This document shows positions 1 to 64,000 of a DNA stretch of 64,000 nt, one piece after another. A model generated the notes under the pieces. The model ran no database searches. It saw only the letters and a list, made by a program, of their open reading frames with translations, and had not been told where the DNA came from. Within the stretch, counting starts at the first letter, position 1, and every line of letters begins with the position of its first letter. The translations under genes were made by a program, and so were the position numbers. This stretch comes from a virus, in IMG/VR virus record IMGVR_UViG_3300020048_000062, positions 1 through 64,000 of that record; one strand, given 5' to 3'.

Positions 1-553
1 TGGGTACTGGTTGCGTATCTTGCATTGAATTTAACTTATTTACTGCAAATTCTATGAATCGTTCTTCGATTGCATCATCCAATAAAACAGAAACTTCTGG
101 GTCAATATTCAAAAGTTGCATAAATCCTGTTGGAACTTTAGGTGCTGTTTTGGTTTTCGGTCCTAATAGTTTTTTAAATACACTAAACGTGTCGTGTGCT
201 GTAGCTGCCGCACCTGCACCTGCCATAGCTGCTCCACCAGCAACTGCTGCTAATGCTCCACCCGTTCCAATTGTTCCAGCAACAAAACCAGCAACTCCAA
301 TTAATCCAATAACACACTTTAAAACATCACTACCACTATTTTTTGCATTAGCAAGTGCTTCTTCCTTTGTTTTTGAATGCGTATAAATTCTAATCGCTTC
401 TCTTAATTCGCCAACACTTAGAGTATTATCATCAATAAAGGAAGGATTGGCTCTATTAGGTGTTGGTGGTATTACAGGTGCTGCTTCCTTAATCACGAAA
501 TCGGGATTAACTTTGCCCATTACTTCAAATAGTCTTTGTTTATTATCTTTCAT
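1..553 (-). CDS. Putative capsid-internal/ejected protein with shared N-terminal leader and glycine-zipper hydrophobic segment (3' end outside window)
   Basis: Not in ORF track; read by hand from ATG at 553: MKDNKQRLFEVMGKVNPDFVIKEAAP...VIGLIGVAGFVAGTIGTGGALAAVAGGAAMAGAGAAA..., open to the window edge. Confidence 0.75.
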   Translation of the reverse strand, partial: MKDNKQRLFEVMGKVNPDFVIKEAAPVIPPTPNRANPSFIDDNTLSVGELREAIRIYTHSKTKEEALANAKNSGSDVLKCVIGLIGVAGFVAGTIGTGGALAAVAGGAAMAGAGAAATAHDTFSVFKKLLGPKTKTAPKVPTGFMQLLNIDPEVSVLLDDAIEERFIEFAVNKLNSMQDTQPVP

Positions 554-559
554 AATATC

Positions 560-943
560 TTACTTAAATCCCATTTCAGCCATTGCTTTTCTTATGTCAG
601 TCAACACTCTTGAAGTTGAAATTGCTGGATTCTCTGGTTTATAACCCAATCCAGAAAACCAAGCCTTAAATGCTTGTGGAAATTCTGTTGCAGTATTAAT
701 TCTACCCATTTTATTCTGAACACCTGTTGCAGTTTGAGTTGCTTTATTTAGTGCTTGGACATCAGTAGCTAATGGCTTCTGTGGTTGTGTTGTTGCAGCA
801 GGCGCAGTTCCACCCACGGGACTTCCAGCTTCTGGTGCTTGTGTACCACCAATAAGTGGTGCTGCTTCACTTAGTATTGTAGAATTAGGATTTAGCTTTG
901 CGAACATTTCGAATAGCTGTTCTTTAGTTGAGGTGTCTTTCAT
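560..943 (-). CDS. Putative capsid-internal protein with shared leader
   Basis: ORF 560..994; likely true start 943 (MKDTSTKEQLFEMFAKLNPNSTILSEAAP) because the late motif lies at 959-966. Confidence 0.7.
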   Translation of the reverse strand: MKDTSTKEQLFEMFAKLNPNSTILSEAAPLIGGTQAPEAGSPVGGTAPAATTQPQKPLATDVQALNKATQTATGVQNKMGRINTATEFPQAFKAWFSGLGYKPENPAISTSRVLTDIRKAMAEMGFK

Positions 944-980
944 GTGTAATGATTTCCAATAAATACTTAAAGGTATAATA

Positions 981-1134
981 AAAAAATGCACCACGTAAAG
1001 CGATGCATTTTCTAATTGGCATTAGTCAGTCCAAAAATTTACATAACCACTATCTGGCGATAAATTTTTTGAAAATCATTCCAGATTTTCCCAGACATAA
1101 CTTAATTCGATAATTAAGCAATGATTTTCTATAG
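981..1134 (-). ncRNA. Candidate structured non-coding RNA (late promoter to intrinsic terminator)
   Basis: Late motif at 1135-1142 (-). Downstream: stem GAAAAUCAUU/AAUGAUUUUC enclosing two hairpins, stem AAAAAUUUA/UAAAUUUUU, hairpin CUAAU/AUUAG, then terminator AAAAUGCAUCGC-UUUAC-GUGGUGCAUUUUUU. G-U pairs work only on the minus strand. Confidence 0.55.
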
Positions 1135-1183
1135 ATAAATACTCAATCAGTAGAAATTAAATGTAATTTATATTAAGATTTGA

Positions 1184-1191
1184 GTATTTAT
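1184..1191 (+). promoter_or_regulatory. Phage late promoter motif GTATTTAT (representative; divergent partner at 1135-1142)
   Basis: Motif recurs roughly 5-50 nt upstream of many morphogenesis genes on the coding strand. Confidence 0.75.
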
Positions 1192-1207
1192 TCTTAAAAT
1201 AGGTTCA

Positions 1208-1810
1208 ATGGATAAGAAGAATTTCATGAGAATTATAAATGAAGAAATTAAGGATTTCGATTTTTTAAACAATGACGAATCGCTTAAAGAGCAGGAAAGC
1301 ATTGATTTAATTGTAAATGAAGATTTACAAAAGCAATTTATTTGTGATTCACTACTCAATAGAATTGCCAGAATAAAAATTATTCGTGTGGATGATGCAC
1401 GTATCGGTGGAAATTGGGAAGAGCAAGACTTTGACAACGCAGATAAACTATCAATCGAATACAATGTAACTGTTGGTTATACGTATGATACGAGTAAAGA
1501 ACCATTGGAATTTGCCTTATCGTTTAACGGTGAAAATGTTGGTATTGAGGTAGCTGGTACAAATGACACTGGAAATGATATGACACCGCCTACTAATGAT
1601 TCGTGGTTCAAAAGTATAAACTGGTATCAAATTAATGTCACGTTACTTACGGGTGAAGGGGAAGAAGTTCCTTTTATAGCTTATGAAAAAGCACCACAAA
1701 ACATTCAAGACTTATTTACAAGAGAATTTCTCGAAAACTTTATATCTACTCAAACATCTATGGACGTACTTGATAAATCTAACAAGGCTGCTGTAACACA
1801 ATTCTGTTAA
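1208..1810 (+). CDS. Hypothetical late protein (N-terminal IINEE/LKE motifs)
   Basis: 200-aa ORF with late motif 16 nt upstream. Confidence 0.7.
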   Translation: MDKKNFMRIINEEIKDFDFLNNDESLKEQESIDLIVNEDLQKQFICDSLLNRIARIKIIRVDDARIGGNWEEQDFDNADKLSIEYNVTVGYTYDTSKEPLEFALSFNGENVGIEVAGTNDTGNDMTPPTNDSWFKSINWYQINVTLLTGEGEEVPFIAYEKAPQNIQDLFTREFLENFISTQTSMDVLDKSNKAAVTQFC

Positions 1811-1811
1811 A

Positions 1812-2225
1812 ATGAGTGATGAAAAAAGAAAACTATTAGATAAGATTAATGGACTTATCGACAAGCGACAAGTTGAATTACTTCAAAGATTTCCAAGTAT
1901 TCACGAAATTGATGACGGGTTTATTGTTCGATTTTTCACCGATTGGGAAAATTGTTGGCTTGAGGGAGCTGTTAAAATAAAGACTATTGTTGATAAAGAA
2001 AACCCCGATAGAACAATTCTCTTCGAATTTATCCCCAAAGGCACGATATTTCCACTAATGAAGAGAGAACACGTTCATACAATTATTTGTTTTAGTGGAA
2101 AAATTGATCTCACAATTAACAATGAAGTTTTTCACATACTACCCTATAGTAAAACACATTTAAGTTCCGATACGTTTAGTGCTATCGCATTAGATGATAG
2201 TTACATACTTATATCTAACGAATAA
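1812..2225 (+). CDS. Hypothetical protein, possible cupin-like beta-barrel
   Basis: 137 aa; FIPKGTIFP...EHVHTIICFSGKIDLTI resembles the cupin pattern. Confidence 0.5.
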   Translation: MSDEKRKLLDKINGLIDKRQVELLQRFPSIHEIDDGFIVRFFTDWENCWLEGAVKIKTIVDKENPDRTILFEFIPKGTIFPLMKREHVHTIICFSGKIDLTINNEVFHILPYSKTHLSSDTFSAIALDDSYILISNE

Positions 2226-2429
2226 TTACCATTTCTTATCCCAACATCTGGATTGCAAACTTCTAACTTTCGCAGGCATGTAACAATTACAAAGTTTGCA
2301 ATAGTTGTGTTCGCTTAATTTTTTACATGGAACGCAAATCGCCATTCTACGCTTTGCTTCTTCTTCGACTTCTTTGTTTTCGAAGACTAAATTTTTCCAA
2401 CCCTCATATATTTCTGATAATCTTCCCAT
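2226..2429 (-). CDS. Small Cys-rich (Zn-binding) phage protein
   Basis: 67 aa; RMAICVPC...CKLCNCYMPAK...CWDKKW; coupled to the upstream 674-aa gene. Confidence 0.7.
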   Translation of the reverse strand: MGRLSEIYEGWKNLVFENKEVEEEAKRRMAICVPCKKLSEHNYCKLCNCYMPAKVRSLQSRCWDKKW

Positions 2430-2431
2430 TG

Positions 2432-4456
2432 TTAACGATATATTATTCTCCCACCCTTACTTACTTGAATGTCGGGTTTTGTTAGTGATTCAATCAGCGC
2501 ATTGTGTAAAACTTCTGTTGAGCTTAATCCTTTGTCATATACTCTGAGTTTCTGGATACCACCAATAAACGGTATTGTGAAATTTTCATTGATGAATGAC
2601 ATGTGATTACCAGCAACTAAGATATCAGAAGCAGTGTATGTGAATCCAGATATATATAATGGAGCATTTAAGTTGGGTACATCAGATGTTTCAATTAATA
2701 AACCCGTTGCAATATATTTTTGACCTGAGTTTTCTTCACTCCTAATTACACTCTTGAGTTTTAACCATTTTTTCTGACCAGTAATGATTTGATTCTGAAC
2801 GTCATTGGCAACATCAGAATAATCAATCAACCTACCGTCTTGATCGAAAACTGGTTCACCTGTTACGCCATAATACATTATTCCGTCAAGATATATGTAT
2901 TGATACTCTTGTTGATCTGGGAATGGATGTAAGCCAAGTCTTTCCAACTCAGCTTTAGTCGCAGCGACAATGGGGTAGTAATATTCAACATCGTGAACAA
3001 CTGATACATCGGTAGTATCACTATACCCTAAAATCGATATCTTATTATTTATCCTATTTCCAACGTTATCCGTTTCCTTAAGGAAGCCATCGTCATATAG
3101 TGATAAATTAAAAGTATAATCTCTATTAGATATAACAGAAATTGGATGCTCGAATCTGATGAAATATGTATGATCTGTACCACCAGTATATTCAATACGC
3201 ATGGCAGTACCACTAAATGTCGTGTTGTCGGCAGTTATCGATAAGCCAGTTGTTGTACCAGTTTCGATAAGCGGATTTTTCATCAAACTAAAATTATTGT
3301 TGATATATGTCTGGTCTTCACCACCATATATCCTATATGTTTGAAAATCGTAGTGAAATGCTTTATCTAAACCAAATGAACCACCACCCCAAGTAATTGT
3401 GTAGGGCACACTCAATTGTTTTTCTCTATCATTTTTTAAACCGTGAAAGTAAAATTCAGGAAAATCCTTAATTGTCCAAACAGCACGACCATTAACATAA
3501 AACACTAATTTACCTAATCTTTGCGGTGCACAAAGAAATACATCGGGGTCTGTATTAGCGATTGGTGCATCGGGAGTGAATGTAATATTAATTATTGTAA
3601 ACCCTGTCGTAGTAATAATCGTAGATGAATAATTTTTAACTAAGAGTCCATCATTATTGATGTATCTATATCCTAATCTTTTATCTGCTGTTAATTCAAA
3701 AGCAATTAAATTATTTTTTAGATTATCTGTTTGGGATGTTATTGAATGGACAGTTTTTTTACTATATTCAGGCTGGCTGAATGCTTTTTTATTTACCTGT
3801 TTGCCTTGAATTGCGTTTAAGTAATTATCTTCGCTCGTAGTTACACCACTAAGTATTGTCATTCCACTATATGTAGTAGTACTCGCAGTAATACCAGTAA
3901 TAGTTTCACCACTATGTGTTGGGATATACTTATCACCAGCACGTGTACCCATTGTATAGAAAATACCTTGTGACTCAGGATATATGTTTAATATGGTTTC
4001 AATCGTTATACCTAAGTTATATCTTGATGGAAATAGTTCATAATTATAATCTTGTAGCTTAAAGAATCCATTTAAAAATCCGCCTTGCGTATCAAAGTAA
4101 TTCCCATTTGTACCACCAGTAATTGCATTAATTGTAAGAAAAGTAGTTGTGGCAGTTAGACCACTTGTCTGACCCGTAGTTGGATTCATAACTGAATTAT
4201 ACCCAACTCTATACATTGAGAACAAAGTATCGTTAGGAGTAAGCGTAATGCCACTCCACATGCAATTCATTCTACCATTATCAAAACCTGTTAATCCAAA
4301 GTCTATTAAATTAAGGTTATCTGAGACAGCACCACTCCATTTAGTCAAACTAAAGGTAGTGAGACCAGTATTATAATCCCATGACTTAACATTTGTTAAG
4401 TCAATGTGAATCGCCAAATTATCGACAATTATATCATTCAAACATTCTAAACTCAT
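2432..4456 (-). CDS. Virion structural protein with LamG/concanavalin-like segments
   Basis: 674 aa, Thr/Gly rich; LVFYVNG and GGIQKLRVYDKGLSSTEV resemble LamG motifs; late motif at 4475-4482. Confidence 0.6.
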   Translation of the reverse strand: MSLECLNDIIVDNLAIHIDLTNVKSWDYNTGLTTFSLTKWSGAVSDNLNLIDFGLTGFDNGRMNCMWSGITLTPNDTLFSMYRVGYNSVMNPTTGQTSGLTATTTFLTINAITGGTNGNYFDTQGGFLNGFFKLQDYNYELFPSRYNLGITIETILNIYPESQGIFYTMGTRAGDKYIPTHSGETITGITASTTTYSGMTILSGVTTSEDNYLNAIQGKQVNKKAFSQPEYSKKTVHSITSQTDNLKNNLIAFELTADKRLGYRYINNDGLLVKNYSSTIITTTGFTIINITFTPDAPIANTDPDVFLCAPQRLGKLVFYVNGRAVWTIKDFPEFYFHGLKNDREKQLSVPYTITWGGGSFGLDKAFHYDFQTYRIYGGEDQTYINNNFSLMKNPLIETGTTTGLSITADNTTFSGTAMRIEYTGGTDHTYFIRFEHPISVISNRDYTFNLSLYDDGFLKETDNVGNRINNKISILGYSDTTDVSVVHDVEYYYPIVAATKAELERLGLHPFPDQQEYQYIYLDGIMYYGVTGEPVFDQDGRLIDYSDVANDVQNQIITGQKKWLKLKSVIRSEENSGQKYIATGLLIETSDVPNLNAPLYISGFTYTASDILVAGNHMSFINENFTIPFIGGIQKLRVYDKGLSSTEVLHNALIESLTKPDIQVSKGGRIIYR

Positions 4457-4533
4457 TTTCTACAGGAATTTATAATAAATACTACAATACTTTAATTAAT
4501 AATTACGTATTTATGTAAAATGTTATAATTGCA

Positions 4534-5706
4534 ATGATAAAGGACAGTAAACAACGATTATTCGAAATGATGAATAGAGTTGGTGGTATGCCATTGGTTG
4601 AAGAAAGCACAAACATGCCTAATTTACCTGTTGGTATTACACCAGAAGACTTCATACCATTAGATGACTACATTAAAGAAGTTCCTTGTACTACTGAAAT
4701 TAAGGAAGATAATCCAACCGAATTTGGTGCGAAAATTAATAAAGTTCCAGATATACAAAACTTATTAAATAAGAAAGATACTGAAATCACCAATAAGCAT
4801 CAGAATTATAATACAGGTGGACGTATTCACGCAGGAACTATTGAAGACATTAAAACAGATGATAATAATTTTGACATTGAAAAACTTAAAACAATACTCA
4901 GTCAAAAGCCTGATACTAAGCAATTCTTAACACAAAACAAGAAAATGGGTAAATCCAATTTCTTCAACGTAACACTACCAGCATTTAAAGGATTAATATA
5001 TAATCAAGCAGACGGTGAATTTTATGTTGTAGATGTTTGTAGTAAAGCAGGTGCATGTTTACGTGATTGCTATGCTCAAATGGGAAGATACATTATGTTT
5101 GACGCAACAGTTAGACTTAATACTCAAAAACTAAACTATTTGATGAATAATTGGAGTGAATGGAAGCAAAGAATGATTACAACAATTAAAGCATTAAGTT
5201 GGGGTGGTGGAGCTGTAATACGTTGGCATGATTCAGGTGACTTTATATCTGAAAAATATCTACAAATAGCATATGAGATTGCAAAAGCAACTCCCGATGA
5301 TAACCACTATGCTTATACCAAGGAGGTTGGGATGGTTTTAAATTCCGAAGTACCCGATAATTTCGAATTTAAATTCTCATATGGTGGCACACAGGATGCA
5401 ATGATTGACCCAAATCTTCACGGTCATTCGAGAATAGTTCCAGAAGAATTATTTAAAGACTTACAACCTAAAGATACTGGCGAAGGTTGGAACTTTAGTC
5501 CAGAAGCTATTGAAATTCTAAAAGACAGAGTTGTAAAACAATATGGTTTAAGTAGAGATATTTTACTTACAAACCAAGAATTAATGAACATACCATACAA
5601 TAAAAATGCACAAAGAAAATGGATTGTATTGAATTGGAGTGGTAATAATGACGTTCCTGCATTAAGAAGGGATGTATTAGCGGTGTATAATTTGAAACAT
5701 AGATAA
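4534..5706 (+). CDS. Gp88-like (Cys-cluster, radical-SAM-like) protein carrying the shared N-terminal leader
   Basis: CSKAGACLRDCYA, IRWHDSGDF and HYAYTK match the phage Gp88-type pattern; N-terminus MIKDSKQRLFEMMNRVGGMPLVEE; late motif at 4507. Confidence 0.65.
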   Translation: MIKDSKQRLFEMMNRVGGMPLVEESTNMPNLPVGITPEDFIPLDDYIKEVPCTTEIKEDNPTEFGAKINKVPDIQNLLNKKDTEITNKHQNYNTGGRIHAGTIEDIKTDDNNFDIEKLKTILSQKPDTKQFLTQNKKMGKSNFFNVTLPAFKGLIYNQADGEFYVVDVCSKAGACLRDCYAQMGRYIMFDATVRLNTQKLNYLMNNWSEWKQRMITTIKALSWGGGAVIRWHDSGDFISEKYLQIAYEIAKATPDDNHYAYTKEVGMVLNSEVPDNFEFKFSYGGTQDAMIDPNLHGHSRIVPEELFKDLQPKDTGEGWNFSPEAIEILKDRVVKQYGLSRDILLTNQELMNIPYNKNAQRKWIVLNWSGNNDVPALRRDVLAVYNLKHR

Positions 5707-5738
5707 AATAAATAAAATAAAATTTTAAAACAAGTATT

Positions 5739-6221
5739 ATGAAAAAAGATAGTAAAACAAGACTTTTTGAAGTTATGGGTAGGTTGGATAAAACGTTCAA
5801 ACCAAGATTAAATGAAGAATTTGAACCAGCAAGTCCAGTTGCATTCAAACAGCCAATGGGCGGTGCTGAAATGGGCGGTGAAGAAAAAATCGAACAAACA
5901 CCAGAAGAAAAAATCGAAGCATTAACTGCAAAGGTTGATGAACTTTATGCTATGCTTCATGGCGAAGAAGAATCGGGTGAAGAAACTGGTGAAGAATCGG
6001 GTGAAGAAACTGGTATGGAAAATCTTCGAGAATGGAATTTCGACAAGAAAAAAGGCGAAAAGACAGAAGATGACACTAAAGAGCACGAAGATTCAGAAAC
6101 AGCAGGAGAAGAGAAAGCTGAACACGAAAAAGGCGGTGAAGAAGAACTTAAGGAAGAAACATCTACAGATGCTCCTAAAGCTAAGATTCCAGTTAACATG
6201 ATTGCCAAAGTAGGTAAATAA
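5739..6221 (+). CDS. Acidic prohead core/internal protein with shared leader
   Basis: MKKDSKTRLFEVMGRLDKTFKPRLNEE; Glu-rich; LNE, LRE and LKE sites. Confidence 0.7.
   Translation: MKKDSKTRLFEVMGRLDKTFKPRLNEEFEPASPVAFKQPMGGAEMGGEEKIEQTPEEKIEALTAKVDELYAMLHGEEESGEETGEESGEETGMENLREWNFDKKKGEKTEDDTKEHEDSETAGEEKAEHEKGGEEELKEETSTDAPKAKIPVNMIAKVGK
5967..6014 (+). repeat. 24-bp tandem duplication (EESGEETG x2)
   Basis: gaagaatcgggtgaagaaactggt repeated twice. Confidence 0.9.
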
Positions 6222-6234
6222 TCATCTAATACCA

Positions 6235-7041
6235 ATGGTTGAAAATAATCCAAACGCTCGTGCGTGGTCGAGTAAATATTGGTCAAGAAACAGCATTTCC
6301 GATGTGTTAAAGGAAGTGGTTGAACCTGACAATATTGACGTGTCATCAATTCAGATGCATGATACGTTATGCCCTTTAATTTGGGATGCTGACGAAAAGT
6401 TAAAACCAGAAGTAAGAAAGACATTATTAATGAATGCTAAACGTTTCATTGAATTCTCAGGTGTTGAAAGCCTGAAATTCAATGACGTTATGTTTACGGG
6501 CAGCATGGCTAATTATAACTATAGTGAAAGTTCCGATTTGGATGTACACATCATATTAGATTTTAGCCAAATTTCAGCAAACAAAGAATTTGTTGGTGAC
6601 TTCTTTAAATTAAAGAAACAACTTTGGACAGATAAACTCCCAATACAGGTAAAGGGTCATGATGTTGAGATGTATTTTCAGGATGCTAACGAACCACATC
6701 ATTCATCAGGTACATATTCGCTAGTAAAAAATGATTGGATAAGGAAGCCAACTAAAAAGATTATCAATGTCGATAGTGCTGACGTTCAACTTAAATCTGC
6801 CGACCTTATGAATGCTATCGAAGATTTAGAAACAAATAGAGACGAGAAAAATTTTCTAAAAAAACACGAAGCATTGAAAAATAAAATCAAAAAGTATAGA
6901 CAAACTGGACTTGATACTGGTGGTGAATATTCTATTGAAAACCTTGTGTTTAAAATTCTTAGGAATACTGGATTTCTTGAAAGAATGGTTGAACTTAAGA
7001 ACGATTACCTCACAGCAGAACTATCCTTAAAAGAATTTTAA
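6235..7041 (+). CDS. Pol-beta superfamily nucleotidyltransferase
   Basis: FTGSMANYNYSESSDLDVHII (GS...DxD) plus downstream DVEMY acidic residue. Confidence 0.8.
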   Translation: MVENNPNARAWSSKYWSRNSISDVLKEVVEPDNIDVSSIQMHDTLCPLIWDADEKLKPEVRKTLLMNAKRFIEFSGVESLKFNDVMFTGSMANYNYSESSDLDVHIILDFSQISANKEFVGDFFKLKKQLWTDKLPIQVKGHDVEMYFQDANEPHHSSGTYSLVKNDWIRKPTKKIINVDSADVQLKSADLMNAIEDLETNRDEKNFLKKHEALKNKIKKYRQTGLDTGGEYSIENLVFKILRNTGFLERMVELKNDYLTAELSLKEF

Positions 7042-7043
7042 TC

Positions 7044-7292
7044 ATGAAAAAATTTATAGTTAAAAAAGAGCAACTAAACGAATATGTCGAAAGAAAAAAA
7101 GCTGACAAGGTTTTCTACGATATTGTTGAAGCATTGCACAAAAACATGAAATATTTGAATGAAGAAGTTTCATTGAAAGGAGCTAATCAAACGGTTGTCG
7201 ATAACTACAAAAGAAAAGGTTTAATAAATTCAAGGGTTAACGAAATGCTTATTAAGTACAACATCATAGACGAAAAACATGAAATAATCTAA
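7044..7292 (+). CDS. Small hypothetical head-associated protein
   Basis: 82 aa; MKKFIVKKEQLNE leader, LNEE motif. Confidence 0.65.
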   Translation: MKKFIVKKEQLNEYVERKKADKVFYDIVEALHKNMKYLNEEVSLKGANQTVVDNYKRKGLINSRVNEMLIKYNIIDEKHEII

Positions 7293-7370
7293 CACTTTTA
7301 TTTTTTTGCTCTATATTAAGTATTTATGGTAAATGTAGAATAAATAATATCTATTTTTAAAAACATACAA

Positions 7371-9641
7371 ATGAAAAACAACACCAATAAAGACGCTTAT
7401 TTAAAAAGACTTAGGGACTTAGCCGATGTCAATAAGACCTCAATTAAAGAATCACAAAACCGTACATTAGGTACACTTATTGATTTCGTAAGAGCAGCCG
7501 ATGGTGTTGCCTATGGTATCGTTCAAGAAAATCACAACTACTTTCTAAAAAGGGGTGGAACAAAGGAAAACCCCAATGTATCTGATTTTGCTTATATTGG
7601 CGGTTTAGCTAATATTACTAATTACCAATACAAATCATTGGGTGATGCAGATAAAAATAGAAATATGATTTTGCATACCATAAATGAAGCTAATACCACT
7701 AAGGTTAATCCTAATGGTAGTACAAAAAAAATACTTAATGAAGACCGTGCAGGTCAAGCAATTGATAACGCACAAAATATGTTGGGTGATTTAGATGCTG
7801 CAAGTGCTGCTAATCAAGGTGGTGGAGAAGGCGAAGCTGAAATGGCTGCTGGACTAACTGCTGAACCACAAGGTGGTGAAAATGCAACACCACCAGCACC
7901 AGAAGCTGCACCAACAGATGCTCCAGCACCTGATATGGGCGGTGGAGCACCAACAGATGAACCAGCACCAGATATGGGTGGTGAACCAGACTTAGGTGGT
8001 GGAGAACCAGATATGGGTGGAGAACCAGACTTAGCAGATGCTGGTCTTGATGGTGACTCTACTGGTGATGACGCTGGTATGGCTGGTATGGCTGGTGATG
8101 CTGATGCATTAGCAGTTGACGAACCACTAAAAGAACTTGAAAAAGGAATTGGTAAGATTACTAATACTATAAGAAAAACCGATTTAGAACCAGAAATGTC
8201 AAAATCGTTCTTAAAATCATTTATTCAAGCATTCAGAGATAAACTTCCTGAACTTGAAATCGAAGAAAGAAAAGAAATTGCAAACATGTTACTTAAAATA
8301 GTTCCACCAGAAGATGTTGAGAATTTAAGTGATACTATGCCACCAGAAGAAACAGGTGATGAAGGTATTAAAGAAGAAGAGGGTTGTTCAGAATGTGGTA
8401 CATTTGCACAATATGCTGAATCAATGGGTTACGATACTGCTGAATCACTTATGGAGTGCGGTGAAGAAGGTGTAGCCAACTTAGTTAGTAATTATGCTAA
8501 TCACGCTGCTGATGGTCAGAATGACGGTGATGCAGAAAGCGTAGCATTAGTAATTAAGGTTATCAATCCAGAAATGTTGAATACTTTGAAAAACGATTAT
8601 GGTCACGAAGATTATGCAAATAAACTTGAACCAATGGTTAATTCAATGTCAGAAAGTACTGATGAAGATAATATGACCAAACTTAATGAATTATTCGGTG
8701 GCTTGCGTGGAGCAATGGGAAGCATAGGTAAAGGAATTTCAGGTGCAGCACAAGGTGTTGGTAAAGCAATTAGTGGTGCAGCAACACAAGCAGGACAGGC
8801 AATTGATAAAGGTGTAACTAACGTTAAACAAGGATACCATAGTGGTGAAGTTGCTGGCGAAGTTAAAAAACTTGAGGGACTTGCAAACAATTTAGGAGCA
8901 CAAGTTGCTGCTTTAAACGCAAGATTGGTAAAAGCTGGTCAAGCACCAGTTGATGCAAATAAGATAATTGCAGCAATATCTAACCAAATTAGAGCAGGTA
9001 AAGGCGCAAGTCTTGCTGGAACAACTGCTGGTGCAGGTGTGGGTCAAAGACCAGTTGCAGAAGCATCAGCATCAGACCCTGCATATACTGAAACTCAACC
9101 AACAATGAACGAAGATAATGACGAATTGGAAGGAATTGAAGGTTTAGAAACTGGTAATGACAGTGGCGCAGAAGAAATGGAAGCGGGTATTGAAAACGAG
9201 CCAGAAACAGAAGAAAAACCAGAAGAAATTAAATTCGCTGGCGCACAATCGTTAGGTGGTGGTGTTATGAAACCAGATGGTGCTCCTACTACAATTAGTG
9301 TTACCTCACAAAACGGAACAGCTGTTGAAGTCAGTTTGAATGAAGTTATGAAAAAACTTAAACAAGTTGTAGCCGAATCAAAACCATCCACAGAATTATC
9401 GAAAGATAATAAATCGAAAACTGGTGGAGAGATTACTAAAAAGGGTAATGAAGATGAAATTATGACTGAAAGTGAAAAGAAAATCAGAGCATATGTTCGT
9501 AAACGTCTCGAAGAACAATCAGGTTTGAGAAAACCAAGTTTGAATGAAGACAAAAAATCGACAACACTTAAAAGACTTGATGAAATCATTGACAAGCAAT
9601 TTAGTAACTACAAAACAGTAGTAAATAAAAAAATGAAATAA
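7371..9641 (+). CDS. Large acidic prohead core/internal head protein
   Basis: 756 aa, D/E/G/P-rich with PDMGG repeats and many (L/I/M/V)-x-E sites; late motif at 7320. Confidence 0.65.
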   Translation: MKNNTNKDAYLKRLRDLADVNKTSIKESQNRTLGTLIDFVRAADGVAYGIVQENHNYFLKRGGTKENPNVSDFAYIGGLANITNYQYKSLGDADKNRNMILHTINEANTTKVNPNGSTKKILNEDRAGQAIDNAQNMLGDLDAASAANQGGGEGEAEMAAGLTAEPQGGENATPPAPEAAPTDAPAPDMGGGAPTDEPAPDMGGEPDLGGGEPDMGGEPDLADAGLDGDSTGDDAGMAGMAGDADALAVDEPLKELEKGIGKITNTIRKTDLEPEMSKSFLKSFIQAFRDKLPELEIEERKEIANMLLKIVPPEDVENLSDTMPPEETGDEGIKEEEGCSECGTFAQYAESMGYDTAESLMECGEEGVANLVSNYANHAADGQNDGDAESVALVIKVINPEMLNTLKNDYGHEDYANKLEPMVNSMSESTDEDNMTKLNELFGGLRGAMGSIGKGISGAAQGVGKAISGAATQAGQAIDKGVTNVKQGYHSGEVAGEVKKLEGLANNLGAQVAALNARLVKAGQAPVDANKIIAAISNQIRAGKGASLAGTTAGAGVGQRPVAEASASDPAYTETQPTMNEDNDELEGIEGLETGNDSGAEEMEAGIENEPETEEKPEEIKFAGAQSLGGGVMKPDGAPTTISVTSQNGTAVEVSLNEVMKKLKQVVAESKPSTELSKDNKSKTGGEITKKGNEDEIMTESEKKIRAYVRKRLEEQSGLRKPSLNEDKKSTTLKRLDEIIDKQFSNYKTVVNKKMK

Positions 9642-9645
9642 ATGA

Positions 9646-9672
9646 AAAAGCTACAGCGATGTAGCTTTTTTC
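9646..9672 (+). terminator. Intrinsic terminator
   Basis: aaaagctaca-gcga-tgtagctttttt. Confidence 0.85.
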
Positions 9673-9702
9673 AATTTACTGTATTTATAACTAAATTAAG
9701 AT

Positions 9703-10191
9703 ATGGACTACGATGATAAATTACTCAAATTAATTTTCATATTGAAAATTGGATACAACTCGAAAGACGAAGGACTTTATGAATTTATTTTTTCTCTCGA
9801 TGATCAAAATTTAGACATTGATGGGTGGTGTTGGGATATTTCACCAGCTTGTGATAATGCAATGCCACCAGACGGAGATTACGTTAATGGAATCTATAAT
9901 CTAAAGACTAAATCATTTGACTTGTTTTGTTTACATGAAGCCGTTGACAGGGAATATATGCATGGATATCACACAATACATGCTCTTGCATATGAGATTG
10001 AGAAACAAGATGAAAATGGAAATTCGGGGTTTAGTGATTATGAAAAAATGTTTGAGGGTAATCAAGACGATGTTCCACTACTAGTATTTCATTATGGCAT
10101 GACATTGGCTAAAATTAAGGACATGTTAGCAGCAAGGAAAATTATATTGAAAAACAATGAGTTTATTGAGACTTCTCAGATAAAACTTTAG
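9703..10191 (+). CDS. Hypothetical late protein upstream of terL
   Basis: 162-aa ORF; late motif at 9681. Confidence 0.7.
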   Translation: MDYDDKLLKLIFILKIGYNSKDEGLYEFIFSLDDQNLDIDGWCWDISPACDNAMPPDGDYVNGIYNLKTKSFDLFCLHEAVDREYMHGYHTIHALAYEIEKQDENGNSGFSDYEKMFEGNQDDVPLLVFHYGMTLAKIKDMLAARKIILKNNEFIETSQIKL

Positions 10192-10202
10192 TATTTAGTA
10201 TT

Positions 10203-10342
10203 AGCTGATTACCCATGTGGTAAAACAGTAGAGATTACGTATTATTAATGCGTTTTCTGCATTATTAAGTTCATCTTACCAGTTGGAAGAAGGAAATTCG
10301 AAGAACGTTATGCCAAGAAGTGTAGCGTTCTTTGCGGTTTTA
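10203..10342 (+). ncRNA. Candidate four-hairpin structured RNA upstream of terL
   Basis: Hairpins: CUG-UUACC/GGUAA-CAG; GUAGAGA-ACGUAUU/AAUGCGU-UUUCUGC; UCUU-CC/GG-AAGA; CGAAGAACGUUAUGC/GUGUAGCGUUCUUUG followed by Us. Many G-U pairs on +; near-consensus GTATTTAG at 10191. Confidence 0.5.
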
Positions 10343-10376
10343 TGTAGTTAGAGTATTTATTTATAAATATTTATAA

Positions 10377-12779
10377 ATGATTGACGATAAAAATAAAGTT
10401 ATTCCCGAACCAGACGAAGACGAGATATTTCCCGACCATGTTCCTTTAGTCCCAATTGATATAAGAAGACTTGAAGAAAAAGAAGCTGTACGTAAGTTGG
10501 CAGAAGAATTGAGAAAGAAATCTGCAAAGATTGAACCAATTATTGTAACAAAAGACGGTATTGCTAAAAGAGCCAGTGATTTAACAATGACCGAAAAAAC
10601 ATTTGAGATATTGCGTTGTGCCATAGACCCAGTATATTTCATTGGAACATACCTAACAATTTTTGACCAGACCCAAGGTACAGCGGGTATGATTGTACCA
10701 TTCAAATTATTTGATTTTCAAATTGAATTAATTAATACTTATAGAGAAAATAGATTTGTTGTTGCTAACAAGTATCGTCAGGCAGGTATTTCCACAACAA
10801 CTTGTGCATATATCGCATGGTATATTATGTTCAACGAAAATAGACAGGTTGCTATCGTAGCAGATAAACTTGAGACTGCCCGTGATGAAATCATGAGTGA
10901 CGTTGTTTTATTTATCGAAGGTTGTCCAGATTGGCTTAGACCTAAAACTGGTAAGGAGTCTAAAGACAAATTTAAAGATACTCAAAAGCTTAAGATTTAC
11001 GATAATAATTCCAAGTTAGGTGCTTTCAGTTCAAAGGGTCTTCGTGGTATGACACCAACATTGATTTTTTGGGATGAAACTGCTTGGACTGAAAAGGGAG
11101 ATAAATTCTGGACTGCTGCAAAGCCAACATTAGGTACTGGTGGTGGAGCTATTATGGTTTCAACTCCTTCTGGTCTTGATGCCGTGTTCTACAAGCATTT
11201 TGAAGGTGCTAGAGCCATTGACCCCGAAACTGGTAAAAGCAAAAACGGTTTTAAAGCTGTTGAACTTTGGTGGTTTAATGACCCACGTTATAATAAAGAT
11301 TTGGCATGGGTGAAGAATAAAGGTAAGGAAACTGAACATAGATTAATTGACGGTAATTGGGATAATAAGACCAGAATCAATATGATGTATGATGGGTGGG
11401 AAGCCACATCACCTTGGTTTGAAGAACAAATTGAGGGTGCTAACGGTGATATGCGTAAGATTGCACAGGAGCTATTGTGTATTAATTTTGATTCGCTGAT
11501 TACAGTTAGAAATAAAAACACTGGTGTTATTGAAAATATTAAAATATCTGATTTATATGATAGGTTGAACGAACAAAAAAATTCTTGTGAGTATTTATAT
11601 AGAAATACAATTCTAATGGATAAAAATATCTTAATAAAATTACTTAAAACTATTGAGGATGTTAATCAATATTACATTAAAGGTGGAACATCTAAGTTCA
11701 ATAAAGACTATCCAAATATATTAAACCTAATAAATATCTATACTTCTGAGATGCAAATTTATTCGTCAAATAAAATATTAGAGGCTAAAATTAAATATTT
11801 AATAGGCTATGGCGGTGACATTAATAAAATAACAATAAATGACAATGTTTTAATATTTGACAAGTATTTAAAGCAATTTAAAGTCGCAAACATTAATTCA
11901 GCAAAAAAACAATGGGAAAGTTGTAATAATGATTTAAATAATATAAATGAATTGTATGACGAAAACACCACCAGAGAATTATTGAAGGATTCGTATTTAA
12001 ATTATTTTGGAAAGTCAGGAAATAGAAAGCTATTGAGAGACGATAAGAAATTATTTCTAAGTCTATATTCACATACAAAAGAGTTTGATTTATTAGAAAA
12101 AAATCTAAATAAATTTTCATTTAGATTACATTTTTTTGTTAATAAAATTAATACGTATTGTGAAAAACATAATTATCTTAAGCATTGGAAATTAGTTGAT
12201 GGAAATGTGGTTGTTGTGTGTTCTAAATGTAATCCCAAATATCCATCAAAAGAATGGTATATTGAAAAATACTCTAATGATTGGAAAATTTATAGTGATG
12301 AAAGAAAAAAACATTTATCCGAATTAAAAGTAAATGGAAAGGAATGGCATATTGAAAAATATGGAAATATTGTTGGTGCTGAAAAATATTCTGAAAGTGT
12401 TGTGCAAAGAATTAACAACATATCTAAATTAAAAGGAAATAAATTCAGTAAAATATCTCAAGAATTGTTCTGGAAACTACACGAGTCCTTAAACGATAAA
12501 ACAGACACATATTTTCATGACTTGAATAAAGAATATGTGATTAAAATACCTGATAAATATAATCATGAAAATATTGTAATGATGTTGGATTTTAAACATA
12601 AAAATAAAATCATTGAATATAATGGTAATTATTGGCATAATTCCAAAAAAGATGATATTAGATATTCAATATTAAGAGAAATGGGTTATGAAATATTGGT
12701 CGTGACATCAGACGAATTTAATCGAAATAAAAAGCCAAAAGAAATTATCGATAAATGTCATAAATTTTTAACATGTTAA
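10377..12779 (+). CDS. terL: Terminase large subunit N-part (ATPase) + split intein N-fragment + fused endonuclease
   Basis: NKYRQAGIST (Walker A), LIFWDE (Walker B), MVSTP (motif III); then QELL|CINFDSLITVR (intein block A at 11478). Confidence 0.9.
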   Translation: MIDDKNKVIPEPDEDEIFPDHVPLVPIDIRRLEEKEAVRKLAEELRKKSAKIEPIIVTKDGIAKRASDLTMTEKTFEILRCAIDPVYFIGTYLTIFDQTQGTAGMIVPFKLFDFQIELINTYRENRFVVANKYRQAGISTTTCAYIAWYIMFNENRQVAIVADKLETARDEIMSDVVLFIEGCPDWLRPKTGKESKDKFKDTQKLKIYDNNSKLGAFSSKGLRGMTPTLIFWDETAWTEKGDKFWTAAKPTLGTGGGAIMVSTPSGLDAVFYKHFEGARAIDPETGKSKNGFKAVELWWFNDPRYNKDLAWVKNKGKETEHRLIDGNWDNKTRINMMYDGWEATSPWFEEQIEGANGDMRKIAQELLCINFDSLITVRNKNTGVIENIKISDLYDRLNEQKNSCEYLYRNTILMDKNILIKLLKTIEDVNQYYIKGGTSKFNKDYPNILNLINIYTSEMQIYSSNKILEAKIKYLIGYGGDINKITINDNVLIFDKYLKQFKVANINSAKKQWESCNNDLNNINELYDENTTRELLKDSYLNYFGKSGNRKLLRDDKKLFLSLYSHTKEFDLLEKNLNKFSFRLHFFVNKINTYCEKHNYLKHWKLVDGNVVVVCSKCNPKYPSKEWYIEKYSNDWKIYSDERKKHLSELKVNGKEWHIEKYGNIVGAEKYSESVVQRINNISKLKGNKFSKISQELFWKLHESLNDKTDTYFHDLNKEYVIKIPDKYNHENIVMMLDFKHKNKIIEYNGNYWHNSKKDDIRYSILREMGYEILVVTSDEFNRNKKPKEIIDKCHKFLTC

Positions 12780-13096
12780 TAAATATTGAATATGAAATAC
12801 TAAATTCTTCTGGTGACTTTGTTGATTTTTTAGGTGTTGAGAAATCGGATAAGGTAAGTGGACTGAAAATCACATTAGAAAATGACATGTCAATAACTGT
12901 TAGCGAAGACCACATTTTTCTCGCAAACGGAATGGATATGTATGCAAAATCACTAATACCTAACGTTGCATATCTAACAACCATAGATGGGGATTTTTAT
13001 GTGAAGTCAGTTGAGTCTGTGGATAATTGTGAATTTTATGACATAGTAGATTCAGAAAATTGTGAATATAATGCAAATGGGGTTTCAAACCATAAT
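11478..13096 (+). mobile_element. Atypically split intein in terL with intervening endonuclease
   Basis: IntN starts at Cys (11478). IntC is the first 108 aa of ORF 12773, with TVSEDH (block B), FYDI (block F) and NGVSNHN|C (block G). Removal restores KIAQELL-CSFLGSG. Confidence 0.88.
11616..12779 (+). CDS. Vsr/DUF559-like PD-(D/E)xK homing endonuclease (internal start)
   Basis: FSKISQELF...MLDF...IIEYNGNYWH...DDIR...MGYEILVV; EWYIEKYG repeats; own GTATTTAT at 11591 before in-frame ATG at 11616. Confidence 0.7.
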   Translation: MDKNILIKLLKTIEDVNQYYIKGGTSKFNKDYPNILNLINIYTSEMQIYSSNKILEAKIKYLIGYGGDINKITINDNVLIFDKYLKQFKVANINSAKKQWESCNNDLNNINELYDENTTRELLKDSYLNYFGKSGNRKLLRDDKKLFLSLYSHTKEFDLLEKNLNKFSFRLHFFVNKINTYCEKHNYLKHWKLVDGNVVVVCSKCNPKYPSKEWYIEKYSNDWKIYSDERKKHLSELKVNGKEWHIEKYGNIVGAEKYSESVVQRINNISKLKGNKFSKISQELFWKLHESLNDKTDTYFHDLNKEYVIKIPDKYNHENIVMMLDFKHKNKIIEYNGNYWHNSKKDDIRYSILREMGYEILVVTSDEFNRNKKPKEIIDKCHKFLTC

Positions 13097-14059
13097 TGTT
13101 CATTTTTGGGTTCAGGAGATAACTTCATTGCAGAAACATACCTAAAACGTATTCAAGAAGATGAAGTTAAAGTTCCTATTCGTCAAGAATATGTAGACCT
13201 AAATATGTGGATTTGGGAAGACCCAATTGCTGGTGAAGATTATATCATGGCTTGTGACGCATCAGCAGGTCACGGTGAAGATAATTCTACAATCAATATA
13301 TTGAAAACCATTGAGATAATCGAAGAAAAGGTAATAAAAAAAGCAGGTAAAGAACCAAAAAAAGTAAAAATAAAAAGACATAAGGTTGAACAAGTTGCAG
13401 AATACTATGGAAAAGTAACACCACAAACATTGGCAGAGATTGCATATACATACGGTAGATCATATAATAACGCATATTGTGCTATTGACGTTACTGGTGG
13501 TTATGGTATACAAACAGTTGAAAAATTGCTTGAAGCAGGGTATGAAAATGTCCATTATGCCGAAGTAACACACAAGCCAACAAGAGACAGATTATCTGGC
13601 TATATAAAGAAAGGTCAGAAAGTTATGAGTGATGGAGCAGTGATGAATCTTGACTTAATCCCCGGTTTTTTCATTGGAAATAACCGTCCATCAGTCCTAC
13701 TTGAAATGCAAAGAGCTATCCATTTAGAAGATGTAATCATTAGGTCTGTTAGATTATTAAATGAACTCAAGACCTTTGTTACAGTTGCAGGTAATAGAGT
13801 TGCCGACCACAAGCGTAGTTTCCATGATGATTCGATCATGGGATTGGCAATTGGTTTGTATGTTCTTAATTTTGATATGGCAAGATTTAAACAAAGTAAG
13901 GGAATTACTGAAAAGATGATTGCAGCACTTATAACCAATAACGACATTAAAGAAATGGCAAAGGGAAGACCCATGGTATCACCAAACAGTACTTCACCAC
14001 ATAATCCATATCAAGCAAATGCATGGCTATTTAGTGGAATTAAAGATAGAAACCGATAA
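12773..14059 (+). CDS. terL: Split intein C-fragment + terminase large subunit C-part (RNase H-like nuclease)
   Basis: After HN|C: SFLGSGDNFI, YIMACDASAGHGEDNS, FHDDSIM. Confidence 0.9.
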   Translation: MLINIEYEILNSSGDFVDFLGVEKSDKVSGLKITLENDMSITVSEDHIFLANGMDMYAKSLIPNVAYLTTIDGDFYVKSVESVDNCEFYDIVDSENCEYNANGVSNHNCSFLGSGDNFIAETYLKRIQEDEVKVPIRQEYVDLNMWIWEDPIAGEDYIMACDASAGHGEDNSTINILKTIEIIEEKVIKKAGKEPKKVKIKRHKVEQVAEYYGKVTPQTLAEIAYTYGRSYNNAYCAIDVTGGYGIQTVEKLLEAGYENVHYAEVTHKPTRDRLSGYIKKGQKVMSDGAVMNLDLIPGFFIGNNRPSVLLEMQRAIHLEDVIIRSVRLLNELKTFVTVAGNRVADHKRSFHDDSIMGLAIGLYVLNFDMARFKQSKGITEKMIAALITNNDIKEMAKGRPMVSPNSTSPHNPYQANAWLFSGIKDRNR

Positions 14060-14134
14060 TAGAATGTATTTATAGGTAACAAATCTTTTCAAAACTTTAA
14101 CAGTATTTATAAAAAACTATAATAAATTATAAAA

Positions 14135-16141
14135 ATGGCAAACGAAATCAAAAAAGGTACGATATACCAGCAACTTAATGGACTTTTAAATCTTGACGGG
14201 TTTGGTTTTCAAGATACTCAAACATCGATATCACAATCAACACCCGCAAAAGAAACTAAAATAATCATTAAGGGTAATAGTCCAGAAGAAATACATCAGA
14301 AGGGTTTAGAATTAGAACAAAAAAAAGAACTTCAAAACAAATTCTTTAGGACAACCGACAGGGGATTCCAGAAAGCTTTACAATATGAAGCAGCAAGACT
14401 TCCCGCATATATTGATTATGAGGGTATGGAATATTATCCAATCATATCATCGGCATTAGACTTGTTCATGGAAGAAGCTACAACTATTGGTGTTGACGGT
14501 AAGATGTTGAACATCTATTCCAATAAGGAACGTATCAAGACATTACTTGAAGAATTTTTCTATGATATCGTTAATGTAAATGTCAATTTACCATTTTGGG
14601 TTAGGAATACTGTGAAGTATGGTGATAATTTCGTTTTACTATACGGTGAAAGAAAAAAGGGTATTACTCATGTAAAGCAAATGGTTAACTACGAAATTGA
14701 AAGATTCGAAAGAATCCAAAACGGTAAACCACTTGTTAAGTTTAAAGAAAGAATGACTGGTGACGAATTTAATGTATTTGAAATCGCTCACTTTAGATTA
14801 CTTGGTGACGATAAATATTTGCCATATGGTTCATCAATCTTAAATAAGGTTCGTAGAGTATTCCGTCAGTTAGTAATGGCAGAAGATGCCATGCTTACAT
14901 ATCGTATTATACGTGCAGGTGAAAAGAAAGTGTTTAAAATTGACGTAGGTAATATCGATGAAGACGATATTGAAGACTATATCTATAAAGTAGCCACTAA
15001 GTTCAAGAAAGTGGCACAGGTGCAGCCTAATGACGGTCAAATCGACTATAGGTTCAACATATTAGGTAACGATGAAGATTACTTTATTCCTGTGAGAAAT
15101 GCTAACACACAATCAGGTATTGACACGCTCCCCGGTGCTACAAACCTTGATGCCATTCATGATATTGAGTATTTAAGGGATAATTTATTCGTAGGTCTTG
15201 GTGTTCCAAAACCATTCTTAAGTTTCCAAGATGCTGCTGGTGCTGGTAAAAACATGGCACAGTATGATATACGTTTCGCTAAGAAAATTAATCGCATTCA
15301 ACAAGCAATGATTCAGGAGCTAAATAAAATGGCTATGATTCATCTATACTTATTAGGTTATAGTGGTGAAGACTTAAATAGCTTCCAGTTAACACTTACT
15401 AATCCTTCAACACAACAAGAAATACAGAAATCAGAATTATTGCGTGATAAAGCACAAACCTACACCGAATTAACTCGTGGTGAATCGGGTATTGCAGCCA
15501 TGTCACATACCAATGCAAAGAGAATGATATTCAATATGAGTGATAAACAAATTGTTGAAGATTTGAAACAGCAGAAAATGGAAAAGGTTGTTATGCAAGA
15601 ACTTGCTGACGCACCTGTGATGATTAAGAAATCAGGTTTATTCACAGACATAGATAAGAGATTTGGTCAAGCAGAAGGTGGAATGTTACCATCGGGTGGA
15701 ACTGAACAAGGCGGTATGCCACCAGCAGGCGGTGCAGCAGGTGGAATGCCACCAGCAGGCGGTGCACTTCCACCAATGGGCGGTGCAGAAGGCGGTGCAA
15801 TGCCACCAATAGGTGGAGCAGAAGGCGGTGCAATGCCACCAATAGGTGGAGCAGAAGGTGGAATGCCACCTTTAGCAGAAGGTAGAATGACAGAAGATCA
15901 ATTCACTAAACTCGTTGAGAAAATGGTTTTCGGAAACAGCGTTGAACCAGAACATAAAATTGAAGAAAAGAATAGGGCAATCATAAGTGAAAACAATCAG
16001 ACCAACGATAAGTTAAACAGCAGTGCAAATTCAATGATTGCTGAAATCGATGAATTATTGGGAAAAGGTGATAGTCTCAATACGCAACAAACAATTAACG
16101 AAGCCGAAGACATAAATTTTGAAGACCTTGGTGGTATTTAA
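14135..16141 (+). CDS. Portal protein (T4 gp20-like) with long Gly/Pro C-terminal extension
   Basis: LVMAEDAMLTYRIIRAGEKKVFKIDVGN, EDYFIPVR, IDTLPG, DIEYL, DIRFAK motifs. Confidence 0.93.
   Translation: MANEIKKGTIYQQLNGLLNLDGFGFQDTQTSISQSTPAKETKIIIKGNSPEEIHQKGLELEQKKELQNKFFRTTDRGFQKALQYEAARLPAYIDYEGMEYYPIISSALDLFMEEATTIGVDGKMLNIYSNKERIKTLLEEFFYDIVNVNVNLPFWVRNTVKYGDNFVLLYGERKKGITHVKQMVNYEIERFERIQNGKPLVKFKERMTGDEFNVFEIAHFRLLGDDKYLPYGSSILNKVRRVFRQLVMAEDAMLTYRIIRAGEKKVFKIDVGNIDEDDIEDYIYKVATKFKKVAQVQPNDGQIDYRFNILGNDEDYFIPVRNANTQSGIDTLPGATNLDAIHDIEYLRDNLFVGLGVPKPFLSFQDAAGAGKNMAQYDIRFAKKINRIQQAMIQELNKMAMIHLYLLGYSGEDLNSFQLTLTNPSTQQEIQKSELLRDKAQTYTELTRGESGIAAMSHTNAKRMIFNMSDKQIVEDLKQQKMEKVVMQELADAPVMIKKSGLFTDIDKRFGQAEGGMLPSGGTEQGGMPPAGGAAGGMPPAGGALPPMGGAEGGAMPPIGGAEGGAMPPIGGAEGGMPPLAEGRMTEDQFTKLVEKMVFGNSVEPEHKIEEKNRAIISENNQTNDKLNSSANSMIAEIDELLGKGDSLNTQQTINEAEDINFEDLGGI
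15711..15872 (+). repeat. GGMPP / AEGGAMPPIGG coding repeats in the portal C-tail
   Basis: 33-bp unit gcagaaggcggtgcaatgccaccaataggtgga at 15785 and 15818, plus degenerate copies. Confidence 0.9.
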
Positions 16142-16207
16142 ATAACCTAAAAAACTTAATCGTTTACAATTAATTATAGTATTTATATTAAAATCGGAGT
16201 AACTCAT

Positions 16208-16990
16208 ATGAAAAACGTCAACATAGGAACGGCTAATTTAATCATTTCCAATAAATTGAAGGATTCGTACTTCAATAACAATTTGATTGAAGAATCAAAG
16301 GCATTTACATCTGACTTTTTTTCAGTGGTAAAAAATTCACCTGTGCTACAACTCGAATTTAAAGTTTTTGATAATATTGAAAACAAACACATTGAAAATG
16401 AGGTTGCAGCAACACGTTATATTGACAACAATATTAAGTTGTTTGAAACATATACGATTCAAGAGATAGATGCTGAACGTAAAAAGTTAAATAGTTTTAT
16501 TGGTGAAGAATTTGTACCAATAGATAACGATAAAATAAAATTATATGAAGCAATTGATGAATTAATTACCGAATCGTTGAGTCTTCCAGAAGATATCGAT
16601 GTGGATAAAATTCATGAATCATTTGCAATTGTATTAAATCATTTGAGAGAGCCAAAGAATAAATTAGTTGAGAATGTTGAGGTGGAAGTAATTAATGAAG
16701 ACATTATCGAAATTGCGGTTAATAACTACAATAAAAAGTATGACTCTTTAGATGAAAGTGATAGAGATTTATTACAACAATTGATTGAAACAAATGATAA
16801 TCAAAAGAAAGAACTTCTTGAAACATATAAATCAGAAAGTCTCGCACTGTTAGAACAGGTTAATAGCGACAACGTTAAAGAGAACATCACCAAAGCTATT
16901 GCGAAGATAAACGAAATGAAATACGACAAGGAAAAGGTAGTTGATGATATTATTGCATTACACGAATTGAAAATAGACTTACACAAATAA
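16208..16990 (+). CDS. Putative prohead core protein
   Basis: 260 aa, helical and acidic, directly after portal; late motif at 16179. Confidence 0.55.
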   Translation: MKNVNIGTANLIISNKLKDSYFNNNLIEESKAFTSDFFSVVKNSPVLQLEFKVFDNIENKHIENEVAATRYIDNNIKLFETYTIQEIDAERKKLNSFIGEEFVPIDNDKIKLYEAIDELITESLSLPEDIDVDKIHESFAIVLNHLREPKNKLVENVEVEVINEDIIEIAVNNYNKKYDSLDESDRDLLQQLIETNDNQKKELLETYKSESLALLEQVNSDNVKENITKAIAKINEMKYDKEKVVDDIIALHELKIDLHK

Positions 16991-16991
16991 C

Positions 16992-17019
16992 AAAAACCCT
17001 CGAAATTCGAGGGTTTTTT
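16992..17019. terminator. Bidirectional intrinsic terminator
   Basis: aaaaaccctcgaaattcgagggtttttt between convergent genes. Confidence 0.9.
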
Positions 17020-17024
17020 GTTTA

Positions 17025-20000
17025 TTACTTAAAGAATTTTGGCATAGCCACTTTTAAATATGGTGCAGGGTCAACTGCCACTCCATTGACAATATATTCA
17101 AAATGTAAGTGATTTCCACCATTTCTTCCTCTACTTCTTCCTTCATGTCCACAAAATCCAACTACTTTACCTGCTGCCACATGTATGCCATTATCTGTTT
17201 TGGGGTCGAATGCGAAACGAACCATGTGACCGTATTTGGTTTGTGTCCCATCATCGTGTTCAATTGTCAATAATGTTCCATATCCCTGTGAAGGAACTTT
17301 CATTATAATCTTACCAGCTTTCGCTGCCCAAATCGGTGTTCCCAATGGTGCAGCAAAGTCAATCCCACCATGACTTGGACGTTCAGATGGACGAAAGCGT
17401 GTTGTTACTGTCGTAACATTCGAGTCGATTGGTGCATCTAATTGTGTTTTCAACAACGCAACAATCGCTGGTGCAATACCAGAATAATTTCTATTAACTA
17501 AATTTGGATTAGGTGAGTTGGATGGAGTAAATCCTGCATTAACATTGTTATTGTATGCATCAGCTGCGCCTGTAACATATTCACCAATACTACTTCCATC
17601 AAATCCCATGACAGCAACTGAACTTAAAACTCTTGGCACGGGGTATTTCAGAATCTTAGTACCAGTAAACGAAGTTGTCATTTTATTAGCAGTAAGGTCG
17701 TGTTCGACAGATAAAATTAAGTATGCACCATTATATAATGGTATATTATCTAATTGAAAATATTGAGTGGGTTGTATCATAGCGTTTCCCAAACCTGTTA
17801 CAGTTGCACTATATGCACGATTTTCATAAAGATTGTATAAGTTCTGTGCCTTTTGAACTGGTGCATTTGTTTTTTCATCACCAGCCATCCTTGCAAGAAT
17901 TTGAATTGATTCATTTGTCTCTGGAAATTCTTTGCTATCTATTTTTATGTTGGTAAACATTGATTGATTCTGCTGACCAAATTTCACATTAAATGCTTTT
18001 ACCGATTTCCAAGGAAAGTTGGGATATGCACCATATTGAACATCACTTGGGTCTAATTCAGGTATATTTAATTCCAACTCCCTAACGTCTGTCATACCAT
18101 CGCTAATAAATCCACTCTTTTGACCATTAATATTACTTGGATAGCTTGAACTACCACCCACATACATACATACAAATGCTTCCATATATTCAGACTCATT
18201 TGAAACATCTATTTGGAAAGTTTCATCCCATGAAGTACGTGTATGATTCATAAAGTTTTGTAATGGAAAGAATAAAAAATGATTTAATGATAATAATTGA
18301 GAGAGCACCGTAAAAATACTAACATCTGGATTATCAAGCAAATTAATTAATATTTCGGGATTAATGATTGTATTACCAATTGGATTCATAGTTCTATCTA
18401 CAAACACAAAATTATCTATTAAATGTCTACCTGCTCGATTATAAGGATATCCAGTTATGTTTCTATTTGGACTCGTCATCCACTTATCATTAATATTTTT
18501 AAACGAATAGTACATTTGTGAAACAATATCCTTATCACCCAATGCTTTTATTTGTTCAACTTTTTCATTTTCCCTTGTTTTTTTCAAATCGCCAATTAAC
18601 CTAAATAATTCCTTTAGAAATGAAATGAAAAATTCGTCAGCACATTTCTTCTTAAGCTTATTGGTGTCAGAAACATTCTCAAGATTATTAGTACTAATCA
18701 AAGCCTTCAATGTTCTATACTGAGTATCATTAAAAAATGGTTTTAGTTTAAATGTGTTTTCAGAATAAATTACCAAATATTGTTTATTTAACAATACTTC
18801 AAATATATAGCCAAAATACCCACCTTGATTAAATAAGTCCTTAAACGCCACCAACCTTGCGTCAGCAGTTGGGAGATTTTGATCAATTACTAAGTCATAT
18901 ACATATTTAAGTCTATCTCGCATTGTGATGAAAGAGGCTGTATATATAAAGTCTTCAAATGTGATTACGAAAAATTCTTTATCTATTGCAGATAAATTAT
19001 TAATCACATCGTAATAATCTGCAAATACATATAATCCACCATCATTAAACACATTTAATCCAGATGTGGGTGACGCTGGTAGATATTTTTCGAAAAACGC
19101 TTCCAATCGTCCTAACATATTATTTTCCTTTGCGTAAATCAAACCACCAATGTATGCTGCGAGATAACTAGGTACTTCAACAACAGATGGTGTTTGACAA
19201 AGAAGCGGACCTATTTTACTTGGTACACCATTAAAGGGACTCATAGTTTTACCAAAGTTTGCTAATAGTATCATTGCAACAAATTCATAATCATTATTAC
19301 TTGGATCATTGAGTGCTGGCTTTAATCCCATATTAATAATATCAGTTCCTAATCCAATATTATGAGCAAATGCATTTGACCAAATAGACGTAATGTCTAC
19401 CATATGTTTTAATGGTGTATCGTCTGCTGCCCAATCAGTCAACCAGCTATTACTACCATGTTTATTAATTAACTCTTGATTACCACCAGCAAGTGCATCA
19501 TCTTTACTAACCTGCCAAACATCAAGTTGTTTTTTATTCATCCCTTGAATACCATTCTCTATTATCGCAAATCTTGTATTTGTATTAGAACTACCTTCAA
19601 CTCTATCTGCAACAAATATAACATTTTCGTTAGTGACAGCAAGTGATGTAAGCGGAATTAATTTATGATTATATATTATGTTATACCAATGTAATTGCAC
19701 ATCCTGTGCAAATACTTCAAGTATTTTAGTACCATCTTTTTCCAATGTTTGTACACCCATACCGTCTTTACTTGTAAGCACAGTACATCCACTATATTCA
19801 ATATCTCCTTTATTGATATATACACCATTTATTACCGTTCTACCTCCGCTACTGTAGCTCGGTACATCCCTACCATCAATATCTTTATAAAATGAATCAA
19901 TATTTCCAGATTTCTCATTTACCTGTATTTCAATTGCTTTAATAAGTTCATCATTATTTAATGTTAATGAAATATTCATTGCTTCTGACTTACTATATAA

Positions 20001-21887
20001 ATTACGATATGCAATACCTAAAGCACCATCATCAATAAAATCACTAGGTATTGCAAATTGAGATAATACATAATATCTATCTAACAAAACATTTACAATT
20101 TCATGCCAACTACTTTTCCCTTGATATGGTGAATCAACCAAATCTGGATTAACAGATGACGAATCAATTGGGGATATTGGAATCCAAAGATTGACGTTAT
20201 TTTCATCCTTCTGTTCACGTATTTCAAATGCTTTGATTATTTGTTTTTGCCTTTGGAAAGTATTAATAAAGTCATACACCAATTCCATTTCAGGCATCGG
20301 GTCTGAACTCAATTGGTTATTTAGCTGGATTGGTGCAATTCTTGCGCCATTCTCAATTACCAATGGATAAGAGAATATTTTATCAACAAAATCAGATTTA
20401 CTTCCACCAATGTAATCTGCAATTATTTTTTTATTTTTCTCGTGATGCACTTCTGCATCAAGTGAAGTAGACCTCATTGCATCAAAAAACATATCGACAT
20501 CATCCAATATCAACTTAAAGACATTATATATTGTTGGTGACATTCCAAGATGTTGTTCAATAGCATTATTTACGGTTATCGCAATATCTTGTGATAAAAC
20601 TTTTTGTTCATTAATTAAACTTGTTTGATTTTTATATATATTTATATAGTATTCTGTAATATCAAGAGCCACATAACCAACTGGAACTGCACTTAAACGT
20701 GCAGGAATTTGGCTAATATCGGTATTATTTGAGATTCTAACCCTTACAGCCTTATCATTTAACTTACTTTTATTATATGCATCCAATGCATTTATAAGCA
20801 TTGATTCAGCTAAATTAGTACCCCATTGACCATCAGCCACAGTTGTTGACACGTATCCAATATATAGTCTATTAGTAACCTCAAGAGGCTTAAAATCATT
20901 TCCTAAATCTATAATCGTTGAATTATATTCAGATAAACTTGATAGTCTCAACATCGGTCTAATATTCACATCAACATTACTCGGCATATCTGTTTCTATT
21001 GATTCATCAACAGTAAACATAAATGGTACACCTACATTGTTAGTAGTGAATTGGGTTGCAAAACTATCTAACATCTTAATTTCATCACCACTTTGTAAAA
21101 GTAGTTTCATATTATTATCATACTTTGTAGTATCCGAATTGGTTTGAGCATCTTTATTTAACGCAGTATATAAACTCTTAAGTTTCAATATAAATTGAAA
21201 TGTATGGTTAGGTGCAATAGTTGGGTCGGGACTAGCAGTTGCACCATTGTTAATTAATAATGGTGCATTGACTGCATACCTAAATAATACGTCAGTTAGG
21301 GGTGCAAATGTCATTGCAATAAACTGTGCATCTATTTCAAAATTACCATTTTCAGCCTTAAATTCTGTGGTGTACTTAACTAAATGAATATCATATTTCA
21401 ATGCCCTACCATAATATCCCTTAATTGTTAAAGTAAAGATAGGTGGTGGAAAATCAAAGAAAATCCTATATTTCGAATCTGTTTGATTAAAAAATGACAA
21501 TCCCCTGATATCTACAAACTTAATGTTTATAACTGGTACATATGATGAATTTATTGTTACTTTAATGTTCGTTATTCCAAATGATTCAAACATTTCACTA
21601 TTTTCACCAACACTCCCATCGTAATAATTACTGGTGAAGTTCAAATAGTTTGGGTCACCATTTTTATCGTTTTGATTGTTGCCGATGAAATTAACAGTTA
21701 CTTCTTTATCGTTGGAACTACCTTCATTAACTGTAAGTACAGTTCTGCCCTTTCTCTTTGCTGTTAATTCAGCAAATATGTGCATGTCTTGATATTGAGC
21801 AACTGCATTTTTCATGTCAGTGTTAATATTCACATCATTTGGGTCAATAAGTTGAACTGTTGTCGTTCCAGCATTAGCATTTGCCAT
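17025..21887 (-). CDS. Large baseplate hub-like protein with C-terminal M23 peptidase
   Basis: C-terminal HGGIDFAAPLGTPIWA...YGHM...HLHFE (M23). YSATVTGLGNAMIQPTQYF...GAYLILSVEH resembles a hub/late-control-D C-terminus; late motif at 21903-21910. Confidence 0.75.
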   Translation of the reverse strand: MANANAGTTTVQLIDPNDVNINTDMKNAVAQYQDMHIFAELTAKRKGRTVLTVNEGSSNDKEVTVNFIGNNQNDKNGDPNYLNFTSNYYDGSVGENSEMFESFGITNIKVTINSSYVPVINIKFVDIRGLSFFNQTDSKYRIFFDFPPPIFTLTIKGYYGRALKYDIHLVKYTTEFKAENGNFEIDAQFIAMTFAPLTDVLFRYAVNAPLLINNGATASPDPTIAPNHTFQFILKLKSLYTALNKDAQTNSDTTKYDNNMKLLLQSGDEIKMLDSFATQFTTNNVGVPFMFTVDESIETDMPSNVDVNIRPMLRLSSLSEYNSTIIDLGNDFKPLEVTNRLYIGYVSTTVADGQWGTNLAESMLINALDAYNKSKLNDKAVRVRISNNTDISQIPARLSAVPVGYVALDITEYYINIYKNQTSLINEQKVLSQDIAITVNNAIEQHLGMSPTIYNVFKLILDDVDMFFDAMRSTSLDAEVHHEKNKKIIADYIGGSKSDFVDKIFSYPLVIENGARIAPIQLNNQLSSDPMPEMELVYDFINTFQRQKQIIKAFEIREQKDENNVNLWIPISPIDSSSVNPDLVDSPYQGKSSWHEIVNVLLDRYYVLSQFAIPSDFIDDGALGIAYRNLYSKSEAMNISLTLNNDELIKAIEIQVNEKSGNIDSFYKDIDGRDVPSYSSGGRTVINGVYINKGDIEYSGCTVLTSKDGMGVQTLEKDGTKILEVFAQDVQLHWYNIIYNHKLIPLTSLAVTNENVIFVADRVEGSSNTNTRFAIIENGIQGMNKKQLDVWQVSKDDALAGGNQELINKHGSNSWLTDWAADDTPLKHMVDITSIWSNAFAHNIGLGTDIINMGLKPALNDPSNNDYEFVAMILLANFGKTMSPFNGVPSKIGPLLCQTPSVVEVPSYLAAYIGGLIYAKENNMLGRLEAFFEKYLPASPTSGLNVFNDGGLYVFADYYDVINNLSAIDKEFFVITFEDFIYTASFITMRDRLKYVYDLVIDQNLPTADARLVAFKDLFNQGGYFGYIFEVLLNKQYLVIYSENTFKLKPFFNDTQYRTLKALISTNNLENVSDTNKLKKKCADEFFISFLKELFRLIGDLKKTRENEKVEQIKALGDKDIVSQMYYSFKNINDKWMTSPNRNITGYPYNRAGRHLIDNFVFVDRTMNPIGNTIINPEILINLLDNPDVSIFTVLSQLLSLNHFLFFPLQNFMNHTRTSWDETFQIDVSNESEYMEAFVCMYVGGSSSYPSNINGQKSGFISDGMTDVRELELNIPELDPSDVQYGAYPNFPWKSVKAFNVKFGQQNQSMFTNIKIDSKEFPETNESIQILARMAGDEKTNAPVQKAQNLYNLYENRAYSATVTGLGNAMIQPTQYFQLDNIPLYNGAYLILSVEHDLTANKMTTSFTGTKILKYPVPRVLSSVAVMGFDGSSIGEYVTGAADAYNNNVNAGFTPSNSPNPNLVNRNYSGIAPAIVALLKTQLDAPIDSNVTTVTTRFRPSERPSHGGIDFAAPLGTPIWAAKAGKIIMKVPSQGYGTLLTIEHDDGTQTKYGHMVRFAFDPKTDNGIHVAAGKVVGFCGHEGRSRGRNGGNHLHFEYIVNGVAVDPAPYLKVAMPKFFK

Positions 21888-21985
21888 GTCATTAATTTTA
21901 TTATAAATACGAAATTTTTAAAAACCTTAAAGGTAATCAATTTCTTGGATATTTGAAACTATTTATATAAAAAAACAAAAGAATT

Positions 21986-22393
21986 ATGATGGAAGCGCAG
22001 TTGGGATTTCATAGCGTAGTATGGTATTATAACATATTTTTTTATCTGTTTATAGCTGAGCTAATCTTTACAACCGTAATGGGTTTAATTTATAGCAAAC
22101 GTTTCCGTTTAAGTAAATCGGAGAGTAAATTAATGCAACAACAGCACACAGCAAAGATAGATAATATTAGAAAAGACCATTCTGATACGCTTGAGAAGAT
22201 AAGGATGGAAATGTTAAAACGTGAAGAAGAAAGAGGTCGCCAATGGATGGAATCTGAAAGAGAAACATTACATGTTTTAGGTGGTGTATCTAATTTATTG
22301 GACTTAAGTGAAAAATTCAATCGAGTTGAATCAGATAAGATTATTAAAATACTTCTTGAGCTTCAAGAAAAAATCGAGAAAAAATTACAGTAA
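21986..22393 (+). CDS. Membrane protein (N-terminal TM + coiled coil), possible lysis/holin-like
   Basis: Hydrophobic IFFYLFIAELIFTTVMGLIY followed by a charged coiled coil; CTATTTAT at 21959. Confidence 0.5.
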   Translation: MMEAQLGFHSVVWYYNIFFYLFIAELIFTTVMGLIYSKRFRLSKSESKLMQQQHTAKIDNIRKDHSDTLEKIRMEMLKREEERGRQWMESERETLHVLGGVSNLLDLSEKFNRVESDKIIKILLELQEKIEKKLQ

Positions 22394-22413
22394 TTAAGTA
22401 GCATTTTAGTTTC

Positions 22414-22557
22414 ATGTCAAAAAAAATGGAAAAGCTTAAGGAGATAAACAGGTTGCTTGACGAAGTTTTAGCGAGCTTAGAAACCAGAATATTTATCGAA
22501 AGCGTGGTTGAAGTTAAAGATAACAAGGGAAGTATTGCTCTTGTTGGATTAAAATAG
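22414..22557 (+). CDS. Small hypothetical protein (47 aa)
   Basis: Read by hand: MSKKMEKLKEINRLLDEVLASLETRIFIESVVEVKDNKGSIALVGLK. Confidence 0.5.
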   Translation: MSKKMEKLKEINRLLDEVLASLETRIFIESVVEVKDNKGSIALVGLK

Positions 22558-22589
22558 TAAACAAAACTATTTATATAAAAAGAATTAAT

Positions 22590-23291
22590 ATGAGCAAAAT
22601 ATTACAAGCTGGTGAAAATGGGTTCGGTATATTAATCGAACACGATGCAGGGTATCTAAACAGCGATTTAAATCCAATGTTTATTAATGAAGCGTTTGAG
22701 CTTAAACCAAATGAGCCTGTTTTAGTTAACTGTATTTTACAGAAGTGGGGTGTAAAGAATAAAAATGGACGTATCTATCCAAAAGACGTTTTAGTTCCAC
22801 AGGTTGCAGCATATCAGCTATTAGTTGACTCCAATAGTGCAGTATCGGAAGCCGATCATCCAGACAGTAGTATAATTTCCTTACAGAATATTTCACACAT
22901 GGTTACTAAAATGTGGTGGGGTAAAGGTGAACAAGAAAACGTTTTATATGGACAGCTAAAAATAATTGTAAGTCAAGGTTATATTAAATATGGTGTAGTT
23001 TCAGTAGTGGGTGACAAGATTGTTCTCTACATGCAAAACAAAATAAGATTAGGTATTTCATCACGTGGTGTTGGTACATTGAAAGAAATCCAAGGTGAAA
23101 ATCTTGTTCAAAATGACTTCGAACTAATTGGTTTTGACTTGGTTAGCACACCAAGCACCCCCGGTGGTTATTTGTTTCCTGACCAAAAAGGTGACACTTC
23201 TTTTGGTGAAAGTTACGTACAAAAGAACGGAATTTTCTTAAAAGAAGAGGAAAATAAGATTATCTCAGCTACTAATAGGTTTCTATTGTAA
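22590..23291 (+). CDS. Prohead core protease (T4 gp21-like)
   Basis: KNKNGRIYP, EADHP, ISH, LGISSRGVG, FDLVSTPS. Confidence 0.93.
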   Translation: MSKILQAGENGFGILIEHDAGYLNSDLNPMFINEAFELKPNEPVLVNCILQKWGVKNKNGRIYPKDVLVPQVAAYQLLVDSNSAVSEADHPDSSIISLQNISHMVTKMWWGKGEQENVLYGQLKIIVSQGYIKYGVVSVVGDKIVLYMQNKIRLGISSRGVGTLKEIQGENLVQNDFELIGFDLVSTPSTPGGYLFPDQKGDTSFGESYVQKNGIFLKEEENKIISATNRFLL

Positions 23292-23411
23292 GGCTGTCAA
23301 TATAAACATAATTAACGAAAGAGGCAACAATTTTATAAAAAATAATGCTTTTTGCTAAAAATTATGTATTTATATAAAAATTATAGTAGTTAATACCATA
23401 TTTTTAATACC

Positions 23412-24938
23412 ATGAAAGACGAAAAAAAATCATCAATAATAAAAGAAGCTTTAATTGACTACAATACAATTGCGGAAGCTGCTGCTGATAATGCTAAAAA
23501 AAGATTAGCAACAGAGTTTCCAAATAGCTTTACGAAATTGTTGAAAGAAGAATTAAATAATAAAAAAGCAAAAGAGTCATACAAGAAAATTGACGATGCT
23601 CAAGAATCTGATAAGGATAAGACTAAATTAAACAAAGAATCTGATATGAAGAATCAAGTTAAAGAGACCGTAACGGTTACAAACACAGTTGGAAAAGGTG
23701 AACCCTTCGACCAAAAAGCCAAAAAAGTACAGGAAGACGTAAAAGTTACCAATACTGTTGGCAAAGCAGACCCTTTCACTGAAAAGAAAAAAGGTGCTGT
23801 AAAGATTGAAGAAGAACGTGAAAAGGAATTTATGGCTGACGTTGAGAGTGATACTCCCAACCAAGGTAAAGGCGAACTTGCAAAAGGTGTTGCCTTCAAA
23901 GAAAAAATTAAAGCTCCTACAAGCGGAACACCAATGACTAACTTAAAAGAGACTTTTGACTTATCAGGACTTGATATGGGAAGCGTTGAAGAAGGATTGG
24001 ATAATGCAGGCGAAGACGACATGATTTCGATTGACGAAATCGAACAGGAAATCGCTAACATGGAAGGAAGTATGCAAGAAGAAATCGGTGGAATGACTGG
24101 TTTACCACAAGATAAAGCCGCTGGCTCACCAGCAGGTCAAGGTGGAGACGCTTTCAACCAGAAACTTATTGCCATGAGAAATGAACTTGATGAAATGATT
24201 AAGGGCGTAACTGGTGGTAGTTCAGAAGAAGAAGCATATCCAGAAGTAGAAGCTCAACCAGAAAGTTCACTATACGAAGACGAAAACATCACTGACGATG
24301 ACATTAATAATGTCTTAGGTGGTGGTTCAGAAGCTCCTGTAGATGAACAATTAGGTGTGTCACACGCAACCAACAGGAACATGACAGCTTCATTACCGGG
24401 GAACGATTATGTTAGTCCTCAGCAACTTAGCAGGAGACGTGAAGGTTTGCAAGAAGGTATTAAGATTGGTAGTTTAATTGAAGAAAACAAGAAATTGACT
24501 AAGAAATTAAACGAAGATAAGAAATACAAACAGTCTGTATCAACTTTAGTTGAACAGTACAAATCTGCACTCGAAAAGTATCGCAATCAATTGAAAGAAA
24601 TGGCAGTATTTAATACTAATTTGGCTCACGTTAATAATTTATTGGTAAACGAAAGCTTGGCATTAACTCAAGACGACAAAATTAAAATTATCAATGGTTT
24701 TAAAACCGTTGGTAGCATATCTGAATCACAAGAAAAGTACACTTCGCTACTTACTGAAATGAAAGGCGCAAAGAAAACTATTAGTGAAAGCATTGTGGAC
24801 AAAGTTACAACCTCTGTACAGCCATCCTCAAAGCAGAAACTTGATGAAGTTGTGGAAAAAACAGCCTATGCAAATAATAGCCACATTCAAAGAATGAAAG
24901 ACGTTATTAATTTGATAGAAAAAAGAGGAAAAAAATAA
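23412..24938 (+). CDS. Prohead scaffold/core protein (gp22-like position)
   Basis: Acidic coiled coil between protease and MCP; many L/I-x-E sites. Confidence 0.75.
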   Translation: MKDEKKSSIIKEALIDYNTIAEAAADNAKKRLATEFPNSFTKLLKEELNNKKAKESYKKIDDAQESDKDKTKLNKESDMKNQVKETVTVTNTVGKGEPFDQKAKKVQEDVKVTNTVGKADPFTEKKKGAVKIEEEREKEFMADVESDTPNQGKGELAKGVAFKEKIKAPTSGTPMTNLKETFDLSGLDMGSVEEGLDNAGEDDMISIDEIEQEIANMEGSMQEEIGGMTGLPQDKAAGSPAGQGGDAFNQKLIAMRNELDEMIKGVTGGSSEEEAYPEVEAQPESSLYEDENITDDDINNVLGGGSEAPVDEQLGVSHATNRNMTASLPGNDYVSPQQLSRRREGLQEGIKIGSLIEENKKLTKKLNEDKKYKQSVSTLVEQYKSALEKYRNQLKEMAVFNTNLAHVNNLLVNESLALTQDDKIKIINGFKTVGSISESQEKYTSLLTEMKGAKKTISESIVDKVTTSVQPSSKQKLDEVVEKTAYANNSHIQRMKDVINLIEKRGKK

Positions 24939-24967
24939 TTAAGTAAAAATTTAAAACATTCAAGAAA

Positions 24968-26638
24968 ATGGGATTTTTAATGGAATCAGCCGAAGTTGGT
25001 AATATAGGCTTAAAACAATTACGTGAACAACGTGAAATTACCACTAACCGTTGGGAAAAAATCGGTTTGTTAGAAGGACTTGATGGTAACGTTAAAGAAA
25101 ACTGTGCGCAGTTGTTCGAAAACCAGTTATCACACATGCTTAATGAATCGTCAGATTCATCAAACTCAGGTCAGTTCGAAACTGTAGCATTCCCTGTTAT
25201 CCGTAGGGTATTCGCTAAATTGCTTGCTAATGATATCGTATCAGTACAGGCTCTTAACCTTCCTATTGGAAAGTTATACTACATCAACCCTAAAACATCT
25301 GTAAGGGTAGCTGGAAGTGGTGTTCAAGCTGGCATGGACGTTCATACTTCACCTAACGGTGCTTATGGCAATGCTGCAACAAACGCAAATCCAACACAAT
25401 TCGAAACACGTTCATTGTATGATTCATTTTATGCAACTGAATATGCACAAGAAGGAACATCTTTATTTGACCGTTCAAAAGGACAAATGAGCATAATCAC
25501 TGGCGCAACAACTGGTGCATCTTATACTTATGGCGATAAATTCGTACAGGTAGTTATCCACGGCTTCTTAGTAAGCGATAGCGGAAAATTAGTAGGACCT
25601 GCTGGTGTTCAAATGGATACCGAATCATTCCTTGCTGGTTTAAAAATTAGTTCAACTGTAGATTTAGTAGCACCTGCTGGTTTTACCGACCAAAACGTTA
25701 CTGCTGGTACAGCTTTACCTTTCAACGTAAAGGTTCAGAAATACGGACAAGCAATTGTTGACAAATCAGGTAATATTACACTTGTTGTTGATATTCAGTA
25801 CGCAGGTACTAACGGATACCAACCATTAAGCGCAGTTACCACACCTGCATTCAACTTCGAATACAGAGCTTATAGTGACCTTGAAGAAGACTCACAGATG
25901 GCAGAAGTTACCTTCCAGTTAGACCAAGTAACTGTTTCCGTAGAAACACGTAAAATGCGTGCTATGTGGACTCCTGAACTTGCTCAAGACGTTAGTGCTT
26001 TCCACAACATTGACGCAGAAGCTGAATTAACCGCTTTGTTATCAGAACAAATGGCAGCAGAAATTGACCGTGAAATCCTTCGTGACTTACGTAGGGGTGC
26101 AGCTTGGACAGCACGTTGGGACTATAATGGTCTTCGTAGACAGTCTAACACCTATTACGGAACACAGAAAGACTGGAATCAGACTTTGATTACGAAAATT
26201 AATCAGATTTCAGCACAGATACATAAAGCAACACTTCGTGGTGGTGCAAGTTGGGTAGTTGTATCCCCAGAAGTAAGTGCAGTATTCGATGACCTTGAAT
26301 ATTTCCACGTTAGCAACGCTTCACCTGAACAGGATAAGTATAACATGGGTATTGAAAAAATTGGTACTTTAAGTGGACGTTACCTTGTGTATCGTGACCC
26401 TTACTCACCAGCAAACACAATCCTTATTGGTCATAAAGGAACAAGTATCTTAGAGACCGGTTACATATACGCCCCATACGTTCCAATGCAGTTAACTCCT
26501 GTAATGTATAACCCATTCGATTTCACACCAATACGTGGTATCATGACTCGTTATGCTAAGAAAATGGTACTCAACCGTTACTACGGTAGAATCTATTGCG
26601 ATGGTCTACAGACTTTCGGAATTGGTGACTTACAATAA
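24968..26638 (+). CDS. Major capsid protein (T4 gp23-like)
   Basis: FPVIRRVFAKLLANDIVSVQAL, TRKMRAMWTPELAQD, HNIDAEAEL, GYIYAPYVP, FTPIRGIMTRY. Confidence 0.96.
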   Translation: MGFLMESAEVGNIGLKQLREQREITTNRWEKIGLLEGLDGNVKENCAQLFENQLSHMLNESSDSSNSGQFETVAFPVIRRVFAKLLANDIVSVQALNLPIGKLYYINPKTSVRVAGSGVQAGMDVHTSPNGAYGNAATNANPTQFETRSLYDSFYATEYAQEGTSLFDRSKGQMSIITGATTGASYTYGDKFVQVVIHGFLVSDSGKLVGPAGVQMDTESFLAGLKISSTVDLVAPAGFTDQNVTAGTALPFNVKVQKYGQAIVDKSGNITLVVDIQYAGTNGYQPLSAVTTPAFNFEYRAYSDLEEDSQMAEVTFQLDQVTVSVETRKMRAMWTPELAQDVSAFHNIDAEAELTALLSEQMAAEIDREILRDLRRGAAWTARWDYNGLRRQSNTYYGTQKDWNQTLITKINQISAQIHKATLRGGASWVVVSPEVSAVFDDLEYFHVSNASPEQDKYNMGIEKIGTLSGRYLVYRDPYSPANTILIGHKGTSILETGYIYAPYVPMQLTPVMYNPFDFTPIRGIMTRYAKKMVLNRYYGRIYCDGLQTFGIGDLQ

Positions 26639-26655
26639 TCTTGATTGATATTTTT

Positions 26656-26686
26656 AAAAAGAGTTGGAATTTCCAACTCTTTTTTT
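26656..26686 (+). terminator. Intrinsic terminator after MCP
   Basis: aaaaagagttggaatttccaactctttttt. Confidence 0.9.
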
Positions 26687-26744
26687 TAATTTTGTAGTGC
26701 ATAAATAAATATGTTCCGTATTTATTATAACAAGCAAAATAACC

Positions 26745-28247
26745 ATGAAAAAACTAATCTACGGTAATACAATCATATTGTTTCTAGGAATTAACGATAT
26801 GATAACGCTTAAAAATGGAGAAATAAAAAAAATAAAGGATGATTATTTATTATTGTATCAAAACTGCATAATATACAATTATTTTGATTTGAAGAACCAT
26901 AAAGCAGTGATAAGGGATAGAATAAATAAATTGAAATTTAAAGATCAAATTATTGTGCATGCAAGAAAGTGTAATATTACACACATTGATACTCTATTGA
27001 AGAATAAATTTTTGAATGAGAATCATATTCAAGGCACTGATAAGTCACAGATATTTTATGGTGCATATTTTAATAATGAATTAATTGCAGTAATAAGTTT
27101 TGATGATAATATGGGAATGAATGGGGGAATTGGTGAAAATGAATATAATTTATCGAGATTTTCAATTAAATTTGGATACGTGATTAGTGGTATTTTTAAT
27201 AGAATGCTTAAAAGTTTTATTAAAGATTATTCCCCTAGAAAAATCTTATCATTTGCTGATTTAAATTTTGTGAATAGGGATAAAAATATATATGAAAATA
27301 ATGGTTTTAAACTTGGAAAAATAATTAGACCCGATTATAAAATATTTCTAAAAAATAAAGAAGAGTTATACCATAAGTTTACATTTGGTAATAAGTTCTT
27401 AAATAACATTACTTTATCTAATGATGAAAAACAATTAATTAAAGATAATATGATTAAGGTTTGGAACTGTGGTAAGCTCAGATATGAATTATTTATCAAC
27501 AACGACAATCATATACTTTATGGGTATATATATGCTATAAAAAACAATGTTAATGGTAAAATATATATTGGTCAAACAACGAGAACTTTAAATAAAAGAA
27601 TTTGGGAGTATAAAAGTGCCTATAATAGAAACATTTTTTACAATAAATATTTGTTGAATTCCTTTAATAAATATGGTTGGGATAATTTTGAATTTTCCAT
27701 TATTGACACAGCAATTAATTTGAGCGAACTCAACAATAAAGAAATTGAATATATCACGAAATACAATTCCAATAATAAAGAATTTGGATATAATATTGAA
27801 TCTGGTGGTGGAAATGCCATACCAACTACCGAGACATTAGAGAAAATGTCTAAATCACATTTAGGAATTAAGCAAAATGAAAGATGGATTAACAATAGGG
27901 TCGCTAAAGCAGGGACAGATGATGCTAAGAAATATGGTAGGGAAAAAACAGAAGAAGAAAAACTACAATTAAGTGCAACATCACCTAAATTCTGGCAGGG
28001 TAAAGTACGAGATAAAGAAACTAAGGATAAAATAAGTAAAACTAAGTTAGAGAATGGTATGTCAATCAAACAAAAAGAAGTGTTGTGTAAAAGTGTGTTG
28101 AAGATAAATGTAACCACGAATGAAACATTAAACACATATGAATCAACTGCACTCGCTTCTAAAAATGAAAATGTAAATCAATCTACGATATCCAGATGGT
28201 GTTCTAAAAATAAAATCATAAATAATGTGTTGTGGAAATATAAATAA
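26745..28247 (+). CDS. Free-standing GIY-YIG homing endonuclease with N-terminal acetyltransferase-like domain and NUMOD tails
   Basis: ARKC...FLNENHIQG...LSRF...SFADL...IYENNGF; then YGYIYAIKNNVNGKIYIGQT...GYNI; NUMOD3/NUMOD1-like C-terminus. Confidence 0.75.
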   Translation: MKKLIYGNTIILFLGINDMITLKNGEIKKIKDDYLLLYQNCIIYNYFDLKNHKAVIRDRINKLKFKDQIIVHARKCNITHIDTLLKNKFLNENHIQGTDKSQIFYGAYFNNELIAVISFDDNMGMNGGIGENEYNLSRFSIKFGYVISGIFNRMLKSFIKDYSPRKILSFADLNFVNRDKNIYENNGFKLGKIIRPDYKIFLKNKEELYHKFTFGNKFLNNITLSNDEKQLIKDNMIKVWNCGKLRYELFINNDNHILYGYIYAIKNNVNGKIYIGQTTRTLNKRIWEYKSAYNRNIFYNKYLLNSFNKYGWDNFEFSIIDTAINLSELNNKEIEYITKYNSNNKEFGYNIESGGGNAIPTTETLEKMSKSHLGIKQNERWINNRVAKAGTDDAKKYGREKTEEEKLQLSATSPKFWQGKVRDKETKDKISKTKLENGMSIKQKEVLCKSVLKINVTTNETLNTYESTALASKNENVNQSTISRWCSKNKIINNVLWKYK

Positions 28248-28277
28248 AAAAGGTGGTCTAAATTAGACCACCTTTTT
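28247..28277. terminator. Bidirectional intrinsic terminator
   Basis: aaaaaggtggtctaaattagaccaccttttt. Confidence 0.9.
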
Positions 28278-28281
28278 CGTT

Positions 28282-28578
28282 TTACTTGATTTCCGCTTCT
28301 CCCTCGTCTTTTATTTCAATCTCACTTATTACTGAGAATGTATCCGATAAATCCTCAAACACATCAACCCGATTTTTCATTAGGACATATGTTTGTGCCA
28401 TTGATTTTTGTATTTTTTCTAAGCTGGTGTTCATATTAAGGATTACTTCACTGAACTCAACCCAATTGCCGTTCCTCGGCTTATATTGACCACTAAAGTG
28501 AATGTTTTCTTCATTTGGTTCAAACCATACTTTGATTCGCATGTTGGGTTTACCAACGATTTTAACAATCCAATCCAT
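28282..28578 (-). CDS. Hypothetical protein
   Basis: 98-aa ORF with A-rich leader. Confidence 0.65.
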   Translation of the reverse strand: MDWIVKIVGKPNMRIKVWFEPNEENIHFSGQYKPRNGNWVEFSEVILNMNTSLEKIQKSMAQTYVLMKNRVDVFEDLSDTFSVISEIEIKDEGEAEIK

Positions 28579-28642
28579 AATTTCTAATTTAAATAAAAAT
28601 GTCCCATGTCACCTTTGGTATGGCAAGCATGGGACAAATTAA

Positions 28643-28786
28643 TTACTGTGCTACAGTAGTATCAACGGTAACAGTACTGTCAACCTGTGTGGTGTCAGCA
28701 GTTGCATCGGATTTACTCTCTGATGATTTGCAAGAAGCAAATGCCATGAGACCTACAATAGTAAGTAAGAATAATAATTTTTTCAT
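28643..28786 (-). CDS. Small lipoprotein (47 aa)
   Basis: Read by hand: MKKLLFLLTIVGLMAFAS|CKSSESKSDATADTTQVDSTVTVDTTVAQ; lipobox FAS-C; hairpin at ~28600-28636 downstream. Confidence 0.8.
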   Translation of the reverse strand: MKKLLFLLTIVGLMAFASCKSSESKSDATADTTQVDSTVTVDTTVAQ

Positions 28787-28833
28787 CTTTTTTCGTTTTT
28801 AATTAATTAATGTTATTTGGTATAAATAGTTTG

Positions 28834-28849
28834 CAAAAGTACAAAAGTA
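28834..28849 (-). promoter_or_regulatory. Tandem Bacteroidota-type -7 elements (TACTTTTG x2)
   Basis: Reverse complement reads gTACTTTTGTACTTTTGcaa upstream of the lipoprotein gene. Confidence 0.65.
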
Positions 28850-28884
28850 CAAACGATTAATCACATATCCAAGGACTTTTGAAA

Positions 28885-29103
28885 CTATCCCCTAATCTTT
28901 TTATTTGTCATCCATTTTACCTTCTTAATTTCAAATTCCGATTTTTTAATTCCTTTTGCTATTTTTATCTCTAATTCGAGATTTGCTTCTTCGGCAAGCA
29001 TATTACCTGCGCATAGTTCACTACCATATAGACTCCAAGCAGCATTATTTGATGCTTTCATGTCTACTAATTCTTTCTCAAGTTCTTCGATTGTTTTTTC
29101 CAT
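28885..29103 (-). CDS. Hypothetical protein
   Basis: 72 aa, coupled to the helicase stop codon. Confidence 0.6.
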   Translation of the reverse strand: MEKTIEELEKELVDMKASNNAAWSLYGSELCAGNMLAEEANLELEIKIAKGIKKSEFEIKKVKWMTNKKIRG

Positions 29104-29105
29104 AA

Positions 29106-30602
29106 TTAAATTGCTTCTGGTTCTTCATCCGTCCATTCATGGTCATATATAAGTTCCAGACGACTTCTCGTTATAGCTACATACTCCAAGTTCTTTTCTT
29201 GTATTGCTTGCCATCCACGTTGATTAGGTAAAGGCATTAAGTCTGGTCGAACAATAAATACTCTATCAGCTTCCAAGCCTTTGATTTTGTGAACGGTACT
29301 CAATACAATACCCTGAATATCGTCACTGAATATTGTTCTAATTTTGTCCTTAAGGTCTTGAATCGTATTTGCAAATCCTGCTAAGAACAATAAAGTACTT
29401 ACTTTGTCTTCAAGTGCGGAATATCCACTATGTTCAATTGGATTTAGAACACCACTGGCTTTTAAATCACGCCTGAATGTAACTAATTCACGTTCCCAAA
29501 ATCTCTTGAGTTCTGGAATGTTATTAATTTTCCCAATTAGCTCAATTAGGTGTAGTCCAATGTCAGAACCTTTAATAGTAGCTTTCTTATTTTGCATGAG
29601 GAACTCAAAGAAAAGTTTTACAAGAGGCATTGTTGTCCTACAAAGAACAAAATCTCCACTCTCCGCTTCTGTGAGAACATCACCATTCCTAACCAATCCT
29701 TCTGGTGCGCTATCAAGTGCCTTTATGTCGGGGACAATTTCATTTGCTTTCCTAATAACAGCTTTCGAGCATCTGAATGAAACAGATAGTGGTAACACTT
29801 TTGTATTTGGAAATTTCTCAAACCATTCGAATGATTTTTCATCAGCAGCAGTAAATCCATAAATTCCTTGAAAGAAATCACCCACTGAAATAAGTCTACC
29901 TGTGATTTTACCTGAGAGTTTATCTTTTTTCAATATCTTCTCAATGATTTTAATCTGACAACGGTTTAAGTCTTGAACTTCATCCACGAAAACATAGTCC
30001 TGCGGAAACATCCAAATACTATTATCAATAGCAGGGAGATAAATCATATCAGTATAATCCATCGTTTTCCTGTCATTGGTTGCATCATCAAGAATTTTGA
30101 GTACTCTCTTAATGTCCTTGTCTTTACGTAGGTTAATATCGTATCTTTCAGCTACATACGGTATGTATTCAGCTTTTAACGTTAAGGTCAATCTACAGAG
30201 ATTCACCAATTTTTTTAAGGAGTTCATATATATTGACATTTCTTCGTCATTATCGAACTCTTCATCGAGTTTCCACGATTTGGCTTTCTTCTGAATGAGT
30301 TTATCGAGCTTAAATTCATCAAACTGAATGCTATCACCATATTTACGTTTAACAGCAGACATACCTAATCCATATGTAGTGTAACAACGAGTACCCTCAT
30401 TTAGTTTAGTCTTAAGGTCCTCTTGAATATGTTTATTGAAGGCTAAAAAAAGTACTGATTTATCTTTGGGCAACATCTTTGAACATTCAACAATTGTTGA
30501 ACTCTTTCCACATCCAGCAAATGCTTTTATTAAAATATTTTCTGGTCTTTTTTTAATGAATGTAAATATTCTCTCTTGTTCGGCAGTTGGTTTAAAATTC
30601 AT
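29106..30602 (-). CDS. UvrD/Rep-like SF1 helicase
   Basis: AFAGCGKS, LAFNK, FVDEVQD, VGDFFQGIYGF, SFRCS, STVHKIKGLE, YVAITR. Confidence 0.92.
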   Translation of the reverse strand: MNFKPTAEQERIFTFIKKRPENILIKAFAGCGKSSTIVECSKMLPKDKSVLFLAFNKHIQEDLKTKLNEGTRCYTTYGLGMSAVKRKYGDSIQFDEFKLDKLIQKKAKSWKLDEEFDNDEEMSIYMNSLKKLVNLCRLTLTLKAEYIPYVAERYDINLRKDKDIKRVLKILDDATNDRKTMDYTDMIYLPAIDNSIWMFPQDYVFVDEVQDLNRCQIKIIEKILKKDKLSGKITGRLISVGDFFQGIYGFTAADEKSFEWFEKFPNTKVLPLSVSFRCSKAVIRKANEIVPDIKALDSAPEGLVRNGDVLTEAESGDFVLCRTTMPLVKLFFEFLMQNKKATIKGSDIGLHLIELIGKINNIPELKRFWERELVTFRRDLKASGVLNPIEHSGYSALEDKVSTLLFLAGFANTIQDLKDKIRTIFSDDIQGIVLSTVHKIKGLEADRVFIVRPDLMPLPNQRGWQAIQEKNLEYVAITRSRLELIYDHEWTDEEPEAI

Positions 30603-31548
30603 TGTTTGTTTGTTTAAATTGATTACTATTGGGTTGTTTCATGTGTAAACATATTTCATTAAGCCAATTATTTTTATGTGCCGAATCATATGCCGAAGAT
30701 GATTTCACGTGAAAATCATTTCTTTTATCATATTTAAATGCTTCATTTTTACAGTTTTCATATGTCCAATAATGTATTGGTTTTACGATTTCTATCATAT
30801 GTGAACAAATTTCATTAAGACAATTATTTCTTCGTGCAGCATTATATGCCCCACAAGAATTTTTTTGAAATTCACCTCTCGTACTATATTTCAAGGCTTC
30901 TTTTCTAAGATTTTCAAAATTCCATTTTGACAAATTACCACCCAAGCCACCACCTTTTATTCTATTTAGTAAAAACCATTTATTCTTTCTATATTCATCA
31001 ATAAAAAAAACTTCTTTAGTTGCAGCATCAGATTCATCAATTGGTATATTGACTAACATTTTTAAAGTTGGACTTAATTGAGTTTTTCTAATGTGGTTTA
31101 AGACTGCCGAATTAGCAGAACCAATTAATCCAAGATGAACATTACTTCTTCTGGTCACATTGTATGTTAAACCCACATATACGTGATTATCAGTAAATTC
31201 GAATGCATATAAATATCTTTTTTTATGTAGTTGGTTTGTTGACATGTGTGAGCATATTTCATCAAGCCAACCATTTTTTCGTGCAGCATAATATGCACTA
31301 CTGGAATTTTCAATGAATTTGTTCCTACATTGATATTTTAATGCCTCTGCGTGACACCTATCCAACATCCAATAATTTGGTGGATTTATAACTCTTACCA
31401 TATGTTGACACAATTCATCAATCCAACCATTCTTAATTGCCTTGTTATATGCACTTGGTGACCCACATTTAAATTCATTTCTAGTATTATACATTAATGC
31501 TTCCTCACTACAAGCATCTTTACTCCAATAATTTGCAGATTTTTTCAT
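30592..31548 (-). CDS. GIY-YIG-like endonuclease flanked by four ~44-aa repeats
   Basis: YLYAFEFTDNHVYVGLT...RR...H...E...LN; repeat (Y/K)W-x3-C..EALKY..R.EF....SAY..A.KNGWLDEICSHM twice on each side. Confidence 0.7.
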   Translation of the reverse strand: MKKSANYWSKDACSEEALMYNTRNEFKCGSPSAYNKAIKNGWIDELCQHMVRVINPPNYWMLDRCHAEALKYQCRNKFIENSSSAYYAARKNGWLDEICSHMSTNQLHKKRYLYAFEFTDNHVYVGLTYNVTRRSNVHLGLIGSANSAVLNHIRKTQLSPTLKMLVNIPIDESDAATKEVFFIDEYRKNKWFLLNRIKGGGLGGNLSKWNFENLRKEALKYSTRGEFQKNSCGAYNAARRNNCLNEICSHMIEIVKPIHYWTYENCKNEAFKYDKRNDFHVKSSSAYDSAHKNNWLNEICLHMKQPNSNQFKQTNNEF

Positions 31549-31715
31549 TTTAGAATATCTTTGTCGTTGGGATTATTATCTATATACTTATTAACTAAAT
31601 GAGACAAGTTCATTCTAATATATGCTGAAACAGATAGACCCATTTTTTTCGCAATTATTCTAACATTTTCCTTTAAATTTGAGTCAATGTTTAATAATAT
31701 GTTTTCATTTTTCAT
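31545..31715 (-). CDS. Ribbon-helix-helix DNA-binding protein (56 aa)
   Basis: Read by hand: MKNENILLNIDSNLKENVRIIAKKMGLSVSAYIRMNL...; ATGA overlap with the endonuclease; late motif at 31735-31742. Confidence 0.7.
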   Translation of the reverse strand: MKNENILLNIDSNLKENVRIIAKKMGLSVSAYIRMNLSHLVNKYIDNNPNDKDILK

Positions 31716-31784
31716 GATTATATATATATTTTATATAAATACTATATATTTTTAAAAATTCTTCTTTTCTTAGTTTATTTTTCA

Positions 31785-32297
31785 TTACTTTATTTTTACC
31801 CAATGTTCATTAGTAATACCACCTACCAGTTCGTAAATACCATTCACATCATTATATATGTCGAGAGATTCAGATTCATTTTCATCGTATACAAATACCT
31901 TTAAACCTATCTCTCTTTTAAAGATTTTATTATTAAAGATAATATGTGTCATACTAAGTGCATCACGGTCAGCAATTGACTTTTGGTAAATGTGCGCATT
32001 AAACTCACCTTCATTCATCGCCATAGCAATATCACCATTCTTTACCATGTCGTCAAATATGATTTCAGCCATTTCATCGCCCATTTGCCCAAGGAATTGA
32101 ATATTATCTTCGAATCTTCTCATGGTGTTTTCATCATACATACTTCTATCCATACGTGCGAATACTACCTGTAAATAGTATCTCGTAATTTCAAGTGCGA
32201 AAAATTTATCTTCCTGATTGTGAAGATAATCTGGAGGTAAATCAATACATGGTCTACCATTTTCATTTAAATCAATTTTGTAACGGATTTCTTGCAT
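31785..32297 (-). CDS. Hypothetical protein
   Basis: 170-aa ORF. Confidence 0.65.
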   Translation of the reverse strand: MQEIRYKIDLNENGRPCIDLPPDYLHNQEDKFFALEITRYYLQVVFARMDRSMYDENTMRRFEDNIQFLGQMGDEMAEIIFDDMVKNGDIAMAMNEGEFNAHIYQKSIADRDALSMTHIIFNNKIFKREIGLKVFVYDENESESLDIYNDVNGIYELVGGITNEHWVKIK

Positions 32298-32349
32298 ATT
32301 AATGTCTTATTAAAGTATTTATTAGAAAAGACAGCAAAATTAAACAATT

Positions 32350-33465
32350 ATGGCATTAATTACAACAGTTGACAAAAATAAATTATACCTACACGTAAAA
32401 CACGAGTTAGGTTATCCTCTCAGACCATTCGAATTGAAGGACGAAATGATGGATTCATACCTTGAAATGGTGGTAGAGGACTATTCATCAATCATAAATA
32501 GTTGGCTTATAGTACAACAATGGACTGGTTTGGAAGGACTAAGCAAAGAGAATGGTGACTTTGTGTCTGCATTCTCAGATAAATCAAACAAGTATATGGA
32601 ATCATTTACATATGCTTACTCAAAACAAGTTGGTCAAGGTGCGAATGCTCCTGCTGGTAATCAATGGGAGTTAAAACGTGACTTCATTACCACAGAAGAA
32701 CATACACAACATTATGTAATTCCTGCTGGTAGAGAAATTAACGAAGTTTTGTGGGAAACACCGCCAGCAATTGACGGTGGTATGGTTGACCCATTTGCAA
32801 TGAATGCTTGGAGTGCTGGTTTAATGGGAATGTCATATCTTGGTCGTCCAGCCATGTACGTTCAGCCAACATTCTCAACACTATTGGGTGCACAAGACCG
32901 TAGAATGAAACAAAGAATCTTACAATCCATCCTAACATATAGAATAACTGGTTTAGCCTCTGGTGAAAAGTTATTACATTTATATCCTATGCCAAATGAC
33001 CGTCACGAAATTGCTGGTTCATGGGGAAAACACTATGCAGGTAGAAAAGTATGGTATTGGTATTACGATACTGCTGGTGATAGGGATAAATGTCTTGAAG
33101 AAAATAATGATGCGGTTAGGCTACCATCAGACCCACCTACACAAATACTACAGTGGTCAAATTTGAATGATGTTGCACGTCAGCAAATCAGGAATTTTCT
33201 TATAGCTAAAGTAAAAATGGTTATCGGTGGAGTTCGTGGTTTTTATAGCGGTGAATTGGGTGTTGCTGAAAAGCAATTAACAATGGATTATCGTTATTTG
33301 CTTGACCAAGGAAAGGAATTAAAAGAAGCAACAGAAAAACTTATCCTTGACCAATTGGAAAGCATGAGTCAGGTTGTCTTAACTGAAAATCGTGCTAAGA
33401 TTGCTGAAAACGTAAACCGTGAGAGAGGATTTATGCCCCCACAATTTCCTATCATTGCGATATAA
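32350..33465 (+). CDS. Neck protein (T4 gp13-like)
   Basis: LYLHVKHELGYP...EL...; C-terminal QGKELKE...PP pattern; late motif at 32315. Confidence 0.75.
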   Translation: MALITTVDKNKLYLHVKHELGYPLRPFELKDEMMDSYLEMVVEDYSSIINSWLIVQQWTGLEGLSKENGDFVSAFSDKSNKYMESFTYAYSKQVGQGANAPAGNQWELKRDFITTEEHTQHYVIPAGREINEVLWETPPAIDGGMVDPFAMNAWSAGLMGMSYLGRPAMYVQPTFSTLLGAQDRRMKQRILQSILTYRITGLASGEKLLHLYPMPNDRHEIAGSWGKHYAGRKVWYWYYDTAGDRDKCLEENNDAVRLPSDPPTQILQWSNLNDVARQQIRNFLIAKVKMVIGGVRGFYSGELGVAEKQLTMDYRYLLDQGKELKEATEKLILDQLESMSQVVLTENRAKIAENVNRERGFMPPQFPIIAI

Positions 33466-33483
33466 AATATATTTGCGAAAAAT

Positions 33484-33514
33484 TGTAACCTTTTGCGTGG
33501 TTCATACGTATAAG
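33484..33514 (+). promoter_or_regulatory. Non-late promoter elements upstream of the kinase (TGTAAC-N17-CGTATAAG; TATATTTG also at ~33468)
   Basis: ECF-like AAC...CGT spacing and a Bacteroidota -7 motif. Confidence 0.4.
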
Positions 33515-33539
33515 AAAGATTAATCAAAATTACAAAGTC

Positions 33540-34019
33540 ATGGAATTATCAAAATTAATTATTTTAGTCGGAATATCTGGAAGTGGAAAGTCTACATGGA
33601 TTAATTCATTAGATTTAGAAGCATTAGGAATACGTGTCGTTTCAGCAGATGGTGTCAGGAAAGAATTGTATGATAATATTTCATGTCAAGCTTTTCCAAA
33701 TGTGGTGTGGTCAATCGTTTATGAAAGAGTTGCAGATTACCTTGTTGCTGGATACAATGTTATTTTAGATGCAACACATGTTAGAGCAAAAGATAGAGTT
33801 TCAGTACTTACTTACCTTAACGAAAAAGGTATTGAGTTCGAAGCATATGCAAAAGTGTTTGAATCTATCCCTGAATTAAGTAAAGAAAGAATAAAAGCCG
33901 ATTTAGACTCAGGCGTTGATAGATGTATCGTTAGCGACAAATCTATTGACAAGCAATTTAGACAGCTTACAGCGTCTATAAAGTCTATTGAGGCAGAAGG
34001 ATTTAAACTATATGCGTAA
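33540..34019 (+). CDS. P-loop polynucleotide/AAA_33 kinase
   Basis: LVGISGSGKST, VSADGVR, VILDAT, R. Confidence 0.85.
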   Translation: MELSKLIILVGISGSGKSTWINSLDLEALGIRVVSADGVRKELYDNISCQAFPNVVWSIVYERVADYLVAGYNVILDATHVRAKDRVSVLTYLNEKGIEFEAYAKVFESIPELSKERIKADLDSGVDRCIVSDKSIDKQFRQLTASIKSIEAEGFKLYA

Positions 34020-34573
34020 TGGCAAAGAAGAAACAAATAATTGACCTTGAAAACGAAAGATATGGAATGTTCGTAACTGACAACTCCATTGATTTGGATA
34101 TAATGTATGGTAGAAACTTCTTACAGACAGATAATGCGCAGGAAGTTCTTATTTACAAAATCAATATCTTAGAGACTAAGGTTCATACATTATATGCACA
34201 AGCAAAAGCAAAGGATAAGAAATTCTTCCCACCTGTTAGAATATCCGTCATGCTTAATGTTGAAGAAGGAGTGCAGAGTAATTATGGTGACAACCAAGGT
34301 GGTATTGCTCGTGATGATAGTGGTAATATTACATTCGGTGTTTACCTAAAAGAATTAGCAGAAAAGCAAATTGAAATCAATCGTGGTGATTACATTGGCT
34401 ATAATATGAGTGGTGAAAAGCTTAGATTTTATGAAGTTGAGAACGCCAATAATGTTAGTGACGAAACCAAGAAATCAATTGGGGGATTCAAACCATATTG
34501 GAAGCGCATAACTGGCGTGCCAGTTCGTAGTGATACTGTTGGAATGTTTGAGGGTGAAGAAAAGGGAACGTAG
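34019..34573 (+). CDS. Head closure/neck protein (gp14-like)
   Basis: Follows the gp13-like gene; LYAQAK...F.PPV, GDYI, FYEV pattern. Confidence 0.6.
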   Translation: MAKKKQIIDLENERYGMFVTDNSIDLDIMYGRNFLQTDNAQEVLIYKINILETKVHTLYAQAKAKDKKFFPPVRISVMLNVEEGVQSNYGDNQGGIARDDSGNITFGVYLKELAEKQIEINRGDYIGYNMSGEKLRFYEVENANNVSDETKKSIGGFKPYWKRITGVPVRSDTVGMFEGEEKGT

Positions 34574-34600
34574 TTCCTTTTATATCTGAAACAAGAGAAT

Positions 34601-34629
34601 AAAAAAAGGAGCTAATTAGCTCCTTTTTT
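34601..34629. terminator. Bidirectional intrinsic terminator
   Basis: aaaaaaggagctaattagctcctttttt. Confidence 0.9.
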
Positions 34630-34631
34630 CG

Positions 34632-34901
34632 TTAATCGAAAAATTCGTCTTCGACCCATATAGGTGTTTTAATTCCCACATATGCACCAACGACATTAAA
34701 TTCGTAGTATTCTAATGCTTCATCATAATCCATACTATCCCTTTTCATTAAAATATGGATTGCAAGACTTTTCGAATACACAAGAACAATAACACCAGAC
34801 GGTTTAAGTTCTGCTGCTCCAAGTAATGCATCATCAAACCCATCTGCTTTTAAAAGTGATTCATCTGGATACATTTCAATAATCGATTCAAGTTTTGTCA
34901 T
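34632..34901 (-). CDS. Conserved phage hypothetical protein
   Basis: LKADGFDDALLG...YDEALEYYEFNVVGAYVG.KTP; likely start MTKLES at 34901. Confidence 0.7.
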   Translation of the reverse strand: MTKLESIIEMYPDESLLKADGFDDALLGAAELKPSGVIVLVYSKSLAIHILMKRDSMDYDEALEYYEFNVVGAYVGIKTPIWVEDEFFD

Positions 34902-35145
34902 TCTTTTCTGTTTTAAAGTGTTTGTTTTTAATCTTTTCAAGTTCTTCCACTAGCTTTTCATGTTGCTCTTTCGTTTGTATTCCTAAGTCATCACCATAGT
35001 CCCTAAATATGTCCATGACAAAGACAATAAACTCTTTTTCTTTGTCGGAAAAATACGTACTCTTTTTAATCAAGAAGTATAGTGCCAGAGAAAGAAAAAG
35101 GATTATTAATGCTAACAATAATATTGATATGTATAATATTATCAT
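34888..35145 (-). CDS. Small membrane protein
   Basis: N-terminal strongly hydrophobic helix. Confidence 0.65.
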   Translation of the reverse strand: MIILYISILLLALIILFLSLALYFLIKKSTYFSDKEKEFIVFVMDIFRDYGDDLGIQTKEQHEKLVEELEKIKNKHFKTEKNDKT

Positions 35146-35154
35146 TCAAATTAG

Positions 35155-35544
35155 TTAATGTGAATTTTTTTTCTCTCTAACAAGACAGATATGTGCTTCA
35201 CCGATAACTTTAGTCCAAGGAAATTTAGTACCATTTTCACGGTAGTCGTTCATGTACTCGGTTATTTTCTGGTAGAAACGCTCTTCCTGTGATTGACCTT
35301 CCCAAACTATTCCTCTGTTTTTCCAAGTATCACCCCAACGCTTTTGGTCTTCAATTAGTTGAACTTCTACATCTATAAATGTGAAATCCAATTCGTCAAT
35401 TAAGTTGACGTTCTTTAGTCTTTCGTTCATTCTATCTTCTTTATTAATTTCGGAAAACCATGTAGCACATACACACCCTTGCTTATCACGTAAACAAACT
35501 GGACAATAACCGCCCATAGGTGTGTATATGGTAAACTCTCCCAT
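35155..35544 (-). CDS. Hypothetical protein
   Basis: 129 aa; N-terminal CxxC...CxC. Confidence 0.6.
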   Translation of the reverse strand: MGEFTIYTPMGGYCPVCLRDKQGCVCATWFSEINKEDRMNERLKNVNLIDELDFTFIDVEVQLIEDQKRWGDTWKNRGIVWEGQSQEERFYQKITEYMNDYRENGTKFPWTKVIGEAHICLVREKKNSH

Positions 35545-35570
35545 AATATTATGTGTATTTGTAATTAGAA

Positions 35571-36656
35571 TTATTTCTTAAGTCCAGTAAATAATTCCGC
35601 TTTAATTGCTGGATGCGATATATAATTCTTTAATTCAAAATCATTTATTGTTAACTCAAGAATATCAGCCAGTGAATCAATATCCTTCTTTATTAGTAAA
35701 TTCGGTAACTTATATGGTACTCTATTTACTTGTTCACTAACCATTGGTATATGATTCAGATATAAATGAGTATCTCCACCAACCCATGTAGCTACTCCTG
35801 AAATCATATTAGACGCTTTTGCAAATAACATCAATAAAAGTGACATAGATGCTAAATTAAATGGACAACCAAGTAGTGTATCTACGCTTCTTTGATACAT
35901 GTTTAAATCGAGATAAAATTTAGGAATATTTGCATTATCCAAATCTCTCACTATTTCATCCTTAGTATATTCAAATGGAAGTCTATGACCAATTAATTTA
36001 TAAAGTAGTGTTTCTCTTTCTTCAAAAGATAATGGTCTAACAATAAATTGATACAATAAATGACATGGTGGAAGTGCCATTTCACTAAAATCCGCTTTAT
36101 TCCAACCATCAATTATATGATAACGACTATATGGATTATTTTTTAATCCATCAAGCACTTCTTTAACTTGGTCTACACCATTTTGATTACGCCATTGATA
36201 TCCGTAAACCTTACCCAAATCACCAACGGTATATACACCCCAATTATCAGTTCTATCATAATGCCATTCAAATTCTGGTTCATAAGCAGGATTGTTATCT
36301 TGTTTAACTTGGCTGATAAAATCATCAATAGTTTCTAATTTTCCTATACCATCAATCGTATTACCAATTTCATTCCACCATTTTAAATACCATCGATATG
36401 CATCGCCATTCCAAATATTAACATTATTATCAACAAGATATTTAATATTAGTATTTCCCGACAAAAACCACAGCAATTCGTGTATGATTCCTTTCCAATA
36501 CATTTTTTTTGTTGTGAGTAGTGGAAAGCCATCACTTAAATCCATTTTAATTGTACTGTGTGACACTCCAATGGTATTAGGCATGTTTGCCCTACCACTT
36601 TCTTTTTCTACGCCACAATCAACGATATGATGTAACAAGTCTAAATATTGTTTCAT
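35571..36656 (-). CDS. thyA: Thymidylate synthase
   Basis: FPLLTTKK, ELLWF, VYGYQWR, MALPPCH, YQRSVD, PFN, DTHLY. Confidence 0.96.
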   Translation of the reverse strand: MKQYLDLLHHIVDCGVEKESGRANMPNTIGVSHSTIKMDLSDGFPLLTTKKMYWKGIIHELLWFLSGNTNIKYLVDNNVNIWNGDAYRWYLKWWNEIGNTIDGIGKLETIDDFISQVKQDNNPAYEPEFEWHYDRTDNWGVYTVGDLGKVYGYQWRNQNGVDQVKEVLDGLKNNPYSRYHIIDGWNKADFSEMALPPCHLLYQFIVRPLSFEERETLLYKLIGHRLPFEYTKDEIVRDLDNANIPKFYLDLNMYQRSVDTLLGCPFNLASMSLLLMLFAKASNMISGVATWVGGDTHLYLNHIPMVSEQVNRVPYKLPNLLIKKDIDSLADILELTINDFELKNYISHPAIKAELFTGLKK

Positions 36657-36658
36657 AA

Positions 36659-36868
36659 TTACGCTGGTTTTACGGTTGTTTTCTTCTTAGGATTGGTAAG
36701 TACTTCAATCTCACGATTGATACGACTAATATCGGCAGGTGTTAGCGGTATTAGGTTTGACGATGTTTTTCCATCGATTTTTTCTGGCTTCGTGCCACGT
36801 TTGAGTTGTTCTTCGAGCATTGTCTTAGCATTTGCTCTTCTTAATCTAATTCCAGTTGTACCCTTCAT
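36659..36868 (-). CDS. Small basic protein
   Basis: 69 aa, K/R-rich. Confidence 0.6.
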   Translation of the reverse strand: MKGTTGIRLRRANAKTMLEEQLKRGTKPEKIDGKTSSNLIPLTPADISRINREIEVLTNPKKKTTVKPA

Positions 36869-36900
36869 AATCTGATTTGTTTTTAATTGTTAATTGTTAT

Positions 36901-37965
36901 TTAAAATAATTTTATTTCATTCTTAATTCTAAATGGACGAAGATATTGCTCGATAAACATGTCGCCATATTTCGAATCATTCAGACTACCATATTTACAT
37001 TTTGTGCCGTAATAGCTACCTGCAATATGTTCGGTGGCATAATTTGGCTTTCCTAAACTTCCACGTTTAAATGTTGCAGTATGATATTTTTGGACTAAAT
37101 CCCAAAGATTTAATTCTTCATACATTTCATTGAGTATTGGGTGAAGAAAACTAATACAAACCTCTTTTTGCAATATCTCAAGACTATGCATTTGTTCAAA
37201 TAATTTCATTGAGGCATCAAGACATTCATAATAGTTAGCAATCTTATACTTGTTCTTAACGCCAGAAATAAATACATTATTCGGGTATTCCGAATCCAAT
37301 GTATCAATCAAATCTTTCCACTTGCGATAAGACTCAAGTTTTTGTTTAACCACAGGATGATTTACGAGATAATCATATTTTTCTCTTAAATATTTATTGG
37401 GATATCCTGCAACCGAAAGTATTTTAGGGTCAAAAGTCTCGCTAAAAATTAGAAATTGATATGGGTCGTTATTATTTCTTAATATTGATATTAAATCATC
37501 AAGTTTTTCCCATGCAGCCTCAGTTGCTAAATTAGGTATAAAATCACAATGCTCAATCATGAAATCATTGTACTTTAAATTAATTTCATTAATATCTTCA
37601 TTGGTTAATTCACTACCTTTCTTATCGTGGAACTGATAATTCATGCTTTTGATAAATTCTTTATAGATTTCACTTCCCTCAATATAATCAGCCTTTGGCA
37701 CACCACCTTTTGATAATAGATTATTTAAAATCGTAATCAGTTTCATGGTCTTACTTACGACTTCACCATTTCTATAATCAGTAACAATCTCTGACATATG
37801 TTTTGACATTGGTGGGTCTGGTACTAATTTTAATTTCTCCAACAAGTCCATAATGACACGTGGTTCGTTATCAATTAATATTGGTTCGCCACCTGTAGTA
37901 TTTTCAGAGAGGATGTTTTCATCGTTCAATTCCTCTGGTGAAGATATGTTTTCTTGGTCTTCCAT
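36901..37965 (-). CDS. Hypothetical protein
   Basis: 354-aa ORF within the operon. Confidence 0.7.
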   Translation of the reverse strand: MEDQENISSPEELNDENILSENTTGGEPILIDNEPRVIMDLLEKLKLVPDPPMSKHMSEIVTDYRNGEVVSKTMKLITILNNLLSKGGVPKADYIEGSEIYKEFIKSMNYQFHDKKGSELTNEDINEINLKYNDFMIEHCDFIPNLATEAAWEKLDDLISILRNNNDPYQFLIFSETFDPKILSVAGYPNKYLREKYDYLVNHPVVKQKLESYRKWKDLIDTLDSEYPNNVFISGVKNKYKIANYYECLDASMKLFEQMHSLEILQKEVCISFLHPILNEMYEELNLWDLVQKYHTATFKRGSLGKPNYATEHIAGSYYGTKCKYGSLNDSKYGDMFIEQYLRPFRIKNEIKLF

Positions 37966-37970
37966 TTCAA

Positions 37971-38348
37971 TTAGTTTAATTGTAATCTATTGTAATGTTT
38001 TTTAATTGCCTTCTCACAAAATTCACGCTCAAACTCAGCCTCAACATTAATTTCGCTATTATGAAATTTCCTATTGGTAATTATGTAATCATCGAATTGA
38101 ATGTATGCTTCACCAAGTATTTCATTCAACTCAGAATCACTAACATCAATTACTGTTGTAATTGTCATTGCAATAATCGGCAGAATTGTACCACAATTCA
38201 GTACGTCATCAACACCTGTCGATAATATCGACTCAATCCACACGAGTGTGTAATTTAATGCATTAACAACTGCTCCAACCCTATGTACTGGAACATGTTC
38301 AAGCAAACCATAGTTTGCCCATTCTTCTACTGTGTAACTTGTTTTCAT
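37971..38348 (-). CDS. Small protein resembling MCP fragments (paralog of 56534..56938)
   Basis: EWANYGLLE...ILPII...DVS..ELNEIL...FHNSEINVEAEF. Confidence 0.6.
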   Translation of the reverse strand: MKTSYTVEEWANYGLLEHVPVHRVGAVVNALNYTLVWIESILSTGVDDVLNCGTILPIIAMTITTVIDVSDSELNEILGEAYIQFDDYIITNRKFHNSEINVEAEFEREFCEKAIKKHYNRLQLN

Positions 38349-38662
38349 TATGTATTGTATTCTTGATTTCTGTATCGTTGATCTAAAAATATTGGTGAAT
38401 CATCATGAAGTGTTCTCGGTGATTGTACACCAAAAATTATAACATATTTCATTCCCAACACATCCAAATCATTCAATATTGTTTTTTTAGTATTTTCAAT
38501 ACTCCAAATTGTACCATCATCGTGTATACCACGCATCGTAATTAAAATTATATCATGACCTGCATCATATAATTTTAATAGGGTTTCTTTAGCACCTTTA
38601 AGCCATTCACTTGTGTGATAATCAACAAGTGTTCCATCAATATCGAAAATATGTGCTGCCAT
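38348..38662 (-). CDS. HAD-superfamily hydrolase
   Basis: IFDIDGTL motif I, LITMR motif II, HDD. Confidence 0.8.
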   Translation of the reverse strand: MAAHIFDIDGTLVDYHTSEWLKGAKETLLKLYDAGHDIILITMRGIHDDGTIWSIENTKKTILNDLDVLGMKYVIIFGVQSPRTLHDDSPIFLDQRYRNQEYNT

Positions 38663-39099
38663 TATGCCTTTCCTGTGTGTCCGAATCCACCTTCGCCTCT
38701 ATCGGTTTCTGATAGTTCTGGTGCTTCAATTAATGTTATGTCTGGTAAGTTTAAAAATACCATTTGTCCAATACGGTCACCAACCTGAAATCTTGCTGCA
38801 CCACCTGAATACACACCATGCATAGTATCGTGAAATACAAATATAATTTCACCACGGTAAGTAGCATCAATTATTCCAACTGAATTCTTTAACATTAATT
38901 GTTTGTTAATAACAGAACTTCTTGGGAATGCCATTCCAACCATACCAACAGGTATTTCAAGCGCAATTCCAGTATGGTATTTAATATTGTTAGGTGTTTC
39001 TTCAATAGATGTGCAAAAAAAGTCCCAACCAGCGTCTGGTGTGTACTTTTTAAAGGGTGCTTGTGCTTCTGGTATTAGTTTTTTAAATTTCAGTTCCAT
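38662..39099 (-). CDS. dut: Trimeric dUTPase
   Basis: DAGWD, PRSS, GIIDATYRGEI, GDRIGQ, RGEGGFGHTG. Confidence 0.96.
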   Translation of the reverse strand: MELKFKKLIPEAQAPFKKYTPDAGWDFFCTSIEETPNNIKYHTGIALEIPVGMVGMAFPRSSVINKQLMLKNSVGIIDATYRGEIIFVFHDTMHGVYSGGAARFQVGDRIGQMVFLNLPDITLIEAPELSETDRGEGGFGHTGKA

Positions 39100-39101
39100 T
39101 T

Positions 39102-39389
39102 TTATATTTGTTTAAATTGATTTAATATTTTTTCAATGTCTTCTGGATTTTCGGTCTCAGCTAACTTCATTGTTTCATTTACATATTCCAATGCCATAGT
39201 ATTCTGCATGAGTTCCAATTGTGCGATTTGATTTAATGCGAATCTTGCTTGTGACCCATAATCATCAAATGCTATTTGTGAAGGATTGCTAATCTTGTCT
39301 TGATAGTTCCAACTATTTCCATAAAATATTAATGCTTGTTTTGCAAGTGTTAATAAGCTAATATATTGTTCTTCAATACCGTTATTCAT
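39102..39389 (-). CDS. Hypothetical protein
   Basis: Probable start MNNGIEEQ at 39389, overlapping the KTSC stop. Confidence 0.6.
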   Translation of the reverse strand: MNNGIEEQYISLLTLAKQALIFYGNSWNYQDKISNPSQIAFDDYGSQARFALNQIAQLELMQNTMALEYVNETMKLAETENPEDIEKILNQFKQI

Positions 39390-39726
39390 CTTCTTCGTCT
39401 TTAATTGTTTTTCTACTTTCAACAATTTCCTTCAACTCTTTAACTTCATTAGGATAAAGTGTAAATTCTTTACGGGCAATGTGATTAGGTTTATTGTTTA
39501 TTCTTTTGTGAAAGAATACTCCCTGTGATTCAGCATCTTCAAACTCTGCATACATTTCAGGACTTACATTACTATAGGAGTAAGTATGTCCACGGCTGAA
39601 TGCAATGTATAATCGTCTTGCTTTAGGGAAATATGTTGACTTTAGTACGTTGTCTGATTTGAAAATGGATTCAACATAGCCTACGCTGCCATCAGTATCT
39701 TCGAATTTTTTCTGTTCTACTAACAT
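39382..39726 (-). CDS. KTSC-domain protein
   Basis: SDNV...Y...LYIAF..G.TYSY.NV....Y..F..AESQG.FF; host-type promoter TACATTTG at ~39744-39751 (-). Confidence 0.8.
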   Translation of the reverse strand: MLVEQKKFEDTDGSVGYVESIFKSDNVLKSTYFPKARRLYIAFSRGHTYSYSNVSPEMYAEFEDAESQGVFFHKRINNKPNHIARKEFTLYPNEVKELKEIVESRKTIKDEEDE

Positions 39727-39802
39727 GTTAATATATTATTGTGCAAATGTATGCAATTAATAATTAAAATCAAAGAGTATTTATATAAAAGCGTAAATTA
39801 AT

Positions 39803-40567
39803 ATGTCATTACCAAAAAAAGCCAAAGTAACCCTAGATACCAATCCACCAAAAGTAGGTAATGAATACCTTAAATATGGCATGGATAGAATTGAAACACT
39901 CATGCAGGCAACTGATACTAAGACTAAATATCTTCCAAGAACAATTTTACTCGAAGACTTAGACCAAGGACTTTTCGATTATGTCAGTAAAGAAGGTATG
40001 AAAGCCGTTATAGATAATAAGGAAGTTCCTACTTTCTATCTTGATAATGACCGTTGGGGGGAATTTTCAAAGACTTGGAAATTCAGTGATAATGATAAGA
40101 ATGTTCCTACACCTTATGTTACTGTTAGACGTATTGATAAACAGGCTGGTACAAGACTTGGTACGAAGTATAGAGTTCCACAGGCACGTAAATTCAGATA
40201 CATGAATGTTCCCATTCTCGATGAAGGTCAGGAAATATTCCTACAATTCAGAATGCCAGAGCCAACTAATGTTGATATGATTTATGAAGTTGCATTGTTT
40301 ACCAAATACAGAGTAGATGTAAACCAATACGATGAACAGGTTTTAAAAAACTTTGCATCACGTCAGGATTATATCACAATTAAAGGTAATCCACTTCCAC
40401 TATTATTTGAAGGCTTTGCTGAATCAAATCCAATTGAGAATATTGATGGTGATAGATTCTTCGTTAGTAAATATGCTTTAAAAATCTTGGGATTCATTCA
40501 AGATGAAAAGGAATTTGAAATTGTTAAAACACTAAGAAAGACAAGAATTGGTTTAACTGTTATGTAA
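39803..40567 (+). CDS. Tail completion/sheath terminator (gp15-like)
   Basis: VPTFY...RW...P.VTVRR...P..VDMIYEV; late motif at 39777. Confidence 0.6.
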   Translation: MSLPKKAKVTLDTNPPKVGNEYLKYGMDRIETLMQATDTKTKYLPRTILLEDLDQGLFDYVSKEGMKAVIDNKEVPTFYLDNDRWGEFSKTWKFSDNDKNVPTPYVTVRRIDKQAGTRLGTKYRVPQARKFRYMNVPILDEGQEIFLQFRMPEPTNVDMIYEVALFTKYRVDVNQYDEQVLKNFASRQDYITIKGNPLPLLFEGFAESNPIENIDGDRFFVSKYALKILGFIQDEKEFEIVKTLRKTRIGLTVM

Positions 40568-41348
40568 CAGTATTACCGCTTGGAATAATATACGTATTCG
40601 TTTTATAACTATAAGTGCTACCTGTTGGGTATTGCTGCTTAATCTTATTATACTTCGTATAGGTATTGTTGACTCTATCGCTATAAGCAGTACTCGTGGT
40701 TAGGGTTCTTGCATCAACCTTATAATCAACAAGATTTAAGAACTTCCACGTTCTGTTAACTACATTTAATTCAACTTTAAAATACATCTTTTCTGGTGTG
40801 AGAAATGCAGCATTCACTTGATTATAGAATATTGAAGTCTCACCAGATTTAGCATTGTAGAAACTTAATTTAACGTATCCAATTACAGTTGTTCCACTTT
40901 GAGCGTCAATGTATGATTGAGGAACGTACCAGTAATATAATTGATTAACTGTGTTTGGGTATAAGCTATATTCTGGAAATGCATTGACTTTAGTAAGATA
41001 GGTATTAAAAATCTTTACCTGTGTGTTTGGGTCATATGAATCATAATAATCGAGAACGAAAAAACTGTTACGAATGTTAGATGTTTGACCACTAATTTCA
41101 CTTACAGTGAATCCAGCACCAAGAAATGACACTACGTTATTAAACATAAATGAAAATATTGTATGTCCAAACATCTTGAATTTTCTTCTTTCCACATCAA
41201 CAACAGGATTAACTAAATCAAGCATAGTCGTCTGAGTTAAGTTATCAATTTCTTGCTGATATCCAATGAAACTATCATTTGAACCTAAATTAAATTTCAA
41301 GTTCATGTCTAATCCATTCTTTAATATTTGTTCTCTTATTATTGGCAT
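40560..41348 (-). CDS. Putative baseplate/tail structural protein
   Basis: 262 aa in a late operon. Confidence 0.55.
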   Translation of the reverse strand: MPIIREQILKNGLDMNLKFNLGSNDSFIGYQQEIDNLTQTTMLDLVNPVVDVERRKFKMFGHTIFSFMFNNVVSFLGAGFTVSEISGQTSNIRNSFFVLDYYDSYDPNTQVKIFNTYLTKVNAFPEYSLYPNTVNQLYYWYVPQSYIDAQSGTTVIGYVKLSFYNAKSGETSIFYNQVNAAFLTPEKMYFKVELNVVNRTWKFLNLVDYKVDARTLTTSTAYSDRVNNTYTKYNKIKQQYPTGSTYSYKTNTYIIPSGNTVT

Positions 41349-42526
41349 GGCTGTCCCATCTTATTTATGTCGCCTGTTGGCGTAACGTTTAATTTATATG
41401 AATTTCTTGCATACCAAACCTGTTCAAATGCTGTTAATGTTTCTGTATCATCTAAATCTGGCTGTACGTCAAGTACAATCGATGTGAAAAGATATCTTCT
41501 CTTATTTACAAACGGGTGGTCAGTCCCAATACCACTTAAAGGGTCTTTGTATCCTTCTGACATAATATATCTCCAAACATAATTACCAGCAGTGTCGGCA
41601 GATGTTGCATAGTAAGGTATTGATTGAACATCAGCATATGATGTTCCACTAATATTAGCATTATACACGCTATCTGTTAAGTATCTAAGTCTTAGTGGAA
41701 TAAATGGGTTGTATTTCCAGATAAGTCTATTAGTTCCACCGCTATATGGCGTAGTTATGTAGAATTGTTCTGGCTGTAATTGTACTTGAAGATAATCTAA
41801 CTTAGAATAATCAATTATGTCGCCAAACTTTTGTCCGTTCAATGACATGACGGTATCACCACTAATGAACGATTTTGTTAATATGTTTGGCGTGGTAACG
41901 CCACCAGTGTTATCCCATTGTTTTGCTGCCAATAGCTCGACTGGTGAAAGTGCTGGCTTGTATTGAGCATATAAAAAAAGTTCCGTTACAGGGAATCCAA
42001 ATTGGTCTTGAAAACTACTTACATCGATATCTACATTAAAGTCATACGTATATCCTTGTTCCCCAAACACATTATTTGAAAAACCAACTGGAAATAAATC
42101 AAATTGATTAGGTGTGGCAATTATTGTAAAGAATCTATTATAGGTGATAGTACTATTGTTGGTGCTGCTACCAGTTATTATGTGAGTATATCCACTAATA
42201 GAAGGTCTTACCAAATAAAAATCAAATGAATTTAATATGTTCTTACTACTGCCAGTATATTCAGGTAGAAAGAAGTCTTGAAACTTATTGTAGCCATTTT
42301 TTAATCCGTTAAGTATGGACATGAACTCAATTCGACCATAGATTCTGTAAATCTGATTCGCTTCACGTTCAGCATCAAACACTTCTGTAACACTAAGCAC
42401 ATTCCTAATGTCATACTCGTTGATTTCAACGGCATTGTTAGTTAGCTGAATAGTATTAAATGCATCGACATTAATTGAAGCAACGTTTTGGTATTGGTGT
42501 AATAATATTTCTAATTGTTCGTCCAT
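41339..42526 (-). CDS. Putative baseplate/tail structural protein
   Basis: 395 aa; late motif at 42532-42539. Confidence 0.55.
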   Translation of the reverse strand: MDEQLEILLHQYQNVASINVDAFNTIQLTNNAVEINEYDIRNVLSVTEVFDAEREANQIYRIYGRIEFMSILNGLKNGYNKFQDFFLPEYTGSSKNILNSFDFYLVRPSISGYTHIITGSSTNNSTITYNRFFTIIATPNQFDLFPVGFSNNVFGEQGYTYDFNVDIDVSSFQDQFGFPVTELFLYAQYKPALSPVELLAAKQWDNTGGVTTPNILTKSFISGDTVMSLNGQKFGDIIDYSKLDYLQVQLQPEQFYITTPYSGGTNRLIWKYNPFIPLRLRYLTDSVYNANISGTSYADVQSIPYYATSADTAGNYVWRYIMSEGYKDPLSGIGTDHPFVNKRRYLFTSIVLDVQPDLDDTETLTAFEQVWYARNSYKLNVTPTGDINKMGQPCQ

Positions 42527-42546
42527 ATGTTATAAATACCAAATTT

Positions 42547-44664
42547 TTAGTTAATTAATCCTAATTCATATAAATATTGAATACAGTCGGCACTACCAAA
42601 ACCCTTATAAAAATAAGTATTAGTATCGGGTGCACCATTAATATCTCCATTTACTTTACCGCCATTAAGAGGACATGCGGTAATCCATTGTCCATCTGGG
42701 ATATATACACCATTACGATATTTTCCAATCAAAGTACTTGTAGTTGGTTCAACAAATCCTTTTGGTTTATCTGCAATCAATTTGATGTCAGTGACAGGTA
42801 CTTCAATAATATCAGTCCAGTGTAAGTCTGAACGTCCAAACCATTTTGTACCACTAACGAATGATGCAATTGGTTGAAAATTATCTTTCAAAAACCAGTT
42901 ATTATTAGCACCAGAACCTTCATCGTCTGCCCTACGCTGCCTTGAAAAGTAATCTGCTGTACGAACATATCCAATGAATGCATATCCATTATCAACATAT
43001 GCAAGTTGTGGTAAATGTATACTTAAATTAAGCCAATTTGCGCCAAATATTTTATCCACACCAACCACACTATTATATGGAAACATATAATTCTCATTCG
43101 GATATTCAATATCATTAATATTACTTGAAAAAATGACACCAACATTTGAAAATTGATTACTTGTCGGTATGTGATTAATTTGGTCTTTATCGAAGAATCC
43201 ATCTATAGTATTTTGTTCATCGTCAGGATAATGGGTATTTTCAGTTAGTCCATGAAATCTCGAAAAACTGTAGAACTTACCCGCTTCGAATTTATGATGT
43301 TCTTTTCTCCATGCAATAGTATCTGCATTTGCTGTTGCATCATAGTTTGGTTCATCAAAACTATGATCTCTTTCAGCATGTTGAGGAAATTTAAATCTAA
43401 CCCTATATGGTGTAAGTGATGTGTTGTCACCAATATCACCACTAGCTGTTATTGGCATATCATTTAATGTTATTTCAAGTGTTACAAATCCCCTAAATCC
43501 ACTAAAAACACCCTCAGTTGAATCATCGCTAATATATTTCTTATTTCCGTTTTCATCTGTTGTAATTCTATTTCGATTACAATTTATAATAAACACAAAA
43601 TCACCGTCTCTCTTATGTACAGTATATTCACTAGCATCCAACACAAGCATATCACTACCATCTGTAGCAACTAAATTATTATCAATTTCATAATCACTAA
43701 TTGACGTTGGATAATAATAAATTGTTTCTGTAACTTTTCCAATTCTTTTTGTTGAGATACTTACCGTTGCTTCGGCTGGGTCGTTACCGTGATATAATTC
43801 ATTAATTGCTCTAAAATTATGACTTTCACCGCCCCACATTCTATCCACTCCATCTGTAAACACACTACCAAAGATTGTAAATGTATTTACAAGCGTTGCC
43901 CTTATTCTAAAATCTTGACGAGTAATTCCAATCTCGAAATTAGTGGTATCGCCCCAAAATGGAATAACGTCAACAGTAATTTCTTGTGTCTCAATGTTTG
44001 GTAAGTCACCCAAATCCTGACTTGCTTTAATCATTGTATTATTATTTGTGAATAAATTTGGTGAATATCCTAAATTAACAACCATTGAAGCTGGATTCAT
44101 ACTATATTCACCAATATCAGTAATATCAACACTCATATGGACAGTTTGTGTACCTGTTGGCACGCCAAATATCATATAATCACCAGCATTATTTGTCAAT
44201 GCAGTATATTTATAATATTTTTTATACACATCCATTATTAATGCATTTGTAACCACTTCTTCCTTAATTGGAAAAGAACCAAATGCTTGTTTTGGTGACC
44301 ACTGACCTGTCTTTGAATCAATCTTTGAAACACGTGGTAATAGATTATATCTTTTACCTTCATTATTCTTATCTCTTGGTGTTACATAGGGATAGATGCT
44401 TGTTATCTGACCCATAGCAGCATCTTCATCTGTAAGTGGTATAAAGATACTAATCTTGGCATTTGGAATGCCTACCCCGCCATTTGCAGTGACTCTACCT
44501 ACCAATACACCGTAGTCTGAATTGAAGTCTTGATACACATCTTCGGTACTGAGTTGCATTGACATAAATTCAATTGTATCAACATCTTGTTCAAGTCTTA
44601 CTTTCATGTAAATATCTGAACCAGTGTTGCCAGTATCAAAGTATATTCTTTGGGATTTATTCAT
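42547..44664 (-). CDS. Putative baseplate/tail structural protein (Ig/carboxypeptidase-regulatory-like N-domain)
   Basis: GVLVGRVTANGGVGIPNAKISIF...TNNAGDYMIFGVPTG; late motif at 44679-44686. Confidence 0.55.
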   Translation of the reverse strand: MNKSQRIYFDTGNTGSDIYMKVRLEQDVDTIEFMSMQLSTEDVYQDFNSDYGVLVGRVTANGGVGIPNAKISIFIPLTDEDAAMGQITSIYPYVTPRDKNNEGKRYNLLPRVSKIDSKTGQWSPKQAFGSFPIKEEVVTNALIMDVYKKYYKYTALTNNAGDYMIFGVPTGTQTVHMSVDITDIGEYSMNPASMVVNLGYSPNLFTNNNTMIKASQDLGDLPNIETQEITVDVIPFWGDTTNFEIGITRQDFRIRATLVNTFTIFGSVFTDGVDRMWGGESHNFRAINELYHGNDPAEATVSISTKRIGKVTETIYYYPTSISDYEIDNNLVATDGSDMLVLDASEYTVHKRDGDFVFIINCNRNRITTDENGNKKYISDDSTEGVFSGFRGFVTLEITLNDMPITASGDIGDNTSLTPYRVRFKFPQHAERDHSFDEPNYDATANADTIAWRKEHHKFEAGKFYSFSRFHGLTENTHYPDDEQNTIDGFFDKDQINHIPTSNQFSNVGVIFSSNINDIEYPNENYMFPYNSVVGVDKIFGANWLNLSIHLPQLAYVDNGYAFIGYVRTADYFSRQRRADDEGSGANNNWFLKDNFQPIASFVSGTKWFGRSDLHWTDIIEVPVTDIKLIADKPKGFVEPTTSTLIGKYRNGVYIPDGQWITACPLNGGKVNGDINGAPDTNTYFYKGFGSADCIQYLYELGLIN

Positions 44665-44962
44665 ATAATTTCTTTTTTATAAATACTAAATAGATGAAAA
44701 CCTTACCAATAGAAATTATTTTCAATTATTTTCATTTTTTTTTAAAAATAATTTCAGGAAAAAAAGAGTAAATTTAAAGACAAAAAATCGAAAAAAAAGA
44801 AAATCGGATAACAAAAAATTAAAATAACTGAAAATCTGCATTTATTATCGAAATTCACACTCCCATAATAATCAAAGTAAAAGGTGTTTTGCGATTATTT
44901 TCAGTATTTATTGTAGAAAGAGAGTTTAAAATAATAATAAAAACGATAAATAATTAAAAAAC

Positions 44963-47752
44963 ATGGCAGATTTTGTATTCACCTCACCGGGTGTAAAATT
45001 TAAAGAACGTGACCTTACATTCGTAACACGTAATGTGGGCATAACAACATTGGGTCTTGTTGGCGAAACCCTTAAAGGTCCTGCCTTCGAACCTGTTTTT
45101 GTACAAGACAAAACTGAGTATGCTAATAGGTTTGGTGGACAAAGTGTTAAAAGATTTACAGATGGAAATCTTCAATATCAATTACCTTATGTGGCAAACT
45201 CATACTTAGAAGAATCAAACCAATTATGGGTAACCAGAGTATTGGGACTAAGCGGATTTGACGCTGGTAAAGCATGGGCAGTTACATTAAGTGCTGGCGC
45301 AGACCCTGCAACTATAGTACAAGGTGCAACAACAACTGGATTAGTAGCTACGTTTACTGACAACACTTATTTAGGTGTTACATTAAACGGTCTTGGCGAC
45401 ACAGGAGTAAGTTTCTCTGGTTTCACAAAAACTGGTGTAACAAGTTTCAGAGGCATATCTCATTCATTCGTAGTTACTGCTTATAACAGTACATACGGTA
45501 GTGGTACAACAAGTGGAAACTCAACAGTATTCACAGCCGTTGAATATTCTGCATATTCAAATATGGTACTTGGTATAATCAGAAGTAGAGCATATACACA
45601 GGATGTTGTGAATGCAGCACCAGTAAATGTAGTTAAAACAACTGCTCTTGCAATATCGGGAAATACTACTTTGGGTGGCATTGGCGATTTATTTGGAACA
45701 TTTAAGTTAGTTGCTACAAGTGGTGTGACTAAAGCAATTTATGTCACTTCATTGAATCCAGATGCATCTAGTTTCTTACCAAATGTAATTGGATTCGAAC
45801 CTAACGATAAGACAACTATGGTTTGGGTTGAAGCAACATATCCAGACCTCATTAAAAAACTTGACGGTGGTGGCGATGCTGTACCAAGTGGATTTACATC
45901 ATTTGGTTTACCAGCAGTTTTACCTTATGCATATGGTGTCAATGATAATTTAATTGAGTGTGATTCAGCATTCTTCACTAATTATAAAACACAATTTAAA
46001 ACTCCTGAGACTCCTTGGGTAGTATCACAAGTTAAAGGTAATTCAGTAAGCAGATTATTTAAATTTATCAGTATTTCTGATGGTAATGCAGCAAATCAAG
46101 AAATTAAGATTAGCATTCAGAACATTAACCCTATTACACTTGAATTTGACATTATTGTTCGTAACTTCTATGATACTGATGACAATGTAAGTGTACTAGA
46201 ATCATTCACAAGATGCGGTTTACTTAAAGGTAATAATAACTACGTTGGACAGCGTATTGGTACAACTGATGGTGAATATGACCTACAAAGCAAATATATT
46301 ATGATTGAGGTAGCTTCCGATATCACTGTGGGTGATTTTCCTGCTGGTTTCGAAGGTTATTTATTCAACAACTATGCTATGTCAGCCACAACTGGTACAT
46401 ATTCAGGTACTGCTCCAAAAATCTATTACAAAACGAAGTATAATGAAGACGAAAGAATTAAAAAAATATATTTAGGTGTTTCTGAAAATGCATACGATGC
46501 AGCTACAGTTGTCGGTACTGGTATTAATCAAAATTTCTTCAATTTTAATGGACAGGTTGCCACTGGTAGCCACGTTAAGACAAATGGTTTTCACATGGAT
46601 ATTGATGCATCTGGTGTAACTTCAAATGGTTATTCATTTGATTGTGGTGATGGTACATTCCAAACAATTGGCGATGTTCAAGACCCATTAAATCCATATT
46701 ACCTATTAGCATCCAGAAAATTCACATTTGCACCTTCTGGTGGTTTTGACGGATGGAATGTATATAGGTTTGTACGTTCATATGGTGATGATTATCGTCA
46801 AAACGGAATCTACGATGGTGTTGTTCCGAATTCAATTCCAACGAATGACTTCCAAGCATGGGAAACCGCAATTCAAACATATTCAAATCCAGAAGAAGTA
46901 ACAATTAACTTATTTGCTACCCCTGCAATCAACTGGTCAAATCAAAATATTTTGATTCAAAATACAATTGAAATGATTGAACAGCAAAGAACTGATACAC
47001 TATATGTAATCGATTCACCCGATGTATCTATTGACATAACAGTAGGTGATAATGGTAAGGCTGATGTTGTAGCAACACAAGATATTGCAGATTTACTAGA
47101 TACAGCAGATATTGATTCAAGTTATGCTACTACTTATTTCCCTTGGATTCAAATGAGAGATACACAGAATAATGTTAATGTTTATATTCCACCAACAGGA
47201 GAGGTAGTGAGAGCAATGGCATATACTGACAACACTTCATTTCCTTGGTTCGCACCAGCAGGTCTTAACCGTGGTGTAACGAACGCAAGAAAATCTAAGT
47301 ATAAACTATCACTTGAAGCAAGAGACGTGCTCTACGCTGGTAGAATCAATCCTGTGGCTGATTTTGCCGACACAGGAACAGCTATCTTTGGACAGAAGAC
47401 ATTACAAGTTAAAGAATCTGCACTTAATAGAATTAATGTACGTAGATTATTATTACAAGTAAAGGTTCTTATTGCCAACATTGCAGTTAGACTTTTATTT
47501 GAACAAAACGACCAAGCTACTATTGACCAGTTCTTATCTAAAGTAACTCCAATTCTCGATACAATTAAACGTGAAAGAGGTTTATTGGATTTCAGAATTA
47601 AAATGGATGATAGTAACAACACAACTGAAACTCGTGATAGAAATGAACTTTACGGTGAAATCTACTTGAAACCAACACGTGCATTAGAATTTATTGGAAT
47701 CACATTCACAATTACTCCTTCTGGCGCATCATTTAATGACGTTGGAGCATAA
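44963..47752 (+). CDS. Tail sheath protein (gp18-like)
   Basis: SPGV..KERD, GETLKGPAFEP, PWFAPAGLNRG, GQKTLQ, RINVRRLL, KPTRALEFI. Confidence 0.95.
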   Translation: MADFVFTSPGVKFKERDLTFVTRNVGITTLGLVGETLKGPAFEPVFVQDKTEYANRFGGQSVKRFTDGNLQYQLPYVANSYLEESNQLWVTRVLGLSGFDAGKAWAVTLSAGADPATIVQGATTTGLVATFTDNTYLGVTLNGLGDTGVSFSGFTKTGVTSFRGISHSFVVTAYNSTYGSGTTSGNSTVFTAVEYSAYSNMVLGIIRSRAYTQDVVNAAPVNVVKTTALAISGNTTLGGIGDLFGTFKLVATSGVTKAIYVTSLNPDASSFLPNVIGFEPNDKTTMVWVEATYPDLIKKLDGGGDAVPSGFTSFGLPAVLPYAYGVNDNLIECDSAFFTNYKTQFKTPETPWVVSQVKGNSVSRLFKFISISDGNAANQEIKISIQNINPITLEFDIIVRNFYDTDDNVSVLESFTRCGLLKGNNNYVGQRIGTTDGEYDLQSKYIMIEVASDITVGDFPAGFEGYLFNNYAMSATTGTYSGTAPKIYYKTKYNEDERIKKIYLGVSENAYDAATVVGTGINQNFFNFNGQVATGSHVKTNGFHMDIDASGVTSNGYSFDCGDGTFQTIGDVQDPLNPYYLLASRKFTFAPSGGFDGWNVYRFVRSYGDDYRQNGIYDGVVPNSIPTNDFQAWETAIQTYSNPEEVTINLFATPAINWSNQNILIQNTIEMIEQQRTDTLYVIDSPDVSIDITVGDNGKADVVATQDIADLLDTADIDSSYATTYFPWIQMRDTQNNVNVYIPPTGEVVRAMAYTDNTSFPWFAPAGLNRGVTNARKSKYKLSLEARDVLYAGRINPVADFADTGTAIFGQKTLQVKESALNRINVRRLLLQVKVLIANIAVRLLFEQNDQATIDQFLSKVTPILDTIKRERGLLDFRIKMDDSNNTTETRDRNELYGEIYLKPTRALEFIGITFTITPSGASFNDVGA

Positions 47753-47761
47753 CATTAAGAG

Positions 47762-47792
47762 GGAGACCTATTATCGTAATAGGTCTCCATTT
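47762..47792 (+). terminator. Hairpin/terminator after sheath
   Basis: ggagacctatta-tcg-taataggtctcc-atttc. Confidence 0.75.
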
Positions 47793-47830
47793 CTTCAATT
47801 AAATAATATTATTACATTAATATAAACATC

Positions 47831-48145
47831 ATGGCAAAAAATAAAACCATCGAATCAAAAAAAAATAACGAAGAACTTGAGATCGTACCCGAAGTTGAAT
47901 CAACTGTTGAGTCCATTGAAGAAATTATTGAAGTTCAAGAAGAGGCAATCGAACCAGAGGTAATCGAACCAACAATCGAACCAACAATCGAACCAGAGGT
48001 AATCGAACCAACAATCGAACCAGAGGTGATCGAACCTATTCTTGAAAAAGAAACAGAATTTCCAGCAGTGGAAGAAGTAATTGAACCAGAAAATAAACCA
48101 TTAACGTATTTCCAATTGAAGAACTTTAGGAGAAACGGCAGATAA
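47831..48145 (+). CDS. Small acidic protein with IEPT/IEPEV repeats
   Basis: 104 aa; 12/15-bp atcgaacca repeat units at 47948-48036. Confidence 0.7.
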   Translation: MAKNKTIESKKNNEELEIVPEVESTVESIEEIIEVQEEAIEPEVIEPTIEPTIEPEVIEPTIEPEVIEPILEKETEFPAVEEVIEPENKPLTYFQLKNFRRNGR

Positions 48146-48222
48146 TTCACAAAGTTTTTTAAATGTGAGTATTTATCAGAAAACATAAAAAATAATTATC
48201 ACAAAATAAACAATTTAACAAA

Positions 48223-48714
48223 ATGGCAGGAGAAATGATTAGGGGTATCCCTTTTGAATACGAACCAAAAAGAGTAAATAGATTCTTTGCGGAATTTGCA
48301 GATGAATTAGGTATTGAAGTATGGAAGGTACAAAAGTTCAAAAGACCTTCAATGAAGATTAATTCAGTTCCAATACCTTATATGAATGAACAGAATTATG
48401 TTGCAGGTAGATACACTTGGGATACAATGTCTTTGACATTTCTCGACCCAATCGGTCCTTCGACATCACAGCAGTTAATGGAGTGGGTTCGTCTTCATGC
48501 TGAATCACTTACAGGACGTATGGGATATGCTGCTGGCTATAAGAAAAACATCTACTTGAAGGCGTTAGACCCAACAGGTATTGAAGTTGAAAAATGGTTT
48601 TTGGAACAATGTATGATTACATCAATTGACTTTGGTGATAATGATTACGGAAATGATGAATTAACTAACATAACACTTGAGGTTCAGCCGTGGCGCTGCA
48701 TACTCAACAACTAA
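48223..48714 (+). CDS. Tail tube protein (gp19-like)
   Basis: EPKRVNRF, RP, YVAGRYTW, DPIGPS.SQ.LMEW, GYAAGYKK, DPTG..VEKW; downstream of sheath. Confidence 0.9.
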   Translation: MAGEMIRGIPFEYEPKRVNRFFAEFADELGIEVWKVQKFKRPSMKINSVPIPYMNEQNYVAGRYTWDTMSLTFLDPIGPSTSQQLMEWVRLHAESLTGRMGYAAGYKKNIYLKALDPTGIEVEKWFLEQCMITSIDFGDNDYGNDELTNITLEVQPWRCILNN

Positions 48715-48739
48715 TCAAGTAGTTACGAATAAAAGAATT

Positions 48740-48781
48740 AAAATGGATGACAAGTATTTATATTTGTTATCCATTTTTTTT
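48740..48781 (+). terminator. Terminator hairpin with a late promoter motif at its apex
   Basis: aaaatggatgacaa-GTATTTAT-atttgttatccattttttt. Confidence 0.75.
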
Positions 48782-49408
48782 ATGAAAACAGGAATATATA
48801 AAATAGAAAATAAAATCAATAATAAAGTATATATCGGAAGTGCCACTGATATTAAAAAAAGATGGCGTGACCACAGATGGTATTTAATTCACAATAAACA
48901 TCATAATTCACACTTACAGTCATCGTGGATAAAATATGGTATAGAATCATTTGAATTTTCAGTAATTTTAGAGTGTGAAATCGATGATTTATTAATTAAG
49001 GAATTAGAGCAAATATTAATACATAATTCATTTAACAATAAATTAGGATATAATGTTAATGACCCCGAACATACCTTTTTAAATAGAAAACACAGTGAAG
49101 AAACAAAACAGTTACTATCACAACTGAAATTAGGTGAAAAGAATCCAATGTTTGGAAAACGTGGAGATAAGCATCCGAAGTTTAATAAAGAAGTATCTAT
49201 TGAAAGTAGAAATAAAATGTCTTTGAGTCACATTGGAATACCTACAAACAGAAGAACACATACAAAATTAACTGAAAACGATGTAATTAATATTCGCAAG
49301 ATGTATCATGAAGATAAAATTTCACAACCAAACATTGCTTCTACCTTTAATGTATCTTATACTACTATAAATAAAATAATTAAAAATAAAATGTGGTTAA
49401 CCGTATAA
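48782..49408 (+). CDS. Free-standing GIY-YIG homing endonuclease (NUMOD3 + HTH)
   Basis: True start MKTGIYKIENKINNKVYIGS...R; KHSEETK; GEKNPMFGK; C-terminal KLTE.DV..IR HTH. Confidence 0.88.
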   Translation: MKTGIYKIENKINNKVYIGSATDIKKRWRDHRWYLIHNKHHNSHLQSSWIKYGIESFEFSVILECEIDDLLIKELEQILIHNSFNNKLGYNVNDPEHTFLNRKHSEETKQLLSQLKLGEKNPMFGKRGDKHPKFNKEVSIESRNKMSLSHIGIPTNRRTHTKLTENDVINIRKMYHEDKISQPNIASTFNVSYTTINKIIKNKMWLTV

Positions 49409-49414
49409 TACAAT

Positions 49415-50212
49415 TTAAGCAGCTTTGACTTCTTCTAATCTATTGTTTATTATTACGTTTGCATAATATTTTCTTTCTTTTGTTTCAATAATTTTATAAT
49501 TATCATTATTATGTGACAGCCATACTAAATATGATTTACCAAGTTTAATCGATGTGTTTCTTTCAATAATTTCTTTATATAGTTGAAGTTGTAGCGAATA
49601 TATTTCCAAGTCACAATCTTGTAGCATATATAATTCTTCTGAAAGATATCTTTCACCTTCTTCGAAAGAAAATTCTTTATTTGTTTTCCAATCCCAAATC
49701 TGATATTCCTGTGCTTTTACATTCCAAAATATAATATCACACATGCCTGCGATAAGTGCTTCCTTATCGTACATCACAAATTCGGTCTTTATTGGAATTA
49801 ATCTACCCCTAACATCATCATAGAATTTATCAACATGCTTTTTCGTAACATCATATTCTATTTTAATTGGGTCAAAGCCGAATTCATCTAAAATTAATTT
49901 CTTGGGGTATTCAAATACTTTATTCTGAAACTTTCTTTCAGCATAATCATGGATTATTGAACCCTTCATCGTGCCTTTCTTATTTATGAATCTCCATGCA
50001 CGCTTAACTTCCATTTGACTTACATTACCATAGTTAGCAGATTTACGTGCTGACCACAATTCTTCATCAAAATCTTCTTGATATCTATGAATCAATGTGG
50101 TAACAGATATCAATGGCTTACCGTCAACATAATATTTATGTGGCTCGTCATAGTAAGTCACATCGTCAAATGCAGTGAATAATTCATGTGGTATTGGAAC
50201 GTCAAATGTCAT
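49415..50212 (-). CDS. PD-(D/E)xK exonuclease (RecB/Cas4-like fold)
   Basis: ISVTT, GSIIH, E, GMCD, WDWKT, YSLQLQLY; host-type promoter TATCTTTG at ~50220-50227 (-). Confidence 0.8.
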   Translation of the reverse strand: MTFDVPIPHELFTAFDDVTYYDEPHKYYVDGKPLISVTTLIHRYQEDFDEELWSARKSANYGNVSQMEVKRAWRFINKKGTMKGSIIHDYAERKFQNKVFEYPKKLILDEFGFDPIKIEYDVTKKHVDKFYDDVRGRLIPIKTEFVMYDKEALIAGMCDIIFWNVKAQEYQIWDWKTNKEFSFEEGERYLSEELYMLQDCDLEIYSLQLQLYKEIIERNTSIKLGKSYLVWLSHNNDNYKIIETKERKYYANVIINNRLEEVKAA

Positions 50213-50235
50213 AATACTGCAAAGATAATGACATT

Positions 50236-51129
50236 TTAATTAATAACAATATTTTTATTGTAGATTGCAGTAAAATCTAATTTTTCTAAGTCGGAAATGA
50301 TTGCATTTTTATCTGCTGCAAGTCCTGAATATCCATGAACATGAGCAATTATAGCATTTCGCATTATATTCAATGCTTCCGCAATAACATCGCCCCTTCC
50401 AATTGGGTGTCCTTCTGCAAACATTTTATCCCTATCCTTTTGTTCAACACGTGCAGCTTTAAATTGTGGATTTCCACTGTGTGCAATCAATGCTATTTTA
50501 TCGGATGTGATTATAGTACTACTTTGAAATACGTTTGATGTTGTTGATTGTTCATAAACAAGACTAATCTCAGCAGGGTTTTTCGTGTTAAGTTTTAATA
50601 TGTTGTCGTTTTCATGTTTACCTGCACGAATATGTACTTCATTTAGTTTTAAGATAACATCAGTGTTCACTTTACCTATAATTGCAACATCAGTTACCGT
50701 TGGGAATACACCTTGTGCATCGGGAAGACTTGAGGGTGCTGGTTCAGGCGTTGAAAATCCTAAATTAGTAGTTGAAAGTGCTGTGAAGACAGAATCAAAA
50801 CCAATTTTCTGTGGCTGTGATATTATACTGCCCTGCCAGAATCTCGCTCTTTCAGGATATTTCATATTTTCAATGAAAATTCTTACAATTTCACCAACTT
50901 GAGGTATTACATGAAAGAATTTAGGTAGATTTGGATATGCCCAAGGTAAATCATCGTTCGAACTTCTATTATCGAGACCTTGTATTCTTACTTTGATTCT
51001 TCCACCATCTGTAGGGTCATCAATAGAAACCACTTCACCATAATATATTGTTCTGGTGAGTTCTACAGTACCGTTATCTCTTTGATAGGTACTATTACTT
51101 GATGTCTGCAAATATGGTTTTTCGTACAT
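50236..51129 (-). CDS. Baseplate central spike (gp5/VgrG-like OB-fold)
   Basis: YGEVVSIDDPTDGGRIKVRI...LPWA.P...IPQVGE.V; C-terminal HVH. Confidence 0.82.
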   Translation of the reverse strand: MYEKPYLQTSSNSTYQRDNGTVELTRTIYYGEVVSIDDPTDGGRIKVRIQGLDNRSSNDDLPWAYPNLPKFFHVIPQVGEIVRIFIENMKYPERARFWQGSIISQPQKIGFDSVFTALSTTNLGFSTPEPAPSSLPDAQGVFPTVTDVAIIGKVNTDVILKLNEVHIRAGKHENDNILKLNTKNPAEISLVYEQSTTSNVFQSSTIITSDKIALIAHSGNPQFKAARVEQKDRDKMFAEGHPIGRGDVIAEALNIMRNAIIAHVHGYSGLAADKNAIISDLEKLDFTAIYNKNIVIN

Positions 51130-51335
51130 TATCTCTTATCCATTTCTTCAATTAATGCAATGTAATTTTTTTCGAGTTGGTCAATAACTTTAAGCTTTTC
51201 ATTTATTATTTGTTCGAGATTATCTATCTCATGAGTATAATAAATAACTTCGAGTCTTAACGATTCATGTTTAACATTATTATCGTTAACCAATTTTAGT
51301 AATTCTGTTGGGGTATATTGTGCTAAATCTTCCAT
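51129..51335 (-). CDS. Small coiled-coil protein
   Basis: 68 aa, translationally coupled. Confidence 0.6.
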   Translation of the reverse strand: MEDLAQYTPTELLKLVNDNNVKHESLRLEVIYYTHEIDNLEQIINEKLKVIDQLEKNYIALIEEMDKR

Positions 51336-51745
51336 TATTGTATAACTCCATATCCTTTAGAAAAAATGATTGTTGAACCGAAAACTGACACAGGTCCTGT
51401 AGGCGAAATACCTGCTGCTGTGAGAGTTATCCCCGGGGGTATTGCTACCGTGATGATGGCTTCTGTCTGTAACGCCTTAACAATTTCCTCAATTCTTATT
51501 CGTTCCATTAGTTCATCTGGACTAACTGTTCCAGATGGTAAAACACCGACACTTAGTCCAGCTTCTGATTTTCTTGCAATAATACGTGACGCAATTTTTA
51601 TTGGTGACAATCCTGTACGCTGTGGCACACCTACTAAAATTAGCGGTGTAGGAACAGGGGGCGGACCGCCTATAGATGAGAGACTTAACACTCTATCAAA
51701 CCCTTCAATTATTGAATCAATACTACTAAAATCAATTGCCGACAT
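51335..51745 (-). CDS. Putative baseplate/spike-associated protein
   Basis: 136 aa near the gp5-like gene; beta-rich C-terminus. Confidence 0.5.
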   Translation of the reverse strand: MSAIDFSSIDSIIEGFDRVLSLSSIGGPPPVPTPLILVGVPQRTGLSPIKIASRIIARKSEAGLSVGVLPSGTVSPDELMERIRIEEIVKALQTEAIITVAIPPGITLTAAGISPTGPVSVFGSTIIFSKGYGVIQ

Positions 51746-51809
51746 TTTTTTTTTATTTTAACTATTTTTTAATCTTTAATGTTTATATATTTCAGTTCAA
51801 TACAATATT

Positions 51810-53138
51810 TTAGGGTGATATTGCTGCCAATACTTTACTGCCAGCAGTTAAGCTTTTAATTATTTGAAGGAATTGATTAATCTTCTCCTTTAATATTTTC
51901 TTAATTACAGGTGTTAATAATTTAATCATATATCCAACCGCAAGAAGAAATATGTATTCGGCAATCATCATTAAAATTTCCTTTACCATACAATGAATGA
52001 AAACTTTAAACTGTTTCATATACTCGGTTGCTGCCTGACTTACCACAACACCATTATCTTGAAATGCTTTCATCATTGTGAGCAACATTTTAATTTGTGG
52101 CTGTTGTGTTCCAGCATATAGCATTTGTGTTGTAAATATTTTTATGAGCTTTTGAAAGAACCCATCTTTTATCGTTTCTATGTTCTCTGACGTAGTTTCA
52201 GTATTACCTGTAGTACTTTCACCAATTGTGCTTTCAATTGCATTACCAACGAGGAATGTGTCTGTAGAGCCAGATATTAATATGTTGAGATTGTTCAAAG
52301 AAGTAAATGAGAGTGATGCTGGCATGAGACCACAACCTAAATCATAATTTACGATACCTTGTGATAATTCTAATGCATTTCTTTGTAATTCTTCATAATC
52401 TCTTGGTAAGATAGTCATCGAGTCATCACCATTCGTAATTTGCTCCAATACTTTCTGAACTTCGAGTTCCTGTAGGATTTCTGCCTGAGTTTTTTTACTC
52501 TTAGCTTTCAAAGTTCCATAGATTGTATCCATGACGTTTGCAACTACTTCATTTGAATCCAATAGTTGCGTTTTATCAATGAAATTCGTAAAGTAATCAC
52601 CAATATTAGTAACACCACTTGGTTTAAAGTTAAATGAATCTGTTGCATCATTATATATGACGTTCAGATTTAAGCCACCAAATGATACTGGCGTATTTTC
52701 CAAGCGAATTGCATCGTGAAATAGTTTATCTATATCAAATTTCTTCTGATATAAAAGGCTACCAACATCTGACGTTGGGTCAGTCTTAAATTTTCCAGCA
52801 ACATCAATATCTTTAACTTTAACATCAAGACCATTAGTAGTAAACCCAGTTGGAAGTAAATCACCAGAATTTGATTGAACAAATTGTTTTTTCAATACTT
52901 CTTTCATTTTAGTTTCACCACTGGCAACTAATTTAGTAATCATACCGCCAACCAACTCCTTCAATTTGTCGCTACCAGCGACATTTTTTAATGTATCAAG
53001 TAAAAATGGAACAACATCCTTCTTATTGTTAATAGAAGGAAAAACATCAGTTGGATTGAATGGCTTATTCTGCTCCATAAATGAAGTATACGAACCAATC
53101 GTAGTAAAAACCTTTCTTTTGTCGTCTTTTAAACTCAT
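51810..53138 (-). CDS. Hypothetical late protein
   Basis: 442 aa; amphipathic/hydrophobic C-terminus. Confidence 0.6.
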   Translation of the reverse strand: MSLKDDKRKVFTTIGSYTSFMEQNKPFNPTDVFPSINNKKDVVPFLLDTLKNVAGSDKLKELVGGMITKLVASGETKMKEVLKKQFVQSNSGDLLPTGFTTNGLDVKVKDIDVAGKFKTDPTSDVGSLLYQKKFDIDKLFHDAIRLENTPVSFGGLNLNVIYNDATDSFNFKPSGVTNIGDYFTNFIDKTQLLDSNEVVANVMDTIYGTLKAKSKKTQAEILQELEVQKVLEQITNGDDSMTILPRDYEELQRNALELSQGIVNYDLGCGLMPASLSFTSLNNLNILISGSTDTFLVGNAIESTIGESTTGNTETTSENIETIKDGFFQKLIKIFTTQMLYAGTQQPQIKMLLTMMKAFQDNGVVVSQAATEYMKQFKVFIHCMVKEILMMIAEYIFLLAVGYMIKLLTPVIKKILKEKINQFLQIIKSLTAGSKVLAAISP

Positions 53139-53542
53139 TATTTACCTTGTCTTTCTCTTTCTTTACGATCTACTTCATCCTTAACAATGTTGAGTAATTC
53201 ATTTCTTTGTTCGGCAGTAATATCACCAGACTCAGCTACTTTTCCACTGTCACTACCATTACCATTACTTGAACTACCACCATTTTTTTCATAAATAACT
53301 TCCTTTAAGTATTTTAGAAGCATTATCTTCTGATCTTGATTCTTAGCTTCGGCAGCTATAAGTTTTACGATTTGGTCACCAAGCGCAGCAATTTCACCAC
53401 CCTCTTTTACTTTGGCTTCCCATTTAGTAAAGAGTCTGGTAATTTTAGCTTTAACGTTATGTGAATCATCATAAATTTCTTGAAGTAGTTTATTTAAACT
53501 GTCTTCATTAAATTCTAATTTTTTTCTTGAGGGTCTTGGCAT
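53138..53542 (-). CDS. Helical late protein (possible terminase small subunit; unproven)
   Basis: 134-aa coiled coil; late motif at 53564-53571. Confidence 0.4.
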   Translation of the reverse strand: MPRPSRKKLEFNEDSLNKLLQEIYDDSHNVKAKITRLFTKWEAKVKEGGEIAALGDQIVKLIAAEAKNQDQKIMLLKYLKEVIYEKNGGSSSNGNGSDSGKVAESGDITAEQRNELLNIVKDEVDRKERERQGK

Positions 53543-53576
53543 CGGTTTATAGTTTTAGTACACATAAATACGCATT

Positions 53577-53614
53577 AATTGGGAACATGATAATTTTCTT
53601 ATCATGTTCCCAAT
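53577..53614 (-). terminator. Hairpin after the sigma-factor gene
   Basis: aattgggaacatgataa-ttttc-ttatcatgttcccaatt. Confidence 0.7.
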
Positions 53615-53618
53615 TGTA

Positions 53619-54497
53619 CTAATCTTCGTAGAAGTCTACTTTCTCAAAGAAGTATATCTCCTTAAACGGCTTTATCGCAATTCGTATTTCCTTTGTTGAA
53701 AGATTTGTCTGTTCTTTTAAAAATAACAGTATTTTATTCTTTGCAAACTTGTTTGTCACTCTTTTATTGAACTTTCCATCGGGACTATCTTCCATAAACA
53801 ATATGTGCCAATTTTTTAACACATTTATAATAGCATCACCAACAACAATTTCATTTTTCTTCATTGAAGTATCACCATCGATTTTTGTTTCGATTTTGGC
53901 AATGACATTGTTAATTAGTTTTTCAAGCTGATGTTGTGTTTCCAATTCCAATTCATAGCTATAATCAATATTTTCATTAATTTCGTCAGCATAATCATCA
54001 AATGACAGGTTTATCTTTTTTTCACTATAACTTTTTCTACCATGGTCTTTATAGTAATTTCTAATAATTGTTTGACAATAACTAAATGCTTTTGAAATGA
54101 ATATTCTATACTCGTAACCATCACACTCTTTTATTATTGACTGTAGTTTTTCTTCTGCATCTTCAACATAAATAAATCTATATCCATCACCCAACTTAAC
54201 CCATTTATCAACACCACCACCCATACGTTCAATAATGAATGGTCTGTACTTAATCATATGCTCAATTAAGTGTGTCAACGCATTTGATTCAACTTCTTCC
54301 ATATCATAGTTTCCTATATATATGGGATATCGTCTTAATATGGTTTCCTTCATTTTTCGAAAGGGTTCGATTAAAATCTGATTATAAATTTTATTCTTTT
54401 CTTCGAGTGAATTTGATAGAATATAATCTAAAACTGCCTGCTCTTCCCTTTCTGCAAAATATGGTGTACAACTTTCACTTTCTTTTTCTTTCATCAA
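53619..54497 (-). CDS. Late-transcription sigma factor (T4 gp55-like)
   Basis: YF..REEQAV..Y; I...F.KM.E.I; KAFSYCQTIIRNY resembles the gp55 region-2 motif (NPFAYFTQI-like). Confidence 0.7.
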   Translation of the reverse strand: MMKEKESESCTPYFAEREEQAVLDYILSNSLEEKNKIYNQILIEPFRKMKETILRRYPIYIGNYDMEEVESNALTHLIEHMIKYRPFIIERMGGGVDKWVKLGDGYRFIYVEDAEEKLQSIIKECDGYEYRIFISKAFSYCQTIIRNYYKDHGRKSYSEKKINLSFDDYADEINENIDYSYELELETQHQLEKLINNVIAKIETKIDGDTSMKKNEIVVGDAIINVLKNWHILFMEDSPDGKFNKRVTNKFAKNKILLFLKEQTNLSTKEIRIAIKPFKEIYFFEKVDFYED

Positions 54498-54524
54498 TTA
54501 TAAATTCAACTTATAAGATTATTT

Positions 54525-55322
54525 TTAAACAACAATCTGTTTAGGAAGTCTCGACATATCGATTACTCTATCGTTAGTAAAATTGGCTTCATTTGTTGCG
54601 GTATCGAACCAGAACTTACGTTCAGTTACTGGCATTTCTTTCTGGTAAACATCGAAGAGACTATCTTCACGTGTTGCCAAGTGTTTGTATCCGATTTTAG
54701 GCATTGAAAAAATTTTGCAAGCATTGTTTAATGCTCTTAAAAGGAACTCATACATAAAGGTAAGTTTGATGTTTGTTTTATACTTACCAATGTTTACGAA
54801 CTCTGATTTCTTGATGACTGCGCCACTAAGTTTAAAATCAGTGTATTGTTTTAATGCAGCAGCATTCAAATAACCCATTTCACCATTCTCGCCAACGAAC
54901 TGCTGCGCCCAAACGGTTTCGTTTGTTAGTTTTATGCCTTCGCTCTTATCATTAACTTCAATCATCATTGACAAGAATACGTCAATATTTGGATAAGCCT
55001 TGGTGTATGCAGCAGCATTTTTAAAATAGGTTGTACTAAACTCGTCATCAAATTCAAGTACCGTGAAGTACTCTGTTGTTACGCTATCAACTGCAAGGTT
55101 TACTTGTGATTGATAATCGGTTTTACCTTCATTCAATATGACGATAGGTTCAATACCTTCAACTGTTTTAATCTGAGGATAAACATCGGCAGGACATACG
55201 ATAATTACCGTAGGTGTTTCTGCTTTGTTTTCTTGTTTTACGATTGATTCAAGTGCTTTAGTTAAGTATTCTTGAATCTTTTCGTTATATTCGTGTACTG
55301 GTATTATTACTGAAATATTCAT
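54525..55322 (-). CDS. GT2-family glycosyltransferase
   Basis: ISVIIPV, YL..ALESI..Q, YFTVLEFDDEF. Confidence 0.8.
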   Translation of the reverse strand: MNISVIIPVHEYNEKIQEYLTKALESIVKQENKAETPTVIIVCPADVYPQIKTVEGIEPIVILNEGKTDYQSQVNLAVDSVTTEYFTVLEFDDEFSTTYFKNAAAYTKAYPNIDVFLSMMIEVNDKSEGIKLTNETVWAQQFVGENGEMGYLNAAALKQYTDFKLSGAVIKKSEFVNIGKYKTNIKLTFMYEFLLRALNNACKIFSMPKIGYKHLATREDSLFDVYQKEMPVTERKFWFDTATNEANFTNDRVIDMSRLPKQIVV

Positions 55323-55346
55323 TTGCTATATTGTTTTTAATTAAGA

Positions 55347-56528
55347 TTATTTACTTGGTTCGTAAGGTATTGTTTCAATCTGTGGTACTGCTGGTGCTGC
55401 TGGTGTTAATGCACCTTGAAGTAAGGCGATACGTGCGTCAATATATGACTGGTAGATAGCCTGTAAGCTTTTTTCTGCTGCTTCCTGAGTGTAGTTTGAA
55501 ACTACTTTATCCATTGATTCATACAATGCTGACATAATGCTATCATCCAAGAATTTGATAAGTACTTCGCCAGTTAATGCAGGTAAATCATAGAAATTGT
55601 CAGTCCAAACGCCAGCACCTTCAACCACTTTAGTTACAACACCATTTTCGTCTCTTTCAAGCATATAGTCTGGCATGATATCTGGTTTAAGTGCAATTGG
55701 AACAGTGCCCACTTTCATACATTCTAAAGGAAATGTGCCAAAGCTTGCAATCCTGTCAACCCAAACGGCTGCGAAGTTACCTGATAACCTTTTTGCAAAG
55801 TCAACCCTACGCATAGCTTGTGGTGGTTTTGATTTTGTAAGCATTGGGTCAAACGTAACCCAACTGTATTGTGGAAACCTGCTAAAGAAAAGTTTAACAA
55901 ATTTCGAAATTTCATTTGCGTTCCTACCAATAACAGAAATGATTGGTTTCTGTGGAATTGCTGACTTCTGAAAATATTCAGGAATACCGATATTGTATGT
56001 ACTAATATTAAATTTATTCTGACCGTAGAATGTTTCAATCCATTCCTTCAAAGTTTGTGAAGTTGTGATAACATCACGAATACCAAAGGATGCCCAATCA
56101 GTACCGGGAATCAAGCTATTTACCATGTAATCAACAGATTGCATTATACCAACCCTTATACAAGGTAAGTTTTTAGTCTGCTCCATTACGTTGGAATATA
56201 CTTCGGGAATAAGCATTATGTCCTCAGGTCCTACCGTCAACTTAGGGTCGGCAATCGACATATGTTTGTGATTTGTAAGTTCTTTTTCAATCCATGTTGG
56301 TGGGATATAATCTCCACGTTCAATCAATACAGTTACGTCATAACCCATATTTTTCATGATAGTTGCATGAAAATAAAGTTCATATACGCTTGCACTTGGA
56401 CTCTGTGATTCTGGTATGCAAACTAAGAATTTTGATTTCTTATTCACAAGTTTATCTAAAGATACTTTAATCTTTTCGATTTGTTCTAATTCAGCTTGAT
56501 TTACTGCTGTATCTAATACTTCACTCAT
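55347..56528 (-). CDS. GT-B fold glycosyltransferase-like protein
   Basis: IPEVY, SFGTFPLECMKVGTVPI (E-x7-E-like region, first Glu replaced). Confidence 0.7.
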   Translation of the reverse strand: MSEVLDTAVNQAELEQIEKIKVSLDKLVNKKSKFLVCIPESQSPSASVYELYFHATIMKNMGYDVTVLIERGDYIPPTWIEKELTNHKHMSIADPKLTVGPEDIMLIPEVYSNVMEQTKNLPCIRVGIMQSVDYMVNSLIPGTDWASFGIRDVITTSQTLKEWIETFYGQNKFNISTYNIGIPEYFQKSAIPQKPIISVIGRNANEISKFVKLFFSRFPQYSWVTFDPMLTKSKPPQAMRRVDFAKRLSGNFAAVWVDRIASFGTFPLECMKVGTVPIALKPDIMPDYMLERDENGVVTKVVEGAGVWTDNFYDLPALTGEVLIKFLDDSIMSALYESMDKVVSNYTQEAAEKSLQAIYQSYIDARIALLQGALTPAAPAVPQIETIPYEPSK

Positions 56529-56533
56529 ATCGT

Positions 56534-56938
56534 TTATTGTTTTTTATATTTTTCTATTATTATGTTTGCTGTGTCGGCAGTAAATTCTGCTTCCCAATCA
56601 ATTTCAGTCATAAAAAGTTCAACTTCTAATGATTTCAATACTGGAAATCTATCAACCAATATCTGATTTATTTCGTTAAAATCTAATTCGGTTGAAACAT
56701 CAACACCATTTACTACTCTATAAATCAAAGGAAATATTATGATTTCATGTGATTCATGAATATTTTCATCTTTTAATTCTTCTTTTGCTAATAGAAGTTC
56801 CATCGCTTCTTCATAAAGTAATGCACACTTTAATTTTTTCTCGTCATCTAATTGTAATAAGAGTCCAACTTTTTCCCATTTACCGACAACATCATTGTCT
56901 GGTTCTACATTTTTAATAAATTCTGAAATACCACTCAT
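56534..56938 (-). CDS. 'Mini-capsid' protein homologous to the MCP N-terminal region and spine helix
   Basis: KWEKVGLLLQLDDEKKLKCALLYE..IIFPLIYRV vs MCP RWEKIGLLEGLDGNVKENCAQLFE..VAFPVIRRV; EIDWEAEFTA vs MCP NIDAEAELTA. Confidence 0.75.
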   Translation of the reverse strand: MSGISEFIKNVEPDNDVVGKWEKVGLLLQLDDEKKLKCALLYEEAMELLLAKEELKDENIHESHEIIIFPLIYRVVNGVDVSTELDFNEINQILVDRFPVLKSLEVELFMTEIDWEAEFTADTANIIIEKYKKQ

Positions 56939-56943
56939 ATCGT

Positions 56944-57684
56944 TTATTGTTTTTTATATTTAATTATTTTTTCGAACTCTGGACTTTCAGTTAAATCATT
57001 AATCTGTAGTACTTCCAATGAGCCAGCTTTTATGTTTTCGTTGTATGGTCTCTTAAGCTTAACAAGCTTTTTGCCCCAAGGTGTGCCAAGTGTCAATATC
57101 TCAGGGTCGGTAGTGATTAATATGTCAATATCGTCCCACATTTCAGTTGCTTTATCGACAAACTTAATGTTTTTAAACCTAGCAGTCATCCTACTTAAGA
57201 AAAACAATGTAGAAGGTATACTAAAACGATTTTCAACTGAAAATAAAGTAAATTCAACATTCTCACCATATTTTAACAAGAAGTTATTTACATGTAAGTC
57301 CATGCCTTTATACATGATTGGTGCGCTGGCATGAATTTCAAAACAATAGTCTTCATACAAGAAACGATTGTAAACTTGTCTCGCTGTTAGTCTAACTTCT
57401 TCTTCTTTCTTAAATAAGAATATATCAGCAGGTGCTTCTCCCAACTTTTCATCGTGCTGATAATAAATTGGATTAATGTTTTCTGGCATATCTTCTGGTT
57501 CTTTCAAATCCTTGATGATTTCCACAGTATCTTCAAACTTATAGTGCTTAAAGAAGTCGTAAACGTATGGCTGTTCAGGAACACCTTCCTCGCCAAATTC
57601 TTGTGCATAGAATCTATCAAATTGAAGCCATTTTGCCCTGAAAACTTCATTAATGTCTATACCTACTTTTAATTTTTTACTCAT
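56944..57684 (-). CDS. HAD/5'(3')-nucleotidase-like protein (degenerate DxN motif)
   Basis: KVGIDINEVFR, TLFFL, DILIT.DP, RPYN. Confidence 0.6.
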   Translation of the reverse strand: MSKKLKVGIDINEVFRAKWLQFDRFYAQEFGEEGVPEQPYVYDFFKHYKFEDTVEIIKDLKEPEDMPENINPIYYQHDEKLGEAPADIFLFKKEEEVRLTARQVYNRFLYEDYCFEIHASAPIMYKGMDLHVNNFLLKYGENVEFTLFSVENRFSIPSTLFFLSRMTARFKNIKFVDKATEMWDDIDILITTDPEILTLGTPWGKKLVKLKRPYNENIKAGSLEVLQINDLTESPEFEKIIKYKKQ

Positions 57685-57964
57685 GTTTTGTTTGTTTTAA
57701 TAATTCTGCTTGATATTGAAGCTCTTCTTTTAATTTTTTCATCAGTTCTATATTCTCAGCAACCAATGCTTCGTCAGTAATATACTTTGGGTTAATGCAT
57801 TCAATTCTTGTATCTGCCGATTGTGTGGGTAATATAATTATCTCGCCTACAAACGTCTGTGGTATAATTTTCGCTGCAACCTTATGTGTAAAATCTCCAA
57901 CATCTTCGCTGCGAATACCTGCTACACCAATGTATAGTACTAATATTTTACTCTCCGTTTCCAT
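57677..57964 (-). CDS. Hypothetical protein
   Basis: 95 aa; TRIECINP. Confidence 0.65.
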   Translation of the reverse strand: METESKILVLYIGVAGIRSEDVGDFTHKVAAKIIPQTFVGEIIILPTQSADTRIECINPKYITDEALVAENIELMKKLKEELQYQAELLKQTKHE

Positions 57965-58859
57965 TTTTTTCTAATTCATTTAATTCTATTGGTGATAAAT
58001 GATTTGGATTCGCCCAATCGTTGAGTGTCTTTTTTCTAGCTTCCTTTAAATCAGCTAAACTAATTGTCTTAACTGTCTTTGTATTTCCAGAAACATCTAT
58101 GGTAGCCATATATTCTTTATATTTCTCAACAATTATATCAATAAGTGGGTTTCTGACATTTGTATCATTTTCATTCATTTCAATTGTTCCAATTTGATCC
58201 ACATCAGCATACATTTTTAAAAGTGCTTCCAATGAACTATCTTTTTTGTTCTTTAGGTCAATCTGATCAACGTCACCAAGTACAATTAATTTACAATTAG
58301 TTCCGATACGTGTTAATAAAGTTAATGCATTATCTAAAATAACATTTTGCATTTCATCTGCAATAATAATACAATCATCCATACTTGAACCTTTAATATA
58401 TGCGAGTGGAAATGGTCTGATTATTTCTTGTTCACGTAAAGTAGTGATAGCTGATTCAAATATTAGTTTTTCCATATTAATGTAGTAACTCCACATGAAC
58501 GGCTCAAACTTGTCTTTCATATCACCCTTCAAGAAACCTAATTCCTCATTTTTAAGGGTAGTAACTGATTTAACTAAGTAAATTCTCTTATAACGATTAT
58601 TTGATTTCCTAAGTAAGCTGAGTGCATATGCTAAAGCTACAAAAGTTTTACCAGTGCCAGCACGTCCAGAACAAATAGTTACTTCATTATTTTTTATTGA
58701 TTGTATTAACTTTTTCTGACTCTCATTTTTTGCTACTAATTTAATGTCGTTAGTAATTATTTTTAAAATTATGTTTTTTATTTTATTAATTTCAGCACCA
58801 CTATTCACAGTGGTAATTTCATTAAAATCCTTCTCTTCCTTAACTCGGTCTCTACCCAT
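57948..58859 (-). CDS. phoH: PhoH-family ATPase
   Basis: GRAGTGKT, LGFLKG, PLAYIKG, IADEMQN, LTRIG, GDVDQID, VRNP. Confidence 0.95.
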   Translation of the reverse strand: MGRDRVKEEKDFNEITTVNSGAEINKIKNIILKIITNDIKLVAKNESQKKLIQSIKNNEVTICSGRAGTGKTFVALAYALSLLRKSNNRYKRIYLVKSVTTLKNEELGFLKGDMKDKFEPFMWSYYINMEKLIFESAITTLREQEIIRPFPLAYIKGSSMDDCIIIADEMQNVILDNALTLLTRIGTNCKLIVLGDVDQIDLKNKKDSSLEALLKMYADVDQIGTIEMNENDTNVRNPLIDIIVEKYKEYMATIDVSGNTKTVKTISLADLKEARKKTLNDWANPNHLSPIELNELEKNGNGE

Positions 58860-58984
58860 GTTACATTTATATTTATAAAATTATTTACTCCATATAAGCT
58901 TATACGTTAAAAAATAAATTATCTTGAATTTTAAACAAAATAAATTTTGTCGTATTTATGAAAAAATATAAAAATTTATAAAAC

Positions 58985-59920
58985 ATGGATGAAAATCAAT
59001 TACCAGAAAGAGAATCTATTGGTGACGCAATAGGAAAGTTCAAACAAGGAACTAATAATTCAATCGACACTCCTGCTCCAACAGCAGTTGCAAGTGGTGT
59101 TCCTAAAATGCAGCAAACTGCTATGCCAAGAACTAATTTTAATCCACAAGACTTCGAAAATACAATGTCGAAAGAAACTGACCCAGATTTGATGACTTCA
59201 TATGAAGTAGTTAAATTACCATCAGATGGAAAATTCTATTCACACGGTATTGGTCAGGTTGATGTCGAATACATGACTTCAAAAGACGAAGATTTACTTA
59301 CAACACCTTCCTTAATTGAGAATGGTACTGTATTAAATGTGCTTTTGAAAAGGAAAATTAAAACAAAAGGCATTGCTGTAGAAGAACTACTTGAAGGCGA
59401 TAGAAATGCAATTTTATTGTTTCTACGTACATCAAGTTATGGTTCTGATTATACTGTAACAGTATCTGACCCAAGAAGTGGTGTTCCTTTCGACACAGTC
59501 GTAGATTTACTTCAACTACAATATAAGGAAGTAAGTGAATTGCCTGATGAACGTGGTTATTTTAGCGTTTTCATTCCTATGCGTAAGAAAACTGTTATAT
59601 TCAGACTTTTAAATGCAGGTGAAGACAATATGTTATCGAAAAAAGCTGCACATATGATGGAAGCCTATAATGAAGAAGTAAGTCCTTATAATACATTGAG
59701 ATTGAAAGCAAGTATTGTTGCTATTAACGAAAGAAGTGATAGATCATACATCGATAGGTTTGTTGATGCAATGCCAGCAAGAGACTCATATACAATTCGT
59801 AGAAAGATAATTGAAGTTAGTCCTGACGTTAACATGGCATACACTTTCATGGCAAAAGACGGCTATCAATTTGTTGCCAATTTAACTGTAGGAGTCGATT
59901 TTTTTTTCCCAAGCACTTAG
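58985..59920 (+). CDS. Tail/baseplate assembly chaperone (gp26-like; G frame)
   Basis: LPS.GKFY, MTSKDEDLL, LL.GDRNAILL.LR..SYG, C-terminal DFFFP; upstream of the tape measure. Confidence 0.75.
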   Translation: MDENQLPERESIGDAIGKFKQGTNNSIDTPAPTAVASGVPKMQQTAMPRTNFNPQDFENTMSKETDPDLMTSYEVVKLPSDGKFYSHGIGQVDVEYMTSKDEDLLTTPSLIENGTVLNVLLKRKIKTKGIAVEELLEGDRNAILLFLRTSSYGSDYTVTVSDPRSGVPFDTVVDLLQLQYKEVSELPDERGYFSVFIPMRKKTVIFRLLNAGEDNMLSKKAAHMMEAYNEEVSPYNTLRLKASIVAINERSDRSYIDRFVDAMPARDSYTIRRKIIEVSPDVNMAYTFMAKDGYQFVANLTVGVDFFFPST

Positions 59921-60102
59921 CGGGTGAGTACAAAAAAATGGTCGATGAAGAGATATACATATTGACCAAACACGCTAAGTTTCAAGCAGAATATATCGAG
60001 AAACTACCGATTTACCGCAGACGACACTTCTTGTTCTTACTTCAAAGAGAGAACGAGGAAGTAGAAAAGATTAGAGATAAAGCTCAAAGAAGAAGTAAGT
60101 AA
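59899..60102 (+). CDS. -1 frameshift extension (T frame) of the tail chaperone, or small ORF from ATG 59938
   Basis: T9-C slippery run at 59899-59908; the -1 frame is open: PKHLAGEYKKMVDEEIYILTKHAKF...LPIYRRRHFL...; stop at 60102. Confidence 0.7.
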   Translation, partial: FFFPKHLAGEYKKMVDEEIYILTKHAKFQAEYIEKLPIYRRRHFLFLLQRENEEVEKIRDKAQRRSK

Positions 60103-60110
60103 AGAATACA

Positions 60111-60143
60111 ATAGACCAAGGTGATAAAAAATCTTGGTCTATT
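60111..60143 (+). terminator. Hairpin between chaperone and tape measure
   Basis: atagaccaag...cttggtctat, directly followed by the late motif at 60144. Confidence 0.6.
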
Positions 60144-60168
60144 GTATTTATATAGAAAACAAAACGAC

Positions 60169-62697
60169 ATGGCAGGAAAAAAAGGTGCTACCATTCTTAA
60201 AGAATATGAAGCATTGAATTTATATTTGAAAGACCAGTTACAGCTACAGAAAAGTACTAATGATTTAATTGGGGCAGCAGCAACACAAGCTGAAATTATT
60301 GCTGATAGACAAAGAACAATCAACGAATTAAAACAAAAATACGCTGACTTGACTATAGACGATAAAATCAGACTTGATGCACTTGTGGATTTACAAAGGG
60401 AAGAAGTTAATCAACAAAAGCAACTTAATAAAGAATTAGAGAAGTCAAACAAAAGAAGAAAAGAAGCTGTTGGACTTGCCAAACAATTAGGTGAACAACT
60501 TAAAATCGGATGGAAATATCTTCAAGACAGTGACAAGATTATAAGAACAACAATTCTTAATTTAGGAATGTCAGGCGTTAAAGCCGAAGCACTTAGAAAG
60601 TCATTTGAAAAAAGTGCATCATATGCTGCTATGTTAGGTGGAACACTTGCCGATAATAAAGCAATTCTTGAGGGATATGCTGATGAAACTGGTAGAGCAC
60701 GTGTATTAACGGGAGAAATGTTAAAAGACATTCTTGCAGTTGGTAAAGGTACTGGTATTGGTGTGGAACAAGCTACAAGGTTAGGTGCACAGTTCGAAAT
60801 AATGGGTTTTGATGCAAGAAAAACTATTGATTACGTTCAAGGTATTGTTGATACATCTGAAAGAATGGGTGTTAATACTACTAAAGTCCTAAAGAATATT
60901 AATGATAACTTTAAAAAAGTAAATACATATAGTTTCAAGGCTGGTAGTAAAGGTATTGCTGATATGGCAATGAATGCTGAAAAAATGAAAGTCAGTATGA
61001 AAGACGCACTTAGTGCTGCTGATGCTGCAAAAGGTCTTGAAAGTGCAATTGAATTAGCTGCTAACTTACAGGTAATGGGTGGTGAATTTGCTAAGACAGA
61101 CCCATTTGAATGGATGTATTTAGCACGTAATGAACCAGAAAAACTAACACAAAAGATTTCAGAAATGACTAGAGGTATTGTCACATTTAGAAAAATGAGT
61201 GATGGTACATTTGAAAAATTCATCAGTCCAGCAGATCGTCAAAGACTTGAATCAGTTGCTAAATCACTAGGTATTAGTGCCGAAGAAATGACAGAAATCA
61301 CACAAAGACGTGCCGACTTAGATAAAATGAATAAAGAATTAGCTGGCACAGGTTTAAGTGGAAGAGAAAAAGAACTCGTACAGGGTGCTGCAATCTTTAA
61401 CGCTAAAACAGGTAAATTTCAAGTACAGCTTGCGGGCACAATGGAAGACATTTCTTCTTTAACAACAGAACAAGCAAAAGCATTTGTTCAAGAACGTTCT
61501 ACCTTAGAAGAAAGAGCAAAACAAGCACTTACATTTGACGAATCATTTAAAGCTACCATAGAAATATTAAAAGCAACACTATTACCATTATTAAGAGGTA
61601 TACAGATTGTGTTAAATCCATTAATGAAAATTACTACTGCGCTATCAAAGTGGTCAGATAGTGGTTGGGGTGGTGTGGCTGCTGCTGCTGGATTATTAAT
61701 CTTAGGTGCAGCAGCATGGAAAGTTACAGGTGCATTACTTACTCGTGCTGCTAATGCTATGATGGGTGCAAAAGCCGCTGGAGCAGTACCAATGGGCGGT
61801 GGCGGTGGTACTGCTCCAATGGTAGGGAGTCAACAGCCTCGTGCTAAAAATGGTAGATTTGTTAAAGGTGCTGCATTTAAATCAGGTGCAAGAAGTTTCG
61901 GTCAAAGTGCTGGTATAGGTGCTGGTGTAGGTTTGGCTGCTGCTGGTGTAGGTGCTGGTATTGGTATGGCTGCTGTTGGTGTAAGTAAATTAGCTGATTC
62001 AATGGCTAAATTAACTCCTGAACAAGCCAAGACACTTCAAAGTATTACAATGTCATTGGGAACATTTGTACTTATTGGCGCAGGTGTAGCAGCAGCAATT
62101 ATATTAGTTGGTGGTGCAAGTACTGGTGCTGCACTTGGTTTAGGTATATTTGCTGGTGCTGTTGCAGTAGTTGGTGCAGGTATTGGTGTAGCTGCATGGG
62201 GTATAGGAAAAATGGCAGAAGGTTTAGGAACATTACTTAAAGGAAGTAAAAATGCTGGTAAAGACCTAATGAGCATTGCTGCTGGAATCTCAGCTATTGG
62301 CGGTGCTGGTTTAACTGCATCACTTACAGGTGGCATTGGATTAGTAACTATGTTAAGTACAATTTCAGCATATGCGCCATCAATAGGTAAAGTAGGTGCA
62401 TCATTTAGAGAAATAAGTGCTGCTTTAAGTGGCAACGCTGCTGATTATACGGCTGTAAAAGAAGCGGTGGAAGCCATTTCCAAGGTCAATACGTCAGGTG
62501 GTGGTATGTTGGCTGACTTAGCAAGATTATTAAAATCGCCATTAAAAGTTGAATTTGCTGATAAAAATATTAAGATGACTAATGATATTACATTAAACAT
62601 TGATGGTCAGAAGTTTATGCATAATGCATATGACGTAAATGTGGCAATTCAGAAGCATGTTTCAGCTGTAAATGGTACTGGTGGACATAAGAATTAA
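60169..62697 (+). CDS. Tape measure protein
   Basis: Long helical Ala/Gly-rich protein with hydrophobic segments after the chaperone; likely start MAGKKG at 60169. Confidence 0.75.
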   Translation: MAGKKGATILKEYEALNLYLKDQLQLQKSTNDLIGAAATQAEIIADRQRTINELKQKYADLTIDDKIRLDALVDLQREEVNQQKQLNKELEKSNKRRKEAVGLAKQLGEQLKIGWKYLQDSDKIIRTTILNLGMSGVKAEALRKSFEKSASYAAMLGGTLADNKAILEGYADETGRARVLTGEMLKDILAVGKGTGIGVEQATRLGAQFEIMGFDARKTIDYVQGIVDTSERMGVNTTKVLKNINDNFKKVNTYSFKAGSKGIADMAMNAEKMKVSMKDALSAADAAKGLESAIELAANLQVMGGEFAKTDPFEWMYLARNEPEKLTQKISEMTRGIVTFRKMSDGTFEKFISPADRQRLESVAKSLGISAEEMTEITQRRADLDKMNKELAGTGLSGREKELVQGAAIFNAKTGKFQVQLAGTMEDISSLTTEQAKAFVQERSTLEERAKQALTFDESFKATIEILKATLLPLLRGIQIVLNPLMKITTALSKWSDSGWGGVAAAAGLLILGAAAWKVTGALLTRAANAMMGAKAAGAVPMGGGGGTAPMVGSQQPRAKNGRFVKGAAFKSGARSFGQSAGIGAGVGLAAAGVGAGIGMAAVGVSKLADSMAKLTPEQAKTLQSITMSLGTFVLIGAGVAAAIILVGGASTGAALGLGIFAGAVAVVGAGIGVAAWGIGKMAEGLGTLLKGSKNAGKDLMSIAAGISAIGGAGLTASLTGGIGLVTMLSTISAYAPSIGKVGASFREISAALSGNAADYTAVKEAVEAISKVNTSGGGMLADLARLLKSPLKVEFADKNIKMTNDITLNIDGQKFMHNAYDVNVAIQKHVSAVNGTGGHKN

Positions 62698-62716
62698 TCT
62701 TATTTTAGAAAAGTAC

Positions 62717-62747
62717 TTGTAATTGTCATTTTTTTATTGTAACTTTG
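62717..62747 (+). promoter_or_regulatory. Bacteroidota housekeeping-type promoter (TTG-N20-TAACTTTG) facing a non-coding region
   Basis: TTG at 62717, TAACTTTG at 62740. Confidence 0.6.
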
Positions 62748-63108
62748 CCGAAGTTTTCTTCAAACTATTTCGAAATCGTTCTACGAACAATTACAAATAA
62801 GTCCTCTAAAACATCTTGCTTCAGTTCTCCGAACCAAAACACAAACTTACAAGTATTGTAATTCAATTCTTCGAACTGAACTAAAACTCGACAATATGGG
62901 AGAGGTATGCTTACTGAAAAACAGTAAGTATTTTTATTTCTATGTAGTATATTAAATTTCATTTAAAGAAAAATTATTTTGAATTCTCCCCAATTAGTTT
63001 TGATATAACAGGTTGCTTGGGGTTTGGCGGTTAGTATATAGTTTTTGGGAATGTAAAATTAGTACTTATAAAATCAATATGCAAGTATTTATTTATAAAA
63101 ACTAAATA

Positions 63109-64000
63109 ATGCCAAACATAAACGATACACCACCTTCAAGACTATCATTAAGTACAGCTGAATTGAGAAATGCAATGGAAGCTCGAAATTTGTATACACC
63201 AGATTCAGAGTATCCATTACAGAGCACACAGAATAGTGTGAAAGTCGTTAGCACAATAAACACAATTATTAGTGCACTTACTCCATTCAAGTCTTATAAT
63301 CTTGAAGATACTGTTTATGGCAGACTTATTCAAGGTAATGCTAATACTCCATTAGCTCAAATAGGAATTGCAATGTTGGGTAAACAAATGGCATTAAACT
63401 CCATGTCAAATGCTTTACAGCAATTGTTACCTGAAATCAAGGTAACTAATTTATTTGATGGAAATCCAGAAACAAATTTATTTACTCCACATAAAGACTT
63501 TACAATTACCAAGGTTGAAGGTCAGAGTGATTTCAAAAGCTTTGTTCAGAAGGTAATTGGTACTAAGAATCCAAGTACAAATCCATTTAGTGAAACTTCA
63601 AGAAATTCTGACTTTCTTAAAAATAGTGGTAGTGGTCAGTTGGTGTTTATGTTAGACCAGCTAAATAAGAATGTTTATAAATCATCTGATATTACATTGA
63701 ATCAAGTTGCAATTGACGTTAAAGACCCAATTCAACCAAGACGGAATTTAGTGTCTACCGATAACATGACTTTCTTTAATTTTGCTAATGAATATGAATA
63801 TCCATTAATGAAACACTATCCTTCATCAAGGGCAGGTGTAGCAGCAGACCAATCAATGATTAATGCGTTAAATACTTCATTTAATGCAAATAAAGATGGT
63901 AAGAGTAATCAGGAATATGCACCAAATCAGGAATTTATTGAAAACTTAGGTAATACTGTCCAGACGTATAAAACTTCGTCATTAGGGACTCAAAATGAAT
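63109..64000 (+). CDS. Late structural protein, probably baseplate/tail (runs off window)
   Basis: ATG at 63109 (MPNINDTPPSRLSLSTAELRNAMEARNLYTP...), open to the end; late motif at 63085. Confidence 0.65.
   Translation, partial: MPNINDTPPSRLSLSTAELRNAMEARNLYTPDSEYPLQSTQNSVKVVSTINTIISALTPFKSYNLEDTVYGRLIQGNANTPLAQIGIAMLGKQMALNSMSNALQQLLPEIKVTNLFDGNPETNLFTPHKDFTITKVEGQSDFKSFVQKVIGTKNPSTNPFSETSRNSDFLKNSGSGQLVFMLDQLNKNVYKSSDITLNQVAIDVKDPIQPRRNLVSTDNMTFFNFANEYEYPLMKHYPSSRAGVAADQSMINALNTSFNANKDGKSNQEYAPNQEFIENLGNTVQTYKTSSLGTQNE

Follow-up and report, generated by a model that had tools for sequence, protein, structure and literature searches.

A recurrent N-terminal leader on unrelated proteins of uncultured giant T4-type phages as a candidate capsid-targeting propeptide

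Why should viral proteins with unrelated bodies begin with the same short peptide? The question is raised by the first 6,221 nucleotides of the window, the 64,000-nucleotide stretch analysed here (positions 1 to 64,000 of IMG/VR record IMGVR_UViG_3300020048_000062), which is part of a contig of 98,937 bases. The initial annotation had described four ORFs of this region as starting alike, and their N-termini read letter for letter as it gave them: MKDNKQRLFEVMGKVNPDFVIKE↓A (553, minus strand), MKDTSTKEQLFEMFAKLNPNSTILSE↓A (943, minus), MIKDSKQRLFEMMNRVGGMPLVE↓E (4534, plus) and MKKDSKTRLFEVMGRLDKTFKPRLNE↓E (5739, plus), the arrow marking the putative cleavage point. Searching the six-frame translation of the whole contig with a leader profile yielded six matches with E values of 2e-17 to 2e-10, the next best standing at E 0.22, and all six lie at a start codon, within a few residues. 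All four named ORFs thus carry the leader, but the count on this contig is six, the other two starting at 76425 and 76878. The resemblance among these leaders is far above chance. Their consensus, M-x-K-x-x-K-Q-R-L-F-E-V-M-x-K-V-N-x-x-F-K-x-x-L-N-E, spans about 25 residues (23-30), and the bodies behind it are indeed unrelated, being separate by BLAST and assigned to different Pfam families. Matches of the profile to the N-termini of the protease (E 0.23-1.8) and of the protein at 7371 (E 1.6) were below significance. The contig ends show no terminal overlap, and circularity is unsupported. The features concerned are the following.

2..553, minus strand: leader-bearing ORF 1, at least 184 aa, truncated at the contig start, C-terminus missing; profile E 7.6e-15
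485-553, minus strand: ORF 1 leader, residues 1-23, ending I-K-E↓A
560..943, minus strand: leader-bearing ORF 2, 127 aa from the ATG at 943; profile E 1.1e-10
866-943, minus strand: ORF 2 leader, residues 1-26, ending L-S-E↓A
959..966, minus strand: GTATTTAT motif, putative late promoter, upstream of ORF 2, with ORF 1 second in the unit
4507..4514, plus strand: GTATTTAT motif, putative late promoter, 27 nt upstream of ORF 3, with ORF 4 second in the unit
4534..5706, plus strand: leader-bearing ORF 3, 390 aa, GP88 (PF17338) body; profile E 7.2e-12
4534-4602, plus strand: ORF 3 leader, residues 1-23, ending L-V-E↓E
5739..6221, plus strand: leader-bearing ORF 4, 160 aa; profile E 2.1e-17
5739-5816, plus strand: ORF 4 leader, residues 1-26, ending L-N-E↓E
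7371..9641, plus strand: conserved acidic protein, 756 aa; leader-profile E 1.6
22590..23291, plus strand: prohead protease, Peptidase_S77 (T4 gp21 type), presumed processing enzyme
23412..24938, plus strand: putative scaffold/core protein, 508 aa, helical, charged, without family match
24968..26638, plus strand: major capsid protein, gp23 family, predicted maturation site L58-N59-E60↓S61 at 25139-25147
76425, plus strand, outside the window: leader-bearing ORF, 147 aa, found by the profile scan
76878, plus strand, outside the window: leader-bearing ORF, 520 aa, found by the profile scan

The four bodies within the window differ widely in character. After its leader, ORF 1 continues with a Pro-rich linker and a Gly/Ala-rich hydrophobic stretch, and its comparison with Pfam and PHROG returned no match. 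The predicted mature part of ORF 2 is basic (pI 9.8), and leader-carrying homologues of this protein occur in three related genomes. ORF 3 is composed, in order, of the leader, a disordered linker with an LPxG motif and the GP88 body, while the body of ORF 4 is strongly acidic (pI 4.4) and conserved among relatives. The N-terminus of the protein at 7371, MKxxxxKDAYLKRLRDLADVNKTSIKE↓S, is leader-shaped, and the membership of this protein in the leader set is uncertain.

The GTATTTAT motif is over-represented, with 28 copies on the plus and 12 on the minus strand against an expected number of about 7-8 per strand. It stands 23-27 nt upstream of the genes at 943 and 4534, whose units have 553 and 5739 as second genes, and is likewise placed ahead of the terminase, portal and scaffold genes. 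Of the three leader-gene units, two show this spacing; in the remaining one, the 76-kb pair, the nearest copy lies about 1 kb upstream. It is on this motif that we regard the leader genes as putative late genes.

A scan of the genome and its relatives with a leader HMM, which the initial annotation had proposed as a check, placed the tag at the six start codons of the contig and at 3-11 copies per complete relative; in public data the leader occurs on 568 protein clusters. In cellular genomes, 596 Gb of prokaryote sequence scanned for the pattern gave 28 raw matches, none of them confirmed. When the 30-residue leader was compared by tblastn with 50,697 phage records, only Lak phages were returned, at the noise level of E 3-6, and LR756508 (484 kb), Microcystis phage Mel-JY01 and Flavobacterium phage immuto, searched with the profile, together produced a single match, at E 0.016; the range of the leader therefore stops short of the nearest cultured T4-like phages. 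As judged by these sequence comparisons, it is specific to a clade of uncultured phages of 320-365 kb with a T4-type portal, an S77 protease and a gp23-type capsid protein.

Several properties of the shared start point to the peptide itself. Of the leaders in the top 150 database proteins, 148 are N-terminal and 16 internal. The core L-F-E is invariant or nearly so, and the conserved Arg, Leu and Phe positions are encoded by synonymous codons, including AGA/CGN and CTN/TTR switches, which indicates selection on the peptide. In the AlphaFold model, the leader forms a lone helix (residues 6-16), the putative cleavage site falls in a disordered stretch and the confident fold begins at about residue 60. 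A Sec/Tat signal peptide was considered and rejected, the peptide being charged and amphipathic, with a hydrophobic run of at most 4 in the first 30 residues of all 53 leader proteins from the contig and its relatives, where a signal peptide would have a core of some 7 or more, or a twin-arginine motif. In 51 proteins, disorder propensity is not clearly higher in the 25 residues that follow the leader than in the bodies (0.67 vs 0.63), so Pro-rich linkers such as those seen in the four window proteins are no general rule.

The claim that an (L/I)-x-E tripeptide follows the core held for the contig and less well beyond it. All six contig leaders have [LI]-x-E as a second site (IKE, LSE, LVE, LNE, LNE and LHE), and among the top 150 database hits L-N-E lies exactly 15 residues past the core Glu in 134 of 158 cases, a frequency that is partly circular in that the profile rewards L-N-E. 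However, in the unbiased genome-level sample of relatives only 30-34 of 53 leaders have a second [LI(VM)]-x-E site, and cleavage there therefore cannot be obligatory. The P-loop kinases begin directly after the leader, without this site, and the GP88 orthologue of one relative lacks it too. The core L-F-E itself fits the L-x-E motif.

The contig encodes a T4-type terminase, a gp20 portal, an S77 protease and a gp23 capsid protein, with Pfam matches PF03420, PF07068 and PF07230 in the head module. The gene at 22590, which the initial annotation had taken for the prohead protease, matches Peptidase_S77 (gp21-type), and an S77 protease is present in five of five complete relatives. We regard the product at 23412 as a putative scaffold because its gene lies between the protease and capsid genes, as does T4 gene 22; its N-terminus contains IKE-12↓A and IAE-22↓A. 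In the capsid protein, 80 of 80 relatives share the segment AQLFENQLS[HY]M[IL]NE↓S, and the position of its [IL]-N-E↓S corresponds to LTE↓A of T4 gp23. The (L/I)-N-E of the leader is the same tripeptide as this predicted maturation site. Five complete genomes contain 34 leader genes, 23 of them at most 40 kb from the capsid gene where 8 would be expected (p 7e-8); the 76-kb pair has no recognisable structural genes adjoining.

The proteins that carry the leader are as varied in the relatives as on the contig. The bodies of 53 leader proteins (contig and relatives) fall into 27 BLAST clusters, so that cargo gene content changes fast between close relatives, and the cargo is mosaic and shuffled. 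Pfam assigns GP88, Peptidase_M78, DUF5661, AAA_33/Zeta-toxin kinase, ART-PolyVal, Cupin_2 and DUF4313 domains, the P-loop kinases and the ADP-ribosyltransferase occurring in relatives. These types match known injected effectors, namely T4 Alt and the metallopeptidase and ADP-ribosyltransferase (ART) domains of polyvalent proteins (PMC5512222).

The GP88 family, with a gene in five of five complete relatives, allows the leader to be followed on one body. It is kept by 78 of 120 homologues, down to about 30% body identity, and GP88 homologues are widespread in phages without this leader. Those without it begin with short N-peptides (MKFKRFLAE, MRFDEHYYIE, MNFKELFE) that resemble MKTYQEFIAE of T4, and a hydrophobic-x-E lies at most 12 residues upstream of the conserved LPPGF in 61 of 62 and 23 of 23 GP88 cases. 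The body has three invariant cysteines (C169/C175/C179). A Foldseek search of the GP88 model against the PDB gave no match at E <=0.001, and weak VIA-align scores (best Z 7.9), together with the cysteines, suggest a radical-SAM-like body.

Two-leader fusion proteins, taken from database proteins of several contigs and in some cases found on several independent contigs, account for the 16 internal leaders. An [LI]-x-E follows the internal leader in 15 of 16, and an [LIM]-x-E lies 9-16 residues upstream of it in 14 of 16, or in 8 of 10 independent junction types (junctions read by eye); motifs on both sides are what excision of the leader would predict. With fusion protein P0008 as query, IMG/VR gave no matches, and none of the 74 leader matches in the fetched loci of relatives was internal.

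Among known systems, the closest comparison is with T4, in which a capsid-targeting sequence (CTS) on IPI, IPII and IPIII, and the propeptides of Alt and gp24, are removed by the gp21 prohead protease (PMC9026906, PMC8442874, PMC3012670). Both points that the initial annotation took as established, L/I-X-E as the motif cut by gp21 and a cleavable CTS (10 residues) on T4 internal proteins, are in print (PMC9026906, PMC8442874). As in T4, an N-terminal peptide is common to otherwise unrelated, fast-evolving proteins, ends in the L/I-X-E of an S77 protease whose gene neighbours those of a scaffold and a gp23-type capsid protein, and has effector enzymes among its cargo (T4 Alt is an ADP-ribosyltransferase). 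In contrast, the leader shows no significant similarity to MKTYQEFIAE, sharing only generic traits (an M-K start and a hydrophobic-x-E at residues 9-12), so that sequence does not establish homology and the leader is either an analogue or a very distant variant. At 23-30 residues it is 2-2.5 times longer than the T4 CTS (about 10 residues) and, unlike it, bipartite, a helix with the invariant L-F-E being followed 15 residues later by a second motif, (L/I)-N-E. Other differences from T4 are the genome size of 320-365 kb and the internal leader copies of two-leader fusions. The cargo is mostly acidic (median pI 5.1 for the predicted mature proteins) and enzymatic, whereas the T4 internal proteins are small and basic, a difference that counts against a T4-type reading.

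In the giant phages phiKZ, 201phi2-1 and SPN3US, long propeptides of ejection or inner-body proteins are cut by gp21-like proteases (PMC5694885, PMC10052503). Many head-internal proteins, N-terminal propeptides removed after x-x-Glu and diverged paralogues with conserved N-termini are points of likeness, and these propeptides have been proposed to be CTS-like (PMC5694885, PMC10052503). They are, however, mostly 80-160 residues long and common to paralogues, whereas the leader is found on unrelated folds; moreover, in these three phages Pfam identifies no gp23-family capsid protein and a gp22-like scaffold is not recognisable, while the head here is plainly T4-type. The polyvalent proteins of phages and conjugative elements, whose conflict domains are predicted to be delivered to the host alongside the DNA (Iyer et al. 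2017, PMC5512222), have a similar repertoire (ART-PolyVal ADP-ribosyltransferase, metallopeptidase, kinase, DUF4313). Each is one giant polypeptide released by its own metallopeptidase, whereas the cargo here is mostly encoded by separate genes, each with a leader, the head protease is the presumed releaser and fusions repeat the leader.

A further parallel comes from bacterial microcompartments, where encapsulation peptides, made of a short amphipathic helix and a flexible linker, load unrelated enzymes into the shell and are not removed by proteolysis. The two systems differ in shell, in evolutionary origin and in what becomes of the tag, and the likeness may be taken as an analogy only.

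We consider that the shared N-terminus is probably a lineage-specific capsid-targeting propeptide of the T4 type (probability about 0.7), in agreement with the initial annotation, which had read it as a portable tag for loading cargo into the prohead. The tag is almost always N-terminal and under selection as a peptide, is carried by at least 27 unrelated bodies, occurs in phages with T4-type heads only and ends in the tripeptide of the predicted capsid maturation site; its fusion-internal copies are flanked by cleavage-type motifs, and GP88 proteins elsewhere bear T4-CTS-like peptides. Overall support is circumstantial, and every computational test capable of breaking this reading came out in its favour. 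T4-related phages carry variable CTS-tagged proteins, and for T4 the principle was already known in 1996; the idea is thus not new in kind, and the gain is in breadth and detail rather than in concept.

Under the capsid-targeting reading, the leader proteins would be made late, and the amphipathic helix K-Q-R-L-F-E-V-M-x-K-V would dock the cargo on the scaffolding core during prohead assembly, presumably by binding the putative scaffold at 23412. The S77 protease (22590) would then cut after the Glu of (L/I)-x-E, the likely site, about 15 residues past the core Glu, releasing the mature cargo within the head while the leader peptide exits. The cargo would reside in the virion, travel with the DNA and probably be ejected into the host. 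The loaded set would comprise the GP88 enzyme, an M78-type metallopeptidase, a DUF5661 protein and small acidic, basic or hydrophobic proteins, with P-loop kinases and an ADP-ribosyltransferase in relatives. Leaders that have no second site may be retained or be processed at the invariant L-F-E; in T4, cleavage is not needed for targeting (PMC9026906).

Other explanations have to account for the same observations. That the tag docks its proteins on a common partner outside the capsid (RNA polymerase, ribosome, chaperone or membrane, of phage or host), the Glu motifs being incidental, appears quite unlikely. An amphipathic helix with a linker is a generic recruitment module, about one third of the leaders have no second cleavage-type site, the bodies are enzymes rather than structural proteins and the 76-kb pair lies outside a structural neighbourhood; yet such docking leaves unexplained the near-exclusive N-terminal placement, the fixed-distance L-N-E identical to the capsid maturation tripeptide, the cleavage-type motifs around internal copies, the T4-CTS-like peptides that replace the tag on the same cargo in other lineages and the clustering of the genes near the head module. 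It is very unlikely, in our estimate, that the leader is a core-assembly motif of scaffold or core blocks degraded at maturation, like T4 gp22, gp67 and gp68. Several leader proteins are small, acidic or of low complexity (for instance 5739, pI 4.4), multiple Glu motifs are present in them, and the N-termini of the scaffold and of the protein at 7371 are leader-like with [IV]-K-E sites; but a good many of the bodies are enzymes with a fold of their own (kinase, ADP-ribosyltransferase, metallopeptidase, cupin, radical-SAM-like fold), and the fast gene turnover (27 clusters among 53 proteins) is unlike that of essential core proteins. A prohead location is common to this explanation and to capsid targeting, and the two overlap to that extent.

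Highly improbable is a RiPP-like arrangement in which the tag is recognised by a modifying enzyme, a single maturase acting on many tagged substrates, with the radical-SAM-like GP88 protein as candidate maturase. The helical, N-terminal leader recalls RiPP leaders, the GP88 fold resembles radical-SAM enzymes and every complete relative (5/5) has the gene, but co-occurrence within a single clade is uninformative, the S77 protease co-occurring equally. In addition, a substrate tag does not explain why the candidate enzyme is itself tagged, the substrates would be folded enzymes of 100-500 residues, and GP88 homologues are common in phages without the leader. We give almost no credence to the shared start as a nucleotide-level feature, either a translation-initiation or mRNA element or a recombination site for cassette shuffling, with a functionless peptide. 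The A-rich starts (AAA AAA GAT ...), typical of efficient initiation regions, and the mosaic, shuffled cargo would fit; this explanation is contradicted by the synonymous codons at conserved residues, including switches within six-fold families, by the internal position of the peptide in fusion proteins and by its conservation across orthologues down to 30% body identity.

A more specific proposal is that the leader copies the docking and cleavage segment of the capsid protein itself, so that any cargo could be loaded by imitating the part seen by scaffold and protease, and could be chained as leader-cargo-leader-cargo polyproteins split by the protease. The last 18 residues of the capsid propeptide, K-E-N-C-A-Q-L-F-E-N-Q-L-S-H-M-(I/L)-N-E↓S, may be set beside the leader, K-D-N-K-Q-R-L-F-E-V-M-...-(L/I)-N-E↓x. 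By hhalign, KDNKQRLFE and K43ENCAQLFE51 of the capsid protein are identical at 5 of 9 positions (E 0.13, probability <1%), and the leader profile did not pick up the capsid protein in the six-frame contig scan. We keep such mimicry as a speculative and doubtful reading. If true, it would provide a general, predictable rule for the contents of T4-type heads and a portable tag for a very large capsid.

Phage proteins carried in the head are the first phage products to reach the host, and those of T4 include a restriction-enzyme inhibitor and an enzyme that reprograms RNA polymerase. The tag described here probably marks the proteins that an entire clade of uncultured giant phages injects. Its presence on 568 clusters, including kinases, an ADP-ribosyltransferase, a metallopeptidase and a radical-SAM-like enzyme, would yield a list of candidate early counter-defence effectors drawn up from sequence only, with predicted mature N-termini that can be checked by metaproteomics, and the leader may offer a second, longer loading tag for engineered protein delivery by large capsids.

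The four ORFs of the window that the initial annotation described as starting alike (553-, 943-, 4534+ and 5739+) have exactly the N-termini it stated. A simple core pattern added a fifth leader gene and a profile a sixth, both outside the window (76878+, 520 aa, and 76425+, 147 aa). When the full contig, translated in six frames, was scanned with a profile made from 24 leaders, six matches were obtained (E 2e-17 to 2e-10), the next having an E of 0.22, and in all six a start codon lies within a few residues of the leader beginning; the set on the contig is six genes instead of four, with more in relatives. The leader consensus is M-x-K-x-x-K-Q-R-L-F-E-V-M-x-K-V-N-x-x-F-K-x-x-L-N-E, in the core of which Leu and Phe never vary, while Arg, Glu and Met are each conserved in more than 90% of leaders. 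The pair outside the window shares a variant form, G-S-K-E-R-L-F-E/Q-M-M...L-N/H-E. A 756-aa acidic low-complexity protein (window 7371-9641), conserved in all five complete relatives, opens with the leader-shaped sequence MKxHxSK[DE]A[YF]xxRLRxLAEVNKxS[IV]KE|S, whose match to the leader is not significant; possibly this is a diverged tag on a protein of the core or of the ejection apparatus.

The window covers the opening 64 kb of a linear viral contig of 98,937 bases, with a G+C content of about 33% and no terminal overlap between its ends. Homologues of its capsid protein with 73-90% identity are encoded on 80 IMG/VR contigs, here called the relatives; several of these are complete, direct-terminal-repeat genomes measuring 320-365 kb. 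The closest cultured phages by this protein, Flavobacterium phage immuto and Microcystis phage Mel-JY01, share ~40% identity over ~60% of its length. Judging by these comparisons, the contig is a piece of a giant phage that is uncultured and has a T4-like head. The head genes and the leader gene pair are as follows.

Window 10377: large terminase, T4-type head module
Window 14135: portal, gp20-family (PF07230)
Window 22590-23291: prohead protease, Peptidase_S77 (PF03420)
Window 23412-24938: charged 508-residue protein, putative scaffold by its position in the head module
Window 24968: major capsid protein, gp23-family (PF07068)
Contig 76425-76868, plus strand, outside the window: M78/IrrE-like HExxH metallopeptidase (147 aa)
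Contig 76878-78440, plus strand, outside the window: DUF5661 protein (520 aa)

Several features of this region deserve mention in their own right. The large terminase is split over two consecutive ORFs of 800 and 428 aa (window 10377-14059), and the family match is confined to the first part of the first, consistent with a terL interrupted by an intein or endonuclease. GIY-YIG-type homing endonuclease genes lie at window 26745-28247 and contig 72209-72994; one is immediately 3' of the capsid gene, where many relatives have leader-tagged kinase or ADP-ribosyltransferase cargo genes. Amid the head genes, the minus strand (17025-21887) encodes a protein of 1620 residues whose C-terminal domain is an M23 peptidase. 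Its gene separates the portal-side genes from that of the protease, and its product is a candidate cell-wall hydrolase of the virion or a candidate ejection protein. The protease carries L-I-E at residues 15-17 and I-N-E at 32-34, both near its N-terminus, and LIE-9 is present in T4 gp21 (PMC9026906). The putative scaffold begins MKDEKKSSIIKE|A...IAE|A, and the N-terminal motifs of both proteins would fit self-processing and scaffold degradation.

In T4, the prohead protease gp21 cleaves after the Glu of L/I-X-E, and residues 1-10 of IPIII (MKTYQEFIAE) are enough for loading a protein into the head (PMC9026906, PMC8442874). The capsid proteins of all 80 relatives retain A-Q-L-F-E-N-Q-L-S-[HY]-M-[IL]-N-E|S at the position of the T4 gp23 cut, and therefore (I/L)-N-E is the expected site of this clade's protease. 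The proposal that (L/I)-x-E follows the core by some residues holds for all six contig leaders, which end IKE, LSE, LVE, LNE, LNE and LHE, but only in part in the wider set: an unbiased genome-level sample has [LI]-x-E in 30/53 leaders and [LIVM]-x-E in 34/53. Among top database matches, L-N-E falls exactly 15 residues past the core Glu in 134 of 158 leaders, a count inflated because the search profile rewards the motif. Some P-loop kinases start straight after the leader, without a second [LI]-x-E site. The invariant core L-F-E is itself an L-x-E, with its Glu at residues 9-12 in most leaders, spaced as in the T4 capsid targeting sequence (CTS), and in T4 a cleavage-blocking mutation leaves targeting intact (PMC9026906); these two points soften the weight of the missing second sites. 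Capsid residues 43-60 (KENCAQLFENQLSHMLNE; window 25094-25147) are leader-like, KDNKQRLFE being identical at 5/9 positions and both ending in (L/I)-N-E, a similarity to the propeptide segment that is not significant (hhalign E 0.13).

Leader ORFs were collected from the contig, from 21 kb of sequence flanking the capsid gene in the 80 relatives, and from five complete genomes. The resulting 53 distinct leader proteins form 27 clusters, whose bodies have no BLAST similarity between clusters. By Pfam, the bodies on this contig are GP88 (4534+), Peptidase_M78/IrrE-like with HExxH (76425+) and DUF5661 (76878+), and those in relatives include AAA_33/Zeta-toxin-type P-loop kinases, ART-PolyVal ADP-ribosyltransferase, Cupin_2 and DUF4313. 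The number of leader genes per complete genome ranges from 3 to 11. Searching 1.84 billion cluster representatives with the profile gave 568 clusters at E <=0.001 and 52 at <=1e-10; BLAST groups the bodies of the best 150 database proteins into 41 components, and in the largest of these, small modules are shuffled into a mosaic. The core pattern had no confirmed occurrence in 596 Gb of prokaryote species genomes, and searches of T4-like phages further removed from this clade did not find the leader; as judged from these searches, it is specific to one clade of phages.

The body of 4534+ is GP88, with C169, C175 and C179 invariant (CX5CX3C), which bears out the suggestion of a Gp88-like Cys-cluster enzyme among the cargo. 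A family-specific leader version (MIKDSKQRLFEMMNRVGGMPL-x-x-E) occurs in 78/120 GP88 homologues, down to ~30% body identity. Homologues lacking it open with other short peptides (MKFKRFLAE, MRFDEHYYIE, MNFTEFYLIE, MKFSKYYFCE, MNFKELFE) that look like the T4 CTS. A hydrophobic-x-E lies <=12 residues upstream of the conserved LPPGF in 61/62 leader-bearing and 23/23 leaderless homologues. The N-termini thus differ by lineage while the junction is kept: one cargo, lineage-specific leaders and a constant cleavage-type junction. In an AlphaFold model of 4534+ (40-sequence alignment, mean pLDDT 83), the leader is a lone low-confidence helix (residues 6-16), followed by a disordered stretch with L21-V22-E23 and a confident fold from about residue 60. 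The best structural neighbours of the body, the radical-SAM enzymes spore photoproduct lyase (Z 7.9), viperin (5.9) and PFL-activating enzyme (5.6), tentatively suggest a radical-SAM-like fold for window 4534-5706. A second GP88 gene, for a paralogue of ~280 aa that lacks the leader, is present in all five complete relatives at a distance from the head genes; the leader-tagged copy is found in two of them (G001 and G003) and on this contig.

Database proteins P0001-P0012, P0025, P0050, P0065, P0093 and P0112 have an internal leader in addition to the N-terminal one, in a leader-cargo-leader-cargo layout with cargo modules shuffled among fusions; some fusion clusters have members on several independent contigs. 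The internal leader is followed by [LI]-x-E in 15/16 cases and preceded by [LIM]-x-E, 9-16 residues upstream of its core, in 14/16, or 8/10 independent junction types (junctions read by eye; MYE, IYE, LYE, INE, LNE, LRE, MNE, MKE), against a roughly estimated chance rate of ~15%. Motifs on both sides would be needed if the leader is cut out of a polyprotein. The contig, the capsid flanks of relatives and the five complete genomes contain no two-leader fusions.

The octamer GTATTTAT is enriched (28 and 12 copies on the strands vs 7-8 expected per strand) and lies upstream of the terminase, portal and scaffold genes. It is also found 23-27 nt upstream of 943- and 4534+, with 553- and 5739+ next in their respective units. 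Across the five complete genomes, 23/34 leader genes lie <=40 kb from the capsid gene, where 8 would be expected (p 7e-8). For the 76425+/76878+ pair, the nearest octamer is ~1 kb upstream and no recognisable structural genes are adjacent; all five complete relatives keep these M78-peptidase and DUF5661 genes together, at 46-63 kb from the gene for the capsid protein.

Several other explanations of the leader were weighed. A nucleotide-level element is contradicted by synonymous codons at conserved residues: among 53 leaders, Arg is encoded by AGA, CGA, CGT, CGG and AGG, Leu by CTT, TTA, CTC, TTG and CTA, and Phe by TTT and TTC, so it is the peptide sequence that is under selection. The different folds of the bodies likewise contradict descent of the entire proteins from one ancestor. 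The leader helix is amphipathic (mean hydrophobic moment 0.61 vs 0.32 for shuffles), and a secretion signal was ruled out because hydrophobic runs in the leaders never exceed 4 residues.

That the leader is recognised by a radical-SAM-type maturase is unlikely, since the radical-SAM-like protein is itself tagged, its supposed substrates are large enzymes, and GP88 is widespread without the leader; GP88 and the leader do co-occur, but all within one clade, which is uninformative on this point. Docking to a non-capsid partner explains neither the constant (L/I)-N-E nor the motifs on both sides of internal copies, nor why CTS-like peptides take the leader's place in other lineages. Some leader proteins, namely the small acidic ones, may be degradable core components rather than retained cargo. 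The initial idea of a portable tag for loading cargo into the prohead gains support from the modular bodies, the identity of (L/I)-N-E with the capsid site motif and the CTS-like swaps. With this converging, indirect support, we give a probability of about 70% to the leader being a T4-style capsid-targeting tag for cargo proteins.

The likeness to the T4 CTS and gp21 extends to position, modularity, protease family, motif and cargo type. The leader has no sequence similarity to the CTS and differs from it in being bipartite and over twice its length, in the acidic nature of most of its cargo, and in the occurrence of tandem leader-cargo units. Variable CTS-tagged proteins are known from T4-related phages (PMC9026906, PMC3012670), and giant phiKZ-like phages put long propeptides to similar use (PMC5694885). 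By analogy, the leader system of this clade would work like the T4 CTS with gp21.

Follow-up and report, generated by a model that had tools for sequence, protein, structure and literature searches.

A T4-like phage carries a small accessory gene for a truncated, stand-alone paralogue of its own major capsid protein

The major capsid protein (MCP) of bacteriophage T4, gp23 (Pfam PF07068; PDB IDs 6UZC, 7VS5 and 5VF3), has an N-terminal region that faces the interior of the prohead, where it is probably in contact with the scaffolding core; A66D, A94V and G97S, three mutations affecting capsid length, lie in this region (PMC9546572). Later, the region shifts to the outside, where it forms the N-arm and the N-fist (PMC9546572, PMC9958956). 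The first quarter of gp23 binds EF-Tu, and the Gol part of the protein, defined as a 29-residue region with a 20-residue core, lets the Lit protease cut EF-Tu (PMC3014915). MCPs directly trigger both CapRel and Lit (PMC9712102).

The classical paralogue of gp23, the T4 head vertex protein gp24 (PDB ID 1YUE), is kept beside the MCP as a full HK97-fold structural subunit of the shell and is encoded in the head module. The T4 internal proteins carry a propeptide-like leader that ends in a cleavage site and is followed by the protein proper, and the T4 prohead protease cleaves according to the rule (L/I)-x-E. CpmB of SaPI and Sid of P4 are small proteins that reuse or imitate the capsid-scaffold contact and thereby compete for it, and the poxvirus protein K3L is a mimic of eIF2-alpha that blocks PKR, i.e. 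a short, one-domain copy that occupies the binder of the original. CpmB and Sid are satellite proteins that either imitate the scaffold or build a cage around the outside, and K3L is a copy of a host protein made by a eukaryotic virus; in the case reported here, by contrast, a phage copies the capsid side of the contact, and the capsid protein is its own. In the literature we found neither a description of such stand-alone capsid-copy genes nor a case of a phage copying its own capsid protein.

The DNA analysed (the window) comprises 64,000 nucleotides of a 98,937-bp IMG/VR record (IMGVR_UViG_3300020048_000062) that is estimated to be ~30% complete. It contains a T4-like head module with a portal, an S77 prohead protease (22590-23291), a 508-aa gp22-like homologue in the scaffold position (23412-24938) and a gp23-type MCP of 556 aa (P0002; 24968-26638, plus strand), which matches the Pfam Gp23 model with an E-value of 1e-73 as well as the structures of T4 gp23, and from which the elements described below were copied. 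The head module is interrupted, between the portal and protease genes, by an ORF on the opposite strand (17025-21887, minus strand) for a protein of 1620 aa that has an M23 peptidase domain at its C-terminus. Relatives of the MCP at >80% identity sit on contigs of 300-372 kb, some of them with terminal repeats, and the phage therefore belongs to a clade of T4-like phages that are huge and uncultured; among cultured phages, the nearest MCPs, those of Microcystis phage Mel-JY01 and of the Flavobacterium 'immuto' phages, are only ~40% identical. The MCP is >80% conserved over its 120 closest database relatives, with an N-terminus that is nearly invariant in 20 aligned relatives, whereas the scaffold homologue is far more variable (56% vs 84% for the MCP). 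Two genes resembling GIY-YIG homing endonucleases lie around the region just downstream of the MCP gene (26745-28247, plus strand, and 30592-31548, minus strand); such genes near the MCP gene could promote partial duplications of gene 23.

The gene under study (56534-56938, minus strand) encodes a 134-aa protein (P0001, hereafter the mini protein). The Pfam Gp23 model does not match it at E-values up to 1. The original prediction, made from the DNA letters, was that its N-terminus aligns with the MCP of the same phage, and this was borne out in three comparisons. BLASTP aligned residues 20-75 of the mini protein with MCP residues 28-81 (39% identity, E 3e-9); a profile built from 28 family members recovered the MCP N-terminus, with an E-value of 1.5e-19, when the record of this phage was searched in all six frames; and hhalign paired mini protein residues 16-83 with MCP residues 24-89 over 66 columns (98.5%, E 2e-15). 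The similarity is thus significant in the profile searches, on which the prediction had been made to depend. The matching MCP segment (residues 24-89, encoded at 25037-25234, plus strand) covers the propeptide helices, a putative protease site (LNE/S) and the first helix of the N-arm, which bears the motif ...ET.iFPii.RV. In the HMMER alignment of the MCP with T4 gp23, the shared motif FP.I.RV (FPVIRRV in the MCP) corresponds to T4 residues ~93-102, and T4 A94 and G97 fall on MCP V73 and P76, inside the motif that the mini protein retains. The helices that precede the motif match the T4 propeptide in position, with weak sequence support (1.8 bits). At the position homologous to the LNE/S site of the MCP, the mini protein has no conserved (L/I)-x-E.

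The FP.I.RV motif had also been equated in the original prediction with the Gol region and, through it, with activation of Lit. In the alignment with gp23, FPVIRRV falls on residues ~93-102. The likeness of the mini protein stops after ...FPLIYRV, at about the first 9-10 of the 29 aligned residues, i.e. only about the first third of the Gol-aligned region is kept and the mini protein does not contain Gol as such; the case for a link of the mini protein to Gol and Lit is weak.

The C-terminal match between the mini protein and the MCP was not detected by BLASTP. The family profile, however, gave a second, collinear match at MCP residues 346-376 (E 0.002 in the genome search, conditional E 5e-4), which HMMER found in 121/121 related MCPs tested and which was also present in five complete related genomes. 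In an hhalign comparison with the C-terminal sub-alignment of the family, mini protein residues 108-126 paired with MCP residues 343-361 with 86% probability and a score of 35.5, whereas 150 column shuffles of the same comparison gave a mean of 10.0 (sd 1.7) and a maximum of 18.4. This MCP segment (25994-26050, plus strand) is the start of the spine helix, which begins at residue 350 in the MCP model, and carries the invariant motif I-D-A-E-A-E-L; its counterpart near the C-terminus of the small proteins is the conserved [IV]-D-x-E-A-E-[FL]. The mini family thus has a homologue of the motif at the start of the spine helix (H-x-[IM]-D-A-[ED]-A-E-L), in a match that is short (19 columns). The near-invariant residues of the small family, W21, G25, P70, D114 and E116, are distributed over both segments and correspond to invariant MCP residues W29, G33, P76, D349 and E351. 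The C-terminal element thus lies ~265 aa further along the MCP, close to the ~270 aa proposed, and the proposal that two non-contiguous MCP elements were kept and the rest dropped agrees with our data: what remains are helices of the propeptide and the N-arm together with the first part of the spine helix. In some MCPs, HMMER extended the C-terminal match back to '...YRVYSDLEED...', a weak hint that an internal deletion may have joined ...FP.I.RV to the strand that precedes the spine helix.

AlphaFold2, supplied with the family alignment, predicted the mini protein to be a compact six-helix domain (pLDDT 89, pTM 0.81) with helices at residues 13-23, 32-55, 64-78, 87-96, 98-108 and 115-133. About 35 diverged residues connect the N-terminal helices with the first turns of the P-domain spine helix (ID.EAEF), the whole being predicted as one domain. 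The model is all-helical and does not show the A-domain and P-domain structure of an HK97 fold. Neither the A domain nor the insertion domain is present, and the P-domain sheet and the E-loop are missing as well, so that the protein is unable to build a shell. The model of the MCP was poor (pLDDT 43) and no solved structure contains the gp23 propeptide, so that the comparison was limited to helix positions. Helices of the MCP model (up to residue 32, 41-61, 70-87 and 350-387) agree in position with the aligned helices 1, 2, 3 and 6 of the mini protein. Superposition on gp23 had been suggested as a check; in its place stands this agreement of helix positions, with the pLDDT-43 MCP model as reference. 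Foldseek and VIA-align gave no informative match. A Foldseek search of the PDB with the mini protein model found nothing, a search of BFVD returned a single match, an uncharacterised 166-aa Myoviridae protein (TM 0.65), and a wide VIA-align search of 48,161 chains gave a top Z of 6.2, which is at noise level for helical proteins. No member of the family had a relative in Pfam, PHROG or PDB, and profile searches of the PDB yielded only chance-level matches to Csm2 and Sys-1. The residues conserved between the mini protein and the MCP may constitute the core of the fold rather than a common binding surface.

Compared with gp23, the mini protein has homologous segments, the same invariant residues and helices at matching positions. 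It differs in length (134 aa, against the 556 aa of the MCP of the same phage), in being encoded outside the head module, in being accessory and in evolving fast. Compared with gp24, it is likewise an MCP paralogue, but a fragment that could not take a position in the lattice. T4 itself holds a small counterpart that copies a different piece of gp23: residues 2-38 of gp61.1 (NP_049649, a hypothetical protein of 54 aa) align with residues 57-93 of gp23 (46% identity, E 9e-10). Gene 61.1 (L106:4967-5131, minus strand) lies beside the primase gene 61, and gene 23 at L108:1330-2895. Like the gene for the mini protein, gene 61.1 is a small uncharacterised ORF outside the head genes with a copy of a piece of the phage's own gp23. 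In contrast to the mini protein, gp61.1 copies the maturation site and the start of gp23*, has no spine-helix element and shows no detectable sequence relation to the mini family.

The mini protein is one of a family of small proteins, put at 110-230 aa. An exhaustive phmmer search of 1.84 billion cluster representatives retrieved 30 proteins at E<1e-3, all of 59-229 aa and most of them matched over nearly their full length; none of the 30 was of MCP length. Searches with P0001, P0014 and P0008 by tblastn against the GenBank phages (50,697 records) gave no family match, and the family is consequently known only from metagenomes. Megablast of the locus against the GenBank phages and scans of IMG/VR with P0001, P0004 and a 354-aa protein encoded elsewhere in the window also gave no match. 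A second paralogue of 125 aa (P0154; 37971-38348, minus strand) is present in the window and matches the family profile over its full length (E 7e-10). It is more diverged, having lost the RR of FP.I.RRV and kept W..GLLE and INVEAEF, and it is located between a HAD-like hydrolase and the 354-aa protein just mentioned, which has no assigned function, in an operon with KTSC, dUTPase and thymidylate synthase genes.

The 5' end of gene 23 has supplied captured pieces on more than one occasion. Forms of 189-207 aa carry an extra copy of the MCP N-terminus ahead of the mini domain, and this copy is nearer to the MCP (~59% vs 41% identity over 34 residues, hand count). These forms keep I-N-E where the MCP has L-N-E and, by analogy with the T4 cleavage rule, I-N-E is likely to be a protease site. 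Two further ORFs carry only the N-terminal module of 35-40 aa: a 102-aa ORF with a putative coiled coil in its N-terminal half (G004; L103:4775-5083, ~650 bp from the MCP gene) and a 181-aa ORF (G012; C1:33711-33869). Both are near the MCP gene, at a place taken in the window by a GIY-YIG endonuclease gene. On another contig, the metagenome contig that encodes the 207-aa double form, the upstream 246-aa homologue (L104:481-1314) has a 30-residue extra tail containing ...LTEWEKLGIMES...; the tail looks like the remnant of another mini-gene start fused on.

The genomic setting shows the gene to be an accessory cassette in a recombination hot spot. It is flanked upstream by a gene for a 246-aa protein (56944-57684, minus strand) and downstream by one for a 393-aa protein (55347-56528, minus strand), both of unknown function. 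Eighty IMG/VR loci share the gene order PhoH, 95-aa, 246-aa, 393-aa, GT2, 292-aa. In ~73 of the 76 loci with both flanks, the 246-aa gene and the 393-aa gene lie within 8 bases of each other and the slot between them is empty; it holds a family member in four places only, namely the window and loci L006, L105 and L104. In the nearest relative (L006) the allele is 34-39% identical and the flanks 85-91%, DNA identity collapsing exactly at the gene borders; the L105 allele shares 68% identity, and the L104 slot is occupied by the 207-aa double form. In two other loci, L014 and L044, the 246-aa and 393-aa homologues are separated by unrelated short inserts (gaps of 225 and 381 nt, respectively), which marks the junction as a hot spot for insertions in general. 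Elsewhere, family members occur at other positions, 0-2 per record, and they are absent from two of the five complete genomes.

In the window, two exact copies of a 30-bp direct repeat (0 expected), 410 bp apart, enclose exactly this one gene. The downstream copy (56522-56551) and the upstream copy (56932-56961, at the junction of the 246-aa ORF and the mini gene) each comprise the last codons of one gene (KYKKQ), its stop codon, 5 nt and the ATGAGTG of the next gene, and relatives with an empty slot have a single junction of the same form. Both the 246-aa gene, which ends in ...EKIIKYKKQ in the 16 loci examined, and the mini family have KYKKQ as their native tail; the repeat would therefore permit clean gain and loss by recombination. 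KYK endings occur in only 3 of 54 ORFs, and we discarded the idea that they serve as a common C-terminal tag.

Selection on the gene was estimated by comparison with the L105 allele. The dS of the mini gene (0.72) equals that of its flanks (0.73-1.1), while dN is about five times higher (0.21 vs 0.04), giving a dN/dS of 0.30 for the mini gene and 0.04-0.05 for the flanks. We concluded from these values that the gene is functional yet fast-evolving. What the ORF encodes is a shortened paralogue of this phage's MCP that stands alone, is mobile and under selection, and retains two elements from the inner surface of the shell protein.

With regard to the time of expression, the octamer GTATTTAT occurs in 29 copies in the window (6.8 expected), mostly 20-45 nt upstream of structural genes and in the same orientation (for example, at 14103-14110, 23366-23373 and 58952-58959). 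It is likely to be the late-promoter element of this phage, unlike the T4 element TATAAATA. On the minus strand, GTATTTAT is absent from 53572 to the start of PhoH, i.e. from the whole PhoH-to-o292 operon that includes the mini gene, which agrees with the claim that the gene has no late promoter; it is also absent directly upstream of the operon of the second paralogue. Sigma-70-like matches occurred at chance level only. Judged solely by the missing motif, early or middle expression of the mini gene is plausible. The claim that the gene lies upstream of a late sigma factor found no support, as the neighbour in question, a 292-aa ORF (53619-54497, minus strand), has no match in Pfam, PHROG or PDB. 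This ORF is conserved in all syntenic loci.

The original prediction offered three roles for the protein, an immune decoy, a regulator of head assembly and an inhibitor of rival phages, and all three are compatible with the evidence. In general form, we consider it slightly more likely than not that the mini protein mimics the N-terminal domain of the MCP and acts by competition. Because its operon lacks the late-gene motif, the protein is probably present before the MCP is made. It would then, as a soluble protein, imitate the N-terminal domain that faces the interior, a surface that the MCP itself would show only before and during assembly, and would compete for a ligand of that domain. Our best explanation overall, which we put forward tentatively, adds a host factor as the preferred ligand, one that binds or senses newly made MCP, so that the mini protein would counter capsid-triggered defence, either as an antagonist or as a decoy that does not set it off. 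EF-Tu is a candidate partner, since it binds the first quarter of T4 gp23. This host-directed version is possible, and we hold it somewhat more loosely than the general form; we favour it because a sensor of the invariant MCP N-terminus could not easily be escaped, because the copy is patchy in distribution, fast-changing and re-captured, and because it is located outside the late genes. An accessory, fast-evolving and re-captured gene appears to fit an arms-race mimic better than a core assembly factor. A faithful mimic of the trigger could, on the other hand, switch the defence on instead of blocking it.

The mini protein might instead modulate or poison head assembly by taking the site of the MCP N-terminus on the scaffold or the prohead protease, thereby tuning the timing of assembly or the size of the capsid of this 300-370 kb phage, or blocking the heads of a co-infecting relative. 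We regard such a role, the main rival of the decoy, as rather unlikely, although several observations agree with it: the probable contact of the gp23 N-terminal region with the scaffolding core and the length mutations located there (PMC9546572), the equivalents of A94 and G97 inside the FP.I.RV that the mini protein keeps, and the near-invariance of the MCP N-terminus, owing to which one mimic would suit many related phages. The variable scaffold (56% vs 84% for the MCP) could drive the fast evolution of the gene. However, a gene that is missing from two of the five complete genomes and from most of the syntenic loci is dispensable for building capsids, it is placed outside the late modules, and a poison would strike the phage's own assembly too, because the MCP N-terminus is invariant.

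Alternatively, the fold may have been exapted for an unrelated job, such as MazG-like nucleotide metabolism or transcription with a sigma region 2-like domain, in which case the MCP ancestry would be history only. In a feature-based protein atlas, clusters of the MazG/PRA-PH type were reached at 0.87, under the lead threshold of 0.9; the second paralogue sits between the HAD-like hydrolase gene and that for thymidylate synthase; and several sigma region 2 chains were found at Z 4-5. Nevertheless, none of the 28 members matched a MazG-type Pfam family (MazG, PRA-PH or dATP-dGTP_PPHyd) at E-values up to 1, and the acidic positions required for an EExxE...ExxD metal site are not conserved, which led us to reject a MazG-like identity. 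The best 50 of the 48,161 chains in the fold search included no MazG chain, although absence from that list does not by itself speak against a fold family. The likeness to sigma region 2 was rejected as well, as Z values of 4-6 are at noise level for helical proteins. That MCP N-termini have been captured afresh speaks for selection on the likeness as such, and exaptation to an unrelated job is improbable.

It is a little less probable still that the mini protein is a packaged internal protein, whose N-terminal module would dock onto the scaffolding core in the manner of a capsid-targeting sequence and be trimmed by the protease, and which would be ejected with the DNA and act early in the next cell. 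The 189-207 aa forms do look like such a protein in layout, with what resembles a full MCP propeptide ending in the conserved I-N-E, then a short linker, then the mini domain, and T4 gp61.1 copies gp23 57-93, across the maturation site; the first residues of gp61.1 presumably resemble the T4 capsid-targeting leader. P0001, however, is without the conserved (L/I)-x-E at the homologous position, and its gene has no late motif upstream. We also rejected the N-terminal module as a general targeting tag, since each genome has, besides the MCP, only 0-2 small ORFs carrying it.

That the gene is a decaying, functionless remnant of a partial gene 23 duplication, as its patchy distribution and the flanking repeats that would permit clean loss could suggest, is hardly credible in view of the dozens of diverged members with intact ORFs and conserved motifs, the dN/dS of 0.30 at a dS of 0.72 and the confident fold (pLDDT 89).

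Returning to the host-directed decoy, its most extended form would be that this clade copies the conserved, hard-to-mutate N-terminal domain of its MCP into a small early gene, the product of which blinds capsid-triggered defences, and that the gene is exchanged as a cassette and renewed each time gene 23 is captured again. Taken as a whole, this scenario is rather doubtful; if it is true, it would be the first phage counter-defence that acts through mimicry of the phage's own structural trigger. Bacterial immune systems are known to be triggered by capsid proteins, whose contacts in assembly leave little room for change. Should the mini protein be a soluble copy of a surface exposed before assembly, a phage's answer to that constraint, counter-defence or the control of assembly would gain a new class of agent, and structural genes a new route to accessory genes. 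The mini family offers a compact, confidently folded probe of 130 aa for binders of the T4-type propeptide and N-arm, whose contact no structure has yet shown, whether the partner is EF-Tu, a sensor, the scaffold or the protease, and gp61.1 of T4 provides a tractable laboratory entry to the copying of capsid fragments by phages.
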